A stretch of 63,808 nucleotides of DNA, filler included, from Stramenopiles sp. TOSAG23-2 (Eukaryota), in NCBI GenBank assembly GCA_900128395.1. It is 2 parts of 2 records of this genome, joined end to end, with 100 filler letters (N's around TTAATTAATTAA, not from the genome) between each part and the next. Parts side by side here need not be neighbours in the genome. Positions count along the whole stretch, not along the records: positions 1 to 31,857 come from LT649365.1; 1 more part is not named here. One strand, written 5' to 3'. The position numbers and the translations under genes were made by a program. Below are positions 1 to 63,808 of the stretch, piece after piece (position 1 is the first letter of the stretch; every line of letters begins with the position of its first letter). The notes beneath the pieces were generated by a model, which was not told where the DNA came from, did no database searches, and saw only the letters and a program-made list of their open reading frames with translations.

Positions 1-935
1 TAAAAATATCGTGCATTTTGATCATTTACGTTAGGGTTAGAGATGCTAGCATTACTCAGCACTGCGGGGTCATACCCGTACATGACGGGACCTCTCACTC
101 TATTTTTCAGCACCAACATACACTCACACAAATGCCATTTCTACACTTTCCCATTATATACAAAGCTGAAACCAATACCTAAAAGTCGTATACTGACCAC
201 CTAAACAATCCCCGACCGTTCTCCCGTCCATACATCACGTATGAGTCGAGCTTTATACCGATATGTGATTTTCAAGATCGGGTTAGTTTAGGGTTACAGA
301 CCAAAAAATGACCAAAATATTGAAATTTTTTCAGAAATATCACCAAAATAGAATGTGTCGATTTTTTCTATCTAAATCTTCTACAAATTAATTCGAAATA
401 AGACACATCTCTTAACACCTGTCTAAACGAAAGAAGTACATGAATATTTCGATCTAATTATGTTTTAAATGAACCTGACAAGGTAACGAATTTTTTTCAA
501 AATGGTGATTTTTTTTCAAATTAGTATGGACATAGGGTGGACTAAAAATGTAAAATTTCAAAATTACAAAAGGTAGTTTTTTGTATATACAGATACATGA
601 CTTTAGCAAAATAAGTATCCATGATCAATTTTGATATACTTGATAATATACATACTAGGTAGATCAATATAGTTGTATCTACTTCACATTTGAATAACCG
701 TTAAAAGTTAAAAAAAACGCGTAACCCTATAGCTGTAACTCTACTTGATAGGCGATTTTCACATGTAGTGTCGGCTCTGTCTTACACTATGTAGTACAAA
801 AATACTATATTAAAATTTGATAGGTTTCAATCTTCCAAAAACGATATTTACAATTTATGTAAAAAATGATATTTCCATCTAAAATATGATATTTTGTGTG
901 ATTTCATATTAATGGTATTTATATGTAATTTTAAA

Positions 936-1350
936 AAAGGATGAAATTGTTAAAATGACGATGTAATTTTTACATGTTTTTTGTGTTTTAAAAAATGGAT
1001 ATTTTTATAGTTTAATGATTTTTATGAATTTTATAGTTTGTTTTAGTCATTTCTGTAAATTAATAATTTATTTAAGTACAAATTTAAGTGTATAAACTTG
1101 ATGCCAGAAATTCTGCTATCCCTAATTTCTGAAAACAAGAAAAAAAGGATGAAATTGTTAAAATGACGATGTAATTTTTACATGTATTTTGTGTTTTTAA
1201 AAATGGATATTTTTATAATTTAATGATTTTTATGAATTTTATAGTTTGTTTTAGTCATTTCTGTAAATTAATAATTTATTTAAGTACAAATTTAAGTGTA
1301 TAAACTTGATGCCAGAAATTCTGCTATCCCTAATTTCTGAAAACAAGAAA
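936..1350. repeat. Near-exact tandem duplication, unit about 207 nt
   Basis: aaaaggatgaaattgttaaaatgacg...ctgaaaacaagaaa occurs twice back to back with a few substitutions. Confidence 0.9.
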
Positions 1351-1405
1351 TGTCAAAATTATTTTGCCAATTGATAGGAAAAATGGTATACTAGTGGAGC
1401 CTAAG

Positions 1406-2092
1406 TTTAAAAAGGTATTTTCAATGTTTTTCCTTTGTTTTCATGTAATGAAATGAAAAATCCAACATCAAAACATTGGAATATTAAAAGTTAGGTAGAA
1501 AATACTAATTTTAATAAAATTTGATGGAAAATATGCGCATATTGCCAAGGATTGCTGGATTGCAACCATTTCAATAATAGTTACATTATGTTATTCTTGC
1601 TTTCTGGAAAATCTAAATTTTTTTAATATATATTCTTTCGAGTATTAATTTTAAAAAGAGAATATCTTTTATACACACCACATCATATTTATACACTTCC
1701 ACTCTCTTTAAGCTTTTACTTTACCAATAACATTTGCCTCGACAATAATAACACCATCAATAATTTAAAAAGGTATTTTCAATGTTTTTCCTTTGTTTTC
1801 ATGTAATGAAATGAAAAATCCATGTGATTATAGAGGAAATACTAAAAGTTAGGTAGAAAATACTAATTTTAATAAAATTTGATGGAAAATATGCGCATTT
1901 CAATAATAGTTATACATTATGTTATTCTTGCTTTCTGGAAAATCTAAATTTTTTTAATATATATTCTTTCGAGTATTAATTTTAAAAAGAGAATATCTTT
2001 TATACACACCACATCATATTTATACACTTCCACTCTCTTTAAGCTTTTACTTTACCAATAACATTTGCCTCGACAATAATAACACCATCAAT
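1406..2092. repeat. Imperfect tandem duplication (about 360 nt) covering the SPT5 3' end and 3' flank
   Basis: tttaaaaaggtattttcaatg... starts at about 1406 and about 1765. Both copies end in the last SPT5 codons (...aacaccatcaat). The copies differ by small indels and substitutions. Confidence 0.85.
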
Positions 2093-5000
2093 ACTCCCGT
2101 CCATAGTAACGATATAATCTTCTTCTTCTTTATTTTTAACCACCCCGCGTTTGCCAAATTCTTCTTCCTCAGGATCTAGCACAACAATACGATCGTCTTT
2201 TCCCGGTACAACAGTTGCTAACATGTTTTCATGCATATTTTCCTCTTGACCATTTGCGTGGCGTACTACATGTATGCGCGGTTGATCGACAAGACTTCTT
2301 ACCAGCTCTAATTGAACACTTTCATCCATTTTCAAGGTCAATAAAAGACCAGCAAACGTACTTGGATTAGGAGGAGTACCCCATGCATCCCCATCATCAA
2401 TATCATCAGTTTGACCTACACTTGGTGTACTATTGCCACCAATAAACGAGCCAGGAGTACCCATGTAACTATTATTATCGCGTGGGGTGTGACCAGCGTT
2501 GTCGCTTGGGGTATAACCACCTACTGTACTTGGTGGGCCAACATTCCCTTGAAAACTACTCATTCCTGGTTGACCGTAAGCAGTGCTGCCATTATTACTA
2601 TATTGCTGAGATTGGTTACTGGAACTTGAATTGTTGCCTCCCCAACCACTACTAGATGGTGCTTGATAATTCCCGAATTAGTGCTGCCATTATTACTATA
2701 TTGCTGAGATTGGTTACTGGAACTTGAATTGTTGCCTCCCCAACCACTACTAGATGGTGCTTGATAATTCCCGAATTGATTATATCCACCACCACTCGTC
2801 ATCATTCCTTGATCGTAATTATTTGTGACCATAGGAGTCGCACTGGGCGTTTGCATCTTCGGCGTATCCCAATCACCTTCATTTCCGCCAGTAAAACCAG
2901 GTGTTAATCCTCCCGTACCGCCTAAGTTTGGCGTCATGCCTCCCATTGCGAAACCTGGTGTCATTCCACCACCACCAAAATGAGGCGTTTGGCCACCAAA
3001 TTGAGAAGGCGTTTGCCCGCTCATGGTAGAACCCATAGGTGTATAATTATAATTGGCCATTACATCTTTATTTACAACTTCTCCATCTTTTTGATATACT
3101 TCCATATATTCGTTTTTTTGCACGGTAACCGTTTTATTTCTCGAATGCAGCTCAATGTCGCGATGAGTAGCAGTACCATCAACAATAATACCAATTTTTC
3201 CTTTCCAAAATCCTTTAATAATTTGTACAGATTTCCCAATCTTATATTCCTCACGTTCCCTTTGATTAATTTTGTTGATGTTCCTACGACCACTTTTACC
3301 ACCCAAAACTGGTGCTCTTCCATTCGATGCATTCGGAATCATACCTTTGGATAACGTCGTAAGGTCCTTATTTGATGCGTAACCAGCTAATTTTACATCT
3401 CTAGCAGTAACAACAAATATGCCAGCATTATCAATACGATCACGCGAATGCAAAAATAAGGAATTGTTTGTCATATGCTTCACAGTTCCACGTTCACCTT
3501 TATGTTTTCCAGTAATCACTGCAACAACATCGCCTTCAGTAACATACTGCCGATCAGATGTTACCGCCTGCGCTTTCTTAGAAACAAAATTCAAAGAACG
3601 AGAGATCTCCTCTGGTTTCACGGTAACAACAACACCACGCTGATCCAACATATCTAAACTTTCACGGGTAATCTTCACAACGCAGCCACGTTGTCCACCA
3701 ACACCTACCTGAATTAAATCATACATTTTATATCCATTTAATGTATTTAAATCAGTGGATACATCTGTACTTTCTTGTATATCAGTCACAAATACACGCA
3801 TTTCACGCGTTTGCGCATCATTAAGTATAGTGGCTTCCATTTTGTTACCAACTTGTTCTACATTTACTACAGTGCCAGTATCTCCACTATACCTTCCATT
3901 AAGAACTTTTACGTGCATACCAGTACTGAAATATTTTTCAATATGATCTAAACTTTGTTCAATCGTATCAACTCCGGGAATATTTATACTTGTTGGACGT
4001 AATTTAGCAGTTTTTTGATCAAGATCAATGCTAACAATTTTACAAATTACATTTTTCAAATCACTGGCAGTTATACGTACTGTATCACCCAATTCAAAAG
4101 GTATTATTTTCGAAGTGGATCCAAGCCGTGCATTTGCGGCCAATGCATCGGATGCTGAAAATCCGCTACTTCCTTCCCCTAAATTTTCAATGTCTTCCTC
4201 ATCTTCAGCATCTCTTTCACCACTTGCAATTCTTTCTTTTCTTGCTTCATTAGTTTGAGATTCAAATCGAGCACGCTCTTGTAGCGTAGGTTTCACATCG
4301 ACATCTACAGCAGTTTTGCCTACTCTTCGCTTGTATAAAAAGCCATCTTTGAAATATTCACGTTTAAAGCGAGTAAACTCATTGATGAATTTTTTCCCAC
4401 CGCTTGCATATTCATATTGTCTCATTTCATCCATTGGAATATTCCTATCATCAAATGGAATTTGTCCCACGCCAAATGTGCTTTCAATTTCCTTCATGTC
4501 GAAAAATTTAGCTGCTGGCCTTCCACCATGATTCCTATTACGTTGCCTTTGCGCAATGTATTCTTTCTCTCCTGTTAGCCAGATTTGTTCCAAGCTGACT
4601 TCGACATCTTGCTGATGATCATCTTTATAATAAATCCCTTTACACCAGCTAAGAGTTGGTCTAGAATGCATTTCCAAACTTTCCAATGCCCTTTCCACTC
4701 TAGCAGCCGCATCTTCATCTGCTTGCCTTACTTCATTTAAATAAGTTTCCAATTCCTTTCTTAAATAATCTTTCATGTATAAATGTTTCGGCTGTTCGCT
4801 CTGTATCAAATCAAGGCGTGGTATTAATCGCAATACAACTTGGCCTCGTGGATCTGAATCCGTCATCACCATGCCAATATCACCACGATATATCCCATTT
4901 TTCATACGTACCCATTGACCACGTTTTAATACATCTTTCTTTTTTGTAATACGGAAAATAGTGGTCATTTGTTCCACAGGAATCATCTGTATATCGCGCA

Positions 5001-5799
5001 TGAAAATCCCAGCAATCCCTTGAATAAATGATGTCACGTCCGTTTTATTATATGCCTCAACATAGATAAAACCACGTGTTTTCGATGCAGTGACGGAAAA
5101 GATAGGCACTCGTTTCTTTTGACGGGTATATGCATGTGATTTATTCAACAGTTGCAACGCATATTGTTGCTCTTTTCCTCTTAAACATTTAACGGCATAT
5201 AATTTTGGATCTTGCGGTGTTGGCAAAAATTGACCTCGCTGTAATTGCAAATTAGACTTCTTCAAGAGCTTTCTGGTCCTCTTCTCTTCTCTTCTTTGAT
5301 CCCTGTGACGTCGGGTAACGTCGTCAACCATATCCTGGGCTGAGAGATTTTTAACCGCATCTCGTTGCTTGGCCCGCTTTTTTAACCTTTCTTCCATATC
5401 CCTTCTTTGCTGCTTCAATTCCGCAGATTCATTTTCCTCATCCTTTTGCAGCTTTAGACGTTCTTTTTCTAATGCTTCCTCGTCTTCTTCATCATCTTCT
5501 GATGCTTCATCATCAAATAAAGAACTAACATTTTTACTTTTTTTACTACTACTACTACCACTACCAGAATCTTTTCGACGACGTTTCCTACTATTGCCAA
5601 CATATTCATCATCTTCGTCTTCATCGGAAGATGCAGAATCATCTGAGGATGCCGAATCATCGATAACTTTGCTTTTGTTCTCAGTGCTTTTTCCATCATC
5701 ATTACTATCTTCATCATCAGACGATGCAGAGTCGTCTACGTTTTCAATAGTTGTTTTCTTGACTTCCTCTTCAACATCTTTTTTTGCACTTTCAGACAT
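2039..5799 (-). CDS. SPT5: Transcription elongation factor SPT5 (ORFs 2560..5799 and 2039..2563 are one gene)
   Basis: Acidic N-terminus, NGN domain (DPKLYAVKC...GFIYVEA), several KOW motifs (GQWVRMKNGIYRGD, GDVVAVITGKHKG), Gly-Met-Thr-Pro CTR repeats and a terminal KOW. The frame break matches a 98-nt exact duplication (2582/2680); removing one copy restores the frame (3236-98=3138, divisible by 3). Confidence 0.95.
2582..2777. repeat. 98-nt exact tandem duplication that frameshifts SPT5
   Basis: agtgctgccattattac...cccgaatt occurs at 2582 and again at 2680. Confidence 0.95.
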
Positions 5800-6534
5800 A
5801 ATTATAATATTATTACTCTAAATTATATTATATAAAGTTATACGTATATCAATATATCTATCTATCTATATATATTCACGCCGAGAAGAAAAACAAAACA
5901 CCACACACACACAGTTATATAAACCAATTATAAAACTAAAATTAAAAAAGAGACGTAGTTGTTAAATGTGTTTATATATTTCAATTTTGTTATCTCTCTC
6001 TCTCTATATATCTTCTATCTTCCATGTTTTTAAATATACTATGACATAAACCTGTATTATTAGTAGTCCATTTTTAGCTGGTTATAGCTGGTTAGCATTT
6101 AATCTATTTAAGTCACTGATGCATCCATTCATTCTTTTTGATTCATTTTTATAATTTATCAATCTGAAAAATCGTAATCAGTCGTCTGGCAGTGTTGTCG
6201 CATGATGTTGTGTACGCCTGCCGGGCCTGCCCTGGGCCTGCTATTATACAGTAAGGCCTAACGATGCTGTGTCACCCTAATATTATATGGCTGGACCAAG
6301 TGTAGCATAATATAAACCTCGTACACCTTAAAGTATAAAATATCTTCTTAATTCTTAAATTGTCGTTGTCTCAATATGATGAAATACTACTTATAGTATA
6401 ATATTTTTGTTTTAGTTGTCGTCACTCTCCTCAGCTCACCCACTCTCTTTCTCTCTCTCTTTCTCTCTCTCATGCAACACATTTACTAAAATAATTTTTA
6501 ATTTTTTTACTTCTTGTTTTTGAAAATATTAAAA

Positions 6535-8169
6535 TTAGTCCAATTGAATGACAGGACCAGTGTACGGCTCTCTTTCGACCTTGTATCGCAATGGATCTTT
6601 TGAACGTTCACGATTAGCTTGTTCTTTGTAACTGTAACCATATGGTTCACGCTTAACAATACGTCCCCAACCAGATTCAGTTTTTAACTCATTGTCTTCC
6701 CAGACAATACGGCCAGCGGAAATAGTTTTATCAGCTATACCATACATAGTCATACCTTCAAAGATATTAAAGTCAACAGCATGATGATGTGTATCTTTTG
6801 AAATAGTACGAGTATTATCACCATCCCAGATAACGATATCAGCATCACTACCTTCAGCAATACGTCCTTTACGAGGATACATATTAAATAACTGTGCTGC
6901 TTTTGTACTGGTTACTTTTACAAAATCTTGTGGAGACATATCAATGCCTTTTACACCTTTATGCCATACAACTGTCATACGATCCTCGATACCATTGCAA
7001 CCATTAGGAATCATCCTGAAGTCGTCCTTTCCCATTGCTTTTTGGTTTGCACTGAAAGTGGCATTATCCGTCCCTACCAAATCTAAACTTCCTTCCTTCA
7101 AACGTCTTATTAAATCATGTTTTGTATCTGGATCTTCACGTAATGGTGGTGACATTACATGTCCAGCAGCATGACGCCAATCTTTATCATAATACTCACG
7201 CCCATCTACTGCCAATGCAGCTGCAATTGGCTCTCCCCATACTTGAATACCAGCTTTTTTTGCACGTTCAACTTCAAATGCAGCACTTTTTGACATCACG
7301 TGAACGATGTACAATGGCACATTTACTTGATCTGCCAATGCAATTGCACGATGTGTTGCTTCCGCTTCAGTTTCCTCTGGTCTACTCATTGGATGCCCTT
7401 CCGGTCCCATAATACCTAAATCAACCATTGCTTGTTGCCCATCATCCACCATATCACCATTTTCAGCATGTACTTGTGCCAATGCCCCAATTTCCTTACA
7501 ACGACGAAAAATTTTTAAAATTTCATCATCATACATACGCAATACACCATTATATGCTAAGAAAAATTTATAAGAATTTACACCTAATTCATTTGTAACT
7601 GTTGCCATTTCTTCCAAAACACTTTCACTGTACCAGGTAACAGCCATGTGAAATGCAATATCACAATTAATTTTCGGAGTTGCTTTTTTGACCCAATCTT
7701 GATGCGCTTCGATCAACGATTGGCCACGTCCTGGAACAACAAAATCAATTAAACATGTTGTCCCACCTGCTACAGCAGCCGTTGTTCCGTAATGATAATC
7801 ATCAATAGTGGTAGTTCCCATAAAAGGCATTTCTAAATGTGTATGTGTATCAATACCACCTGGTATTACATATCTTCCAGTAGCATCCACTTCCTTAGCA
7901 TTTTGTGGCAAATCATCACTGGAAATTTGCCCTACTTTGATAATTTTTCCATCTTGAGTAAGTACATCCGCTTTGAAAATAGCATCGTGGTTTACGACTG
8001 TACCATTTCTAATAATCAATGGTGGTGCATCTTCATACGTACGTTCTGAACTGAACGAAGCTATTAAGTTATTATTATTATTACCAATAATTTTATTTAA
8101 ATTATTCCCATTTTTATAATTATTACGTATTGATTTTTTCGTAATATTTTTTATTGCAGATAAAAACAT
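6535..8169 (-). CDS. DPYS: Dihydropyrimidinase (D-hydantoinase) with a presequence-like N-terminal extension
   Basis: PGGIDTHTH metal site, SYKFF carboxy-Lys region, HAENG, HVMS, GTDN and GRIAEGSDADIVIWD. The first ~41 aa are basic and contain no acidic residues. Confidence 0.95.
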   Translation of the reverse strand: MFLSAIKNITKKSIRNNYKNGNNLNKIIGNNNNNLIASFSSERTYEDAPPLIIRNGTVVNHDAIFKADVLTQDGKIIKVGQISSDDLPQNAKEVDATGRYVIPGGIDTHTHLEMPFMGTTTIDDYHYGTTAAVAGGTTCLIDFVVPGRGQSLIEAHQDWVKKATPKINCDIAFHMAVTWYSESVLEEMATVTNELGVNSYKFFLAYNGVLRMYDDEILKIFRRCKEIGALAQVHAENGDMVDDGQQAMVDLGIMGPEGHPMSRPEETEAEATHRAIALADQVNVPLYIVHVMSKSAAFEVERAKKAGIQVWGEPIAAALAVDGREYYDKDWRHAAGHVMSPPLREDPDTKHDLIRRLKEGSLDLVGTDNATFSANQKAMGKDDFRMIPNGCNGIEDRMTVVWHKGVKGIDMSPQDFVKVTSTKAAQLFNMYPRKGRIAEGSDADIVIWDGDNTRTISKDTHHHAVDFNIFEGMTMYGIADKTISAGRIVWEDNELKTESGWGRIVKREPYGYSYKEQANRERSKDPLRYKVEREPYTGPVIQLD

Positions 8170-9016
8170 CTTGTTCCTTCTCTCTCTTTCTGTATGTTTT
8201 AATTTTTTTCTTTCTCCCTACAATGTTTTTTTCTTCTTCTTGTCTTTTCTCTCTCTGTTATATAATGGATTTTATATATAATACATCTGTATCTTATATG
8301 ATAGTATAGATACATATTTTACTAGGCCGGAAGGCGGCACGAAGGGCACAAGGCTTGTTAACCGAGGACACAATACAATAATATCTTTCGCAACTTTTTT
8401 AACTCTCTGCTTTACTAAAAAGGAGGGGAAACGATATTTTGTTCAAAATCCAGCTTTGCTGCCTTTGTTAGGCCTAGATTTGTCGTAATAAAGCTCCTAC
8501 AAAAAAAATAAGTATGCTGGTAATATGTACACTACCAGGTACACGGTTCTTATTAAAACGAGGTCACAACGTCAGAACGTTGGCACAAAATACAGGCGGC
8601 ATATTATCCTCGTATAATTATAATGATGTATTATCAGGATATTCTTGTACTATGGCCATCTTATTTAACCACTTGCAGTTGTTGTTGTAATTGTACGCAC
8701 GTGCAAAATAAAAAAGAACAGTTAAAAAGGTGCAAAGAAAAAATACATACATTATCATAGGTATAGATAGATAGATAGATAGAGCAAACAGAAACAATAT
8801 AAAGTAGAAGAGAAGAATTGAGCCAATTAAATTGATTTAAATCCTCAAATTTATACATATATACGGATATTATCGTATTACATAATTTATATTGTTACAC
8901 TTTAATTACTTATATATATACACATATATACAATAATATTAAATTGTAGATTATTTTATTTTCTTAGTATAGTACACATAATAATATTAATAATACATAT
9001 ACGTAAAAAAAATAAT
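8170..9016. promoter_or_regulatory. Probable bidirectional promoter between DPYS and the DPYD-UPB1 fusion
   Basis: 847-bp head-to-head intergenic region with a GC-rich patch at about 8325-8365 in an AT-rich background. The function is inferred from gene orientation. Confidence 0.6.
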
Positions 9017-12000
9017 ATGATGTTATCCACATTTGCGAAGCGTACTGCCAAAAATTCTACATCATCAACCAATAATAGCTTCATAAAAAACAGATTGTAT
9101 TTTACAAAGACGAAACCAACATTATTTGCACATCATGCAGAGAGAGGTACATCGTTTGAAGCAGATGATATCGTAAAACGTTTAGAATTAAATCCAACGG
9201 TTGAAAAAATGAACAAAGTTAGAGCCGTTCCAACGACTAGTACTAGAAAAGCAAGAAAACATTGGAAACGTATTAATAATGAATTAAAGCCACCAATGCT
9301 GAAGGATTTCACCGACGCTAAACATACCACTTTAAGCGAGCAAGCTGCTATTAAAGAAGCAGCTCGTTGCCTACGTTGTGTTGATGCACCTTGTCAACAT
9401 AGTTGCCCCACATCCATCGATATTAAAGCTTTTATTAGTGCAATATCAAATAAAAATTATTATGGTGCTGCAAAACAAATTATGAGTGACAATCCGCTAG
9501 GTTTATCATGTGGTATGGTCTGCCCAACAAGTGATTTGTGTGTTGGAGGCTGTAATGCTGAAGCAACAGAGGGTGGTGCTATTAATATTGGTGGACTGCA
9601 ACATTTTGCCACAGAAGCATTTATGAAAATGAATGTGGAACAAATTCATGATCCAAATTTAACGTCGTTGCCTGCATCCAAGGATATGAAAATTGCAATG
9701 GTTGGTTGTGGACCTGCCTCTATTTCAGCAGCAACATATCTAGCACGTATGGGTTACAGCAATATAACAGTCTACGAGAAGGAAAAAGAATTTGTTGGAG
9801 GCTTAAGTTCAAGTGAAATTCCAGGATATCGTTTGCCATACAGTGGTGTACACTGGGAAGTTCAACTGTTGAAAGATCTAGGTGTTAAAGTTGAAATGGG
9901 AAAAGCTTTAGGCGAAGACTTCACAATACAAAGCTTGAAAGATGATGGAGCTGCATCTGTATTAGTTGCATGTGGCTTACCACAGCCAATGCGTGAAGAT
10001 GTTTTTGATGGATTAGAGCCAAAACACGGTTTTTGGACATCGAAAGATTTTTTACCTAAAGTTGCGGCAGGTTCGAAATCAGGAATGTGTGCATCGAAAT
10101 GCAAATTGCCAAAATTGAACGGCAATGTCATCGTATTGGGCGCTGGTGATACTGCATTTGATTGTGCAACAAGTGCCTTGCGTTGTGGCGCAAAACGTGT
10201 TTATGTAGCGTTTAGAAAAGGTATTCATGGGATGCGGGCAGTACCCGAAGAAGTTGAACTAGCAATGGAGGAAAAGTGCGACTTAATGCCATTTCTTCAA
10301 GTAAATAGTGTAGTTACGAACAAGGATAATGGCAAAATTAAGTTAGTAGAATTTTGCAGATCCGAGCAGCAAGATGATGGATCATGGCATGTAGACAAAG
10401 AGCAAACGTGTGCTATAAAAGCTGACCATGTCATATCTGCATTTGGCAGTGTATTGGAAGATGAAAAGATTCACGATGCATTGACAGGGTTAGAAATTAA
10501 TTCATGGGGATTGCCAGAAACAGATCCAACCACACAACAAAGTAGTGATCCATCCGTATTTTGTGCTGGTGATGTTGCAGGTGTTGCACAAACAACGGTT
10601 GAATCAGCAAATGATGGTAAAGTAGCTGCATTAGGTATGCATAAATATTTAGAAGGTTTAGCTGGAAATAGCGTACCAGAAGATTTTTCTATGCCAGGTT
10701 TTTTCTCCCCGATCGATGAAGTAGACTTGAGTGTCGAAGTCTGCGGGTTGAAGTTCCCAAATCCATTTGGATTGGCTAGTGCGCCACCAACAGGTACCTC
10801 CGCAATCATGCGTCGTGCATTTGAGAATGGTTGGGGTTTCCTTGTAACGAAAACATATGGGTTGGATAAAGACATTGTTACAAACGTTTCTCCTCGTATC
10901 GTGCGAGGAACAACTGGCGGGGATTGGAATTTCGGTCCAAATCAAGCCTCATTTTTGAACATCGAATTAATTTCAGAGAAAACAGAGGAATATTGGCTTC
11001 AATCGATTCGCGAATTAAAACGTGATTATCCAGATCAAATATTAATCGCTAGTGTTATGGCAGCTTACAACGAAGAGGATTGGTGCGAATTAATACGCAA
11101 TGCAGTTGAAGCAGGTGCTGATGCAATCGAAATGAATTTAAGTTGCCCACACGGTATGGGTGAAAAAGGTATGGGTCTTGCATGTGGACAAGATCCAGAA
11201 ATGGTCGAACAAATATGTAGATGGGCAAAAAAAGTTGCTCCAAATACTCCTGTATTTGCAAAATTAACACCAAACGTAACAGAAATTACATATATAGCTG
11301 AAGCAGCTCAACGTGGTGGCGCAGATGGTGTCACAGCTACTAATACAGTTTCTGGGTTGATGGGTTTGGAAGAAGATGGCAAAGCATGGCCAAATGTTGG
11401 TGAGGAAGGAAAGACTACATATGGTGGATTTAGTGGTAATGGTATTCGACCAATTGCATTGCGAGCGGTCAGTGCAATAGCAAAAGCATGTCCTGGATTT
11501 CCAATATTAGCAACTGGTGGGATTGATAGTGCACATAGCGCAATGCAATTTTTACAAGCTGGTGCACATGCAGTGCAAGTATGCAGCGCGGTACAAAATC
11601 AAGATTCTACTGTTATTAAAGACTATATTACTGGAATGCAAGCCATGTTATACATGGAAGCTCGTAACGATCCAAAGTATAAAGGCCAATCTCCAACATT
11701 GCAGCCAAGGCATCAAAAAGGGAAAGCAGTTCAAGGTGCAGAAGAAGTAGATGACTTTAAACCATTTTTCGGAAAATATTATGAGGAGAAAATATTTGCC
11801 GCTGCAGATAAACGTTCACAGCAAGAATATATTTTGGATGACCAAGAAATTGAAGAAATTAAAAGCATTAGGCCTGTACCACCATTAAAACAAAAAGTCC
11901 GTACGGTTAATGAATTAATTAGCGCAGGTGTTCATCGTATTGGTGCATGGCATGAACTAAGTCAAGCAGAACAGGTTATAGCGAAAATTGATCCTTCTAT

Positions 12001-13576
12001 GTGTGTTAATTGCGGTTCATGTTTCAGCTCATGCAATGATTCTGGTTATCAATCTATTACATTTGACAGCGATACACATTTACCATACATTGTAGAAGAG
12101 GATTGTACAGGCTGCACTTTATGTTTAAGTGTGTGCCCAATTAATGATTGTATTACAATGGTGCCAAGGGATGGTCCATACATTCCAGATCGCGCAGTAC
12201 CATTAGGTGAAGCATTCGATGATAAGAAATGGGGTATGTTTTCAAAACTAGTAACTACGGCAGCACGTCGTCAATTGAGAAATGTTGCAACTAAACATAA
12301 AAAATCCATTTTAAACGTTAGGAATAATAACCATAACAAAATAATAATAGCAAATTTTGGTGTTGAAGTAGAAGATGACACGTTTGGGAACAGAGGATGG
12401 ACAAAAGGTGAGTTTCACAGTGTTGAAAACACATTGAAGGAGAAATTAAGCGAGGAAGATCATGCAAATGTAACTCGTGTATTATATGGTTTAAACCAAG
12501 GGAAAACAGTTGAAGAACTACCAATACCACAAGCTGCGCAAGACTTGGCTGACAAAGGTGAATTTGATATTACTTTGCATAAATTTGGTGCTGCTGCGGA
12601 GTCACGAGACCCAAGAATCGTTAGGTTTGGCGTGACACAAAATTCCATTATTACGGAAACACATTTATCAATTGACGAGCAATACGAATCCCTTGAGGAG
12701 AGACACAGGGAATTTGTCGAAGCAGCTGCTGCAGCTGGTACCAATGTTTTATGCTTTCAAGAAGCTTGGACTATGCCTTTTGCGTTTTGCACTCGGGAAA
12801 AACTGCCTTGGGTTAATTTTGCCGAATCTGCTGAAACTGGTCGTAGTACTAAATTTTTACAACGTTTGGCATTGAAGCATAACATGGTCATCGTTAGCCC
12901 TATTTTGGAACGTGATGAAGCACATGGTGGCACTATATGGAATACGGCTGTTGTTATCGGCAACAATGGTAATATCATTGGGAAACATCGTAAAAATCAT
13001 ATACCTAGAGTCGGGGATTTCAATGAAAGTACATATTACATGGAAGGTAATAATGGCCATCCAGTGTTTGAAACTCAATTCGGAAAAATTGCTATCAATA
13101 TCTGCTATGGTAGACATCACCCATTGAACTGGATGGGATTTGGTTTGAATGGGGCTGAAATTGTTTTTAACCCAAGTGCTACAGTTGGTGCATTATCAGA
13201 ACCAATGTGGAGTATTGAAGCACGATGTGCTGCGATTGCTAATAATTACTTCGTAGCAGGTAATAATCGAGTAGGAACAGAAAGTTTTCCAAACGAATTT
13301 ACAAGTGGTAATAAGCAACCAGCAAAGAAAGACTTTGGGCATTTCTACGGCTCATCATATATTGCTGGTCCAGATTCAAGTAGATGTCAAGGATTATCAC
13401 GCACAAGAGATGGTATTGTAATTGCAGAAGCTGATTTGAACTTATGCCAACAAGTAAAAGATTCGTGGGTCTTCCAAATGACTGCAAGATACGACGATTA
13501 TGCAAAATTATTAACAGATTATTGTAAACCAGATTTTACCCCACAAGTAGTAAAAGATCCATCATTATCGGACTAG
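9017..13576 (+). CDS. DPYD-UPB1: Fusion: dihydropyrimidine dehydrogenase (9017-12235) + internal presequence-like linker (12236-~12360) + beta-ureidopropionase (~12360-13576)
   Basis: DPD motifs: [46 protein letters not shown], the [21 protein letters not shown] catalytic loop and two C-terminal 4Fe-4S motifs ([23 protein letters not shown]). UPB1 nitrilase-fold Glu-Lys-Cys triad motifs: [30 protein letters not shown]. There is no stop codon between the two. Confidence 0.93.
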
Positions 13577-13802
13577 ATATATATATATACACACATGTAA
13601 TGTATAATATGTATACGTACATTTTAATAATAATATAATATATGTGATAACACATACAATCATTAAACCAGATTTTACCCCACAAGTAGTAAAAGATCCA
13701 TCATTATCGGACTAGATATATATATATACACACATGTAATGTATAATATGTATACGTACATTTTAATAATAATATAATATATGTGATAACACATACAATC
13801 AT
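13525..13802. repeat. 139-nt tandem duplication covering the fusion stop codon and 3' flank
   Basis: taaaccagattttacccc...ggactag...cacatacaatcat occurs at 13525 and 13664. Confidence 0.9.
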
Positions 13803-13818
13803 ATTCTTTTTGAAGGCC

Positions 13819-14110
13819 TGAAGGAAAAAAGTGAAATTTATTTTTTTGTTTTCAAGATTTTATTACTCGTACAAAATAACATAGATATGCATTTTATTAT
13901 AATATCATGTATGCATATTTAAAATAAAAATCGATTGGTTAAAATCTAAAGTTATAATAATTTTTGAAGGAAAAAAGTGAAATTTATTTTTTTGTTTTCA
14001 AGATTTTATTACTCGTACAAAATAACATAGATATGCATTTTATTATAATATCATGTATGCATATTTAAAATAAAAATCGATTGGTTAAAATCTAAAGTTA
14101 TAATAATTTT
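13819..14110. repeat. About 145-nt tandem duplication
   Basis: tgaaggaaaaaagtgaaattt...taaagttataataatttt occurs twice. Confidence 0.9.
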
Positions 14111-14494
14111 GATATATATATTTAAAATATATAAATGTGATATATTTAAACATCAAAAATTAATAAGATATAGTAGTATAATTAATATGCATATAACTTA
14201 TATTTTTTAATTTACTCACATATATATATATATGCATATATTTTGTACGAACGTATTTTAAATTTGAATTAAAGTGTTATTCATTAATATACGTGTATTT
14301 TAATTTTTTATTTTCTACTCGTGATATTAATATCTATCTTGGTATATACATTTAATTAAATAAATAAAATATAATACGATTCGTATTTTTTTTTTAACAT
14401 ATTTTTTTAGTATTTTTTTGTGAAATATTTTTGCACACCATACACATACACGCACACACATTTTGTTGATCTCTCTCACATACATATAGATCTC

Positions 14495-15652
14495 CTATGC
14501 TTTACTTCTTTGATCATACTTATTAATTATATCTTCAACTTCATTTTTAAAATTATCATAAAATCTTTTACCTTCCATTGGTCTTGAATGAAACGTAAAT
14601 GGAAGGCAAGATTCTGCACCAGCACATAAAATTTTGGACAAATCATCAATAGATAATTGGACATCTTGAAGCAAATGTAACACTTCAATTGTCGGACTTG
14701 GCTCCCTTTCACTATCCCCAGATAGTAGAAAATTATCACTATTTAAACTACATTTAATACCATTTTCATGCATAATTTTGATTGGATGCTCATTATATGT
14801 TTTTACTTTCCATCCTACATTACTTGTTAAACAGCACTCAACAAAAATATTATTATCAATAACTTTTTTCATTAAATCATCTCTTTTATATAATTGTATT
14901 CCATGACCAATTCTTTTAATACAATCTGAATTTACTGCAATATCTAAATTATCAATAGAACTTTTAAATCTTTCTTCAATCGGCCACTCTCCAGCATGCA
15001 CTGTCACCGGGACATTTAATCTTTTCGCTTCTTTAATTCCATCCATCATCAATGACAACGGGTAACTGCCTTCATCTCCAGCAATATCGTATCCTACAAC
15101 ACCAGGGGTACGATCTAAAAATTCACTAGCTAATTGGGCCATTTCGACTGAATGTTCCGTTGGATAGCTGCGCAAAGCACAAACTATAACGCCTCCCTCA
15201 ATATTTACCTTTTCTTGAGCTTTAGCATACCCATCAATGACACTTTTTATGGCATCTTTCTCTGTCAGACCTTCCAACGTATGTAAGCTTGGGCAAAATC
15301 GTATTTCACACACCTTCACGTTCTCCCTGGAACACCTATATAATATATCTGCAGTTGCATCAATTAATTCTTCTTTCGTTTGGAGAAATCTATTGCAAAA
15401 ATCAAATATGCTCCAATTGCCTTTTGCACTTTGCTTATTACCACCAGCAATTTGCTTAATTTTTCGTTGTTGCAAATGTGGCCTGAGTTCCTCAGGTTTA
15501 GTGACATCCAATTTTATATTGCGTGCTTCAGCACGTTTGAAAATAAATTCACTTGATAATGAACCATCTAAATGTAGATGCAGTTCTGTTTTTGGAAGCA
15601 ATCTGGCTAATTCTTTGATAGTTGTTGTTGTATTCTTTGTTGTCCCTGCCAT
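14495..15652 (-). CDS. ADA: Adenosine deaminase family enzyme
   Basis: LPKTELHLHLDG, EIRFCP, DIAGDE, TVHAGE, RIGHG, ECCLTSN and LNSDN motifs. Confidence 0.9.
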   Translation of the reverse strand: MAGTTKNTTTTIKELARLLPKTELHLHLDGSLSSEFIFKRAEARNIKLDVTKPEELRPHLQQRKIKQIAGGNKQSAKGNWSIFDFCNRFLQTKEELIDATADILYRCSRENVKVCEIRFCPSLHTLEGLTEKDAIKSVIDGYAKAQEKVNIEGGVIVCALRSYPTEHSVEMAQLASEFLDRTPGVVGYDIAGDEGSYPLSLMMDGIKEAKRLNVPVTVHAGEWPIEERFKSSIDNLDIAVNSDCIKRIGHGIQLYKRDDLMKKVIDNNIFVECCLTSNVGWKVKTYNEHPIKIMHENGIKCSLNSDNFLLSGDSEREPSPTIEVLHLLQDVQLSIDDLSKILCAGAESCLPFTFHSRPMEGKRFYDNFKNEVEDIINKYDQRSKA

Positions 15653-15949
15653 AATTTCGTGTTTATTCTATTTGTAGATGATTACTAGTATCTAAAAAAT
15701 TCTCTTTTGACTTGTTATTTACGATGTATCTTTTGCTTATAATGAATAACTATTTATTTTCCAGGGATTTCCAGATTTCATATATTCTCTTTTGACTTGT
15801 TATTTACGATGTATCTTTTGCTTATAATGAATAACTATTTATTTTCCAGGGATTTCCAGATTTCATATGGCCAGGCAGATGGGGAGAAGAATAATTGCAC
15901 AACAACAACAATAATAGAGGAGTGAAAATGATGGCCAGCCTGGCCAGAT

Positions 15950-16045
15950 GGAGAATGGAATGCCAGGAATGCCAGGAATGCCAAATGCTGGAATGCCAGA
16001 ATGCTGGAATGCCAGGAATGCCAGAAAATGCCAGAATGCCAGGCG
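15950..16045. repeat. GC-rich minisatellite of (AATGCCAGG / AATGCTGG)-like units in a divergent intergenic region
   Basis: About 10 degenerate 8-10 nt units: ggaatgccaggaatgccaggaatgccaaatgctggaatgccagaatgctgg... Confidence 0.85.
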
Positions 16046-16540
16046 CAATTCACTCTGGCAATCAGGATGTCTAGAAAAAAATATATTCCTATTATTCGAA
16101 TTATAGACACTAGACACTACCACTTCCTACGCTCAGAATTCCTGATTATATTGTATGTGCGTATCATTAGATCATTATAGCTTAGAACAATCATCCGATG
16201 TTTTTGCTTGCAGATAGAGAGTAGCTATTCTAATTCTGGATATTATAAATTATAAGTGCAACTATTATATAATATCTTTGTTACTATTTATAATGCTATA
16301 GAAATGATATTTGCATGCATTTTTCTATTTCTACTATATGTAAATGTAAATTTTAAATATACTGTATATTCTATATGAGATATACATATATATCCACATA
16401 TATAGATATTATATAATGTATATGTAAATATATACGAAATAAATAATAAATTGATCATTACAAATTTTTGTTGATATTTGTTATTTTGTTTGTATTTGTT
16501 GTTGTGAATTTTAAGCACTTTTTTTTTGTCATCCAATAAA

Positions 16541-18045
16541 ATGATATTTTTAGCAACTGCTTTACAAGAAAATTGGAATAATTTTCCTTGGCATGGAGTT
16601 AATTTTGAAGTTTATAAAGATATGCCAACTCTTGTATATGCCGAGGTTGCCCATACTTTAATCTGTTTCTTATGTTTGTTGCACGCCTTCAGTCATTTCA
16701 GCCGAGAACAGCAAAAAAGACATATATTATTATGGATTTCTGCTATGACTGTAGGCCCATTTCTTTATTTACTTTCTATCTCCGTGTCTGAGTTAAATAA
16801 TTGTTGGTATAGCCAAGCTACGTTTATGATTACACCACGTCTACCACTGGTCACCATACTTGTGTATTGCGAAGCGCTTTACATAACTGTTGGAATAACT
16901 TGGTTCAGCGGAATAGATAGACTTGCGAGACCGTTTATAGTTGGTCTTATTTCCGCATTATTCCAATCCTGTCATGATCAGGTCGGAACTAAAATGTTAT
17001 GGTGGTCGTGGCATGATTCAGATAATAATACAAACCCAAGAATTATGGATGTACCAGTTACAGCAACATTTGGTTGGTGTATTTATGCAAATTGTTTCTG
17101 TCTCCTTATGCATTTGCCAGGTATGGTCGTGGCATGATTCAGATAATAATACAAACCCAAGAATTATGGATGTACCAGTTACAGCAACATTTGGTTGGTG
17201 TATTTATGCAAATTGTTTCTGTCTCCTTATGCATTTGCCAGGTATGGCGATTGGATATTATTATGGTCAAGAACCTAGGGACATATTTATGATTAACAAG
17301 CATTACTATGTTTTAACATATTTACTATTGTGTATTTGTATCATCCCTTTGTCAATTACAGTAATGGCAATTATACAATGTAGTCTTGGTTTCACTTTTC
17401 CACCAAATATAGAGCCACCAAGTATATGGACACTTGTCGTAACAATAATATTTACTATTGTGTATTTGTATCATCCCTTTGTCAATTACAGTAATGGCAA
17501 TTATACAATGTAGTCTTGGTTTCACTTTTCCACCAAATATAGAGCCACCAAGTATATGGACACTTGTCGTAACAATATTATCGCATATTGTAATAGCAGT
17601 ATTTTGTGGTATGTATGAGAAAACGTCTAGTTTAAGAAAAAAAACTTTAACTGGTAACAATCCAAAATTATTAGTAATAAGCATATGCCTTTATTATATT
17701 TTTAATGCATTTGTTGTTATATTTGGTAAACCTGAGGAGCATATTTCCCTTGGTTTGCATCAACAATATGGACATTGCGATACATTAGAAACGGATTTTA
17801 GCGGATTTTTAACAAGGAAAAAGTATGTATGTAAAGAGGAACGTATGAATCCAGATAGTTATGAATTCATTGAGAACGAAATGCCAAATATTGGTGATCA
17901 ATGGTATAAAATTAAAGGGATTGCAAAAAATGATGAATGGCTCCTTGGTATAACGATTACCTTGTTCACGTCAAGTAGCTTCATAGGTTTGTTAGTACTG
18001 TCTGCATTTCATGAAAGAAATTTACTTTTTGAGCATGAAAATTAA
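16541..18045 (+). CDS. Uncharacterised multi-pass membrane protein; the three track ORFs are one gene broken by two duplications
   Basis: Hydrophobic helices and motifs WYSQATFMITPRLP, KMLWWSWHD, MDVP and SLGLHQQYGHC. Exact duplications of 121 nt (17003/17124) and 130 nt (17321/17451) each shift the frame by +1, matching the ORF frames. ATG at 16541. Confidence 0.8.
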
Positions 18046-18080
18046 ACAGAAACAAGAAAACATTGAGGTTGCTGAGAGTG

Positions 18081-18790
18081 GGGATGAAATTTTAATATTT
18101 TTACGAGCGTAAATGTGATATATTATCATGTATATAATATATATATAAAAAATTCTCTTATTTATTAATTTAAAGATTTTTATATATTAAATCTAGTAGG
18201 ATGAAATTTTAATATTTTTACGAGCGTAAATGTGATATATTATCATGTATATAATATATATATAAAAAATTCTCTTATTTATTAATTTAAAGATTTTTAT
18301 ATATTAAATCTAGTAGGAATTATCATGAGTAAATTAAAAAATAAATTAATGCATTAATTAATTAATTTAAATCTGAGAATAAAAAATACTTCGTATTTTA
18401 ATATAATGTGCTAATGTACGCGCACACACGTTTTTCTGAGAGAGGACTTCCAAGGGACAAATAAAAAGATGAAATTTTAATATTTTTACGAGCGTAAATG
18501 TGATATATTATCATGTATATAAAAATTCTCTTATTTTGATAATATATTATATATATTAAATTTTAAGTAAGAGAATTTTTTATATATATATAAAAAATTC
18601 TCTTATTTATTAATTTAAAGATTTTTATATATTAAATCTAGTAGGAATTATCATGAGTAAATTAAAAAATAAATTTATGCATTAATTAATTAATTTAAAT
18701 CTGAGAATAAAAAATACTTCGTATTTTTATAATCTAATGTACGCGCACACACGTTTTTCTGAGAGAGGACTTCCAAGGGACAAATAAAAT
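18081..18790. repeat. Complex AT-rich repeat block with a 38-bp perfect palindrome at 18568-18605
   Basis: ggatgaaattttaatatttttacgagcg occurs three times. gtaggaattatcatgagtaaatt...ccaagggacaaataaaa occurs twice. The palindrome is taagagaattttttatatatatataaaaaattctctta. Confidence 0.85.
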
Positions 18791-18962
18791 TTTATTATAC
18801 TAATATGTACAAATTACACAGATTTTGCTATCAAACCTCAGTAATGCCTAGATTCTACGAAAAAATCAATATAAAAAATGTAAAATGTGATGTAAAGAAA
18901 TATATTTTGCATCTCTCTCTCTCTTTCATCAAAATATGACACCTATATCAAAAAATACATTT

Positions 18963-21900
18963 TTAAACATTCTCAAATAAATATACAGGCGCTTTTTTTG
19001 TACTAGTACTACTAAATTCCATATCATACGTATCGTCATCCATATTTTCATCGTCATTTTTCTTGGTAAAACTTGCATTTTCAGGAGGATGCCAATGAGT
19101 CTCCCCTACCCCAGGACTAATCCATGGAACCGACTCAGAATTTCCTTGGGGATCGCGCTGGATATTGGTAATTTTATTCGCCCTGCGCGCTGGACTTAAA
19201 CTGCGATTACGACTTGAAACAGTTGAACGTCCATATGTATTTTCTGGACTTAAAGAAGTATTATGCGCGTGAATTGAAGGCGTTCCGAATGGAGATGATA
19301 ATCTTTTTGTATCTTTTATCGTCCCTCTTGCTGAAATATTTCTTTCGAAGTTTGGTATATTAATCTCCACGCTGCCAGTTCTATGCAATCGTATGACACC
19401 ACCGCTACTACTCCTAATTGCAGATACAGTCTTTACACCTTTCTTTTTTTTTGATTTCATTCCTTTCGATTTTTTACTTCTACCACCTCTCCTTGTCATA
19501 GTAGGACTTTTCGTTCTTCCTCTTGCGGAGCGTCGAATTGCTTGTGCCCTTTCTTTGATATCGGAAAGTAACATTTCTGTTTTTTGATGGTCTCGCTGGG
19601 CCTTGTTTACTAAAGCAGTTATTCTTTTTACGGCTATATCTGATTTTTTTTGCTTTTTCAACAATCGATCAGCCAGTTGCTCATGCCTTGATAATATTAA
19701 GCCTTCTCTCCATATTCTAAATGCGCGGTATTTTTTTCGTTGTACTAAATATCTATGCATGACCCGGAAAAGAAAAATGGTTGCCTCTTTCCTTCTTTTT
19801 GAATCAGAAGTTTTCATTTCCTCTATTTGTTTACTCTGCACCATAACCATCCGCTGTTGCAAAGTCTTTATTTCTCGTGTCATCGCTTCCGACCATACGG
19901 CTTCCTCCTCATGTTCAGACTTTAAAGCAACGACTGTACTTTCCATTTTTTCCAAATAACCTTTATTTTCTTGCTCTTTTTGCTCCCATTGCTCTTTGTT
20001 TTTACGTAAAATATTTCTAGACCATCTCCAACCGTATACAGCCTTTAATTTCTGTGCCCGTAATTCCACTAATTTATTTCCTGTTCGTTGAACATGTGCT
20101 TTCAGTATCTCTTTATAATTTTCCTCAACCGTTATGCGTGCCCATTTATGGAAATACGATCGACGAGCTGATTTTAAATCTCGAACAAAAAGCCTTTCCA
20201 AAGTTTTAATGGCAGTTTGATGAGAAGACGCTGTTTGCCACATTTCTTTCCATTTATGATAACCATTGTATAATTTTATTTTCATCAGCTTCAATGTTAT
20301 ATGTGAAAATCTTATCTTAATTTTTTCTTCTTCAAGTTCATCATGCACTTTTTCCTCCATCTCCAATTGTTTATATCTCCGACAAATACGCTTAAATTTG
20401 TACCAATAAAAGTGCAATTTTTCCTTTGCAATATGACCAATTACACGCTTTATTAAACTTCCTCTGTAATTTAGACTGTTTATCTCTTTCACTAGTCCTT
20501 TCCACTTTCGCATCGCAGCAGCGATGGCCTTTTTACCAAGCTTCATTGCAATTCGCCGTAAGAAAATTTCTTCATCTTGTGCTCTAATTCTTAAAAATTT
20601 CCAATGTTCAAAATATGACTTTTCGATTTTTTTATTAAGAAGTTTAAAAACTCGATCAAATTGCCTTGCAGCTATAATCTTGGCTTTTTGACTATGAATT
20701 TTTTGCAACGCGGCTGCTTCAGCAAACCTTGAATCAATTTTCATTGTAAAGTTTTTCTCTAAAATTAGATGGTGAATCAAGTGTGTATGAGTTGTCCAAG
20801 CTCTAAAAGCTTGAGAAACTTTATTTCTTTTCCAAACCATTGAAAGGTGGTGCATTTTGATAGCTAACTCTCTACCTGCTTGCGCCCACCTGTAAGTCGG
20901 ATGAGTTAGTGAAACAGTGACCCATCTGACAAACGCTTTTGCTACTAGCATCTTCGATTTTCGACGGAGTGGCAATAACATTTTAGATATAACTAACGCA
21001 TGAAATTTACGTTTTTCACACATAATATGCCATTTTTTCACAGCCTGAAACAACTGCTTCTTCCTCCATCCTTCTAAGATCGAAAAAATACTTTTAATTG
21101 AGTACAATTGCCCTTCCCGATTTTTGATCACAGTTGCATTGTAATCTACCCATTTTTTCCAGCCTCGTGCAAGCCGACTTTGATCATAACGCTGAAAACA
21201 CGTTTTAATTAGATTAAATGACCGTTTTAAACCAAATTGATTCTTGAATTCATTTTGTTTGTCGAAATGAACGAATCGCCTAAATCGCATAAAAGCAGCA
21301 AATTTTCTACGTCGTTTTAGGCTAAGAATCACCTTGTCTAAAACCCTTGTACCGACTACGTAATTACCACTTTTCTTTTTCAAGTGGTTTGTAAATAATT
21401 TCCATCTGTTCATTCCTTTCATCAAACGGGATCGTATGTTGACATTTATACATCTTATTACAGTTTGTCCAATCTGTCGTTTTTTTGTTTGTCGAAAGCG
21501 ATTTGTGTAGTCACTTTCAAGTGTACTTCTTTCTTTTAACATTTTTTCTTCCATCATTTTATGTTCGTCAGCTAATGTTTCGACTTTTTTAGAATGTGCC
21601 ACTTCTAATCTTTTACGTAATTCTTCACTTTGTATAGCTTTGGTAGCAAACCACCATCGTAAGTATCCTCTTAACATCATTTTCTTTCGATAAGAACGAA
21701 TTATTGCTGTTAGCAGTAAATGTGCTTTTAGTAGATTCGCCTTTGCCATAGCTGCTTCAAATTGTTGTTGCAAAGTTCCATTTTCTATGTTGAACTGTTC
21801 TTGTGCTTTCTTTTTTTCCATCTCAACTAATGATTTTTCTGACTTCAGCATTTTCTTTTCCTCTTCCATCTTTTGCTTTTCCTCCTCAGCCCTTTTTCGC

Positions 21901-24900
21901 TCTTCAGCATACTTCTGTTGTAATTCCTCCATTTCATTTTTGAATTGGTCTTCCAAACTGCTCATTTGTATCAGACCGTCCTCTTTGGTTTGATTCCTTC
22001 TTGCAGCTTCTTCTTCCATATCCACAAAATGCAACCATTTGTCATACGCACGTCGTTTCTGTCGATTAATGCGCAACAGCACTTTGGTAAACATGTTTTT
22101 TGCATGTACAATTTGCATATTGTGCTTGAATCCTTTCAATTCAGCATTTTTTCTCCATTGGTTTAATGATGCAACCATTTGCATCCGCCAAGAACGTAGC
22201 ATGGTGTTCATAACGTAACGTGCTTTCATTTTAAGTGTTTTCTCTTTAATAATCTCAGCACCCCAGACGTCGAATGCATTGTTCAATGATGACATCCTCC
22301 ATTTCTCCGAGGACTTTGATAAAATTAAAAATGCACGAGAGCGACGACCATTATACCGTTGAACGTGAATTTTAAATGCAGCAATACCCCGGGACATCAT
22401 CAAGCGAGTATTTCCATCTTCAAGTTTGCTCAAAAGGCCTACTACACGCGCTTTCCTTGCGGCCAATTCCATGTCCTTCATGCTTTGTTCATGCAACTCG
22501 GTCACTTTTGCCAAATTTTCTTGATGCGATTGAGTAACTGATTCCATTTCTTTACGCAGTTTACCTTCAACTTCTGCAACTCTTGAGAAGTGACAGAATT
22601 TCGTCCATTTTGCCCAAGCGCTTTGGTAGGCAGCTTTTTCTTTGCTCACTATCATTGCAATGAAGCGCGCCGCTACCATATTTTCATGGTTTTGCCTTTG
22701 TAGTTCCAAAGCTGCATTATTACTGGCTTTGCGTTGCTCCTCTAGGATAGATGTTAAGCGGAATCGATCCCATTGGCGGAATGATTTGGCTATTTTCCCT
22801 TGAATATGTTTTCTTACAGCATTAACAATAAATCGAGTGGCTTCTGCATGTCTAACGGCAAAGTCGGCTTCATCTCTCGTGCGATCCACCCACCGTAAAA
22901 ACCATACCATCATTTTCTTTTTAATATGCCGTTTAATGCTTACAACTACGAACTTAACAGCACTATTTACTTCTTTATTCTTTATTCCTAAAAATTGATT
23001 TGCATTGAACCATTGTACAAACGCTGTATTTAAACGTTTCTTATAGTGACGCTGAATCTGTACTACACAAAATCGTACTGCTGCATCTCGCTTAATTCTT
23101 TCTTCCATTAAAATTCTACTGACCTCACACCAATGTGCGAATCCATCCGAAAGCCGCCCTTTTATGTAATTTCGTATGCAATTAACTATATATTTGGTAG
23201 CAGAATGGACACGAAGAGCTTGTATTTTTAAGCCTCTGGTAACATTGACCCAATATCGAAATTTTCGGGTTTTCACCCTTTGCAAGCCCTCTTCCATCTT
23301 CATGTACAAATATGTACATTTGCGCCTTTTTCTACCATCATGCTGTCGCAATTTGTTCACTTTAGAAAACCATTTACGGAATGCATGGGCCATTCTCTTA
23401 TCCATATATTGTCGCACCTTATTGACGATAAATTTTTGAGCCATTCCAAACTTCATACGCTGTTGTCGCACATACATTGAATAATATACCAATTGACGAA
23501 AGCCTGAGTGTAAGCCACGGACGGCATGTGCATCAAAAATTTTATTTAATTTTTGAGCACCCAGTCTCGCATTTTCAACAAATTGTCGGACTAGTAGACA
23601 ATTCATCCTCCAAGTTTGGAAACCACGATTCAAAACGCTGTTATCAATCTTTGTTAAGTAATATCTGTATGTTCTACGGACTCTTTCTTCTTTCTCTGAA
23701 ATTTCTCTAGCAATGGTGTGCCATCGACCAAAATATTTTCTCATTTTTTTCTTGACATAGCGCATCATTCCTCGGTAAGTCAACACCGCAGACACTTGTC
23801 TTTGAGTTTGACTAATTTGACCTAAAAGACTACTTCTGTTTGTCGACCATGTTGTATTTTTCCATGATGAAAATGCAGACATTTTCTTTTCATTTCGTAA
23901 CGTGTGATGCCTAATAGCCCATACTTTTACAATCAAACGGGCGCACAAGCGTTTTCGTAACTCTTCATGCGTTCTGACAATGGATTTCTTCTCTTGCATA
24001 TGTTTGCTATGTAAACTCAAAAGTTCCTTTTTTTTTCGTTCTTCCAACTCGTTAATCTGCGACATAGACTGTTTGCGGAAAATGCCATACTTTTCCTCAC
24101 TTTCTTGCCTGTACTGTCTATGTTTTTGCTCTGTTTCTTCTATTGATTTCAAATGTTGTAATCTAATACTCTCGACAATTGCTTTTCTATGCCACGTGGA
24201 GAATGCAAAATACATCTTCTGATTTAAAAGACGCATTAAAACGCGTTTTGCAATACGCACGGAAATTTCTTTTTCTTTTTTCCATTTTGCAAAGACTAAC
24301 CAAGCACGCCATCCCATCATTAGCTGTTTGTTTTCTACTCGAAGCATGACCCTTCCAGCAATCTTTCGAGCTCGCTCTCGTTCCGCATTCAGTTTTGTGG
24401 AAATACGACAGAAAGACAACCATTGTCTCCACCCAATTAACAAGTTTCTATTTTCCATTCGTTTCAAAACCCTTCTAGCCGATCGAGATCCATGTCTAAT
24501 TCTTTCATCATTTCGTATGGATCGGTTCACATAAGTCATCCACACTCTCCATGCTTTTAATTTATTCTTATTTTCCCAGCGTTGCAAGACTCTTATAGCA
24601 GCATTTGTCCCCGTATTGACTTTATGCTTTTCTCTTAAATCCATACCTACAAATCTAGTCCAAGTTCTCCATGCTTTCAAGAATATTTCGTTTTTCCATC
24701 GCTTCAAGACACGCCTTGCGTTGTCTCGCTTTCCTTCCATCACGTGTATATCTTTCGTAGCGCGTAGCATGTTCAGTTTAAATACTCCCATTGCTCTTGC
24801 CATCATACGTATTCTCCAGCTTTCTACAACTTGCTTTAAAAATAATGCAATGCACAAGGAATTGAAATATGCTGTTCCACCTTCCTCTCCAAGTTTGAAT

Positions 24901-27437
24901 ATTTTTGCACGCATTTGTAGGCGGGACAGTTTGTTTCTTTGAACCTGTAATAATCGTGCATCCTTAGCAATTGTTTTTCTGTGATCATCTGCTTCCATCA
25001 TTTTTAATTCTGCTAATGCTCTAGCTTCAGCCACTTCTCGTTTCATACCAAGAGCTCCGATTTGCAATTTCTTTCTCTCTTTTTCACCAGTGTCTAACTT
25101 CATACGCAAAGACTGTATCTCGGCTCTAAATTCTTCCCTTTCGTTTCCTTCGATACGATCAACTTCTAACTTTTCTTGTCGAAGCAGGGACATTTCTTCC
25201 TTTAACATTTCTTGTGTTTGAAGCAATTCATTTGTTTCCCGCTGTATCAAATCTAATTTTTGTTGAGCGCGGAAGGTTTCAGTTTTTATCTTAGTTTCAT
25301 ATGCAGCAGCCGCAGCAGCATCATATGCTTTGATAATTTCACCCCGAGATCCCATATATGCAGGATTAGTACTTTGTTCCGCGTTGTCGCTTTCCCCATT
25401 TCTATGCCTTGACGATAACCGCTTCCTTTTTTCCGCTTCAATTTGACGTGCAGTCTTTTGTATTAAAAGTTCTATTTTCTTTTTATTTGTTTCTTGCTCA
25501 TGTTTCAAAGCCTTTTCTAAAATGGCAGCATGTTCCTCTATAGCAGCTAGTCTGGCATCAAGGTTTCCATTTTCTTCCACAAGTACATGATTTTTATTTT
25601 TTACATCCATTATTTCTTTTTCCGACTCTTTTATTTTCTTTTGAATTTCTAATTGATATGCTTTGTGCGCGTCTCTCCATCTATTTGTTTCCATTTGTTC
25701 TCTTTCTAATTTTTTCTGTAATTCCAAAGACATCTCTAATATATCTTCATATCTTTTTTTCTGCGATTGTATCTCTCTTTTTAAAATGTCTTTTGTTTCC
25801 GTAAACTGTTTTGCTATTTCATTACGTTCTTTCAACACTGTATTATTTTGCTGGACCAATTCATTCACACTGTTTTTAAAAGTTTTGCGGACAGCTAGTG
25901 CACTTAAGCCAGCATTATGTTGCCAAGTAAGAAAAAGTTTTTGAACATTTCGTCTAGCCCAATTAGTTAAAATACGTGAAATTACATGCACGCTTTCATA
26001 CTGCGATTTTTTCTTTAAAATGTTCATCACATTACTTTCTAAATCCCCATTTCTTTGCTCAGCATGTTTCATTTTCTCTTTCAAACGCCGCCTAGCTTCC
26101 ACACCCGCCATTTTTGCTACTTTTAGTTTCCATTTATTTAAAGATCTGATCATTTTTAACTTTTCCAGACTACGCGCGTGTGACATAACTTGCACTGCAC
26201 CCGATTTGCGGATTGTATCTCTCATTATTTTCTGGGTATTCGTTAATTCAGTTGCTAATTGTTGTATGCGACCTACAATTCCATCAATCCCTTGAGAAAT
26301 TGTCGTCGTTTTAGATTGCGTTGAACCGTGACTCTTCTTTAATTGTGCAAGGGCTTTTTGCCTTTCGTTTGCTGCAGCTAGTAATTCATTACCAGATTCT
26401 TGCAACACCCCGATTGCACCTTTTGCAGAATTAAACTGCTGTATAAGAGCTTCTTGCTCTTTTTTCGTTGCATTTAACTGGGTGCGGACATTTGCTAGTT
26501 CCGAGGTAGTGTTCTCTAATTCTTGTGCTATTTCCAGTTTTTCAGTTTTCAAAATTGTTGCTTCTCGTTGTGTTTTAGACATCTTATGAAAAAGTTGCTG
26601 TTGTGTAGCTTCCATGACTTTCCCAACAGCTTCAGCAGTCTGTGCGTGGCTTGCTTGACCATCCCTTTCAAGCCGTAACGTAAACTCTAACCTCTCAAGT
26701 TTCTCTCTGAAATCCTGATTTTGGGAAATGTCATCCCACAAGTCATCATAAACATTTTTCTCATGCTCTACTATTCTGGAACGTTGTTGTTGACGTGACA
26801 AGCTCATGATTCGACTGTTATTGTTGTCATTATTATTATTATTATTACTACTACTGTTATTGGCATTATCTTGCAGGTCTATGTAAACACTACCACTTCT
26901 ACGGACATGAACCCTGCTTCTATTATTATTATTACTGTTGTTGTTATTTTTTGTATTAAAACTGCTTGAAACCATACCCTCATTATTATCTTCATTATCA
27001 CTGAAATTGTTATCTTCAAAAATACTAGTATAAATAGAATCATGTGACTCGTTTTGGCTATGTTCAGGTGCTGGTAACAACTCCTCTTCTAATAACTCCT
27101 CAATATTGAACTGATTATTATAATTATAACTTTGCCTTTGTGGAGACAATAATGCATTGTTCTGTTGCAATTTCATTAGCCATGATGCGTATGGTATTTT
27201 ATCACGCGTCAACATTTCTCCAGAAATCAAAAGCATTGTATCTTCATATGGAACACCAAGGACAGAGGACACAGTGTTACAAAAAACTTCAGTTGATAAT
27301 ATCCCATGATTTTCTCGATCATATTCTTTACAAGCTGTAAATATTTCATCGGCATTTTCTAAGACAACACGTTGCAAAGCCAGTGCATATTCTTTTGCAT
27401 GCATGTCATCTTCTTCTGTTCCTATGTCAACCTCCAT
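18963..27437 (-). CDS. Giant (~2820 aa) coiled-coil protein with many Sfi1-like Trp repeats; possible degenerate N-terminal EF-hand
   Basis: Dozens of (A/G)(F/W)xxW(K/R)-type motifs at roughly helical-repeat spacing (KAWRTWTRF, FAFSTWHRK, RGFQTWRMN, HAFRKWFSK), long coiled coils and the N-terminal DRENHGILSTEVF. Likely ATG at 27437. Confidence 0.7.
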   Translation of the reverse strand: MEVDIGTEEDDMHAKEYALALQRVVLENADEIFTACKEYDRENHGILSTEVFCNTVSSVLGVPYEDTMLLISGEMLTRDKIPYASWLMKLQQNNALLSPQRQSYNYNNQFNIEELLEEELLPAPEHSQNESHDSIYTSIFEDNNFSDNEDNNEGMVSSSFNTKNNNNSNNNNRSRVHVRRSGSVYIDLQDNANNSSSNNNNNNDNNNSRIMSLSRQQQRSRIVEHEKNVYDDLWDDISQNQDFREKLERLEFTLRLERDGQASHAQTAEAVGKVMEATQQQLFHKMSKTQREATILKTEKLEIAQELENTTSELANVRTQLNATKKEQEALIQQFNSAKGAIGVLQESGNELLAAANERQKALAQLKKSHGSTQSKTTTISQGIDGIVGRIQQLATELTNTQKIMRDTIRKSGAVQVMSHARSLEKLKMIRSLNKWKLKVAKMAGVEARRRLKEKMKHAEQRNGDLESNVMNILKKKSQYESVHVISRILTNWARRNVQKLFLTWQHNAGLSALAVRKTFKNSVNELVQQNNTVLKERNEIAKQFTETKDILKREIQSQKKRYEDILEMSLELQKKLEREQMETNRWRDAHKAYQLEIQKKIKESEKEIMDVKNKNHVLVEENGNLDARLAAIEEHAAILEKALKHEQETNKKKIELLIQKTARQIEAEKRKRLSSRHRNGESDNAEQSTNPAYMGSRGEIIKAYDAAAAAAYETKIKTETFRAQQKLDLIQRETNELLQTQEMLKEEMSLLRQEKLEVDRIEGNEREEFRAEIQSLRMKLDTGEKERKKLQIGALGMKREVAEARALAELKMMEADDHRKTIAKDARLLQVQRNKLSRLQMRAKIFKLGEEGGTAYFNSLCIALFLKQVVESWRIRMMARAMGVFKLNMLRATKDIHVMEGKRDNARRVLKRWKNEIFLKAWRTWTRFVGMDLREKHKVNTGTNAAIRVLQRWENKNKLKAWRVWMTYVNRSIRNDERIRHGSRSARRVLKRMENRNLLIGWRQWLSFCRISTKLNAERERARKIAGRVMLRVENKQLMMGWRAWLVFAKWKKEKEISVRIAKRVLMRLLNQKMYFAFSTWHRKAIVESIRLQHLKSIEETEQKHRQYRQESEEKYGIFRKQSMSQINELEERKKKELLSLHSKHMQEKKSIVRTHEELRKRLCARLIVKVWAIRHHTLRNEKKMSAFSSWKNTTWSTNRSSLLGQISQTQRQVSAVLTYRGMMRYVKKKMRKYFGRWHTIAREISEKEERVRRTYRYYLTKIDNSVLNRGFQTWRMNCLLVRQFVENARLGAQKLNKIFDAHAVRGLHSGFRQLVYYSMYVRQQRMKFGMAQKFIVNKVRQYMDKRMAHAFRKWFSKVNKLRQHDGRKRRKCTYLYMKMEEGLQRVKTRKFRYWVNVTRGLKIQALRVHSATKYIVNCIRNYIKGRLSDGFAHWCEVSRILMEERIKRDAAVRFCVVQIQRHYKKRLNTAFVQWFNANQFLGIKNKEVNSAVKFVVVSIKRHIKKKMMVWFLRWVDRTRDEADFAVRHAEATRFIVNAVRKHIQGKIAKSFRQWDRFRLTSILEEQRKASNNAALELQRQNHENMVAARFIAMIVSKEKAAYQSAWAKWTKFCHFSRVAEVEGKLRKEMESVTQSHQENLAKVTELHEQSMKDMELAARKARVVGLLSKLEDGNTRLMMSRGIAAFKIHVQRYNGRRSRAFLILSKSSEKWRMSSLNNAFDVWGAEIIKEKTLKMKARYVMNTMLRSWRMQMVASLNQWRKNAELKGFKHNMQIVHAKNMFTKVLLRINRQKRRAYDKWLHFVDMEEEAARRNQTKEDGLIQMSSLEDQFKNEMEELQQKYAEERKRAEEEKQKMEEEKKMLKSEKSLVEMEKKKAQEQFNIENGTLQQQFEAAMAKANLLKAHLLLTAIIRSYRKKMMLRGYLRWWFATKAIQSEELRKRLEVAHSKKVETLADEHKMMEEKMLKERSTLESDYTNRFRQTKKRQIGQTVIRCINVNIRSRLMKGMNRWKLFTNHLKKKSGNYVVGTRVLDKVILSLKRRRKFAAFMRFRRFVHFDKQNEFKNQFGLKRSFNLIKTCFQRYDQSRLARGWKKWVDYNATVIKNREGQLYSIKSIFSILEGWRKKQLFQAVKKWHIMCEKRKFHALVISKMLLPLRRKSKMLVAKAFVRWVTVSLTHPTYRWAQAGRELAIKMHHLSMVWKRNKVSQAFRAWTTHTHLIHHLILEKNFTMKIDSRFAEAAALQKIHSQKAKIIAARQFDRVFKLLNKKIEKSYFEHWKFLRIRAQDEEIFLRRIAMKLGKKAIAAAMRKWKGLVKEINSLNYRGSLIKRVIGHIAKEKLHFYWYKFKRICRRYKQLEMEEKVHDELEEEKIKIRFSHITLKLMKIKLYNGYHKWKEMWQTASSHQTAIKTLERLFVRDLKSARRSYFHKWARITVEENYKEILKAHVQRTGNKLVELRAQKLKAVYGWRWSRNILRKNKEQWEQKEQENKGYLEKMESTVVALKSEHEEEAVWSEAMTREIKTLQQRMVMVQSKQIEEMKTSDSKRRKEATIFLFRVMHRYLVQRKKYRAFRIWREGLILSRHEQLADRLLKKQKKSDIAVKRITALVNKAQRDHQKTEMLLSDIKERAQAIRRSARGRTKSPTMTRRGGRSKKSKGMKSKKKKGVKTVSAIRSSSGGVIRLHRTGSVEINIPNFERNISARGTIKDTKRLSSPFGTPSIHAHNTSLSPENTYGRSTVSSRNRSLSPARRANKITNIQRDPQGNSESVPWISPGVGETHWHPPENASFTKKNDDENMDDDTYDMEFSSTSTKKAPVYLFENV

Positions 27438-28259
27438 CGTTATCAATTTGTAATGTATCAAGCAAGAATTGCCATATATTTCTATATGGATAATGATATA
27501 TACGTATTTAAATATATATAAGTTGTTAATTATTTATTGCAAGTGCTATTATTGGATTTCTTCTTCTTCTTCATTCTTCTTGTAAAGTTTATTCGTATTG
27601 TTATTAATGATATATGCCTGTTAGGAGATAATTTATTAATTATACTTTACGATAAAAAATAATATCACACACACACAGTTAAAGATTCTGCACGCCAATA
27701 TCGATATTGCCAATATTAATATTATCGTAAATAATAATAAAGCTGTAGACTAATAATACGTGGTACATTACAATATGCAGTAATATCGAAAAAGATAAAA
27801 GTAACAAATAAAAAAAGTCTGTAGACGACTAGTATTCTGGTATGCGATGGTATTTTATATAAAACGACTAAATACGAGGAGCCATGGTGCTATTGTGCTG
27901 GTAGCCGGATCAACGAATTATTCCATAAATGATACAAAATATTATCTTATTAATATTTATTTGGATACATTTCGGAACATATTTTGGAATAAAAAAAAAA
28001 ATAGTTGTTTCCACCAGCCAGCGAACCCCAGAACCCTAATTGAATTTGTAAATATATAATAATATAATATAGATTAACACAGATTTACGAAGTAGGAATC
28101 TATAGTTATACATAGTATATTTTATACAACAAAATTTGTATAAAGAATTATTTCAAATCATCAAATAGATACTCAGTTTTTAGATTTGATAAATTCGAGT
28201 AGTATATATTTTATATCTAAACAAATTAAATCGTTAATTAAATTTACATCATCGAAAAA

Positions 28260-30185
28260 ATGGCTGGAATTGTGGAAGAATTACAAAAAAATGAAACATA
28301 TGCACCGTTAGTGAAAAATTTATTAGACGCTGGACAAAATGAAATCTTTGATAAATTCAATTTAAATGATACGGAACAAATTGCATCATTTTTTAATCAA
28401 GTAAAGCTACTTGAAGATGGATATCCAGGTGGTATTGAAGCATATGTAAAGCAAGCGAGGAAATTGTTAGAAGCATCTAAACGTGGAGATAATCCTTTCG
28501 AGGGATATGTACCAGAAGTACCTAAAGGTGCAACCCTATATTTTAACACAGATGAATTTAATGAAATGGAAAAAGTTGGTTTAGAAAACGCTGATAAATT
28601 AGCCTTTGCATTGGTTGCCGGTGGCCTTGGGGAGCGTTTAGGATATAGTGGTATCAAAGTTGCTTTGCCATCAGAAATAACGACGGAAGATTGTTATTTA
28701 AAAGTTTATATTGAATCGATATTAGCTTTACAAAAAGCTACAAACGCATCGAAGCCTTTGCCATTGGTTATGATGACATCGGACGATACGCATTCACGTA
28801 CGGTTGAATTATTGGAGAAAAATAATTATTTTGGAATGCTTAAGGAACAAATAACATTATTGAAACAAGAAAAAGTGGCAAGTATACGCAATGCAAATGG
28901 TGCTATTGCATGTGATCCAAATGATCCATATAAAATCTTAACGAAACCGCATGGACATGGAGATATACATTATCTATTACATTCGTCTGGAACGGCACAA
29001 AAATGGCTTGACGAGGGTCGTACATATATATTATTCTTTCAAGATACAAATGGTTTAGTCTTCCGCAGTCTATTGGCATGTCTAGGTGTTGCAGTTTCAC
29101 GAAATTTTAGTGCGAATTCTATAACTGGACCAAGAAAAGCAAAGCAAGCTGTTGGTGCAATTTGTTGCCTGAAAAGAGAAGATGGAACATCTATCACTAC
29201 AAATGTTGAATACAATCAATTAGACCCGTTGTTACGTGCAACACCAGGATACGAGCAAGGTGATGTGAATGGGGAAGATGGATTAAGCCCATTTCCTGGA
29301 AATTTCAATCAATTGCTATTTCGTTTAAATGATTATGTAAAAACGTTAGATGTTACAAAAGGGTTAGTTCCAGAATTTGTGAATCCAAAATACGCCGACG
29401 AGACACGGACAACTTTTAAAAAACCAACTCGTTTGGAGTGTATGATGCAAGATTTACCGCGTATGTTTGACAGTTCATGTGTGGTTGGTTTTACCACGTG
29501 TATAGGCAATGGGCTATCAAAAGAACGACAAGATTTTCTATGTCAAAATTTAGACATGACATTGGCGTCTATTATGAAGCGTGATATTAGTTTTTTCTCC
29601 CCAGTTAAAAATAATGTAATTGACGCTGCGAAGAAGCAGCTTGGTGGGAATCATCCAGCATGTGCATCATCCGGTGAAGCAGATTTATATGAAATAAATG
29701 CACGTGCATTGATTAGCTTAGGTGCATTTGTGCAGCCACCAGAAAAGAAGAGATGGTTTGGAAAAGATGGAAGTAGCGTTATTGAAACATTTGAATGGCC
29801 ACACATCGTCTTATCAGCAAATGTATCAAAATCTGTCCAATCGTTAAAAGATTGTTTTGTTAACCCATCCTTTGTTAAAATTAGCAGTCGTTCTACGTTA
29901 GTTATTCGTGGCACTGGACAAGTTGTAATTGATACTTTGGATTTAGATGGTGCACTTGTAATTGAAGCTTGTGAAGGTGCTGTGGTAAATGTACCAAATT
30001 TAGTAGTTCGTAATGATTCATTCATGTTCCGAGCTTTGTATGAAGAAGGCGATGCATCAAAGAATAGCGAGAAGGATAATATACCGGAGTACCTACAAAT
30101 CCGTGGATATGAATTGATTAAAGGGGAATGTAGAAATGAAATATTCAAAGAGCCAGGAAAGTATGGAGTGATCAATGAAGAGTAA
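28260..30185 (+). CDS. USP: UDP-sugar pyrophosphorylase
   Basis: LVAGGLGERLGYSGIK, TKPHGHGDIH, FQDTN, NVEYNQLDP, FPGN, EFVNPKY and TRLECMMQD motifs. Confidence 0.93.
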   Translation: MAGIVEELQKNETYAPLVKNLLDAGQNEIFDKFNLNDTEQIASFFNQVKLLEDGYPGGIEAYVKQARKLLEASKRGDNPFEGYVPEVPKGATLYFNTDEFNEMEKVGLENADKLAFALVAGGLGERLGYSGIKVALPSEITTEDCYLKVYIESILALQKATNASKPLPLVMMTSDDTHSRTVELLEKNNYFGMLKEQITLLKQEKVASIRNANGAIACDPNDPYKILTKPHGHGDIHYLLHSSGTAQKWLDEGRTYILFFQDTNGLVFRSLLACLGVAVSRNFSANSITGPRKAKQAVGAICCLKREDGTSITTNVEYNQLDPLLRATPGYEQGDVNGEDGLSPFPGNFNQLLFRLNDYVKTLDVTKGLVPEFVNPKYADETRTTFKKPTRLECMMQDLPRMFDSSCVVGFTTCIGNGLSKERQDFLCQNLDMTLASIMKRDISFFSPVKNNVIDAAKKQLGGNHPACASSGEADLYEINARALISLGAFVQPPEKKRWFGKDGSSVIETFEWPHIVLSANVSKSVQSLKDCFVNPSFVKISSRSTLVIRGTGQVVIDTLDLDGALVIEACEGAVVNVPNLVVRNDSFMFRALYEEGDASKNSEKDNIPEYLQIRGYELIKGECRNEIFKEPGKYGVINEE

Positions 30186-30542
30186 AATGTTTTACTTGGA
30201 TGAAGTAATATAAAAAATTCTCTTATATTTATAAGTTAAAGATTTTATTTACTCATACTGTTATATTCACTACGAGCTCGTATATATATAAAAAATATTC
30301 TCTTACTTATATATATATGTGTGTAATTACCAGAAATAATAATAAATTGAAAGATGAAGTAATATATCTCACATATACGAAATATATTTTATTTTAATAA
30401 TAAGTATTAATTAAATATTTTAATAATAAGTATGATATATCATATAAGAGAATTTTTTATATTAATATATTACGAGTACTCGTATATTAGTTATTTTGTG
30501 TGTACGAAATAAAAAAAATAGAAAAACTTCCTATTTTTATAT

Positions 30543-31505
30543 TTATTTTGAAAAATACTGATATGTCGGTAACTTATCATTATTGGCTTTCAAATTTGTT
30601 AAAAATAATTTCCATTTTCTTTCAGTGCCCATCAAAATTTTATGTCGTCTTCCGACAAAATGTTCATCTAGACTAAATTGAGTCTTCGTATAAATTGAGC
30701 ATAAATTACAAAAAAATTTTCGATTTGATTTAATAACATTATCAGATGAAGCAGTTGTGGTCGTAGTTGTACTACTAGTAGTAGCAGTAGGGCACACTGC
30801 GTTTTTTTTGCCGCAGTCACTATTACTATTACTCCTTGACAATACAATGTGTGGTTGAAAAACAAATGTAATTGCATCATTTATCGAGAAATCAATTTTA
30901 CGCCTTTTTCTTTTTTGATTTTCAACAACATTGACTTTTCTAGCAGTATAATGATTGAATTTAGAAATGTTAAAAGGAATTTTTTGTGTACAATTTGATC
31001 CTAACGATTCTACTCTCCATCTGTCATATGGTTTACATGTTTTAGAAGTGATAAGTACAGCGCTTCTCGCAGACTTTGTTAGTAAAGTAGCTGCTTCCCG
31101 TAAAAATTGCCAAATTAAATATCTATTTCTAATATTTACATCTGGAGATGGAGAGTTTTTCACATCATCCAAAGTTTTTGTTAATGGTGCGAGGGGAAAA
31201 TTAAATATTATTTTATCATATAGCTTGCTATTCTGATTGAAGTTGCTATTGGCCAATGTGTTTCTTAAATTTGTCGCATCTATATGATGAACTACTGTAT
31301 GGTTTAATTCTTTCAATTTATCAATATAAGTAACAGCATTTGTATATTTTTTTTTCAGTACTTCAATAGAATCTAAGGATGTTGTAAAAATATGTCCTTT
31401 GCCGTTTTGGTCTTTAATATAATTTGCTACATCGTATGAATAAGAAAAGTTCCCATCACCAACTACAAGTATATTATCATTTGGATTTATTAATGAGAAT
31501 GCCAT
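30543..31505 (-). CDS. BMT5/DUF2431-like rRNA (uridine-N3) methyltransferase domain plus C-terminal U1/matrin-type zinc finger
   Basis: ILVVGDGNFSYS, TTSLDS, IDAT, YDKIIFNFP, KPYDRW; zinc finger CNLC-x12-H-x5-H (FCNLCSIYTKTQFSLDEHFVGRRH). Confidence 0.8.
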   Translation of the reverse strand: MAFSLINPNDNILVVGDGNFSYSYDVANYIKDQNGKGHIFTTSLDSIEVLKKKYTNAVTYIDKLKELNHTVVHHIDATNLRNTLANSNFNQNSKLYDKIIFNFPLAPLTKTLDDVKNSPSPDVNIRNRYLIWQFLREAATLLTKSARSAVLITSKTCKPYDRWRVESLGSNCTQKIPFNISKFNHYTARKVNVVENQKRKRRKIDFSINDAITFVFQPHIVLSRSNSNSDCGKKNAVCPTATTSSTTTTTTASSDNVIKSNRKFFCNLCSIYTKTQFSLDEHFVGRRHKILMGTERKWKLFLTNLKANNDKLPTYQYFSK

Positions 31506-31857
31506 ACTGTTTTTTTTTTCTTCGATAGTTTTGATATAAATTAGTACCGATAATGTGGTATTATTTATATACGCAACATCCAGTTTATTATTTTGTTTTG
31601 TATTACATTAGTCTGCGTCGTCAGACTCCTTCTAGTATTTATTACATATAATAAATTTAATAAGCAACATAACTTTTTTTTAGCCTTTTAGGATGTGTGC
31701 TTATGTCGCCTCCGCCGGCCCACCCGCCGCCCTACGCTTCAGATCTAGTATAGAAATAGCATTAATAGGATGGAAATACCATTACATGGACGATTTCAGG
31801 AGGATTTAAATTTTCACTTCAAAACAACAAACAAGCACAACGTAAAATTTAAATCCT

Positions 31858-31957
31858 NNNNNNNNNNNNNNNNNNNNNNNNNNNNNNNNNNNNNNNNNNN
31901 NTTAATTAATTAANNNNNNNNNNNNNNNNNNNNNNNNNNNNNNNNNNNNNNNNNNNN
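31858..31957. other. Artificial contig linker (N44-TTAATTAATTAA-N44)
   Basis: 100-nt gap with a six-frame stop cassette. Sequence on either side need not be adjacent in the genome. Confidence 0.97.
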
Positions 31958-32347
31958 ATTGTATATATCCGATTTGTGCATTTATAAGGCTGATGAAGGA
32001 AAGATAGTCGTCTGAAAGGAAAGATTGACGTACCCTTACTATACTGATGGTTTTACACACTTTTTTTTTTAATAACTTTTTTTTTTTTATTATCTCAAAT
32101 CTCAATTATTTAAATAATTATTTATTTAAAAACTTGAATATATGACTTTATGCATGGATGGATATACGACACAACAAAAATATTCATTTATTGCCTACTA
32201 TATATAATAATACACTCTCAAGATATTATCATCAATTAGTGGAGAATTGAATAGAATAGCAAAGCATATTTATTGTTTTTGTACACAAAAGTATTACAAC
32301 ACAACAATATATGTATTTTTATATATATTGCTAAATTATTTATTACT

Positions 32348-33586
32348 ATGAGCAAATTAAATAATATTGTATTATTATTATTATCATTCATATTAACTGC
32401 AACCAATATAAATTCAGCAATAACAAATGATGATATTTATTCCACACTAGGTTTTGATCAAGAAGTTTTATTTGCTAACAACAACAATAAAAACAACAAC
32501 GACATTACCATTGATTGGACAGATGTATCAACAATGGATGTATCTAATCGTGCACCATTTCCGTCAAATTTAAAACGTAAATCATTTTTTGATCGTTTGC
32601 CAGCAGAAGCAGAAAATACCGTACGTAGCCCTGTATGGACTTTAAGTACCATGTCAGCTGGTTTTTGTGTAGATTTTCAAACGGAATCATCATTTTTGCA
32701 ATTAAATATAACATATAGATATGAAACGATGTCCATGTGGCATTTTCCAGCAACAGGATGTAGCGGAATGGATTTATATAATTTTGATTACAATACAAGT
32801 ACATGGAGATGGACAAGCACGACAACAATAATGAAATATCCACAATCAATTAATCATATGATAACAGTCCCTGCACAAACAACACATCCAACAGAAATAC
32901 CATTATATCGTTTACATTTACCAACATATAATGGAATTAAATATTTAGCGATTGGGCATGATACACGTTATCCATTAATTCAACCAAAACAAAAAAAACT
33001 TATTGAGAATCATAATAATAACAAAAAACCGATTGTTTGGTATGGTACAAGTATATTACAAGGTGCAGTTGCTAGTCGTCCAGGTATGATATTTACAAAT
33101 TGGATATCAAGAAATATACAACGTGAAATTTATAATTTTGGTTTTTCTGGAAATGGTATCATGGAAATTAATGTAGCAAATTATTTAACTACAATTGATG
33201 CAAGTGTTTTCATCATAGATTGCTTACCAAATATGAATGCAACTTTAGTTACAAATCGTACTATTCCACTTGTTGATTACATCAGAGAAAAACATCCAAC
33301 AACACCAATTATATTAGTAGCAGGTACATGGTACGGAGATCATTGGTTCGATCCAACACCAAATGATTCAAAACGACAAGCATTGGTTGAAAAATATAAT
33401 GAATTGATTGCAAAGACTGGTGATAAAGATCTATATTTAATAGACAATTCAAAAGATGAATTATTTAATGAAGAAGTATTAATTAATCCAACTGTTGGTG
33501 GAACACATCCATCTGATTTAGGACATATGGAAATAACAAAATTTTATACCAAATATTTAAATGATTTGTTGAAAAAGTATGAGTGA
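32348..33586 (+). CDS. Secreted SGNH/GDSL hydrolase, bacterial GxDLY type
   Basis: Signal peptide MSKLNNIVLLLLSFILTA; motifs SGMDLY, WYGTSILQG, NFGFSGNG, DCLPN and GTHPSD. The in-frame ATG at 32348 is preferred over the track start. Confidence 0.85.
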   Translation: MSKLNNIVLLLLSFILTATNINSAITNDDIYSTLGFDQEVLFANNNNKNNNDITIDWTDVSTMDVSNRAPFPSNLKRKSFFDRLPAEAENTVRSPVWTLSTMSAGFCVDFQTESSFLQLNITYRYETMSMWHFPATGCSGMDLYNFDYNTSTWRWTSTTTIMKYPQSINHMITVPAQTTHPTEIPLYRLHLPTYNGIKYLAIGHDTRYPLIQPKQKKLIENHNNNKKPIVWYGTSILQGAVASRPGMIFTNWISRNIQREIYNFGFSGNGIMEINVANYLTTIDASVFIIDCLPNMNATLVTNRTIPLVDYIREKHPTTPIILVAGTWYGDHWFDPTPNDSKRQALVEKYNELIAKTGDKDLYLIDNSKDELFNEEVLINPTVGGTHPSDLGHMEITKFYTKYLNDLLKKYE

Positions 33587-33933
33587 GTAAAAAGAAAAGC
33601 AAAAGGTATTTTAATTTTACAATAAAAAAGTAAATTATTAAAATATAAATTTATACTTGATAGTATACTAATTACCATAAAGATATAGGCAACAGCCTTT
33701 TTTTGCCTTGAAGAAAGAAGTGATGAAGGAAAAAACACAACTTACTTGTATAAAAAATGAGGAGGCTATAAATATATATATAAAATTAATAAAATAGGCG
33801 TAAACATACACATCAATAAATCCATCTTGTTTCCATCGTTACATATATTATATATATATATCAAACCTATTACATGTACATATATATACATATATACAAA
33901 TATATTTTGCACATTACTATAATGATAAAAAAC

Positions 33934-36105
33934 ATGGAATTAAATATATTTAAAAGAAGTAAACAACAACAACACAGTTGTTTTAATAATTTTGTGAATA
34001 AAAGAAATAAAAAATGCAATAATAAGAATAATAATTATTTTTACATACGTAATAGTCATCGTCACCATCATCGTTCATATATAGCGCTTTTAATATCTAT
34101 GTTGTTTTTGTTTAATCATGCAGCCAGCGCTGCTATCTTGAGACATAGAATGCCTGTTAAACCACTTGTCGCTGCAACGTCAAACCCAACGCCGTCAAAA
34201 CCATCTGCCGATGGTGTCACACCAGATGAAGACGTTGCTGGTACAAAATCACAAAAACCTGTTATTTTTGGTGGAGGATCAGATCCACTTGATACAACTG
34301 ATCATTCATTAGATGTAACCAATGAAGGCGATCCGGATACAATGCCAGTGACGGATCCGGATGAAGTCAAACCATCCGAGGAATGGATGAATGATCAGAA
34401 AAAATTAGTGAAACGTTTTAACTCACATGAGAAAATACCCAGACGTTCACAAGGAAGCCATGATATTTTTTTACCTGCAAGTGGCGAAGACCCAAGGGGG
34501 TATATGAGACTTGATCCAGAATATCAAGAAGCCGCACCTGATGTTTCTGATCCAAAAAACGAAGGGAATCAATGGAACGAAGAAGCAGGTGGGGTGGAAA
34601 ATGCAATAGGGGAAGGTGCGCATGCAAATGGTGCGTTAGATGCTATGATAGAACCTGCGACCCCTCGTCAGGATGTAAATTCGTATGATGGTGGAGGTGA
34701 AGGTGACAATGTGAAAGCAATGGTACAGTCGGCAGCGGAAGAATCAGAAGAAGATGAGAGTGCAGGCCCTTTTGAAGATTGGAAACCAGCTGAAAAGTCA
34801 AAATGGGAGTACGATAAAGAGAAAGATACACCAGAAATGCATGATATTAAAACGCATTACCAGGAAGAAGAGCAATGGGAAAATGAAAGGATACAAATGA
34901 CAAGGGAAATTGGTGAGCATCGACGGGAACAATATGCACAACAAAATAATCAAAAGCAAGCTCATGAACAATCGCTTCAAAATAATCGACCCGTATTAAA
35001 AGCTGATCAAGAAACAAACGCAGAAAAATTACAAGGAAATCAACAAGAACTCAAAGATTTAAATAATGATAAAGATATTGATGGTGATGTAGCAAATCAA
35101 AAATCGATTGAGAAAGGCAAAAAAAGTGGAAAAATACGTCAAAGCGCTTTAGAATCGGCTCAATCTGGAAATCGTTTACCACAAAGTAGTGAAGGTGAAC
35201 CAGATGTCACACAAATATTATCTGCAGAGGAAGAGATGGCGCAAAGCATAGGTACGAGTCCAACAAAGGTTCAAAGTAAACGCAAATCAACCAGTAACAA
35301 AGTAATAGGGGACAAAGCACCGAAGCCAGGACAAATTGAATGGATTAGAACCGATCCACATACCGGTAAAACAACAAAAGGTGGTCCTGGATACTTGTTT
35401 CAAAAATGTAGGAAAGGTGCACCTGGTATGTGCTGGTTACCTTACAAGTGTAAAAACCATGGTGGTACAACTGTTAGTGGCAAATGTTATGGTGGAGGGG
35501 ACACGGTTTGTTGCCAAAATTACCAAGATTATCCATTAGATCCGTTGCCATTGATGGTCCAACCTGGTCAAATGCCAAAACAGTTATTTGAAGGGCAAAA
35601 AGTTACATTAAAAGGTAAAAAAATCAATATAGGTGAGAGGGAAAGGGCCTTATTCGATGCAATAATGCATGTTGGTATTAAGGGTGAAGAAGCATGCCAA
35701 TTTTTAGCACAAATGGGCCATGAATCTGATAAATTCAAAGCGATGGAAGAATATGCAAGTGGAAGAGCATACAATGGGAGATTAGACTTAGGCAATACAC
35801 GCCAGGGAGATGGCGTCCGTTACAAAGGACGTGGTTATATTCAATTGACAGGGCGTGCAAATTATCGATATTATGGACAAGCATTAGGAGTAGATTTAGA
35901 AAACCAACCCGTGCGTGCAAGTGATCTAGATGTTGCAGCTGCTGTTGCCATTAATTATTGGTTTGCTCGTGTTAAATATGACAAAGGAGTTAATGGTAAT
36001 TTCGCAAATACAAAGCGTGTAACATATAAAATCAATGGTGGTTCGAACGGCTTGAGAGATCGTATGAAGAAATTTAAAGCATATAAAGCTACGATGAGGT
36101 TGTAA
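33934..36105 (+). CDS. Secreted protein: long acidic low-complexity region, six-Cys module, GH19 endolysin/chitinase-like domain
   Basis: Hydrophobic signal-like stretch YIALLISMLFLFNHAASA; Cys module at 35407-35514; GH19 motifs FLAQMGHES, LGNTRQGDG, YKGRGYIQLTGRANY and KINGG. Confidence 0.88.
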   Translation: MELNIFKRSKQQQHSCFNNFVNKRNKKCNNKNNNYFYIRNSHRHHHRSYIALLISMLFLFNHAASAAILRHRMPVKPLVAATSNPTPSKPSADGVTPDEDVAGTKSQKPVIFGGGSDPLDTTDHSLDVTNEGDPDTMPVTDPDEVKPSEEWMNDQKKLVKRFNSHEKIPRRSQGSHDIFLPASGEDPRGYMRLDPEYQEAAPDVSDPKNEGNQWNEEAGGVENAIGEGAHANGALDAMIEPATPRQDVNSYDGGGEGDNVKAMVQSAAEESEEDESAGPFEDWKPAEKSKWEYDKEKDTPEMHDIKTHYQEEEQWENERIQMTREIGEHRREQYAQQNNQKQAHEQSLQNNRPVLKADQETNAEKLQGNQQELKDLNNDKDIDGDVANQKSIEKGKKSGKIRQSALESAQSGNRLPQSSEGEPDVTQILSAEEEMAQSIGTSPTKVQSKRKSTSNKVIGDKAPKPGQIEWIRTDPHTGKTTKGGPGYLFQKCRKGAPGMCWLPYKCKNHGGTTVSGKCYGGGDTVCCQNYQDYPLDPLPLMVQPGQMPKQLFEGQKVTLKGKKINIGERERALFDAIMHVGIKGEEACQFLAQMGHESDKFKAMEEYASGRAYNGRLDLGNTRQGDGVRYKGRGYIQLTGRANYRYYGQALGVDLENQPVRASDLDVAAAVAINYWFARVKYDKGVNGNFANTKRVTYKINGGSNGLRDRMKKFKAYKATMRL

Positions 36106-36319
36106 AAATGTACGTATTTGCGATTGATTGATATATGAATATCATACTCCGTATAATATATACGAAATATTGTACACAGTACTTTTTAAATTTTGTTTTT
36201 GAGAGAGAGATAAAAAAATACTCGTATGTACTTCGTAAAAAGTAAATATTACTTTCTCTCTCGTATTTTTAAAATTATATTTTTTAATTAAAAAATGAAA
36301 AAAAATTTTACACGCTGGT

Positions 36320-39300
36320 TTACAATCCAATCCTCAAAAATATATACCGTGGCAACACAAAATTTTCAAAATCACCATCATTATATTTTATGGCATAACT
36401 AACACCATCATCTTCCACGTATGCGATTCTACCATCATAATACATGTTTCCACGTTTACCTTGCCATCTACCATATACTACGTCGTTTTTTTTAATTTCT
36501 CTATCTGGAATTCCATCTAAATTTTGATCCATATTTACCCAGCAATTGGCGTCTGAATATAATTGTTTATTTAAAGTTGTTGAAGTAACAGGGAAGATAT
36601 CCGTTTTGGCAACCCCCATAATAGATTGTGTAGGGTAGCCAGGTCCATCCCATTCAAAAATTGCTTTTATCCATGGGTGAACACCTTTAAAAGCAATTTG
36701 ATAAGTTCCATCTTCCATTCTTCCAGTGATGATGGCAGAATAATACTTATCATCCTGATTAAATTTAACTAATGCTGTCCTACCAATTGTAATCATAGCC
36801 ATTAGCGGATCAATAGGATTATTTCTATTATTCATATCAGCAGCATCGGAGTCACCCCCAAGTGAATTTACAATTCTAGCACCATGTAACATTGATTCTA
36901 AACCATCCAACGAAGAAACTAATGTATGGCTAGAAAGTAAATTATTCGTTGACACTTCTTCCATATCCTCTGCTATCGGCAAAGCTAATCGTATTTGTGG
37001 TGCGCCATTCGTAGCAACTGCTACGTATACAAGTTGTGACACATCGCCCGTTGTTGAAGTTGTAGTTGTTGTGGTGGTAGTAGTACTACCTAACGATTGC
37101 AATGAATTTAATAATGCTGTTTGTAAACTTCGTAAATCAAAACCTTCGCTGCTTGAAGCTTCACCCTCCATATTGCCATCTGTTGTAGTCAATGCGGTAT
37201 CAAGAGCACCAATATCCAATTCTCCTGTACCACCACTCAATAATGATTGTAATTGATTTTGCACAGCTTGCATGATATCTTCTGAATTAGATCCAGCATT
37301 TATTTCAATAGTATTACTATTTTCAAAGGATAAATTATTGCTAACTTCAACGTCTTCACCTACTTCCTCGCCGCCGCCGCCACCACCACCACCACCAATA
37401 GTTGTTTGTAAAGATGATGAGCTTGAAACTGCATTTTGTAATTCTGCAAGCAAGTCATTTTCATCAGAATCTAAGGCGTTTTCTCCAAGAATATTGTTAT
37501 TGCCACCTATTGATAAAAAATTCGTATACGTAATTTTTTTAATCATTTTTTTTGTTACTGATTTCTTAATACTTGAATTTTGTCCATTTAACTCTTCTTT
37601 CTCTGATAAAGCAGCAGCATGGGCGGTTTGAATGCCAGCAATTGCCATATTTCTAAACCACAGTACAATTTTTTGCTCCGCATCAACAATTATATTTGCA
37701 AATTTTTGTTTGATAGAAGAATTAGATAACAATATTTGCTTTCGATGATTTTTTAATGTTAACAACATATCTTCCTTCTTTGTAAAAAAATCGATTTTCT
37801 TTTCTAATTCTTTTAATTTTGCTAATATGTCCTCATCGCCGACAGTATTATCGTTGCTGCTGCTGTTGTTTGTATTATTGTTATTAGCAGTATGATTTGT
37901 ACGATTGTTTGTTATATTTCTAATTTCTTCCAACATTTGTTCCGTTAATTTAATTTCTTCATCTAATGTATCCATCTTTTCAATTAAATCATCTTTTGTA
38001 ATTGGCTGAAAGTCTTCTTCTTCTTCTTGGAGATGCTCAATATTATCATAAGTAGCTTTGTCACGGCTGTTACCATTATTATGATAATTATTATTGTCGT
38101 TTTTTAAAATACTCATTTTCGTATATAAGAGTATCATGGAATAATATCCTCGTTCATTTTCAGGTAAATAATCTGGCATAGCAGATTTTAAATGATCAAT
38201 AAATTCCTCCGTATTTGCATCCATTGCACGGTTTAATGTGATCGATTTTGCATATGGAACATCATATAGATCCATCAAAAATTCCTTCCATGCTGGTAAT
38301 CTATGACATTTACCAACACCACTTTTCAATGGCATGGGCCTTCCATCTTGTGGCTGTGTAATAGGGCAAACATCCGATATATCAGATCTGTACATAGTAA
38401 AAGTTAATGATGTATCAGCATCTTTTAATGCGAAACCAAAATTCTTTAAATATTGAGTGTTCGATTTACTACCGTACGAATCATAAATAGGTTCGCCTGG
38501 TAATATATCCCGCGTAGCTATCAGTGTAAATCCTTGTAAATCTGGATCAAACGTCCAAACTACATTTGGTGTTGCACGATGGTTTAACATATCAGCCATT
38601 GGTACCATAGCAAGCAATTCATTTGTACATTTATTTTTATTTATTTCTAACGATTCATCTAAATGGCCTTCTGGATATATACGAAATGCTCTACTTAAAA
38701 TAGTAGCCCTAGCCCATAAATAATCATCTACGGTAAATCGTTGTTTGAAACTATTTCCTAACAATGAGATCAAATCATTGAATTCCCCCCTAGCATTTTG
38801 TTGCATGTTAATAACTTCTAATGGAAATTCACTGCCTGTAAACTCAGCAAAGTCGTTTTCCTTATAAAACATTGGTAAATGTGAAGAATCTTTTGGTAAG
38901 GTATCTAAATATGCATAAAAAAAAGAATTTTCATTAAGTCGTTGCTCCATAATAAAAACGGCCATTGAAATGTGCTCTTGTAAATATTGTGAACCAGACC
39001 ATGGAGAATATTCTGCATAAAACGCTCGTTTAGCATAATATCCTAAACGCAAAACAATTGGTGTTGTTATTAAAACTTTCTTTGGCAAAATAGCAATTGT
39101 TTCTCGTGATAAAATATTTTTTTCTGCAACAACACCACGACCTTCTGATATGGCATATGTTACACCTAATGAATCAAATTCAGCACCATTTTCTTTTAGC
39201 CATGATTGTAATAATTCAGCACGATATGTTTCATATTGTATTTCAATTTCTTCATCATAATTAATATTTCCTAAAACTTGAAGAAAAAAAGAAGAAAACG

Positions 39301-39385
39301 AAATAATATATAGTGTTAATAAAAGGTAACAAGCCACTATTTTATTATTATCATATAGTCGATGATTATGATGTTGATAATTCAT
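36320..39385 (-). CDS. SETD3/Rubisco-LSMT-type SET methyltransferase with N-terminal signal/anchor and C-terminal Tudor-like domains
   Basis: GRGVVA, YLDTLP, WARATILSRAF, MVPMADMLNH and YDSYGSKSN...FGF; C-terminal VKFNQDDKYYSAII and VYGRWQG...YYDGRI...YAIKYNDGDFE; N-terminal hydrophobic VACYLLLTLYIISFSSFFLQVLG. Confidence 0.8.
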   Translation of the reverse strand: MNYQHHNHRLYDNNKIVACYLLLTLYIISFSSFFLQVLGNINYDEEIEIQYETYRAELLQSWLKENGAEFDSLGVTYAISEGRGVVAEKNILSRETIAILPKKVLITTPIVLRLGYYAKRAFYAEYSPWSGSQYLQEHISMAVFIMEQRLNENSFFYAYLDTLPKDSSHLPMFYKENDFAEFTGSEFPLEVINMQQNARGEFNDLISLLGNSFKQRFTVDDYLWARATILSRAFRIYPEGHLDESLEINKNKCTNELLAMVPMADMLNHRATPNVVWTFDPDLQGFTLIATRDILPGEPIYDSYGSKSNTQYLKNFGFALKDADTSLTFTMYRSDISDVCPITQPQDGRPMPLKSGVGKCHRLPAWKEFLMDLYDVPYAKSITLNRAMDANTEEFIDHLKSAMPDYLPENERGYYSMILLYTKMSILKNDNNNYHNNGNSRDKATYDNIEHLQEEEEDFQPITKDDLIEKMDTLDEEIKLTEQMLEEIRNITNNRTNHTANNNNTNNSSSNDNTVGDEDILAKLKELEKKIDFFTKKEDMLLTLKNHRKQILLSNSSIKQKFANIIVDAEQKIVLWFRNMAIAGIQTAHAAALSEKEELNGQNSSIKKSVTKKMIKKITYTNFLSIGGNNNILGENALDSDENDLLAELQNAVSSSSSLQTTIGGGGGGGGGEEVGEDVEVSNNLSFENSNTIEINAGSNSEDIMQAVQNQLQSLLSGGTGELDIGALDTALTTTDGNMEGEASSSEGFDLRSLQTALLNSLQSLGSTTTTTTTTTSTTGDVSQLVYVAVATNGAPQIRLALPIAEDMEEVSTNNLLSSHTLVSSLDGLESMLHGARIVNSLGGDSDAADMNNRNNPIDPLMAMITIGRTALVKFNQDDKYYSAIITGRMEDGTYQIAFKGVHPWIKAIFEWDGPGYPTQSIMGVAKTDIFPVTSTTLNKQLYSDANCWVNMDQNLDGIPDREIKKNDVVYGRWQGKRGNMYYDGRIAYVEDDGVSYAIKYNDGDFENFVLPRYIFLRIGL

Positions 39386-39944
39386 TATTTTATTGTGGTT
39401 GGAAAAATCAAAGTGATTGATTTCTCCTTTCACATGGATATAAATAAACTATTTACACGCTTTTTGTTTCAACACATGTTCTATCTTAATCTCTAAACGA
39501 TCGAATAATTAATAAAAGTAATATAAATATAGATAAAAATGCAATTTATTAAAAGATTTGGACGGAGGAGGAAGAATTATGAGCAACATATACAGTGCTA
39601 TACGACTGGATGTCCGAAGGAGACCCCGCTATGCTATTCGCATCATACTGTAGACGACTAAGGCAGCGAGACTGGATGGAACAAAAAGAGATTCTCTTTG
39701 GATGGAAGTGCAAACTGTGTGGTTTTTTTGTTTTTTTGTTTTTTTGATCGACGGACTGATAGGTTTTTAATTTCATTGTATTAAGTACAAATATTTGTAA
39801 TGTAAATGAAAGAGCTTTTATAGCTTTTATAGCGATATTTTTAATTGTTTGTTTTTAGTACATTTTTTTATAGTCTAAATTGAACCATATATTCTATATA
39901 GGGGGTTAAAGATTTTTTTTAACTAACCTTTTTTTTATACACTT

Positions 39945-40586
39945 TTAGACACCACTATAAGCAATATCAGTGCGTAATAAATATTTAATACCACCTTTGA
40001 CTTCATTTCCTTCATGTAATAAACATTGATCACCATGCATATGTACCAATCCATTCCCTAATTTTGGTTTGTATTTCAATGCAATATTCATATTACGACC
40101 AGGATATGAATCACTTGTATAAAAAGTAGTTTCCCCACCGGTTAAACCATCATCATTTAAATACATTAATAATGTATATAATGTTGCATAACCTGCATTC
40201 GTTCTTACGGATTCATCTATATGTGGTCCAAATGCTTGACCTGGTGTATATTTGTACAATCTAAAATTATCAGATAAACCTATTGGTTTTATTTTATCAT
40301 TGAATGTAGGTAAATGCATTTGTATTCGATCAAACAGTATTTGTGCTAATTTCTCAGAATGAATTTGTAAACGTCCATTTTTTCGAAAAGCACATTCTCG
40401 TGTCTCTCGTTGAAAGGTCTCTTGAAAACCTGTAGATTCAGCTAATTCAATTACTTTAAATGCTTCTTCCTTCGTAATCATTTGTTTAATCTCAAATATA
40501 CCATTGTTTTCCATTAAATCTTTCTTTATACATTTATACATCATATTATCTTTATCCCATGTTGTATTATAAAATACATCTTCCAT
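39945..40586 (-). CDS. 2OG-Fe(II) dioxygenase (prolyl-4-hydroxylase-like)
   Basis: FRLYKY, FGPHID (HxD), TLLMYLN, GGETTF, LHEG and KYLLRTD motifs. Confidence 0.88.
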   Translation of the reverse strand: MEDVFYNTTWDKDNMMYKCIKKDLMENNGIFEIKQMITKEEAFKVIELAESTGFQETFQRETRECAFRKNGRLQIHSEKLAQILFDRIQMHLPTFNDKIKPIGLSDNFRLYKYTPGQAFGPHIDESVRTNAGYATLYTLLMYLNDDGLTGGETTFYTSDSYPGRNMNIALKYKPKLGNGLVHMHGDQCLLHEGNEVKGGIKYLLRTDIAYSGV

Positions 40587-41033
40587 TTGTGTTTTTAGTT
40601 GATTTATTTTATTAATATTATTATTATTATTATTGGACGACGAAGATAATGAGGAAGAAGAAGTATATTTTTTTTCCTTTTTTTTTTATTTTTTCCCATA
40701 TTTTATTTACAACAACAACAAAACTGAACAAAATATATGCAAATGCACCGTAATAGAAATGATCTCAAAATATATATTAAATTCTGTTATAGATATAGAT
40801 ACAGACGAGAGCGAGAAAAATGTAGATATACGAAGAATACATTTACATTTTGTTTATTTTTTATATAATAATAATTTTTACTATTTGATTATTCATTAAG
40901 GGAGAAAGTAAAATTAAGGGATGTATCCTCCAAAAAAAACAAAAAAATGTGTGATGGGTTAGGGTTGAACATCACTTTAACTTTAACTTTTAACTTCGAT
41001 ATACTATATTGAATATGCACAATATGGAAAGAG

Positions 41034-41064
<31 letters not shown>

Positions 41065-41123
41065 GGAAGAGAAGAACAACAGAGAGAGATTTAGATTGTA
41101 GTTAGTAAACAAAATAATAAGAG

Positions 41124-41753
41124 ATGTTAAATGTAAAGAAAAAAAAAGAAAAACATGATGGCGTGGAAAGTAAAAAAATGGAAGAAAATAATATTAAATT
41201 AAAAGCAATGGAAATTGATGATAATAAAAATGTTGAATTAACTAGTTTACCAATAAAAACAAAAAGATTATTAGATACGCAAATAGAATTCTTTCCAAAA
41301 ATTATTAAAGAATTGCAAAAAACTGGCAGGAAAACGTCGCATTGGGCTTGGTATGTATGGCCAACTACGATGCCAGGAAGATCAGATTCAAGAATCACAG
41401 CTGTTACAGAAGAATCTGCATATTCATTATTAAAGTTAACCAACTTAGATCAATGGATTATGATATTAAATTTATTAGCAGAATATATGGAAAACAAAGT
41501 TAAAGAATATGAAAAACAAAAAAATAATGCGAAAAGTAATGATGATAGTTCCAAAGAAAAAACGAGGGAATTTTTTTTTCAAAGGAATCCAATAAGCAAA
41601 ATTATACCACCTATTGATCATGGCCGTATTAAATTTTTTATACAATTTTGGCTTGTTGATAATGATAAGAATATAACAAAACAGTTTCCAACATTTTATA
41701 ATGCCATTCATAAATTTAATGATATTTTTGAATATGGACTGTCGATCAAGTAA
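41124..41753 (+). CDS. DUF1810-like protein
   Basis: ELQKTGRKTSHWAWYVWP resembles the DUF1810 signature ELxxGxKxSHWMWYIFP. Confidence 0.6.
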   Translation: MLNVKKKKEKHDGVESKKMEENNIKLKAMEIDDNKNVELTSLPIKTKRLLDTQIEFFPKIIKELQKTGRKTSHWAWYVWPTTMPGRSDSRITAVTEESAYSLLKLTNLDQWIMILNLLAEYMENKVKEYEKQKNNAKSNDDSSKEKTREFFFQRNPISKIIPPIDHGRIKFFIQFWLVDNDKNITKQFPTFYNAIHKFNDIFEYGLSIK

Positions 41754-42017
41754 TTGTATTAAAATACACGAGTTACGAGGAGGTACGCGTAGACATCAGA
41801 GCGAGGGGGCCAAAAAAATTAAAACAATAAATGTATATATAATATATACTACATTTTTAAATTAAATTTGTATATATATATATATTATTTATGGGGTGCG
41901 CGCATGTGTGGTGGCAAAAAAAAATACACAAACGCTAGGACAATCAGTACACATTTTTTACAAAAATTCTTGAACCTATCATATATATTTATCACCTAAG
42001 TTTTCTCTCATCAAAAA

Positions 42018-43061
42018 TTACAATTTATTCATGATTGGTTTATAAAATGGTATTTTCTCTTCATCTGTTCTTCCTAATATAATACAACGTTCCATCAATC
42101 TTTTATGAGGCCAAAAATCACCAGATGCATAATGTTGACATGCTCGATTATCCCACATTGCAACACTTCCATCTTGCCATTTAAATCTACATTGATATTC
42201 TGGATGATACATTTGCCTTTCCAAATGCTTCAATAAGTTTACTGCTTTATCTTGTTCCATTCCAATAATACCTTGTGTAAACGTTGGATTTACAAACAAG
42301 GCAGTCGCACCTGTTTCTGGATGTGTTCTTAATACTGGATGTATAGCACTAATATCGCCATGCCCATAAGGCGATCCTTTATGATATGCACGTAAATTTT
42401 GCAATTCTGCTTTTGTTTCATCATCCAAACCTTGATACATTGCATATGCATCGCAAAATACAGTATCACCACCAACAGGTGCTGCTTTACGAGCTAATAA
42501 TAATGTACCAATTGGTGGTTTTGGTGCCCATGTTACATCGCTATGCCAATTTGCTGCGGCATTTGGAAATTTTTCATTTGCATATAATTTCATCAATCCA
42601 CGATGCCCTTCAACAGTTGGTAATTCCTCAAATCCTTTCTTTCCTGTCATGATAAGCATTGGCTCATTATGCCATTCACCGTGTGTTCCACCTAAATCAC
42701 CAAATTTTGAAGCAAATTCCAGTTGTTGTGCTGGTGTTATGTGCCCTTGGTTACGGAAAAAAACTACTTTTCGTTTTAACCAAATGGAACGAATATAATC
42801 AACTTCTTCTTGTGAAACATTTGCCATATCAATGCCATGAATTACAGTACCAATAGATGAATTCAATGGTTCTAAATATATGTGCGGAAATTTCTCAGAA
42901 CGTTCAATGACATGTGGTAACATGACCTTTTCAAGTTTTAAATTTTCATCACGTTCATTAATAATATCTGTTGTAGGTTTTGTATTATTCGGTTGGCCTG
43001 ATAATGCTACTCCTTTGAATTTATTAGACATTCTTATTTTATATTCTTTCAATGTCGTCAT
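42018..43061 (-). CDS. TauD/TfdA family 2OG-dependent dioxygenase
   Basis: VVFFRNQ, WHSDVT, GGDTVFCD, HPVLRTHPETG, LFVN and WDNRACQHYA motifs. Confidence 0.92.
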   Translation of the reverse strand: MTTLKEYKIRMSNKFKGVALSGQPNNTKPTTDIINERDENLKLEKVMLPHVIERSEKFPHIYLEPLNSSIGTVIHGIDMANVSQEEVDYIRSIWLKRKVVFFRNQGHITPAQQLEFASKFGDLGGTHGEWHNEPMLIMTGKKGFEELPTVEGHRGLMKLYANEKFPNAAANWHSDVTWAPKPPIGTLLLARKAAPVGGDTVFCDAYAMYQGLDDETKAELQNLRAYHKGSPYGHGDISAIHPVLRTHPETGATALFVNPTFTQGIIGMEQDKAVNLLKHLERQMYHPEYQCRFKWQDGSVAMWDNRACQHYASGDFWPHKRLMERCIILGRTDEEKIPFYKPIMNKL

Positions 43062-43554
43062 TATGTAATTAATTATATGTGTGTATAACGATTGTATATG
43101 TTGTGTAACTTGTATTATTGTTATTATTGTTGTTGTTATTGATATAGTGGATGATGTTGTTGTTACTTGTTGTATGTTGTATATGTATATATCTATACGT
43201 GTCAGTCGAGTAGACTATTACATCTTGAATAACCAAATATACAACTTTGATGTGTGTTGTGTGTCCAACTCCGTGTGAGAAGAAGAAAAGAAAGTACAAA
43301 ATGTCCGTATTAATATATAGTTTTTTGTACCTATATAGATTATTTTACTTTGAGTCCAAAAAGGAAGTTATTATTAAAGGTTAAAGTCTGGAAGTCCAGA
43401 AAAAAGTCTGCAGTAATTTTGCAAAACAAAGTTGAAGTATTTGCTGGGTGCCTACATATACATTATATACAATAATACTCTTTTAATAATTTATATATAG
43501 ATATCAACGAAACTGGGCCTTTAAGAGACGAAGTTCATTAATACTTATTATGTC

Positions 43555-44994
43555 ATGCCTTGTAGTCGAAAGATTAGTAAAGCATTTTTCATTTTTTCTG
43601 CTCAATCTACTCCACGAAGTTTATTTAGAGTAGTTGTTGTAACCATTACCACATATCTAGTGTTTACGGCGACGTTCAGAAACAGTAACCATGCAGCCGT
43701 CGGGGGAAAATGTGATACGTTGCTTAACTTAAATGGTTGCAGAAAGCATCTGCGCAAAAAACGCCATCATAGAAAAGATCATCGCAGAAAAAAGCATACT
43801 AATACTTCTTTGTCAATATCAAATACGAATAAAAAGCCTCCAAATTTATTTGAAAGGCCTCCAGTTGGTCTAAATGAACCAGCCAAATTACGCGTTTCTC
43901 GACACAAAACACCTATGGCACTCGAAGAAATGGATCATCACAGAAAAAAGCATACTAATACTACTTTGTCAATATCAAATACGAATAAAAAGCCTCCAAA
44001 TTTATTTGAAAGGCCTCCAGTTGGTCCAAATGAACTAGCCAAATCACGCGTTTCTCGACACAAAACACCTATGACACTCGAAGAAATGGATCTTTATAAA
44101 AAACTAACGAACTGTAGTAGACCTCAATTCGCGACTCGATTCAATTGTCAGACAGGCAATGTACCACAAGGGTTTGGGTCGTGTTTTCATGTCTTATCGC
44201 AACGAGTTGCAGATAGTATTGACAAGGGCGCAACCATGCATTATTCTGGTAAAACCATTTGGAGCAAAAAGCCATTGTTTGGCGATTACTTTGATTTTCC
44301 ATGGTGTCCTGGTTCCTTAGAACCCGCTGAAATTTTAGACTATGCTGATGAAGGAACATATTGGTCTTACGACAGTCCTTCCGTATTTATGGACTTCGAT
44401 TCAAAACAAAAATTTCGGCGGATTTTCACCGGTCTTATGTTTAGACATATAAAGCCTCAAATCTTAGAAGATGTGGACAACTGGCCATATCCATCTCCAG
44501 ATGTTGTTGTACATATTCGATGGGGAGATAAAATAACATCCGGCGAAAGTAAAAATATAAGTATTTACAAATATATTGATGCGGTTTCATCTTTTCGCCC
44601 ACCCCAAAAAGCAAATGTATTTTTAATGACCGTATCAACAGAAGCAGCGAGATTGTTCATTGAACATGCGCCACAATCTTGGAACATAACCATCGACCCA
44701 TCTTTGAAATATTACCAACACCATGACGATTCTAAATTTGGCATTGCAAATACACTTCAGGAAACGCATGGTACATTAGGCATAGATCTCGTAAAGGCAT
44801 GCCTCCACGCGTCAAAGGCAAACATGTATGTATTAAACACTGAAAGCAATATTTCGAGACTTTTAGATGAAATACGACAAACTTCACGCTCAACACAAAT
44901 TACAAAAAGAGTAGATTTGGCATCTACAGATGTATCCGTTGCTGAATATAACCATAGGCATTGGCGAAGATTACTTTCAACGCCATTTAGATAA
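43555..44994 (+). CDS. Type II membrane alpha-1,6-fucosyltransferase-like (GT23-like) glycosyltransferase
   Basis: N-terminal TM helix, stem region, QGFGSCFH, VHIRWGDK and SNISRL; contains a diverged 52-aa internal tandem repeat. Confidence 0.7.
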   Translation: MPCSRKISKAFFIFSAQSTPRSLFRVVVVTITTYLVFTATFRNSNHAAVGGKCDTLLNLNGCRKHLRKKRHHRKDHRRKKHTNTSLSISNTNKKPPNLFERPPVGLNEPAKLRVSRHKTPMALEEMDHHRKKHTNTTLSISNTNKKPPNLFERPPVGPNELAKSRVSRHKTPMTLEEMDLYKKLTNCSRPQFATRFNCQTGNVPQGFGSCFHVLSQRVADSIDKGATMHYSGKTIWSKKPLFGDYFDFPWCPGSLEPAEILDYADEGTYWSYDSPSVFMDFDSKQKFRRIFTGLMFRHIKPQILEDVDNWPYPSPDVVVHIRWGDKITSGESKNISIYKYIDAVSSFRPPQKANVFLMTVSTEAARLFIEHAPQSWNITIDPSLKYYQHHDDSKFGIANTLQETHGTLGIDLVKACLHASKANMYVLNTESNISRLLDEIRQTSRSTQITKRVDLASTDVSVAEYNHRHWRRLLSTPFR

Positions 44995-45454
44995 TGATTT
45001 AGATGCCGTATGTGATTTTGTGTGTGTGTGATTGATAAAAGTGTTGTTTGAACGATGAATGTCCCCCATCGAATGAGGAAGTTCGTTGTCTACGTTCTAT
45101 ATTGCTTCCTCATCAAAATCATTGAATTTTTGCTTTATATGATAAGGTTTTTGATCAGATTTTTTAGGCAGATTTTTCTCAATGCTGAGCCGTTATAAAT
45201 AAAAATTAAAACGACACAGTATTAAAATATGTGGGAAAATGTGTATGCAGGGTTGTACAAATTATTATAGTATATATATATAAATATATAGAGATATATA
45301 TATATAACAAGATCTAATTAAACACAGCTAACCACTTAGCAAGTAGACATATTTTTATTATATCAAAGAACAAATCTCATTCATTCATACCATTCAATTG
45401 TTATTATTGAAGTATAATAATATATATACACATAACAAAAACACACCAAGAAAC

Positions 45455-46816
45455 ATGCCAAAAAATAACAATGAGAAAAGATGGAATATATTATTTTTTT
45501 ATTGGTTTTGTCATGCATTAGTGGGTGGAAGTGCGCGTGTAATTTTTGAATCAAATTTGCCCAACATTATTCATAATACAAATGAATATCGAGATTTCAC
45601 ACAAGCTGATGTGCCAATATTATTATCCATCGGGACATTAGTAACTATTGTTGCAAAGTTTTCTAGTGGATTATTTATTGGAGCACTTGGGCCATATGGC
45701 ATTGGTGTTGGTAGCTTATTTGCTTGTGGTATGATTATTATGTCATGTGGCATTATAACCTCAAACAATACTCCTTTATTATCGATATTTTTAGGATGGT
45801 ACTTAATGAGATTTTTTCAATCAGCTACATGGCCTGCAGCCAATGTACTATTTGATGCATGGTTTCCTACAAATGAACATGGGCGTGCATGGGGTGTGAT
45901 GTCCACTGCATCAAGAACTGGTGTTATGTTAGTTTCATTTACGATTGCATATTTAAGCACAAGTACAACGATACAATTAAACTTTTTAGGTTGTGGTATA
46001 TTTTTATGTTTGTATGGTATAATTCTTAGCTTTAATTTGAAAAACGAGCCACCACCACCAACAGAAGAAGAAGATACTGGAAATGACAATAAGATTGAGA
46101 AAAAAAGTAGTAAAAAAACAGAAAAAAAAGAATCTATTCATAATGTTGGAAAAAAAAGTTTTTGGAATGAACTGTTTGATTGTACAATTTTTGAACCAAC
46201 ATTTTATTTTGCTGCATTAGTTCAAGCATCGACAACACCTATTGCTGAATTTCAATCTCAAGTACCAATATGGTTAAGCATGGATAAAACATTAACTCAG
46301 ACACATATTAGTATTGGTGTAAGTGCATGGCATGCTGGTATTTTATGTTCTGTATCAATATTTGGTATTTTATTTGATAAAGTTAAATCATATACTCATA
46401 AAGGTTTTTTACTTGCAATACCAATGCTTTGTAATTATATATTATTTTCCATAGTATTGAGTGATTTTAATGTTGAGGATCAAATTATTGTTGGCCCGAA
46501 AATGAAAATTGGGGTTGCATTTCTATTAGGATTCACATTAGCACCAGCATTTTATTTATGTATGGGTACATGGACAATGAAACATGCAACAAGGCGTGTT
46601 ATGGCTACATCAAATTCTTTTGTTGACGTATTTGGATATGGTGGTTCCGTTTTAGTTTTATATCTTCAACAAAGCAAAGATTCTTCAAATCCAATGAAAG
46701 AATTAATTAGAATATTTACATATTGTTCTCTTTTATGTAGCATTGCATTGTTAATTTTGTTTGTTTATTTTGAAGAACATTATCATAAAACAACCGGGAA
46801 AGCAAAGGAAGATTAA
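45455..46816 (+). CDS. MFS transporter, GlpT/UhpT (organophosphate:Pi antiporter)-like
   Basis: About 12 hydrophobic helices; FQSATWPA, WFPTNEHGRAWGVMSTAS and VDVFGYGG. Confidence 0.8.
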   Translation: MPKNNNEKRWNILFFYWFCHALVGGSARVIFESNLPNIIHNTNEYRDFTQADVPILLSIGTLVTIVAKFSSGLFIGALGPYGIGVGSLFACGMIIMSCGIITSNNTPLLSIFLGWYLMRFFQSATWPAANVLFDAWFPTNEHGRAWGVMSTASRTGVMLVSFTIAYLSTSTTIQLNFLGCGIFLCLYGIILSFNLKNEPPPPTEEEDTGNDNKIEKKSSKKTEKKESIHNVGKKSFWNELFDCTIFEPTFYFAALVQASTTPIAEFQSQVPIWLSMDKTLTQTHISIGVSAWHAGILCSVSIFGILFDKVKSYTHKGFLLAIPMLCNYILFSIVLSDFNVEDQIIVGPKMKIGVAFLLGFTLAPAFYLCMGTWTMKHATRRVMATSNSFVDVFGYGGSVLVLYLQQSKDSSNPMKELIRIFTYCSLLCSIALLILFVYFEEHYHKTTGKAKED

Positions 46817-47129
46817 AAGTTTGTGGACGGGTGAGTAATTTTTAAAAAATGCGTGCCCGTGTGCATGTGTATGCATCATGTGAAATACGTCGTAGAGATA
46901 TTTTTTTATTTTTTAATTCTATTGTGTGTATATATTTGACGAACTTTGTACATGTAGGAATCTCTGTTACTCTCGTAAAAATTTTATTTTTAATAATTTT
47001 AAATAAAAATATAAAAAAGTATGAAAGTTTTTTTTTCAAATTTTTTACATATTGAAAGCCAATATTAGTATCTACACACACGCGCGCGCGCACACACGTG
47101 TTTGTACATGTATATATATTCACACACTA

Positions 47130-48992
47130 CTACAATGTTCTTCTTAATCCATTTTTAGCTGGTTCCAACATTTCTTCAATAACATATTTAGCCATTTCCG
47201 CCACTCTTTCTTTTGCCTTTTCCAATGATTTATCACTTAATTCAAAATAATATTTCAATTTTGGTTCTGTACCACTTAAACGGAATGTTGCTACACATCC
47301 ATTTTGAAATGTATAAGTCAACATATTGCTACTAGATGTTGGTAATATTGGTTTGCCATCTTTTTGCTCCGAATCATATCCTTCACCTGTTAAATCACGT
47401 ATGTGTGTAATTTTATAATTACCAACTCTCAACCAATAATGTCCATTATTACGCAATCGATTGAATATATTATTAATCACCGTTTGATCTTTCCAAAATA
47501 AGTATCCATTATATTGTGCAAAATAACCATATGTTTGGCATAATTGATCTAAATGTTCTGTTATAGATATTTGTTTTTCATTTTTTAAATATTGTGCCAT
47601 TTCGCTAAATACAGCAGCAGCAACAACACCATCTTTATCTCGTACTATATCACCAATGCAAAAACCTATTGCTTCTTCATACGAAAATAACACTTGATTT
47701 CCAAGCTTTTCCAATTGTTCCGTGCGATTTCCCATCCATTTAAAACCTGTCATTGTATCTTCATAATTAAAGCCTTCTTTCATCGCCATTGCACGTATCA
47801 TTTTACTTGAAACTGTACTATTTAACATGTAAATATTTTTGCCATCATTATTTGTTGTATCATTATTATTATTTACATAGCACGACCACATCCAATGTGC
47901 AAATAATATACCTATTTCGTTTCCAGAAAATACTTTCCAATCACTTGCAATCACTTTATCCGTACTTGTAGTGGTAATCCGCTCTGCAACTGCTAAACGA
48001 TCAGCATCTGGATCATTTGCAAGTATAATTGTTGCACCAACTTCATTTGCAGTTTTCATTGCAAATTGTAATGCACCAGCACCTTCTTCTGGATTAGGAA
48101 AATCTACTGTTGGAAATGTAGGATCTGGATCACATTGTTCTTTTACAGGCGTATATGGTGGTAGATCAAAGTTTTTAAATGATCGAACGCACCATTGATG
48201 TCCAACACCATGCATTGCAGTATAAACAATCTTTGGATTATCATCTTTTTCTGCCCATTCTGCATGTTTATTGCGATAGAAACATAATTTTTCACCTGAT
48301 TTTTTGTAATATTCATCTGCAACTTCATCCGTCGGATCAGAACATAATGTATTGGATGTTACTGTATTTAATTCATTTGCATTATATTGAATCCATGGTT
48401 TTAAATTTTTTAAAATGGATGCTGCAATATTTTTATCATGCGGTGTAATAATTTGTGCACCATTTGCCCAATATACTTTATATCCATCATCTTCCTTTGG
48501 ATTATGAGATGCTGTTACCATAATTCCTGCAACACAATTTTTATGTAGTGTACAAAATGCTGCAATAGGTGTTGCAACAAAGCCTTGTTTTTCCATTAAA
48601 TACACTTTAAATCCGCGTTGTAAAAATGCAGCTGCAGTTAATAATCCAAATCGTTTTGATGATAATGCACCATTTTCCGTTGCACGATGATCAAAACCTA
48701 TTGCAATACCACGTTCATGTGCAACATCAGCACCAAATTGTTCTTCCAAATACATTGCAAGACCTTGTGATGTTTGTATAACAACAAGATCATTCATACA
48801 TGAATATCCTGGACCCATTCTTGCACGTAGACCAGCAGTACCAAATGCTAAACGTTTTCCTAACATTTTTTTCAATGTATCAACATCGTTGCTTTCCAAT
48901 GCTTCACTTACTAATTGTTTTGTATATGAATTTGGATCCCACGATATATATTCTTTAGCAACATTTATAATATCAGTAGCTATTGACGACAT
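47130..48992 (-). CDS. PGM2: Phosphoglucomutase-2 / phosphopentomutase
   Basis: FGTAGLR, MVTASHNP, ANDPDADRLA, TGFKW, YEEAIG, KDGV and RLSGTEPKLKYY motifs. Confidence 0.93.
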   Translation of the reverse strand: MSSIATDIINVAKEYISWDPNSYTKQLVSEALESNDVDTLKKMLGKRLAFGTAGLRARMGPGYSCMNDLVVIQTSQGLAMYLEEQFGADVAHERGIAIGFDHRATENGALSSKRFGLLTAAAFLQRGFKVYLMEKQGFVATPIAAFCTLHKNCVAGIMVTASHNPKEDDGYKVYWANGAQIITPHDKNIAASILKNLKPWIQYNANELNTVTSNTLCSDPTDEVADEYYKKSGEKLCFYRNKHAEWAEKDDNPKIVYTAMHGVGHQWCVRSFKNFDLPPYTPVKEQCDPDPTFPTVDFPNPEEGAGALQFAMKTANEVGATIILANDPDADRLAVAERITTTSTDKVIASDWKVFSGNEIGILFAHWMWSCYVNNNNDTTNNDGKNIYMLNSTVSSKMIRAMAMKEGFNYEDTMTGFKWMGNRTEQLEKLGNQVLFSYEEAIGFCIGDIVRDKDGVVAAAVFSEMAQYLKNEKQISITEHLDQLCQTYGYFAQYNGYLFWKDQTVINNIFNRLRNNGHYWLRVGNYKITHIRDLTGEGYDSEQKDGKPILPTSSSNMLTYTFQNGCVATFRLSGTEPKLKYYFELSDKSLEKAKERVAEMAKYVIEEMLEPAKNGLRRTL

Positions 48993-49713
48993 ATTTTTAT
49001 TTTTTAATGATGTTACTTTCTAATTAATATTTTTTGTTATTATCTATTCCAAATTGTATATTTTGAGAATAAATATGGTATATTGCCGTATATAAAGAAA
49101 GAAAAAAAGTTGATGCAAATCAAGTTCTTATATATATATATATAATAATACGTATTGGTCTTTGCTTTCAAACTATAAATACCTCTATATACATATATAT
49201 ATATACATATGTGTGCATAATATAAAACATCAATAAAATATATAAGAGAGGTCTAAGTGGGAGTTTAAGTTTATTTTTTAGCTTACGACAACACTCTAAC
49301 ACGACGACTCGTTTACGCGTTCTTCTTCATTTTTCTCCATACTGTGCCATTATAAAATAATTTGTTTATTCGCGAATATCCCTTCTATCATAAATACAGG
49401 TACACAGCATTAGGAAATGTTGTAAGATTTTTTGGTTGCGAAAAAAACCAAAAAAGAAGAAACTTTAAAAATACCGACCTAGACCGGAATAGATATTTTT
49501 TTATCATAAAAAACATATCTTTTGTAATAGGAAAGTGAATCAACCAGATATATACTCTGTGTATAGATAACAGTATCAATAAAACAACTAATCATATATT
49601 CTTCATATTTGCATTTTGTCATTTATATATATATATATTATATATATAATACGTATAAATTATATTATATTATAGATAGATATAATTTATAAGAAGAAGA
49701 AAAAAAAAATTGC

Positions 49714-50550
49714 ATGAGCAAAGTTCATTCAAATAATAATAATTACAACGACGAAAAAATAAAAATGGCATTAGCTAATAAAATTGCATTGATAACAGGT
49801 GCTTCCTCTGGAATAGGACTTGCTACTGCGAAATTGTTTGCAAAAAATGGTTGCAAAGTAGCTGCAACTGGAAGAAATGAAGCAGCGTTAAATAAATTAG
49901 TACAAGAAATTACTGCTAATGGTGGAGTTGCTAAAGGTTTTGTTGGTGATGTTACAGATGATGCTGATGTAAAACGTGTTGTTTCATCTGCTGTGCAAGA
50001 ATTTGGTGCGCTTAATATTTTAGTAAATAATGCTGGTGTATTAAAAGGTGGTGCTACGGATGCAGTTGATATGGATAATTTTGATTTTAACATGTCGGTA
50101 AATGCTCGTGGTGTATTTTGTTTCATGAACAATGCAATTCCACATTTAAAAGAAAGTAAAGATTCATCGATTGTAAATGTTTCCTCTGTCAATGGCATGC
50201 AAAGTTTTGGTGGTTGTATGTCATATTGTGCATCAAAAGCTGCATGTGATATGATCATGAGATGTGCAAGTGTTGATTTAGCACCATTTGGAATTAGGGT
50301 AAATAATGTTAATCCAGGTGTTGTCATTACTGAATTACAAAAACGTGGAGGATTAGATGATGATTCTTATGCAGCATTTGTAGATCGTTCCATTAAAGTA
50401 ACACATCCATTAAGTGCAGCATTGGAACGATGTGCACAACCTGAGGAAGTTGCTGAATGTATCATGTTTTTAGCAAGCGATAAAGCAAGTTATGTCACTG
50501 GTACTACATTAAAAGTTGATGGTGGAAGAGGAAATGCAGGAATGCGCTAG
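49714..50550 (+). CDS. Classical short-chain dehydrogenase/reductase
   Basis: TGASSGIG, NNAG, NVSS, YCASK, VNPG and VDGG motifs. The start may be the downstream Met (MALANK). Confidence 0.93.
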   Translation: MSKVHSNNNNYNDEKIKMALANKIALITGASSGIGLATAKLFAKNGCKVAATGRNEAALNKLVQEITANGGVAKGFVGDVTDDADVKRVVSSAVQEFGALNILVNNAGVLKGGATDAVDMDNFDFNMSVNARGVFCFMNNAIPHLKESKDSSIVNVSSVNGMQSFGGCMSYCASKAACDMIMRCASVDLAPFGIRVNNVNPGVVITELQKRGGLDDDSYAAFVDRSIKVTHPLSAALERCAQPEEVAECIMFLASDKASYVTGTTLKVDGGRGNAGMR

Positions 50551-50623
50551 CTGGGTAGTTGAAAAAAATTAAAAAAAAAAAGATGGACGAGGTAAAATCA
50601 TAATGGGTGAACCTGGTGAACAG

Positions 50624-50655
<32 letters not shown>

Positions 50656-51329
50656 ATTTATGTTATAAAACAACCCCCACTAATTTATTACGAAGTATGA
50701 TACAGGTGCACAGTATTTATTCACGTTGCCATTTAGAGTAATAAGATCCGGATGCTCATTACCAGTGATGATGGATGATGGAGGCCGATAGTTTAACAGA
50801 AATTTAACCTTATTTTACAAATATTATTAAAAATATTATCATATGCATATATATTATAATTATACGGAGAATTAATCAGTAAGAGCATATTATATATGGA
50901 GACACACATGTAAACAAGCGACTGTTGATAGAAATATGTTGTAGGTGTAGTTGGTACTGGAGGCAATGGTGTTTTGTTTATAGTTGGCATTAACACATCG
51001 TCATCACCAAACATATCAACTAACATTTCAACTCCAATTTCTTTTGCAAATGTATCATTCTACAAATCATATACAAAACGAAAGTATATACAGTCGAAGC
51101 AAAAACAAGCCACCTTTATATATAACTTTCTTCAGTACTGCAAAGGTTTAAACATTTTCAAATATGTGTAATGATTGATAATAATTATTTCATGTATGCA
51201 ATATAATTATATATGTCTCAATATGTTATTATATTATTATGTATAATTATTTCACATGTGCAATATAATTATTCAAATAATATTGATGTATTTAAATACC
51301 AATGGGTCCGTCCAGAAAATTAAACATAT

Positions 51330-51659
51330 ATGGGGGGCGGCAATTGGAACAATTGGAGTAGCATAAAAATTTGGCCACATTTGTACAAAGTTGACCATAT
51401 TAAGCCATTAATGGATGGTGGGGATAATATATATCCGAATAATTACCAGCTACTGTGTCCAAACTGTCATTCAGTAAAAACAAAGTTGGAGAGGTCCAGA
51501 GATGGGCCTAGGGTAAACCAAATGTTAGCTCTCAAAGAAAGGCAAAGTTCATTGTGTAAAAGGAAAAGAGATTTAAGCAGAGCAATTTTTAAATTAGAAA
51601 AAAAGGCAAAAACGGCACAGCATATATATTTATATATGTATTATAAAGCATATAGTTGA
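51330..51659 (+). CDS. HNH endonuclease-like ORF, possibly a fragment or degenerate
   Basis: YKVDHIKPLMDGGDNIYPNNYQLLCPNCHSVKT is a typical HNH motif. The upstream CxxC is missing. Confidence 0.75.
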   Translation: MGGGNWNNWSSIKIWPHLYKVDHIKPLMDGGDNIYPNNYQLLCPNCHSVKTKLERSRDGPRVNQMLALKERQSSLCKRKRDLSRAIFKLEKKAKTAQHIYLYMYYKAYS

Positions 51660-52701
51660 CTGATTCAATGATGAAAAAGCATATATATGCTAAACTGAAT
51701 CAGTTAGTAATATTATTAACTCATTTAATGGCCCTTGTATAGGCACCAATAAAAAAAAGTGCATTTTGAAAGTAAATGGCAAACTTGTAAAACCGTGTCT
51801 ATGTGATGGCGGTTATCTTGCTGTTCCATGACTTGAGTTTCTTGTGGTTGAGCTTAGTCTGTCTGTTTGCAGCATGTGGGTTTTTAATTAAGTAACCAAC
51901 ATTTTGTATAAAATGTTCTGGTAATGATACATTATGCATTGAAGCGTCTATCTTTTGCACTGTTCTTAGCCTGTATTTTTTTTAATTGCTGTTAACAGTA
52001 AATCATTTACCAAAGATAAATTTAGATAAAAAGAATAAAATCCCAGTGGATTTGTATAGTGCAATCTGGGATGCAGTTAAAATGCCAGCTAAAGGTGTAA
52101 TTGGTGGTTCTAAAGGAATGGCTTTTGGAAAATGTGTCCTGTTTCTCATATTTCTCTACTGATTGTGCTATTTTGCTATTTATTATTTTTTTCATGTTCT
52201 TTTATAGGGTTGTTTTAAATAGATTCAAAATAGTATACTACCAAGTACAGTTTCTCACCATTCCAGGTTTTTTCAGGTTTTCTCTCTCTGTCTGTCCACT
52301 TCTTTATTGATGCACCTTCTTTGCCAGTTTGATCTCTCCTATACTGTACAGGTAGACTACCAGGTATGGCACACATACTACCTATGGTACAGAAAAAAAA
52401 AAAAAAAACAGTACCGCGCCGTCCAGCCGTCGTCGTCGTCGTCGTGCACTCGTCGTCCAGAAAATTACAGGTACAGGTATAGAATAAAATGTGAATATGA
52501 ATAAAAGGTGCAAAGTTAAAGTGATAAGAAGAAGATACATTTCAAGAATCAATATATATATGTATATATATATATATCTATTAACACCAATACTATTTTT
52601 ACTACATAATTATTTTAACAAGGATATACAAGAATTAAATACTTCATCCTTGTCTCCGCATCCCACCCTCTCTCTCTTTCTAATAATTTAATAATATAAA
52701 A

Positions 52702-54345
52702 ATGTTTGCATATGGTGATGATGAGGAAGATGATATATTATCAAAAATGGCAGCTGAACAATATGGTGTATCTGATGATGACCAAGTATTAGAAAATAAT
52801 ACCAATGATAAAACTACCAATGATGATAAAAAAGAGTTTGTAAAACATTATGTTGGTGATATGGAAATATGGAATTCACAAACATCCGTGCCGTTTGATT
52901 GGTTAAACAATACGTCTATTCTTCATAAAATAATACCATCCAATATTGTGGCACATGAATTATTACGTAAAAAAACATTGCAATTAATTCGAAATAATTT
53001 CAATAAAACTATTGAGGAAACTACGTTTGAAAATAATACAGATAAATTAAATCAAGCTTTTGAAAAATGGTATTTTACGGCAAAAAGCAATGAAACGAAG
53101 TCAATTGATCCATTGTTGACAAGTGAAATCGATGAATTAACAGAAAAAGAATTGGCTAAATCGCTAGAGGAGACTGGTATGGCACCAGCAACTGCTACTA
53201 CAATTTCACATCAAGTATCAAAATTTACATTACAAACAAATTCACAATATATACGTCAAATGAATCATTTTGGATTTAATAATAATAATCATAATAACAT
53301 GTTGTCTAGTAGTAGCAATAATAGCATTAACAATAATAGTAATAGTAGCAATACAAAACATGTTAGTTTAAAACGTGGTGTAAATATGGGTAATGATGTT
53401 ATCGATGAAAGTATGATATTATTAAAATATCGGAAATCTAAACAACGTATAACTGTGCAACATTATGAAAAATTAAAATCATTAATACAAATCCATGTTA
53501 AAGCATTTAATGTAAAATTTAAAAATGATATAAGACAAGAAAAAATAGAATTATCAGATCATGATATCAACGATAGAATCTTTTGTTTATTGTTACGATA
53601 TAATGCTATTAATGGCACATATACTGAAGGTGCTGGTTTTCAAGCTGCTATTCCCGGTGCATGTTTCGATGTTTTGTTAAAATATTTAGATTGTTCTATG
53701 GAATGTTTTGCATCGCCATTGAATTGTCGTTATTCTACTTTTTGCAGTGCATTTCCAGATACAGATTTAATGTTTGGCTCCATTGGTAACTTTTTTAGTG
53801 ATGATTTTAATCCAATAGAAGGTTCCTTCGAAGCGAATCCACCTTTTGTCGATACATTAATACAGAAAATGGCATTAAAAATGAATTCTTTATTATCAAT
53901 ATCGAAAAAGAAAAAAAAAACATTATCCTTCGTTGTAATCATTCCTGAATGGGATCATACTACAGGATGGAATACATTGAAAAATTCCAAATATTTACGA
54001 AATCATATAGTCATACAACAACGTGATCATGGTTATACAGAAGGTGCGCAACATTTATTAAATAAAAGTAGATTTCGTATAGCTACATTCAATACAAGTG
54101 TTTTTATATTGCAAAACAAACGAGGTAAAAAGAAATGGCCAATCACAGATGAATTCATTGAAGAGTTAAAAAATAGTTTTATTAGTAAACATAATGATAG
54201 TAATAAAAAGAAAAGGAATAGAAATGATGATAATGATAAAAATATTAACAACAGCAGCAGTAGTAGTAGTCATGGTAGTAGTAATAATGGTGGTAATGGT
54301 GAGGATGAAAAATCGTTGGAACGAAAGAAAAGTAAATTTTCATGA
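52702..54345 (+). CDS. PCIF1: PCIF1/CAPAM-like cap-specific adenine N6-methyltransferase domain protein
   Basis: LLLRY, GFQAA, MECFASPLN, FCSAFPDTD, GSFEANPPF and LSFVVIIPEW motifs. Confidence 0.85.
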   Translation: MFAYGDDEEDDILSKMAAEQYGVSDDDQVLENNTNDKTTNDDKKEFVKHYVGDMEIWNSQTSVPFDWLNNTSILHKIIPSNIVAHELLRKKTLQLIRNNFNKTIEETTFENNTDKLNQAFEKWYFTAKSNETKSIDPLLTSEIDELTEKELAKSLEETGMAPATATTISHQVSKFTLQTNSQYIRQMNHFGFNNNNHNNMLSSSSNNSINNNSNSSNTKHVSLKRGVNMGNDVIDESMILLKYRKSKQRITVQHYEKLKSLIQIHVKAFNVKFKNDIRQEKIELSDHDINDRIFCLLLRYNAINGTYTEGAGFQAAIPGACFDVLLKYLDCSMECFASPLNCRYSTFCSAFPDTDLMFGSIGNFFSDDFNPIEGSFEANPPFVDTLIQKMALKMNSLLSISKKKKKTLSFVVIIPEWDHTTGWNTLKNSKYLRNHIVIQQRDHGYTEGAQHLLNKSRFRIATFNTSVFILQNKRGKKKWPITDEFIEELKNSFISKHNDSNKKKRNRNDDNDKNINNSSSSSSHGSSNNGGNGEDEKSLERKKSKFS

Positions 54346-54565
54346 AAATTGAAACATACGTAAAACACACGAAGCGTACTTCGTATGATATTTAAATTAT
54401 AATAAAAAGAGATATGATATGATATGCATACGAAGCATATATATAATTTGATATTATGTATGATACGAGTACCCTCTCTCTCTCGTACATATTTTTTTTA
54501 CGAGAAAATGTGTGTAAAATACGAGTACATGTTACTTTTTTTCATTTATAAACACACACACAAAC

Positions 54566-55084
54566 TCAATCTTCTTCATCGTCACCCATTAAAAATGTTA
54601 TTCGTACAGGTCTTGGTAATTCCTTTAACATTTTCATGATTTTTTCTGTTGGTTCACCATCAACATCGGTATCGTTAATTTGAACGACAATATCACCTTT
54701 TGCTATATCTTCCGCTTTTTCTGCTTGGCTACCAGGTTGTATGGCAAGTACACAACAAGCATCATTCTTATCAAATAATTTCAAACCAATGGGGCCTTTT
54801 TGGAATGTAATTTCATATTCATCATCTTCAGTAGATTCTGTACGATTCGACCTTGCTGTATTATTACCTTCCTCTTTTTTACGTTCTTCTTTGCGATCTT
54901 CAACACGTTTTGCACTTGCTTTTGCTTGTTGATCTAAATAAATATCTGAAGGTTGCACTGCTTTAATTGGGAAATGTCCAATCGTATGATTTGGATAATG
55001 TTTTGGATCTGCTGTATATTTAATCAATTCACCAATCCAATATTTATTTGAATTTGGATCATATACTGGATAATTTACATCCAT
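54566..55084 (-). CDS. PDZ-domain protein (5' end probably incomplete)
   Basis: YEITFQKGPIGLKL, IQPGSQAE, GDIVVQIND and RPVRITF. The frame stays open upstream of the Met. Confidence 0.75.
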   Translation of the reverse strand: MDVNYPVYDPNSNKYWIGELIKYTADPKHYPNHTIGHFPIKAVQPSDIYLDQQAKASAKRVEDRKEERKKEEGNNTARSNRTESTEDDEYEITFQKGPIGLKLFDKNDACCVLAIQPGSQAEKAEDIAKGDIVVQINDTDVDGEPTEKIMKMLKELPRPVRITFLMGDDEED

Positions 55085-56396
55085 GATACCATTTACTTTT
55101 TTTTTAGTTCGTGGAACATCCGTAGCCTGAGTTCCAGTGCTTACGAATATTATGCATACGCTCGTACATACATTTACGAGTAAAATAAAATCTTTAAATT
55201 TTAAACATTCTCATTAATTACGAATAAGAAAGTACGTAAAATTATTACGACTCTAACTCGTATAACTTAGATTTTAACCATCATCAATTATAAAATAAGA
55301 GAATTGTGACATTTTAAAATTATATTTTTTATTATGCATACGATCGTATTACGTTTAAATAATATTTAATAATGATAGTTAAAATCTAAGCATTAATAAT
55401 AATTTTACTTCCCGTGGTAAATAATATGCTCAACACTCAATCGCAAGAATAATATTCTACGTTCGTATTCTACTATATTGAAGCTCTAATGCACGTCCCT
55501 GCACACTAATACTCCACAAGCACAAGTAGGTTTCTATCCGTCCATGTTCCATGTTCGTTCGTTGAACGCGCTGGGCGCCGGGTTCACTCGAAAGCGGTGA
55601 GGCTGTCAAAGTGAAAGATCCTGTTGTGAACATAATTATATAATATATAAAAAATTCTCTTACTTAAAATTTAAAAGATTTTATTTACTCATAAATATAT
55701 ATAATATGTAAACACTAAAAACGATGAATACTTATAATAATATGTCAAAAGTAATTTCATAAAATGGAAAAGATATAACCGTATCCTCATGCAATTCCTT
55801 ATATTGATTTCCGTATTTTTTATTTACTCATAAATATATATAATATGTAAACACTAAAAACGATGAATACTTATAATAATATGTCAAAAGTAATTTCATA
55901 AAATGGAAAAGATATAACCGTATCCTCATGCAATTCCTTATATTGATTTCCGTCTTTAAAAGATCCCGTTATGCTTATGCCCCGGTCCTCATCATGGGAG
56001 TTCTCAATTCTTGTATCGGTATAGATATTTTTTTATAATATACTTCTCGTACGTACGTATTTTTTTAGTGTCCATGATTAGAAAACATTTTTATACGATG
56101 AATTAAAAAATATTTTATTACACATCTTGTGGAGTTTTACACACACCTCCCTCTCGATAATAAAAAATACGACGCCTTCGTACTTATCATATTTCACGAT
56201 TTGTTTTTGCTCCTTATGCCTGACATGCCACAAAATTACGAGTAATTTTATTCATAATCCTCATCATCATATAAAAAATCATCTCAGAATTGTAATTGGT
56301 ACTCGCTCCAATAATCAAAACGTAAATTATGCCTGACATGCCACAAAATTACGAGTAATTTTATTCATAATCCTCATCATCATATAAAAAATCATC

Positions 56397-56875
56397 TCAG
56401 AATTGTAATTGGTACTCGCTCCAATAATCAAAACGTAAATTTCTTGTATGTTTCATAATTTTATTACTTAATGTAAGCGCTTTTAATTGCCTACTAACAA
56501 CTAAATTTTCATTTGAAGTTAATACAGCGATACTAATTCGTTTCGGTGGATTGATCCTTGGTATCCGTAATTTAAGAATAAATTTAGTAGGAACTCCTTT
56601 ATTATGATCCATTGCCCAATAATGTGTTGTATCGATACCACAATCACCTTCATTATACCTTGGAGGGTTGGGGCATGGGTGTGTCGAACATGGTGGAAGT
56701 GTAATAAGCATTGGTGGTTCCGAAACTTGCACTTCTCCTCCTGAAAAATTAATAGCACTTCCTAAACGCTGTAAATTTGAAATTTTGACTTTAATTATGT
56801 CACCACTACGATATGTATTTTTTGAAGTTTTAATAAAAATACTACTCGGGTGCCTCGGAATTCGGAAATACAGGT
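56397..56875 (-). pseudogene. Unidentified coding-like fragment disrupted by duplications
   Basis: Open frame YLYFRIPRHPSSIFIK...EVQVSEPPMLITLPPC...; bracketed by tandem duplications at about 56208-56440 and 56783-56972. No 5' ATG and no family recognised. Confidence 0.35.
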
Positions 56876-57206
56876 AAATTTTGACTTTAATTATGTCACC
56901 ACTACGATATGTATTTTTTGAAGTTTTAATAAAAATACTACTCGGGTGCCTCGGAATTCGGAAATACAGGTAGTAAGTAAGGTATTCTTACGCGCTGTGA
57001 AACAAATTGATGCTTGTATCCCTTGCTGTGTCTATGCTATTATATTATTTAAATAATACTCGTAACTGTCCAGCTTTCAGTTTAGTGAGATATAGATATT
57101 CTTGTCTCAGTTATTGTATTCTTTCTGGAGAGTAGGAATTATCATGAGTAAATTTAAAAAATACGCATTAACTATACTCTATATGAACTCTCGTTACTAA
57201 CAGACA

Positions 57207-58040
57207 CTAATGTAAATCTAAGCTTGAATCCTCTTGTAACTTTTTCAACGGTTTTTTTCTTTTACTATGACCAGATAGTCTTAATCGCTCTAACAAGCGG
57301 GCGTGCCTTGCAGCTTGATCTTTAGCAGTGTGCTGCGCTAACGAATTATTTTCATTCTTCCAAGAATTCAAAGTTTCTGAAACCATAGACATACGTCTAT
57401 TCTTTTTTGAAACCGGTTTTGGCGAGATGGATACTGTAGATACGTCGTTTTGCTTCAATATGTCATTTGAATTTATTGAAAAATCTTTATTTGTAGGAGT
57501 AATAGTTACTCCTTTTTTGTTTAATTTTTTCCTTTTGTTCAATCGTTCAATGCAACTTTTCCCCTTCGAAGTTCCTATTAATAGAGATATCAGTCCACTT
57601 AGTATCACAGTGGAATTAATCACGATAAGAATTATACCAGATATGCTCTTCTCGTTTGGACCCATAGGTTCGCTCAAGCTTGTGGCGCGCAATTTAATTA
57701 CCAAAGCAGCCATCAGGGTAAAAAACAATTGTATAGAAGCAACAAATTGGACACCATTGTCTTTAAAGTTTTCGTAAGGTGCAAACTTTGTAATGGACAA
57801 TACATGGAAAAATTGCACTAGTAATGCAACTACTATTTGAATTGATTTTCCTCCTCCAATGATGGCAATAACACCTGTTAAAAAAACTTTACGTGCCATT
57901 TCTAATAATTCCCAGTACCAGAACGATTTTTTATACTGCATATAGAGAGTCCCAAGTTCTTCTCTAATCTCTTCATGCTTCTCAGATTCACGGTCATACA
58001 AATGGCTTTTATTCTTCCACAACATATACAGGGAAAACAA
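57207..58040 (-). CDS. C-terminal multi-TM fragment of a large membrane protein (5' part missing)
   Basis: LGTLYMQYKKSFWYWELLEMARKVFLTG...PY pattern typical of the TM tails of large protist surface proteins. The ORF starts on a non-ATG codon in the middle of a helix. Confidence 0.65.
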   Translation of the reverse strand: MFSLYMLWKNKSHLYDRESEKHEEIREELGTLYMQYKKSFWYWELLEMARKVFLTGVIAIIGGGKSIQIVVALLVQFFHVLSITKFAPYENFKDNGVQFVASIQLFFTLMAALVIKLRATSLSEPMGPNEKSISGIILIVINSTVILSGLISLLIGTSKGKSCIERLNKRKKLNKKGVTITPTNKDFSINSNDILKQNDVSTVSISPKPVSKKNRRMSMVSETLNSWKNENNSLAQHTAKDQAARHARLLERLRLSGHSKRKKPLKKLQEDSSLDLH

Positions 58041-58407
58041 TGGTGTATCAATATTTTTTACCCGTTGGGCTTAGTAAATTGCATTTAAATTGAATCAAGG
58101 GTTTTTTAAATATATGTTTGTACAATAATTTTGATTACTTTTCGCAATGCAATGTGTTTGTATCTCCTCATATATATATGTTTCTAATTTTTATATTAAT
58201 ATGTGCTTTATGATAAATTACATGTTATTAATTCCATTAATTGGATTAATGTTTATTATTAATTATTAGATCTATCATTTGAACATTTATTATTTTATTA
58301 ATTATTATTTGTAATAGAGGTAGATACAAGTATTTATACACAAACCCACTGCTGGAACTGGAAGCGAAGACGCAGTATATACAAATGGGAAGCCAAGTAC
58401 CACCAGT

Positions 58408-58495
58408 AAGCCTGCCCAGCAGGCCAGGCAGGCTGGGCAGGTGGGCAGGCGGGCAGGCTGGGCAGGCCAGCAGGCCTGGCAGGGGTCCTTGCCCT
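58408..58495. promoter_or_regulatory. GC-rich (GGCAGG/CCTGCC) repeat island upstream of the HDAC gene
   Basis: gcctgcccagcaggccaggcaggctgggcaggtgggcaggcgggcaggctgggcagg... about 200 nt before the ATG. The regulatory role is inferred. Confidence 0.45.
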
Positions 58496-58676
58496 TTCAT
58501 CACGGCACTTGGCACTTTAATAAGCGTGGGGAAAAAAAAAGATACCGACCGATAGTTGAATATACATTTATACAAGCAAAAGCAAGACTCCATCTATCTA
58601 TCTATCTACATATATACTGTAGAATATACATATATACCAGAAAGTCAAAAGAAAAGAGTAAAAAAAAATAAAACCA

Positions 58677-60569
58677 ATGAACGAAATTGCCAAGCCCTTG
58701 GGCAAGGTTAACCCAGTTATACCTAATAATAAACAATTAAAAAAAAGAAAATATATTAGAATATTACATGCACCATCATCATCACCAGATACACCACAAC
58801 AGCCACCAAAATTACCTTCGCATCAGCAACGTATACTAATTACAAAATACAAAAAAGGATCACGTGTTAACAAGTCCAGAAGAATAAGAGCAACAACAAC
58901 AACGACAAATGATCCAAAGCAACAACAACCATCAGAAGAAGGTGATAGTAATTATTATAATTACAACCATAATAATAATAATAATAATAATAACAACAAC
59001 AACAACAATAGTCAAACAAGTTCTACTATGGAAGATGCGTGGTTATGTCAAAATTGTACGGAGTTTCCTAATTATCATCATTTATGTTCAAATTGTGGTC
59101 GTGCAAGACATTTTGCAGAAAATGTAAATAGAGCAATTGATTCTATTATGTCGGAGCAATCTGAATTAAAACGTGGCGAGTTGCTACCAAATGACCCAAC
59201 GCAAAAAAGAACAGGATATGTATATGAAGAACAATGTGAACGACATGAAGATCCAGATACCAATTCACATAAAATCCACCCGGAAAGACCTGGTAGAACA
59301 AAAGCAATACATGCACGTTTAAATGCACAAGGTTTGATAAATAGATGTGAACGTGTTCCATCAAGACAAGCAGAGGAACATGAATTATGCAAAATACATC
59401 CATATGAACATGTTAAACGTGTACAACATTGGAGTAGTGAAAATAATTCCGGGTTATATGAAGGTGATAAACCGGAAAGTAGCGATGTATATGTAAATCA
59501 AAGCTCTGCATTGTCTGCAGCATTATCTGCTGGTTGCGTAATTAGTATTACAGAGAAAGTTGCAAAAGGTGAATTATCAAATGGAATTGCAAATGTTCGA
59601 CCACCTGGACATCATGCGGAAGAATCTGAAGCAATGGGTTTTTGTTTTTATAATAATGTTGCTGTTGCAGCTAAAATGGCACAAGAAATAAATGGAATAC
59701 ATAAAATATTAATTGTAGATTGGGATATACATCATGGAAATGCAACTGAAAATCAATTTTTAAATGATCCGAACGTGATGTATATATCCTTGCATCGGTA
59801 TGAACATGGTAATTTTTATCCTGGATCTGGTAATCCACGTGTAGTTGGTACGGGTCGTGGTGCTGGGCATAATATAAATATTGCATGGCCACATGGTGGA
59901 GTTGGTGATATTGAATATTTGGCAGCATTTTACCATGTTATCATGCCAATTGCAACCATGTTTGCACCAGATCTCGTACTTATATCTGCTGGATTTGATT
60001 CAGCTGATGGTGATCCATTAGGTGGATGCAGTGTTTCCCCTGCTGGTTTTGCACATATGACTGGAATGTTAAAAAGTTTAGCACGTGGTCGATTGGTATT
60101 ATGTTTAGAAGGTGGATATAATATGCGTAGTATTGCACATAGTATGGAAGCATGTGCACGTGTATTATTAGGCGATGCTCCGATGCCACCAATTGTTGAA
60201 AAACCACCATCTACACATGTCATGAAAGCAATTTTTGAAACATTTCAATACCATCAACCATATTGGAGTATCTTGGGACATCTTGGTATGCAAACGCAAC
60301 CATCAAATCGTATGCAAAATATGTGGGGTGGTTCCATGCGATATAATGGAGTTGGTATTGGAAATACAGGTGGATTTATTGGTCCAAGTGGTAATAGCTA
60401 TAATCCAAAAGCATTAGAAAATGGCAATGGTGGTAATCACGATGATGATGATGATAATAATAATAATAGTGATAAGAAAAAAAAACGTAAAGCATATAAA
60501 AAAGTGAAAACAAAGAAAAAAAGATTAAAAATTGTTAGTCGATGGATGAAAATGAAGAAGAAAGGGTAG
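58677..60569 (+). CDS. Class II histone deacetylase with N-terminal RanBP2-type zinc finger (HDA15-like architecture)
   Basis: WLCQNCT...LCSNCG; HPERPGR, RPPGHHA, GFCFYNN, DWDIHHGN, SAGFDS and LEGGY motifs. Confidence 0.92.
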   Translation: MNEIAKPLGKVNPVIPNNKQLKKRKYIRILHAPSSSPDTPQQPPKLPSHQQRILITKYKKGSRVNKSRRIRATTTTTNDPKQQQPSEEGDSNYYNYNHNNNNNNNNNNNNNSQTSSTMEDAWLCQNCTEFPNYHHLCSNCGRARHFAENVNRAIDSIMSEQSELKRGELLPNDPTQKRTGYVYEEQCERHEDPDTNSHKIHPERPGRTKAIHARLNAQGLINRCERVPSRQAEEHELCKIHPYEHVKRVQHWSSENNSGLYEGDKPESSDVYVNQSSALSAALSAGCVISITEKVAKGELSNGIANVRPPGHHAEESEAMGFCFYNNVAVAAKMAQEINGIHKILIVDWDIHHGNATENQFLNDPNVMYISLHRYEHGNFYPGSGNPRVVGTGRGAGHNINIAWPHGGVGDIEYLAAFYHVIMPIATMFAPDLVLISAGFDSADGDPLGGCSVSPAGFAHMTGMLKSLARGRLVLCLEGGYNMRSIAHSMEACARVLLGDAPMPPIVEKPPSTHVMKAIFETFQYHQPYWSILGHLGMQTQPSNRMQNMWGGSMRYNGVGIGNTGGFIGPSGNSYNPKALENGNGGNHDDDDDNNNNSDKKKKRKAYKKVKTKKKRLKIVSRWMKMKKKG

Positions 60570-60744
60570 GAGAGAGAGAGTGTGTGTGTGTGTGTGTATG
60601 TGTGTAGAGAGAGAAATAGAAAACATGGTGCTTTTAATATTTAAATATAGAGTTTTACACATAGATCTCATAAATAAATAATATACGAAACTTTCGGTAA
60701 TGATGTGTTAAAATGTGTTATACACACGTATGATACAATATTTT

Positions 60745-61749
60745 TTACAATTTACTCTTGTTGTTACCTTGTTGTTGATATTTCATATCATTTGTTAAAT
60801 AATCATTAATGAAATATGCAATTGCATGTTCATCATTTGTTTTTGGTAATACATATTGTACTAAATTTTTTATCATTGGTATTGCATTATTCACACATAT
60901 ACTTATATTTGCATTGTTTAACATTTCTGCATCGTTTGAACCATCACCAATTGCTATGCAATCGATCTCATTTACATTATTATTATTAATATTATTATTA
61001 TTCTCGTGTTTCAATATGTCCAAAACTTTTAAAATTGTTTTAGCTTTTGAAGTCCCTTTTCTTTTTAAATTTACACAACCTTCTGACAAATCACGACTAT
61101 CCAAACCACCTAGTCCTGCATCGATTTCATTTTCAAGACCAATTTGTTTAATAATATTTTCAACTATTGGAAGAAATGTTGTCGATTTAACTCCACGTTT
61201 TAATATAAATACTTGAGCAACTTCCTCACGAGGTTTACCAAGTACTTTCGTTTCTTCTTCAAAAAATTTTTCAATTAAATAAATACATCGTTCTTTATTT
61301 GGCGTATTTCTACTATTGTCTCCAATCGATGCCAGGTCACTGTTAAACTTATGGAATTTAGGTGATGAATATGCAGATGAATCGCCAAAGTCAATCCAAT
61401 ATTCAAACATGTCATTGTTTTCATCATTGTATACCGTTCGTAATTCACGTGCTATATTTGCAATGAATTTTCCTGTCATAAAAGAGGATAACTCGTTTTG
61501 TATTTTCCATTGTAAATTATGTTTCATACGTCTTGCAACAATTGTACCACCGGCTGCTGTTAAAAAATTGCATCCATATCCTACTGATTTCGAATGTTCC
61601 AATGCAGAATTAAAGGGCTGACCAGTAGCAAACATGCATAAATTTCCTATAGAAGTCCATTTATTCAATGCTTCCTTGTTTGGAATTGTTATTTTACCTT
61701 TTGAATTCAACGTCGTTCCATCTAAGTCTAACGCTAATAATTTTACCAT
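60745..61749 (-). CDS. HAD-superfamily hydrolase, Cof-like subfamily IIB
   Basis: DLDGT, ATG(Q), SKA and GDGSNDAEML motifs. Confidence 0.9.
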   Translation of the reverse strand: MVKLLALDLDGTTLNSKGKITIPNKEALNKWTSIGNLCMFATGQPFNSALEHSKSVGYGCNFLTAAGGTIVARRMKHNLQWKIQNELSSFMTGKFIANIARELRTVYNDENNDMFEYWIDFGDSSAYSSPKFHKFNSDLASIGDNSRNTPNKERCIYLIEKFFEEETKVLGKPREEVAQVFILKRGVKSTTFLPIVENIIKQIGLENEIDAGLGGLDSRDLSEGCVNLKRKGTSKAKTILKVLDILKHENNNNINNNNVNEIDCIAIGDGSNDAEMLNNANISICVNNAIPMIKNLVQYVLPKTNDEHAIAYFINDYLTNDMKYQQQGNNKSKL

Positions 61750-62426
61750 TTTATAAAAATGTAATTATTTTAATAATATATATATATATATATATATTGT
61801 TGAATATTTTTTTCGTATACATTTATATTATATATATTATGTATAAATCTCGTATATATTGCAATATGTATACGTGTGTGTGTATTTATTTGCCGTAGAA
61901 TATTGTTTTTATTTTTTCGATTATATCTATTGTATGTGGGTTACTATATAGATATGTATTACATATATTAATTATAATATGGGTATATTAATAAATGATA
62001 GATATTATAAAATAAATAAATGAAGAACAAAAAAAATGAACAAAAAACCTTTAATAAATACAAAAACAATTGTTTTAAATCATACACACTCTTTTACACA
62101 ATCAACCCTCTCGTTGTGTAATTTCTCTTTTTTACTTTTGTATGTTTTGTTTTTATATATATTCGCTTCTTGTTTGTTATTTTTTTCTGTGTTTTTGTTG
62201 TTTACTTCTCTCTCCCGATTTTCAATATATATATATATTATAAATTGAAACAAATAATAAATACGCATTTTTCAATATCTATAATCCTCCGGTTGTTCTA
62301 TTTTGTTTTATTATAATATCCTACATCATACGTATATGATTCACTTATTAGTTTCTTATATATTCAATATATATAATATATCACGAGGTATAAATTTCTT
62401 ATGGCGTTTTGGTTCATAATGTTTTA

Positions 62427-63497
62427 TTAATCATTGATATTAATGTTTCCAACTACGGCATCTACAGAAGCAACAGTTGTATCAGTTGGTACATTATTTG
62501 TAGCAACAACTGGTGGTGGTGGTGATTGTTGTTGTTGCTCCGCGGATATTGCTGGTGTTGTTATGCCTCCTAATGATGGTTGCGGAAGTTGTTGCATTCC
62601 TCCCATCATTAAATTTGGATTACCTAAGCCTGTGCCATACATCATATTGTTGCCTGGGCCACCACTCATCATCATCATTGCATTATGTGACATGTAGGAT
62701 ACGGCTTTCCAATTGTTTCTTCCTCGTCGATGTGGTACAACATGGACACGAGCAGATTCACCTAATTGTGGTGGCCATAACTGATGACGTTCTGCAACTG
62801 CTTTGGATACGTAAATGTCACCATTCATAATACAAAACGATTCAAAAATACGTGTAACTTGACCTTCAAACGGTTGTGGCGGTTGGCGTGGTGGATAATT
62901 ATTTTGTTGAAATTGATTTGGTCGGTTTTGTTGCATGCGATCACCACCAGCACCACTAGCACCAGCACCAGCAAAATTCATCATTCCTCCTCCCATATTG
63001 CTTCCCATCATATTGCCATTTCCACCATTATTACCACTCCATGATGACCTATTACCAATCATTGGGGATTGTTGTTGTTGCATCAATCCACCACCCATAA
63101 ACATTTGTTGTGGTTGTTGTTGATTTTGTTGCTGTTGCGATTGCATCATCATACTATTATTATTTATATTATTCATTGCTGGATAATTATTATTGCCACC
63201 ACCCATCATACCTCCACGTTGTTGATAAAATTGTTGTTGTTGCTGGTTGATCACAGTTGGTGGTTGTATAACAATATCTAAAGTGCTATCCGAACGATAT
63301 GAAACAGCTTTCCATTTATTTCTACCTTGCATATGTGGTACAGTAGCAACATGGACACCATTTCCTAATTGCGGTGGCCATTTTTCATTGCGCTCAACAA
63401 CTGCTTTTGAGACGTAAATATCTGAATTAACAATGCAAAATTTTGGAAATACTCTTGTAACATTACCTTTACGTGTTTGCTCGTCGACTACCACCAC
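62427..63497 (-). CDS. Protein with two S1/cold-shock-like repeats separated by a Q/M/G-rich low-complexity region; 5' end unresolved
   Basis: Two similar units, GNVTRVFPKFCIVNSDIYVS...WKAVS and GQVTRIFESFCIMNGDIYVS...WKAVS. The ORF begins on GTG at an acceptor-like tttAG. Confidence 0.65.
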   Translation of the reverse strand: MVVVDEQTRKGNVTRVFPKFCIVNSDIYVSKAVVERNEKWPPQLGNGVHVATVPHMQGRNKWKAVSYRSDSTLDIVIQPPTVINQQQQQFYQQRGGMMGGGNNNYPAMNNINNNSMMMQSQQQQNQQQPQQMFMGGGLMQQQQSPMIGNRSSWSGNNGGNGNMMGSNMGGGMMNFAGAGASGAGGDRMQQNRPNQFQQNNYPPRQPPQPFEGQVTRIFESFCIMNGDIYVSKAVAERHQLWPPQLGESARVHVVPHRRGRNNWKAVSYMSHNAMMMMSGGPGNNMMYGTGLGNPNLMMGGMQQLPQPSLGGITTPAISAEQQQQSPPPPVVATNNVPTDTTVASVDAVVGNININD

Positions 63498-63621
63498 TAA
63501 AATACAACTTTTTTATAAACACATCAAAAAAAATAATCAAATTTTAATTTATAAAATTACAATTTTTATACTTTCTTTTTTTTTTATAATAACAAAACTA
63601 TTGGGTGTGATAATATATAAT

Positions 63622-63807
63622 TTATTCTGCAGTTCGTACGTTTTCTGTGGAAAGAAATTTAAAACTGTCAACTTCAACTACGGATACGTGTGTATACAAT
63701 TTCTCATCTGCTTCTTCATCTTCGTTTTTCCTTCTGGACAAACGTACACGTACTCTGTATGGTACATTTCTGATTCCTTTACTCCATACATATTTGTTTA
63801 ATGCGGT
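63622..63807 (-). CDS. RPL31: 60S ribosomal protein L31 (eL31), C-terminal 61 aa, runs off the window
   Basis: Manual translation gives [61 protein letters not shown], matching eL31. Not in the ORF track. Confidence 0.93.
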
Positions 63808-63808
63808 A

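What the first reader, a model, noticed from the sequence alone, without database searches (positions are those of the whole stretch)
8040..12360. All three pathway enzymes carry presequence-like leaders: possible relocation of the pathway to the mitochondrion
Seen: the DPYS leader MFLSAIKNITKKSIRNNYK...NNNNNLIASFSSE, the DPD leader [17 protein letters not shown]...[19 protein letters not shown] and the internal UPB1 leader are all about 40 aa, basic, acid-free and precede the conserved cores. The DPYS and UPB1 leaders end similarly (N-run + LIASF|SSE versus N-run + [10 protein letters not shown]), hinting at a shared processing motif. Known: the pathway is cytosolic in animals, and in Arabidopsis only PYD1 is plastid-targeted. 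The downstream beta-alanine transaminase and malonate-semialdehyde dehydrogenase are mitochondrial. Inference: a fully mitochondrial uracil-to-acetyl-CoA route.
Basis: partly seen in the sequence, partly recalled or inferred. Interest (0 to 1): 0.75.

Follow-up and report, generated by a model that had tools for sequence, protein, structure and literature searches.

The report
Mitochondrial-type leaders on pyrimidine-breakdown enzymes
All three enzymes that break down uracil in this marine protist carry N-terminal address tags of the kind that send proteins into mitochondria, so the pathway has probably moved there, while the apparent fusion of two of the genes is an assembly error.

Summary
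The three leaders are real. DPYS (6535-8169, minus strand), DPD (from 9017) and UPB1 (from 12236) each start with 37-41 residues that are basic and acid-free. The first D/E falls at residue 42, 42 and 44. These residues lie upstream of everything that matches solved cytosolic enzymes.

The UPB1 leader is not truly internal. The 1519-aa DPD-UPB1 ORF exists only because the window lacks about 444-477 bases: DPD's last two codons, its stop codon and an intergenic stretch. Those bases are present in the likely source run's own contig and in two metagenome contigs. UPB1 is therefore a separate gene with its own N-terminal leader.

In FastTree trees of all three enzymes, the window's proteins fall in clades where 22 of 25, 10 of 11 and 7 of 7 members carry long leaders. 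Outside these clades most members have short N-termini. Named leader-bearing relatives include plastid-free choanoflagellates and an amoebozoan.

Leaders diverge much faster than the mature parts (10-76% against 68-98% identity). They often end in R-x-F|S, the cleavage pattern I recall for the mitochondrial processing peptidase.

A mitochondrial location is the best reading, at about 0.65. No predictor, in-genome control or experiment was available, and the window's own leaders lack the arginine. I found no published description, and the scan had not noted this before.

The parts
8053..8169 (-). DPYS leader, residues 1-39 (MFLSAIKN...LIASF), proposed cleavage F39|S40
   Evidence: K5 R1, no D/E, first acid at residue 42. 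PDB matches start at residue 46-53. Leader identity to sister taxa is 31-49% against 97-98% for the mature part.
6535..8052 (-). DPYS mature part (dihydropyrimidinase)
   Evidence: Pfam Amidohydro_1 E 1.9e-24. Best PDB match is 2ftw, E 7e-182, query 50-537.
8170..9016 (.). Divergent intergenic region between DPYS and DPD
   Evidence: The nearest upstream in-frame stop lies 17 codons (DPYS) and 38 codons (DPD) before the ATG, with no earlier ATG/GTG/TTG in frame.
9017..9127 (+). DPD leader, residues 1-37 (MMLSTFAKR...KPTLF), proposed cleavage F37|A38
   Evidence: K5 R2, no D/E, first acid at residue 42. The PDB match 1gt8 starts at query 49 = chain 9. Relatives end in RSL|AHHA and RLF|AQHA.
9128..12235 (+). 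DPD mature part, cut short in this assembly after codon 1073 (last two codons KQ and the stop are missing)
   Evidence: Pfam Fer4_20, Pyr_redox_2, DHO_dh and Fer4_21. The same-species proteins P0036 and P0256 end in ...KKWGKQ. L001 2724-5951.
12234..12235 (.). Assembly junction: 444-477 bases (DPD's end, stop codon, intergenic region) are absent from the window
   Evidence: L001 5942-6418 is unmatched. X1 record 1 holds 444 extra letters here (table 8). L002 aligns to the window only from 12234 on. X4 record 28 stops fitting at 12234.
12236..12358 (+). UPB1 leader, residues 1-41 (MFSKLVTT...IIIANF), proposed cleavage F41|G42; N-terminal in the real gene
   Evidence: K5 R4, no D/E, first acid at residue 44. 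PDB matches start at query 58 = chain 4. The stand-alone 446-aa protein P0121 is 100% identical.
12359..13576 (+). UPB1 mature part (beta-ureidopropionase)
   Evidence: Pfam CN_hydrolase E 3.3e-55. PDB 8pt4 E 4.4e-154.
13525..13802 (.). 139-base tandem duplication (UPB1 3' end plus 3' flank), present only in the window's assembly
   Evidence: L001 7710-7848 aligns twice, and L002 likewise. X1 record 1 has 31 letters where the window has 170.
13819..14110 (.). 146-base tandem duplication, single copy in L001
   Evidence: L001 7865-8010 aligns to both 13819-13964 and 13965-14110.

Best explanation
The locus holds three separate genes of the reductive pyrimidine breakdown pathway. DPYS and DPD are transcribed divergently, and UPB1 lies downstream of DPD. 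Each gene encodes its enzyme behind a 37-41-residue N-terminal mitochondrial matrix-targeting presequence.

Shown:
- The leaders exist, are translated from the only usable start codons, and are basic and acid-free.
- They lie outside the fold of the solved cytosolic enzymes.
- They evolve far faster than the mature proteins, with a sharp boundary.
- They are a feature of a whole clade of marine-protist orthologues for all three enzymes.

Inferred:
- The precursors are imported through TOM/TIM23.
- They are cut by the mitochondrial processing peptidase, perhaps with one-residue trimming, at x-F|(S/A/G).
- Uracil/thymine would then be converted to beta-alanine/beta-aminoisobutyrate in the matrix, next to the transaminase and semialdehyde dehydrogenase that are mitochondrial in animals.
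- DPD's four Fe-S clusters would then be made by the mitochondrial ISC machinery rather than the cytosolic CIA machinery.

The 1519-aa DPD-UPB1 fusion ORF is an artefact of the deposited assembly and not a biological fusion.
For: Identity of the enzymes: Pfam and PDB.

Extra N-terminal residues: relative to solved chains there are about 40 (DPD, query 49 = chain 9), about 41-44 (DPYS) and about 54 (UPB1).

Composition: the first acidic residue is at 42/42/44, against 22 or less in 13 of the 14 other window ORFs. There is no hydrophobic h-region and no PTS2, and the C-termini are not SKL-like.

Start codons: the next in-frame Met is at residue 114, 65 and 180, inside the conserved cores, so a downstream start would truncate the enzymes.

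Clade pattern (FastTree trees on leader-stripped sequences):
- UPB1 clade of 25 tips (support 86): 22 with an extension of 25 aa or more, 17 of them net-basic; the 3 short ones begin downstream of the anchor.
- DPYS clade of 11 tips (support 76): 10 long, 9 basic.
- DPD clade of 7 tips (support 100): 7 long and basic.
- Outside the clades: 63 of 81, 73 of 77 and 65 of 66 are short.

Divergence: leader identity is 10-76% against mature identity of 68-98% in 15 of 15 pairs.

Cleavage pattern: R-x-[FYLMI]-[SAGT] occurs in 20 of 43 distinct basic leaders. Shuffled leaders gave a mean of 11.1, a maximum of 19, and 0 of 1000 reached 20. That this is the R-3 pattern of MPP is recalled, not tested.

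Plastid-free carriers: Acanthoeca, Helgoeca and Stephanoeca UPB1, and Vermistella UPB1 and DPYS.

Fusion is an artefact. In addition, 0 of the 120 listed long proteins combine DPD domains with CN_hydrolase, and the stand-alone proteins P0121 and P0256 exist.
Against: None of the window's three leaders has R or K at -2/-3 of the proposed cut. The endings are IASF|S, PTLF|A and IANF|G.

The amphipathic-helix measure is not distinctive. Maximum hydrophobic moment is 0.68/0.57/0.68, and 4 of the 14 other window ORFs reach 0.57 or more.

The leaders are N/K-rich low-complexity sequence of the kind an AT-rich genome produces anyway.

Five of 25 UPB1-clade members and 1 of 11 DPYS-clade members have long leaders that are not net-basic by my criterion.

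Related sequences are not independent, so the shuffle test overstates significance. The trees are FastTree only and midpoint-rooted.

No dedicated predictor, no bona fide mitochondrial protein of this genome (none found in the window) and no experiment were available.

A matrix pathway needs uracil/thymine import and matrix NADPH, and neither was examined.
Confidence: 0.65

Rival explanations
1. The leaders are non-targeting N-terminal extensions. They would be low-complexity N/K-rich sequence tolerated in an AT-rich genome, or a regulatory or oligomerisation tail, and the pathway would stay cytosolic.
For: N-runs dominate the DPYS leader (12 N in 41 residues). The window's leaders have no R at -2/-3. 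The hydrophobic moment is not distinctive. No localisation data exist.
Against: GC-richer relatives have leaders without N-runs that are still basic and acid-poor, and many of them end in R-x-F|S. The same kind of extension appears on all three enzymes of one pathway and in all three clades. Random extensions would not avoid D/E for 41 residues three times over (p about 0.004 each).
Confidence: 0.17
2. The leaders direct the enzymes to another compartment: a plastid (transit peptide), the ER/secretory route or the peroxisome.
For: Arabidopsis PYD1 is plastidic and PYD2 secretory (PMC2713857). Transit peptides resemble presequences. Some leader-bearing relatives are chlorarachniophytes, which have plastids.
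Against: The first 30 residues have no hydrophobic signal-peptide core. The maximum Kyte-Doolittle 10-residue mean is 1.04 and 0.16 for DPYS and DPD. UPB1's 1.91 sits at residues 36-45, at the proposed cleavage site. There is no PTS2 match and no SKL-like C-terminus. Equivalent leaders occur in plastid-free choanoflagellates and an amoebozoan. From recalled general knowledge, complex plastids require a signal peptide first.
Confidence: 0.08
3. The DPD-UPB1 fusion is real in this strain. One precursor would be imported, and the internal presequence-like linker would be cut inside the mitochondrion, as in the yeast Arg5,6 composite precursor (recalled).
For: The window's ORF is open and in frame across 12234/12235, and the join lies one base before the UPB1 ATG. 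Contigs can drop rare variants (caveat stated).
Against: The contig of run X1 has 0 other letters against the window over about 7 kb, so it is the same strain, yet it carries 444 extra letters exactly at the join. L001 and L002 carry the stop codon and a 469-base intergenic stretch. X4 record 28 leaves the window at 12234. Across the 4 runs laid, no listed piece bridges the join in the window's form (one search lists only part of the pieces). Two nearby tandem duplications are likewise private to the assembly. Zero of the 120 listed long homologues are DPD+CN_hydrolase.
Confidence: 0.05

Closest known systems
Animal cytosolic reductive pyrimidine catabolism (DPYD, DPYS, UPB1; solved structures 1gt8, 2vr2, 6ftq/8pt4)
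   Same: The same three enzymes with the same domain layouts. E-values are 0 (DPD), 6.9e-172 (DPYS against 2vr2) and 2.5e-153 (UPB1 against 6ftq). The proposed mature N-termini lie 11-17 residues before my alignment anchors, a little further upstream than the 2-16 residues of the leaderless orthologues.
   Different: The solved and animal proteins start within 3-28 residues of the first aligned position. The window's proteins carry about 40-54 extra basic, acid-free residues.
Arabidopsis PYD1/PYD2/PYD3 (PMC2713857)
   Same: This is a precedent that enzymes of the pathway can carry targeting sequences and leave the cytosol.
   Different: In Arabidopsis the three enzymes sit in three different compartments: plastid, secretory system and cytosol (GFP data; abstract and passages read). 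Here all three carry the same kind of leader, which suggests one shared compartment.
MPP-cleaved matrix presequences with R-2/R-3 motifs and Icp55-type trimming (recalled, not from a call)
   Same: N-terminal position, 20-60 residues, net positive, acid-free, hydroxylated, poorly conserved. Many relatives end in R-x-(F/Y/L)|(S/A) (20 of 43).
   Different: The window's own leaders keep only F|(S/A/G) without the arginine, and they use K and N heavily. Cleavage has not been demonstrated.
DPYS-UPB1 fusion proteins of ciliates and stramenopiles (P0004, P0005, P0009, P0025 and others)
   Same: Enzymes of the same pathway. Of the 120 proteins listed, 26 combine Amidohydro_1 with CN_hydrolase. Many of them also begin with basic leaders ending in KFST, VFST or GFSS just before the core.
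   Different: Those are genuine fusions of steps 2 and 3. The window's apparent fusion of steps 1 and 3 is not genuine.
Composite mitochondrial precursors cut at internal MPP sites (yeast Arg5,6; recalled)
   Same: This is what the window's 1519-aa ORF would resemble if it were real.
   Different: The single-ORF condition fails in the source run's contig and in two metagenome contigs.

Membership tests
Dihydropyrimidinase (DPYS) | Amidohydrolase fold with full-length similarity to solved dihydropyrimidinases | tested here: met
   Pfam Amidohydro_1 E 1.9e-24. PDB 2ftw E 7e-182, query 50-537 = chain 9-494.
Dihydropyrimidine dehydrogenase (NADP+), eukaryotic single-chain type | N-terminal Fe-S domain, FAD/NADPH domains, DHO_dh-like FMN domain and C-terminal 2x[4Fe-4S] domain in one chain | tested here: met
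   Fer4_20 at 98-206, Pyr_redox_2 at 224-531, DHO_dh at 571-878, Fer4_21 at 989-1048. PDB 1gt8 E 0, query 49-1064 = chain 9-1020.
Beta-ureidopropionase (UPB1, nitrilase superfamily) | CN_hydrolase domain with full-length similarity to solved beta-ureidopropionases | tested here: met
   CN_hydrolase E 3.3e-55. PDB 8pt4 E 4.4e-154, query 58-441 = chain 4-384.
Mitochondrial matrix-targeting presequence | N-terminal extension outside the mature fold, translated from the only usable start codon | tested here: met
   (fold starts at residue 46-58). (next Met at 114/65/180; upstream in-frame stops). For UPB1 this holds only after the assembly is corrected.
Mitochondrial matrix-targeting presequence | Net positive charge and absence of acidic residues | tested here: met
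   K+R of 6, 7 and 9 and D+E of 0 in the first 41 residues. First acid at 42/42/44, against 22 or less in 13 of 14 control ORFs.
Mitochondrial matrix-targeting presequence | Amphipathic helix | tested here: inconclusive
   Maximum 11-residue hydrophobic moment is 0.68/0.57/0.68. Four of the 14 other window ORFs reach 0.57 or more.
Mitochondrial matrix-targeting presequence | MPP cleavage motif with arginine at -2 or -3 (motif definition recalled) | tested here: not met
   The window's leaders end in IASF|S, PTLF|A and IANF|G with no R/K at -2/-3. The motif is met in relatives: 20 of 43 distinct basic leaders, against a shuffle mean of 11.1.
Mitochondrial matrix-targeting presequence | Poor sequence conservation compared with the mature protein | tested here: met
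   Leader identity 10-76% against mature identity 68-98% in 15 of 15 pairs.
Mitochondrial matrix-targeting presequence | Positive call by a trained predictor, or demonstrated import and cleavage | not testable with these tools
   No TargetP, MitoFates or DeepLoc is available. No genome is held, so there are no in-genome positive controls. The window holds no evident mitochondrial protein.
Composite precursor with an internal MPP site (Arg5,6 type) | Two enzymes encoded in one uninterrupted ORF in the organism's DNA | tested here: not met
   A stop codon and intergenic stretch are present in L001 and L002, and 444 extra letters in the contig of run X1.
Signal peptide, bipartite plastid leader, or PTS1/PTS2 | Hydrophobic h-region near the N-terminus; PTS2 nonapeptide; C-terminal SKL-like tripeptide | tested here: not met
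   maximum KD means 1.04, 0.16 and 1.91 (the last at residues 36-45); no PTS2 match; C-termini are IQLD, WGKQ (from L001) and SLSD.

The most novel reading that the evidence does not exclude
Reductive pyrimidine catabolism is a mitochondrial-matrix pathway in a broad set of marine protists. The set would include the window's lineage, acanthoecid choanoflagellates, an amoebozoan and chlorarachniophytes, and, through the leader-bearing DPYS-UPB1 fusions, ciliates and labyrinthulids. DPD, the textbook client of cytosolic Fe-S assembly, would then be matured by the mitochondrial ISC system. The cytosolic animal/plant arrangement would be only one of several states.
Probability: 0.45. Interest if true: 0.6.

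Novelty: new variant of a known kind. Interest (0 to 1): 0.5.

Why it matters
The reductive pyrimidine pathway is treated as cytosolic in animals and as split between plastid, secretory system and cytosol in plants. A version in which all three enzymes share one mitochondrial address would put uracil and thymine breakdown next to the mitochondrial steps that use beta-alanine and beta-aminoisobutyrate. It would imply a mitochondrial nucleobase importer. It would also make DPD a matrix Fe-S flavoprotein.

The pattern is not private to one uncultured cell. It marks whole clades of all three enzymes, including relatives of animals (choanoflagellates), so it can be tested in culturable organisms.

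The finding also shows that the striking 1519-aa 'fusion enzyme' in this assembly should not be propagated into databases.

Tried and rejected
No in-genome mitochondrial controls and no search for the downstream transaminase or dehydrogenase were therefore possible.

Intron reading of the join: the GTATGT at 12235 looks like a 5' splice site. No downstream AG gives the ...GKQ* ending seen in the database proteins, and the stretch missing relative to L001 begins CA/GC, so it is not a GT-AG intron. Rejected.

Positive controls in the window: Pfam scans of 31 further window ORFs found no evident mitochondrial protein to serve as a control.

RNA evidence:
- Contigs of RNA run X15 cover the DPYS leader and 60 bases upstream (record 7, 7382-8229) and parts of DPD. 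The one reaching the join ends at 12225 in adapter sequence.
- UPB1 had no cover in X15 or X4. The tool warns that such holes prove nothing.
- Transcript structure at the join is therefore not settled by RNA.

Crude identity thresholds to define 'near' and 'far' relatives, and the first strict leader criterion on the trees (13, 4 and 3 changes against shuffled minima of 14, 8 and 4), were too noisy. Truncated entries and leaders with one early acidic residue were counted as leaderless. I replaced this with clade counts.

Literature: eight searches found no paper describing mitochondrial targeting of these enzymes. The library lacks most subscription journals, so this is not proof of absence.

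Earlier scan notes contained nothing on this locus or this idea.


Full report
WHAT IS IN THE WINDOW

The minus strand at 6535-8169 encodes a 544-aa dihydropyrimidinase (DPYS). The plus strand at 9017-13576 is one open frame of 1519 aa. Pfam places the full dihydropyrimidine dehydrogenase (DPD) layout in residues 98-1048 of that frame: Fer4_20, Pyr_redox_2, DHO_dh and Fer4_21. It places a CN_hydrolase domain (beta-ureidopropionase, UPB1) in residues 1228-1481.

- DPYS residues 1-39, nt 8169-8053.
- DPD residues 1-37, nt 9017-9127.
- A third leader starting with a methionine at nt 12236, residue 1074 of the long frame.

THE FUSION IS NOT REAL

A search for long relatives listed 120 proteins. 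None joined DPD domains to CN_hydrolase, whereas 26 joined DPYS to CN_hydrolase. The near-identical database DPDs (P0036, P0256) are 1075 aa and end in ...KKWGKQ. A stand-alone 446-aa UPB1 (P0121) is 100% identical to the window from MFSKLVTT onward.

The metagenome contig L001 is 98.9-99.6% identical to the window. It has DPD at 2724-5951 ending in a TAA stop, then 469 intergenic bases (26% GC), then the UPB1 ATG at 6421. BLAST shows that the window lacks L001 5942-6418. The join is at window 12234/12235, one base before the UPB1 ATG. A second contig, L002, also carries the L001-type upstream sequence and fits the window only from 12234 on.

The strongest evidence comes from run X1, which the tool flags as the possible source of this DNA. 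Its contig (record 1, 12,387 letters) matches the window with 0 other letters. However, it has 444 extra letters exactly between the pieces ending and starting at 12234. It has only 31 letters where the window has 170 at 13570-13741 (table 8). An independent seawater run, X4, has a contig (record 28, 957 letters) that fits 11420-12234 and then runs on for 142 letters unlike the window. Across the four runs laid, no listed piece bridges the join in the window's form (only part of the pieces is listed).

The window also carries two tandem duplications, of 139 and 146 bases, that L001, L002 (the first duplication) and the X1 contig (the first duplication) lack.

I conclude, at about 0.9, that the deposited assembly dropped DPD's last two codons, the stop codon and the intergenic region. 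UPB1 is a separate gene, and its leader is N-terminal. I considered an intron, because GTATGT sits at the join. I rejected it because the missing stretch has no GT-AG ends and no acceptor yields ...GKQ*.

THE LEADERS AS OBJECTS

Each leader has 6-9 K+R and no D/E in its first 41 residues. The first acidic residue is at 42, 42 and 44. D+E make up 12.5% of the window's ORFs, so the chance of 41 acid-free residues is about 0.004 per protein. Of the 14 other ATG-ORFs, 13 have an acidic residue by position 22. The exception is a hydrophobic, membrane-type N-terminus.

Matches to solved structures begin as follows:
- DPD: query residue 49 = chain residue 9 of 1gt8.
- UPB1: query residue 58 = chain residue 4 of 8pt4.
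- DPYS: query residues 46-53.

The leaders therefore lie outside the known folds.

The next in-frame methionines are at residues 114, 65 and 180, inside the conserved cores. In-frame stops lie 17, 38 and 13 codons upstream of the three ATGs. A downstream start would thus destroy the enzymes.

A contig from RNA run X15 runs uninterrupted from the DPYS core through the leader to 60 bases upstream of the ATG. The tool cautions that such contigs do not prove transcription.

There is no signal-peptide-like hydrophobic core, no PTS2 match and no SKL-like C-terminus (the true DPD C-terminus comes).

The helical hydrophobic moment (0.68, 0.57, 0.68) is in the upper range but not distinctive. Four of the 14 controls reach 0.57.

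COMPARATIVE EVIDENCE

I aligned the N-terminal parts of the best hits of each enzyme: 120 for UPB1, 120 for DPYS and 85 for DPD. I then measured the extension before a conserved anchor.

I built FastTree trees from the leader-stripped sequences of complete entries (106, 88 and 73 rows). Entries that did not start with M, aligned poorly or fell outside a length band were dropped beforehand. In these trees the window's proteins fall in the following clades:

| Enzyme | Clade tips | Support | Extension of 25 aa or more | Net-basic |
|---|---|---|---|---|
| UPB1 | 25 | 86 | 22 | 17 |
| DPYS | 11 | 76 | 10 | 9 |
| DPD | 7 | 100 | 7 | 7 |

The three short UPB1 entries begin downstream of the anchor, so they are probably truncated. 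The single short DPYS entry (P0292) has a longer database variant, P0405, with the leader MRRAFQSSSRWWLRRLGLRTM|ATERNW.

Outside the clades, 63 of 81, 73 of 77 and 65 of 66 entries are short. Only 3, 3 and 1 are long and basic.

Named carriers of the long form include:
- The choanoflagellates Acanthoeca, Helgoeca and Stephanoeca (UPB1).
- The amoebozoan Vermistella (UPB1 and DPYS).
- The chlorarachniophytes Norrisiella and Gymnochlora (DPYS).

The first two groups have no plastid (general knowledge). This argues against a plastid signal.

In 15 of 15 pairwise comparisons the leader is far less conserved than the mature part: 10-76% against 68-98% identity. For example, DPYS against P0271 gives 31% against 97%. 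The boundary falls at the proposed cut:
- DPYS: ...LIASF|SSERTYEDAPP, ...IISTF|STERTFEDAPP, ...RQAAF|STERTYEDAPP.
- UPB1: ...[11 protein letters not shown], ...LAANF|TVEVED.
- DPD...PTLF|AHHA...PSLF|AHHA...RSL|AHHA...RLF|AQHA.

Across 43 distinct basic leaders, 20 contain R-x-[FYLMI]-[SAGT] beyond residue 10. Shuffled leaders gave a mean of 11.1 and never reached 20 in 1000 shuffles. The sequences are related, so this is supportive and not a probability. I recall this pattern as the R-3 (or R-2 plus Icp55) site of the mitochondrial processing peptidase. No call tested that.

The window's own three leaders keep F|(S/A/G) but have no basic residue at -2/-3. This is the main point against full membership.

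The DPYS-UPB1 fusion proteins of ciliates (Tetrahymena P0005, Ichthyophthirius P0009), a labyrinthulid (P0025) and many unnamed marine entries also begin with basic leaders. These end in KFST, VFST or GFSS directly before the DPYS core.

MECHANISM

Best reading, at about 0.65: each enzyme is made as a precursor, imported into the mitochondrial matrix and trimmed near F39|S40, F37|A38 and F41|G42. The mature N-termini would then lie 11-17 residues before my anchors, a little further upstream than the 2-16 residues of the leaderless orthologues.

Shown: the existence, position, composition, evolutionary behaviour and clade distribution of the leaders. Inferred: import, cleavage, and the consequences. 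Those consequences are a matrix conversion of uracil/thymine to beta-amino acids, the need for a nucleobase carrier, and Fe-S loading of DPD by the mitochondrial machinery. DPD is used as a cytosolic Fe-S marker in human cells (PMC3315811; search listing only).

WHAT IS KNOWN

In Arabidopsis, GFP fusions place PYD1 in the plastid, PYD2 in the secretory system and PYD3 in the cytosol (PMC2713857, abstract and passages). PMC9930899 repeats this (passages).

Eight full-text searches found no paper describing mitochondrial targeting of these enzymes. The library omits most subscription journals. Supplementary proteome tables, for example those of ciliate mitochondria, were not seen.

Earlier notes of this scan do not mention the locus or the idea.

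VERDICT

The leaders are real. The 'internal' position and the N-run motif are not.

A mitochondrial address is the best reading but remains a prediction.

Novelty: a new variant of a known kind. A known pathway and a known type of signal appear in an undescribed combination that seems clade-wide.

Interest: 0.5.

Noticed in passing
window 6535-15652: The three enzymes of one catabolic pathway are adjacent: DPYS and DPD divergent, UPB1 downstream. An adenosine deaminase gene (14495-15652, minus strand, no leader, first acid at residue 14) follows. This is a metabolic gene cluster, which is unusual for a eukaryote. UPB1 P0122 and DPYS P0284 of an 80-86% relative both list a longest contig of 42,086 bases, which hints that the cluster is conserved there.
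   Followed up: partly
window 13525-13802 and 13819-14110: Two tandem duplications (139 and 146 bases) are private to this assembly. Together with the 444-477-base deletion at 12234/12235, they suggest the assembly is locally unreliable, so other 'fusions' in this genome deserve the same check.
   Followed up: yes
window 13879-14118: Word depth is 12-fold or more above the flanks in run X1 (about 8964 against 719) and is also very high in X2 and X4. This is probably a high-copy repeat in the genome.
   Followed up: no
proteins P0003-P0034: DPYS-UPB1 fusion proteins (26 of 120 listed) occur in ciliates, a labyrinthulid, a brown alga and many unnamed marine entries. Many carry presequence-like N-termini.
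   Followed up: partly
window 51330-51659 (+): A 109-aa ORF with an HNH endonuclease domain (E 3.7e-08) sits in a eukaryotic gene-dense stretch. It may be a mobile-element remnant.
   Followed up: no
window 18963-27461 (-): An uninterrupted ORF of about 2830 aa has no Pfam match at E 0.001 or better.
   Followed up: no
window 16526-18045 (+): DUF7802 matches are split over two ORFs, with profile positions 48-213 in one and 266-372 in the other. This suggests an intron or a frame break in one gene.
   Followed up: no

Follow-up and report, generated by a model that had tools for sequence, protein, structure and literature searches.

Three adjacent genes for reductive pyrimidine catabolism, with predicted mitochondrial products, in a MAST-4-like stramenopile

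Animals, plants and Dictyostelium use the same three enzyme families that we find here (DPYD/DPYS/UPB1; PYD1-3), and to our knowledge the genes for dihydropyrimidine dehydrogenase (DPD), dihydropyrimidinase (DHP) and beta-ureidopropionase (UPB1) are unlinked in animals and plants. In the available text of the respective sources, the gene numbers of the pathway lie far apart in Bodo saltans (PMC4728078), the Arabidopsis enzymes are spread over plastid, secretory system and cytosol (PMC2713857), bacterial pyd clusters (pydABC) hold the whole pathway at one locus (PMC7332683), and the uracil-induced urg1-3 genes of S. pombe adjoin one another (PMC2174524; PMC4347624). Pathway steps are also physically coupled in DHP-UPB1 fusion proteins (records labelled Tetrahymena, Ichthyophthirius and Mucochytrium); the main text of a Paramecium proteomics preprint gave no match on the ciliate fusion. 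Within the stramenopiles, the usually cytosolic glycolysis and serine synthesis have moved to mitochondria, with presequences, some fused or linked genes, and a location shown with tags in Phytophthora (PMC5715807, in the part available). Nutrient-catabolism clusters are already well known in fungi and bacteria; we found no report in the open-access literature of a eukaryote with a cluster for reductive pyrimidine breakdown.

The locus described here lies in a 63,808-nt stretch of Stramenopiles sp. TOSAG23-2 (GCA_900128395.1; the window), and close homologues of its enzymes are labelled MAST-4. Its catalytic motifs are intact, as in the animal, plant and Dictyostelium enzymes, from which the set differs in that the genes are consecutive and all three products are predicted to be mitochondrial, the animal enzymes being without extensions. 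With pydABC it shares the entire pathway at a single locus; it differs in its single-chain DPD (two ORFs in bacteria), in its eukaryotic ancestry and in its layout, which uses both strands and has separate upstream regions, and a scan of 28 window ORFs revealed no transporter or beta-alanine aminotransferase. The fungal clusters (urg1-3, yeast allantoin, galactose) are likewise eukaryotic linkages for one nucleobase-type nutrient, although the urg genes are not DPD, DHP or UPB1 and the host here is a phagotrophic stramenopile. The DHP-UPB1 fusions place steps 2 and 3 in one chain, and as their UPB1 domains branch separately from MAST-4 UPB1, they represent a solution of their own. The mitochondrial glycolysis and serine synthesis of stramenopiles are a different pathway, localized by tagging, whereas location here is predicted from sequence. 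Table 1 gives the coordinates.

Table 1. Features of the locus, in window positions.
Feature	Position	Strand	Remarks
DHP gene	6535..8169	-	dihydropyrimidinase, 544 aa, step 2
DHP mitochondrial-type presequence	8047..8169	-	residues 1-41; crude rule
Divergent spacer DHP/DPD	8170..9016		847 nt; aligns with L002, small indels; promoters of both genes inferred here
10-mer TTGCGAAAGA	8384..8393	-	single copy in window; candidate shared element, not significant
DPD part of ORF	9017..12234	+	single-chain dihydropyrimidine dehydrogenase, step 1; codons 1-1073
DPD mitochondrial-type presequence	9017..9139	+	residues 1-41; crude rule
Deletion junction	12234..12235	+	478 nt missing relative to L002; DPD joined in frame to UPB1
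UPB1 part of ORF	12236..13576	+	beta-ureidopropionase, nitrilase fold, 446 aa, own Met, step 3
UPB1 mitochondrial-type presequence	12236..12364	+	residues 1-43; inside the window's fused ORF
Two exact tandem duplications (139 nt x2, 146 nt x2)	13525..14110		single-copy in L002 and L001; assembly artefacts
Adenosine-deaminase-family gene	14495..15652	-	PF00962; tail-to-tail with UPB1

The source organism, an uncultured marine flagellate that eats bacteria, has a real cluster of three reductive pyrimidine catabolism genes, which is unusual in a eukaryote. As the first-pass annotation had stated, DHP lies head-to-head with DPD across a spacer of 847 nt, and intact DHP, DPD and UPB1, covering steps 1-3 of uracil breakdown, are encoded within 7 kb. 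These three non-homologous genes of one pathway are adjacent both in the window and in a second assembly, the independent contig L002 (~99% identical to the window). For an assumed genome of ~15,500 genes, the count given for MAST-4A in the available part of PMC8237690, the probability that a named triple would be consecutive is ~6/15500^2 = 2.5e-8, so the linkage is not due to chance. The divergent layout itself is ordinary: of the 24 pairs of neighbouring genes in the window, 8 are transcribed away from each other, across spacers of 493-888 nt.

By sequence, each of the three products is an intact member of its enzyme family. DHP scores 558 bits against TIGR02033 (cutoff 393), its best PDB match is the Dictyostelium-type 2FTW (609 bits, with bacterial enzymes at no more than 465), and H109/H111, K201, H234, H290 and D368, which we take to be the metal ligands (HxH, Lys, His, His, Asp), are all in place, as predicted for a dihydropyrimidinase (EC 3.5.2.2) rather than a CRMP pseudo-enzyme. 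Its exact sequence was found on 60 contigs; no relatives turned up in viral contigs, and of 12 proteins scanned, 11 of them retrieved by searching 50% representatives with DHP, none had a DPD or UPB1 domain fused to DHP. DPD gives a full-length match of 1297 bits to 1GT8/1GTE (residues 49-1064 for 1GT8), with prokaryotic subunits at no more than 175 bits. Its Pfam domains run, in a single chain, from N-terminal Fe-S through FAD/NADPH and FMN barrel to C-terminal Fe-S, and all four Cys-rich Fe-S motifs are present together with NLSCPHG, whose C710 is presumably the active-site Cys; domain order and Cys motifs are those of a eukaryotic NADP+-type DPD (EC 1.3.1.2). UPB1 scores 517 bits against human UPB1 (8PT4/6FTQ) and 510 against 2VHH, compared with 90 for N-carbamoylputrescine amidohydrolase, and retains E176, K253 and C290, which we assume form the Glu-Lys-Cys catalytic triad, as predicted for a nitrilase-fold beta-ureidopropionase (EC 3.5.1.6). 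The earlier descriptions of DPD as the single-chain eukaryotic form and of UPB1 as the nitrilase-fold type are thus upheld by the full-length 1GT8/1GTE match and by the human UPB1 match and triad motifs, respectively.

The earlier reading of the locus as two genes, one of them a DPD-UPB1 fusion, is not confirmed. In the window, 9017-13576 (+) is indeed a single 1519-aa ORF with all DPD domains plus a CN_hydrolase domain. In L002, DPD is 1075 aa long and ends KKWGKQ before its stop, in agreement with the members of its protein cluster, and is followed by a 469-nt spacer and by UPB1 with its own ATG. The window lacks L002 5942-6419 (478 nt, in frame, with 1-nt microhomology) at 12234/12235, a segment that starts 7 nt ahead of the DPD stop and ends 1 nt ahead of the UPB1 ATG. 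UPB1 is also free-standing in L001, with an in-frame stop upstream, and a contig from seawater run X4 (of which 55% was read) covers L002 5127-6093, and so both the DPD stop and the start of the spacer, while carrying the window's allele at L002 5933. The 5941-to-6419 joint was not among the results listed for four runs, two of which (X1, a possible source of the assembly, and X2) have no cover there and almost none on L002 as a whole; over UPB1, cover was almost nil or nil in X4 and X15, which carries no weight. Among the 15 DPD cluster members listed (of 55), 12 end in KKWGKQ, one in KWGI and two are internal fragments, and none runs on into UPB1; 446-aa standalone forms make up 11 of the 15 UPB1 members listed (of 49), on 86 contigs. 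Neither 36 long UPB1-domain proteins nor 120 listed DPD homologues included a protein with both domains. Given the L002 spacer, the standalone UPB1 and tandem duplications in the assembly, we count three genes and regard the fusion as probably an artefact; the state of the species is probably DHP<- DPD-> UPB1->, rather than two genes around one promoter.

Splicing was rejected as the cause of the 478-nt loss: the borders of the segment are C...AG or GC...TA; for GC...AG, 479 nt would have to be removed, which breaks the frame. Separately, 88 N remain in the window, so stripped N runs are no sure cause of the deletion. One X15 RNA contig ends at L002 5933 in what appears to be adapter-like sequence and is uninformative on read-through.

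The single divergent promoter that had been proposed is unsupported because in L001 and L002 UPB1 is preceded by an upstream region of its own. We also looked at a shared promoter motif. The 10-mer TTGCGAAAGA recurs upstream of UPB1 (L001 257-266, L002 6304-6313), and the DHP/DPD spacer shares four 10-mers (three independent) with the UPB1 upstream region, compared with 0-2 in 22 control pairs; this element was chosen after the fact among shared k-mers, is not significant and was set aside. X15 RNA contigs cover DHP and DPD and skip bins 2145-2680 of the divergent spacer, and six RNA runs from four studies hold 0.69-0.77 of the words, coverage that is compatible with expression or with DNA carry-over.

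The first-pass annotation had overlooked presequences on all three enzymes. By our home-made and crude rule (a basic, acid-free N-terminus), 10 of 11 MAST-4-like cluster enzymes qualify, compared with 1 of 23 other window genes and none of 20 named animal, amoebozoan, plant and bacterial homologues; 12 of 17 DHP-UPB1 fusion proteins checked qualify as well. In DHP, the first Asp/Glu does not come before residue 42 and the net charge over the first 30 residues is +6. The PDB matches begin only at residue 50 in DHP and residue 58 in UPB1, and animal DPD homologues are without the N-terminal extension. From these N-termini we infer that DHP, DPD and UPB1 are all imported into the mitochondrial matrix, a prediction for which we found no counterpart covering all three enzymes in the open-access literature.

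Indirect signs, namely equal contig sizes and gene numbers, point to linkage in three further MAST-4-like species. In a sister species, pieces of DHP, DPD and UPB1 all lie on contigs of 25,394 nt, and DPD and DHP are numbered g10010 and g10011; its UPB1 is g13847, not beside them, and a 387,670-nt contig is absent among the UPB1 members listed. For the second and third species, the signal covers DPD and UPB1, which are both on contigs of 40,404 nt in one and of 33,254 nt in the other (proteins 2534 and 2537 of 'Stramenopile-MAST_4'). Across 28 UPB1 loci, most of just 1-6 kb and thus uninformative, DPD and DHP lie near UPB1 in one. In their available text, PMC5778133 yielded no gene-order data, and the MAST papers PMC8237690 and PMC8163842 do not contain the word 'pyrimidine'.

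We favor, with a probability of about 0.64, a lineage-specific MAST-4 cluster of three genes, inherited vertically within the group, with mitochondrial products and an artefactual fused ORF. In the matrix, DPD would reduce uracil or thymine with NADPH, DHP would open the reduced ring, and UPB1 would release beta-alanine or beta-aminoisobutyrate, NH3 and CO2. These products would arise beside an aminotransferase and a semialdehyde dehydrogenase, matrix enzymes in animals, through which the route continues to acetyl- or propionyl-CoA. The likely use would be to handle the nucleobase load of digested bacterial prey, and the genes probably stay linked because this lets them be controlled or inherited together. 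A bacterivore is at least as likely to dispose of excess nucleobases from its prey in this way, and to use their carbon, as to recover nitrogen. Bacterivores of the MAST-4 group are abundant in the ocean, so the locus can serve as a marker of prey nucleic acid processing and ammonium release by grazers.

The fused ORF is most likely an assembly artefact, which may have arisen as a gap collapsed in assembly. It could instead be genuine, an allele that is rare or local: a clean deletion would have removed the DPD terminator and the UPB1 promoter, and the resulting tandem precursor would enter the mitochondrion whole and be split at the presequence kept inside it; tandem mitochondrial precursors are cleaved internally in yeast. 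Such an allele would account for breakpoints that lie at the two ORF ends, keep the frame and leave DPD and UPB1 whole, a pattern that selection would permit and that a random mis-join seldom yields; moreover, microhomology is just 1 nt, N gaps are kept elsewhere in the window (31858-31957), and another pairing of the pathway, DHP-UPB1, is fused in 26 of the 36 long UPB1-domain proteins. We nevertheless consider it unlikely, as no fused protein was found among 5.8 billion clusters or by exact look-up with two starts, the window's exact 446-aa UPB1 (P0083) stands alone on 11 contigs, sister species retain the DPD stop at the same place, and the 64 kb contain ten further artefactual joins, exact tandem duplications of 85-146 nt of a type typical of assembly joins (leaving out one copy restored both of the two genes tested). 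In-frame 'fusions' of adjoining pathway genes can arise in this assembly. A broader version, with the whole pathway in MAST-4 mitochondria, a conserved co-regulated cluster and a newborn polymorphic DPD-UPB1 fusion allele, strikes us as rather improbable; if true, the window would hold a gene fusion at birth, polymorphic in the sea. Doubtful too is the idea that the triple are mere neighbours retained through slow MAST-4 rearrangement, without joint regulation or current selection. The frequency of divergent pairs, a DHP/DPD spacer that is not short, the lack of significance of the shared 10-mer and the UPB1 neighbour discussed below, which is also kept in the sister species, fit it, whereas the chance origin of a consecutive triple is ~1e-8 for the named pathway, and DPD-UPB1 linkage apparently persists at ~80% protein identity, in one species even with two gene numbers separating the pair.

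Our preferred reading, vertical inheritance within MAST-4, agrees with DPD and UPB1 trees of identical four-species order; on the other side, support for MAST-4 UPB1 monophyly, 93 in the large tree, drops to 41 in the smaller tree. Transfer of a bacterial pyd operon into the flagellate, or a bacterial contaminant, is largely refuted and very improbable, even though pyd clusters exist in bacteria (PMC7332683, as above) and nitrilase-type UPB1 occurs at 64-66% identity in Myxococcota and Lujinxingia. DPD is single-chain, DHP is nearer to eukaryote structures, and the window neighbours include Spt5, a histone deacetylase and a SET-domain gene; a clade of MAST-4 plus bacterial UPB1 was rejected (p-AU 0.0014, for five rows picked after the tree was seen, two of them named as bacteria), and a prokaryote genome scan that detects close relatives only returned no close UPB1 and one weak 43-residue match. 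The earlier preference for a eukaryotic cluster over a transferred operon is thereby supported, the enzymes not being nested in the bacterial homologues tested (the DPD tree was built without bacterial rows). Somewhat less remote, if still quite improbable, is the exchange of a linked, mitochondrial-type gene set among lineages of marine protists, a route proposed for clusters of nitrate-assimilation genes (PMC6400420, in the part available). MAST-4 UPB1 falls within a 37-row clade (SH-aLRT 99) rich in presequence-bearing marine forms and apart from the Mucochytrium and ciliate DHP-UPB1 fusions, and DPD falls within a 17-row clade (100) in which the majority of complete members have extensions. 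Against such a transfer, the clade rows demonstrate no donor or species-tree conflict, an old duplication followed by differential loss would be just as good a fit, and L004 and L011 (non-MAST-4-like, with >8 kb of upstream flank) have neither DPD nor DHP near UPB1. A clade of MAST-4 UPB1 with the fused UPB1 domains gave p-AU 9e-120, a test confounded by the scatter of the fused rows, which form no group of their own.

The adenosine-deaminase-family gene next to UPB1, an adjacency kept in L003 (sister species), scores 177 bits against TIGR01430, under the cutoff of 217; it is possibly a fourth nucleobase-catabolism member, or a mere neighbour.

The enzyme identities in the first-pass annotation were right: dihydropyrimidinase (DHP) passed TIGR02033; the dihydropyrimidine dehydrogenase (DPD) scores 1297 bits against 1GT8, versus at most 175 bits against prokaryotic subunits; and the beta-ureidopropionase (UPB1) scores 517 bits against the human enzyme. 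All catalytic and Fe-S motifs that we looked for are present in the three proteins.

Features of the window discussed in the text
Feature	Position	Strand	Remark
DHP	6535-8169	minus	nearest structures eukaryotic
Fused ORF, DPD + UPB1	9017-13576	plus	complete single-chain DPD, then nitrilase-fold UPB1
ADA-family gene	14495-15652	minus	no presequence
2,800-aa ORF	18963-27533	minus	no Pfam match
GxDLY/GDSL hydrolase	32255-33586	plus	
GH19-like protein	33820-36105	plus	743-761 aa; chitinase-like domain at C-terminus
DUF1810	41121-41753	plus	
TauD family	42018-43214	minus	
Tandem duplications	2582, 13525, 13819, 15699, 17003, 17318, 18082, 55679, 56214, 56780		ten in all

The window is AT-rich (33.2% GC) and eukaryotic, with few introns; a domain scan found genes for Spt5, a histone deacetylase and a SET-domain protein among others. 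The source label "Stramenopile-MAST_4" is attached to homologues that are about 80% identical, and cells of MAST-4A have a mean GC of 33.9% and compact genomes with few introns, according to part of PMC5269757. Because of these labels and this match, we infer that the organism belongs to MAST-4, a group of bacterivorous marine flagellates, and is probably MAST-4A-like.

Residue 1074 of the fused ORF is a methionine opening a basic, acid-free stretch that resembles an N-terminal targeting peptide, which led us to suspect two genes. In the independent contig L002 (8,018 nt, 98.9-99.6% identical to the window), DPD ends in KKWGKQ and a stop, a 469-nt spacer follows, and UPB1 starts at that same methionine; the 478 nt at L002 5942-6419 are missing from the window, with one base of microhomology. 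UPB1 is likewise free-standing in a second contig, L001, and a seawater contig (run X4) continues past the DPD stop 140 nt into the spacer. The window-type joint was not listed in any of the four sequencing runs compared, two of which (X1, a possible source, and X2) have no cover there. Among the 15 members listed of the DPD cluster (55 in total), 12 end in KKWGKQ and none continues into UPB1, and 11 of the 15 listed for the UPB1 cluster (49 in total) are standalone 446-aa proteins, on 86 contigs. These include the window's exact UPB1 sequence, on 11 contigs. Part of these contigs could stem from repeated assembly of one data set. An exact look-up of the 1519-aa fused protein with two starts found no match, and no chain with both domains occurs among 36 long UPB1-domain proteins or among the 120 DPD matches listed (of 1,256).

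The window also carries ten exact tandem duplications, each 85-146 nt long; L001/L002 have a single copy of two of them. Spt5 and the DUF7802 gene, the two genes tested, are broken by such duplications. With the extra copy omitted, each reads through without interruption: Spt5 becomes 1220 aa long, and the DUF7802 gene a single ORF of about 417 aa. Published MAST-4 genomes are described, in part of PMC8237690, as co-assemblies of many amplified cells, later rescaffolded. Frameshifts and fusions in the TOSAG23-2 assembly require independent confirmation. With separate genes in L002, a free-standing UPB1 in L001, standalone cluster members and no fused protein among those compared, we put the probability that the fused ORF is an assembly artefact at about 85%; the deletion is cut so cleanly that we keep a rare real allele as an improbable second reading. 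Of the overall finding in the first-pass annotation, the clustered pathway of eukaryotic enzymes stands, whereas its most striking item, the fusion, is most likely false.

Without the fusion, the locus is a three-gene cluster, DHP<- DPD-> UPB1->, spanning 7.5 kb in L002. The proposal of one divergent promoter for the pathway fails, since a separate upstream region precedes UPB1. The DHP/DPD divergent spacer is unremarkable; 8 of the 24 adjacent gene pairs in the window are divergent, with spacers of 493-888 nt. The DPD-UPB1 spacer is highly polymorphic (L001 1-260 vs L002 6140-6300), with about 135 identical nt adjoining the UPB1 start that probably hold its promoter. A 10-mer common to the DHP and UPB1 upstream regions is only a lead as a candidate element. 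The ADA-family gene lies tail-to-tail with UPB1.

For relatives, DNA was read for L003 only, and otherwise we used contig sizes and gene numbers from the cluster listings. L003 represents a sister species (UPB1 99% to P0088; DPD 88-90%) and also has an ADA-family gene (1395-2593) tail-to-tail with UPB1. In this species DHP (P0012), DPD (P0346) and UPB1 (P0373) are each listed on a 25,394-nt contig, DPD and DHP (g10010 and g10011) both on a 387,670-nt contig, and DPD and UPB1 pieces both at 4,808 nt. The DPD and UPB1 compared are both listed on a 40,404-nt contig in a second species (82%) and at 33,254 nt in a third (80%; proteins 2534 and 2537). Shared contig sizes and consecutive DPD/DHP numbers would suggest the synteny proposed earlier as a check, but the UPB1 of the sister species is numbered g13847. 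Outside MAST-4, no DPD or DHP lies in the >8 kb examined upstream of UPB1 in contigs L004 and L011. Together with the shared sizes and numbers, this points, indirectly, to linkage as a possible MAST-4 trait.

In quick UPB1 trees, the MAST-4 rows group with an SH-aLRT of 93 (142 rows) but only 41 (27 rows). They are nested in a 37-row clade (SH-aLRT 99) where N-terminal extensions are frequent, separate from a clade with two rows named bacterial (SH-aLRT 99); forcing the latter clade together with the MAST-4 rows was rejected (p-AU 0.0014, quick trees). A DPD tree of 57 rows, none of them bacterial, gives the MAST-4 clade a support of 100 and the same four-species order; the clade lies in a group of 17 rows that is distinct from the rows of animals and from others that look holozoan. 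These phylogenies of UPB1 and DPD favor eukaryotic assembly over operon transfer, as first proposed, and fit assembly from eukaryotic genes with vertical descent in MAST-4.

DHP-UPB1 fusions make up 26 of the 36 long UPB1 proteins (P0034, P0040, P0054 and 23 others), with ciliate (Tetrahymena, Ichthyophthirius) and Mucochytrium labels; a row that bears an Ectocarpus label falls with Mucochytrium. Mitochondrial-type N-termini occur in 12 of 17 checked, and a literature search found no paper on the family. These fusions in other lineages suggest that coupling within the pathway has had more than one origin.

A simple rule for presequences (Asp/Glu absent from residues 1-25, net charge of at least +4 in the first 30) holds for 10 of 11 MAST-4 cluster enzymes, compared with 1 of 23 other genes in the window and none of 20 named homologues, and for this reason we infer that the pathway may run in the mitochondrial matrix. 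Using NADPH, DPD would reduce uracil or thymine to its dihydro derivative, DHP would open the ring, and UPB1 would release beta-alanine or beta-aminoisobutyrate along with NH3 and CO2. The products would pass into CoA-ester metabolism, where the downstream steps lead. In Arabidopsis, the same three enzymes are found in plastid, secretory system and cytosol, where they function in nitrogen recycling (part of PMC2713857). For a bacterivore, clearance and oxidation of prey nucleobases are as plausible as the nitrogen recovery originally suggested. Wider presequence-bearing UPB1 and DPD clades were also noted (P0216-P0245, P0101-P0103, P0110, P0117, P0164, P0201). These clades suggest that the pathway may be widespread in mitochondrial form among marine protists.

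We found no description of a clustered eukaryotic reductive pyrimidine pathway in the open-access literature, and the MAST-4 cluster is apparently undescribed. Functionally it resembles bacterial pyd clusters (part of PMC7332683) and fungal clusters for nutrient use, among them S. pombe urg1-3 (parts of PMC2174524 and PMC4347624); unlike bacterial pyd, it has eukaryotic enzymes and no operon. The three-gene cluster is real, its conservation and mitochondrial-type targeting are likely, and both cluster and targeting are testable from existing data.

Elsewhere, the window encodes a very long ORF lacking Pfam matches and three genes (GxDLY/GDSL hydrolase, DUF1810, TauD family) of families presumably frequent in bacteria. 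The GH19-like protein possibly serves to digest prey cell walls.
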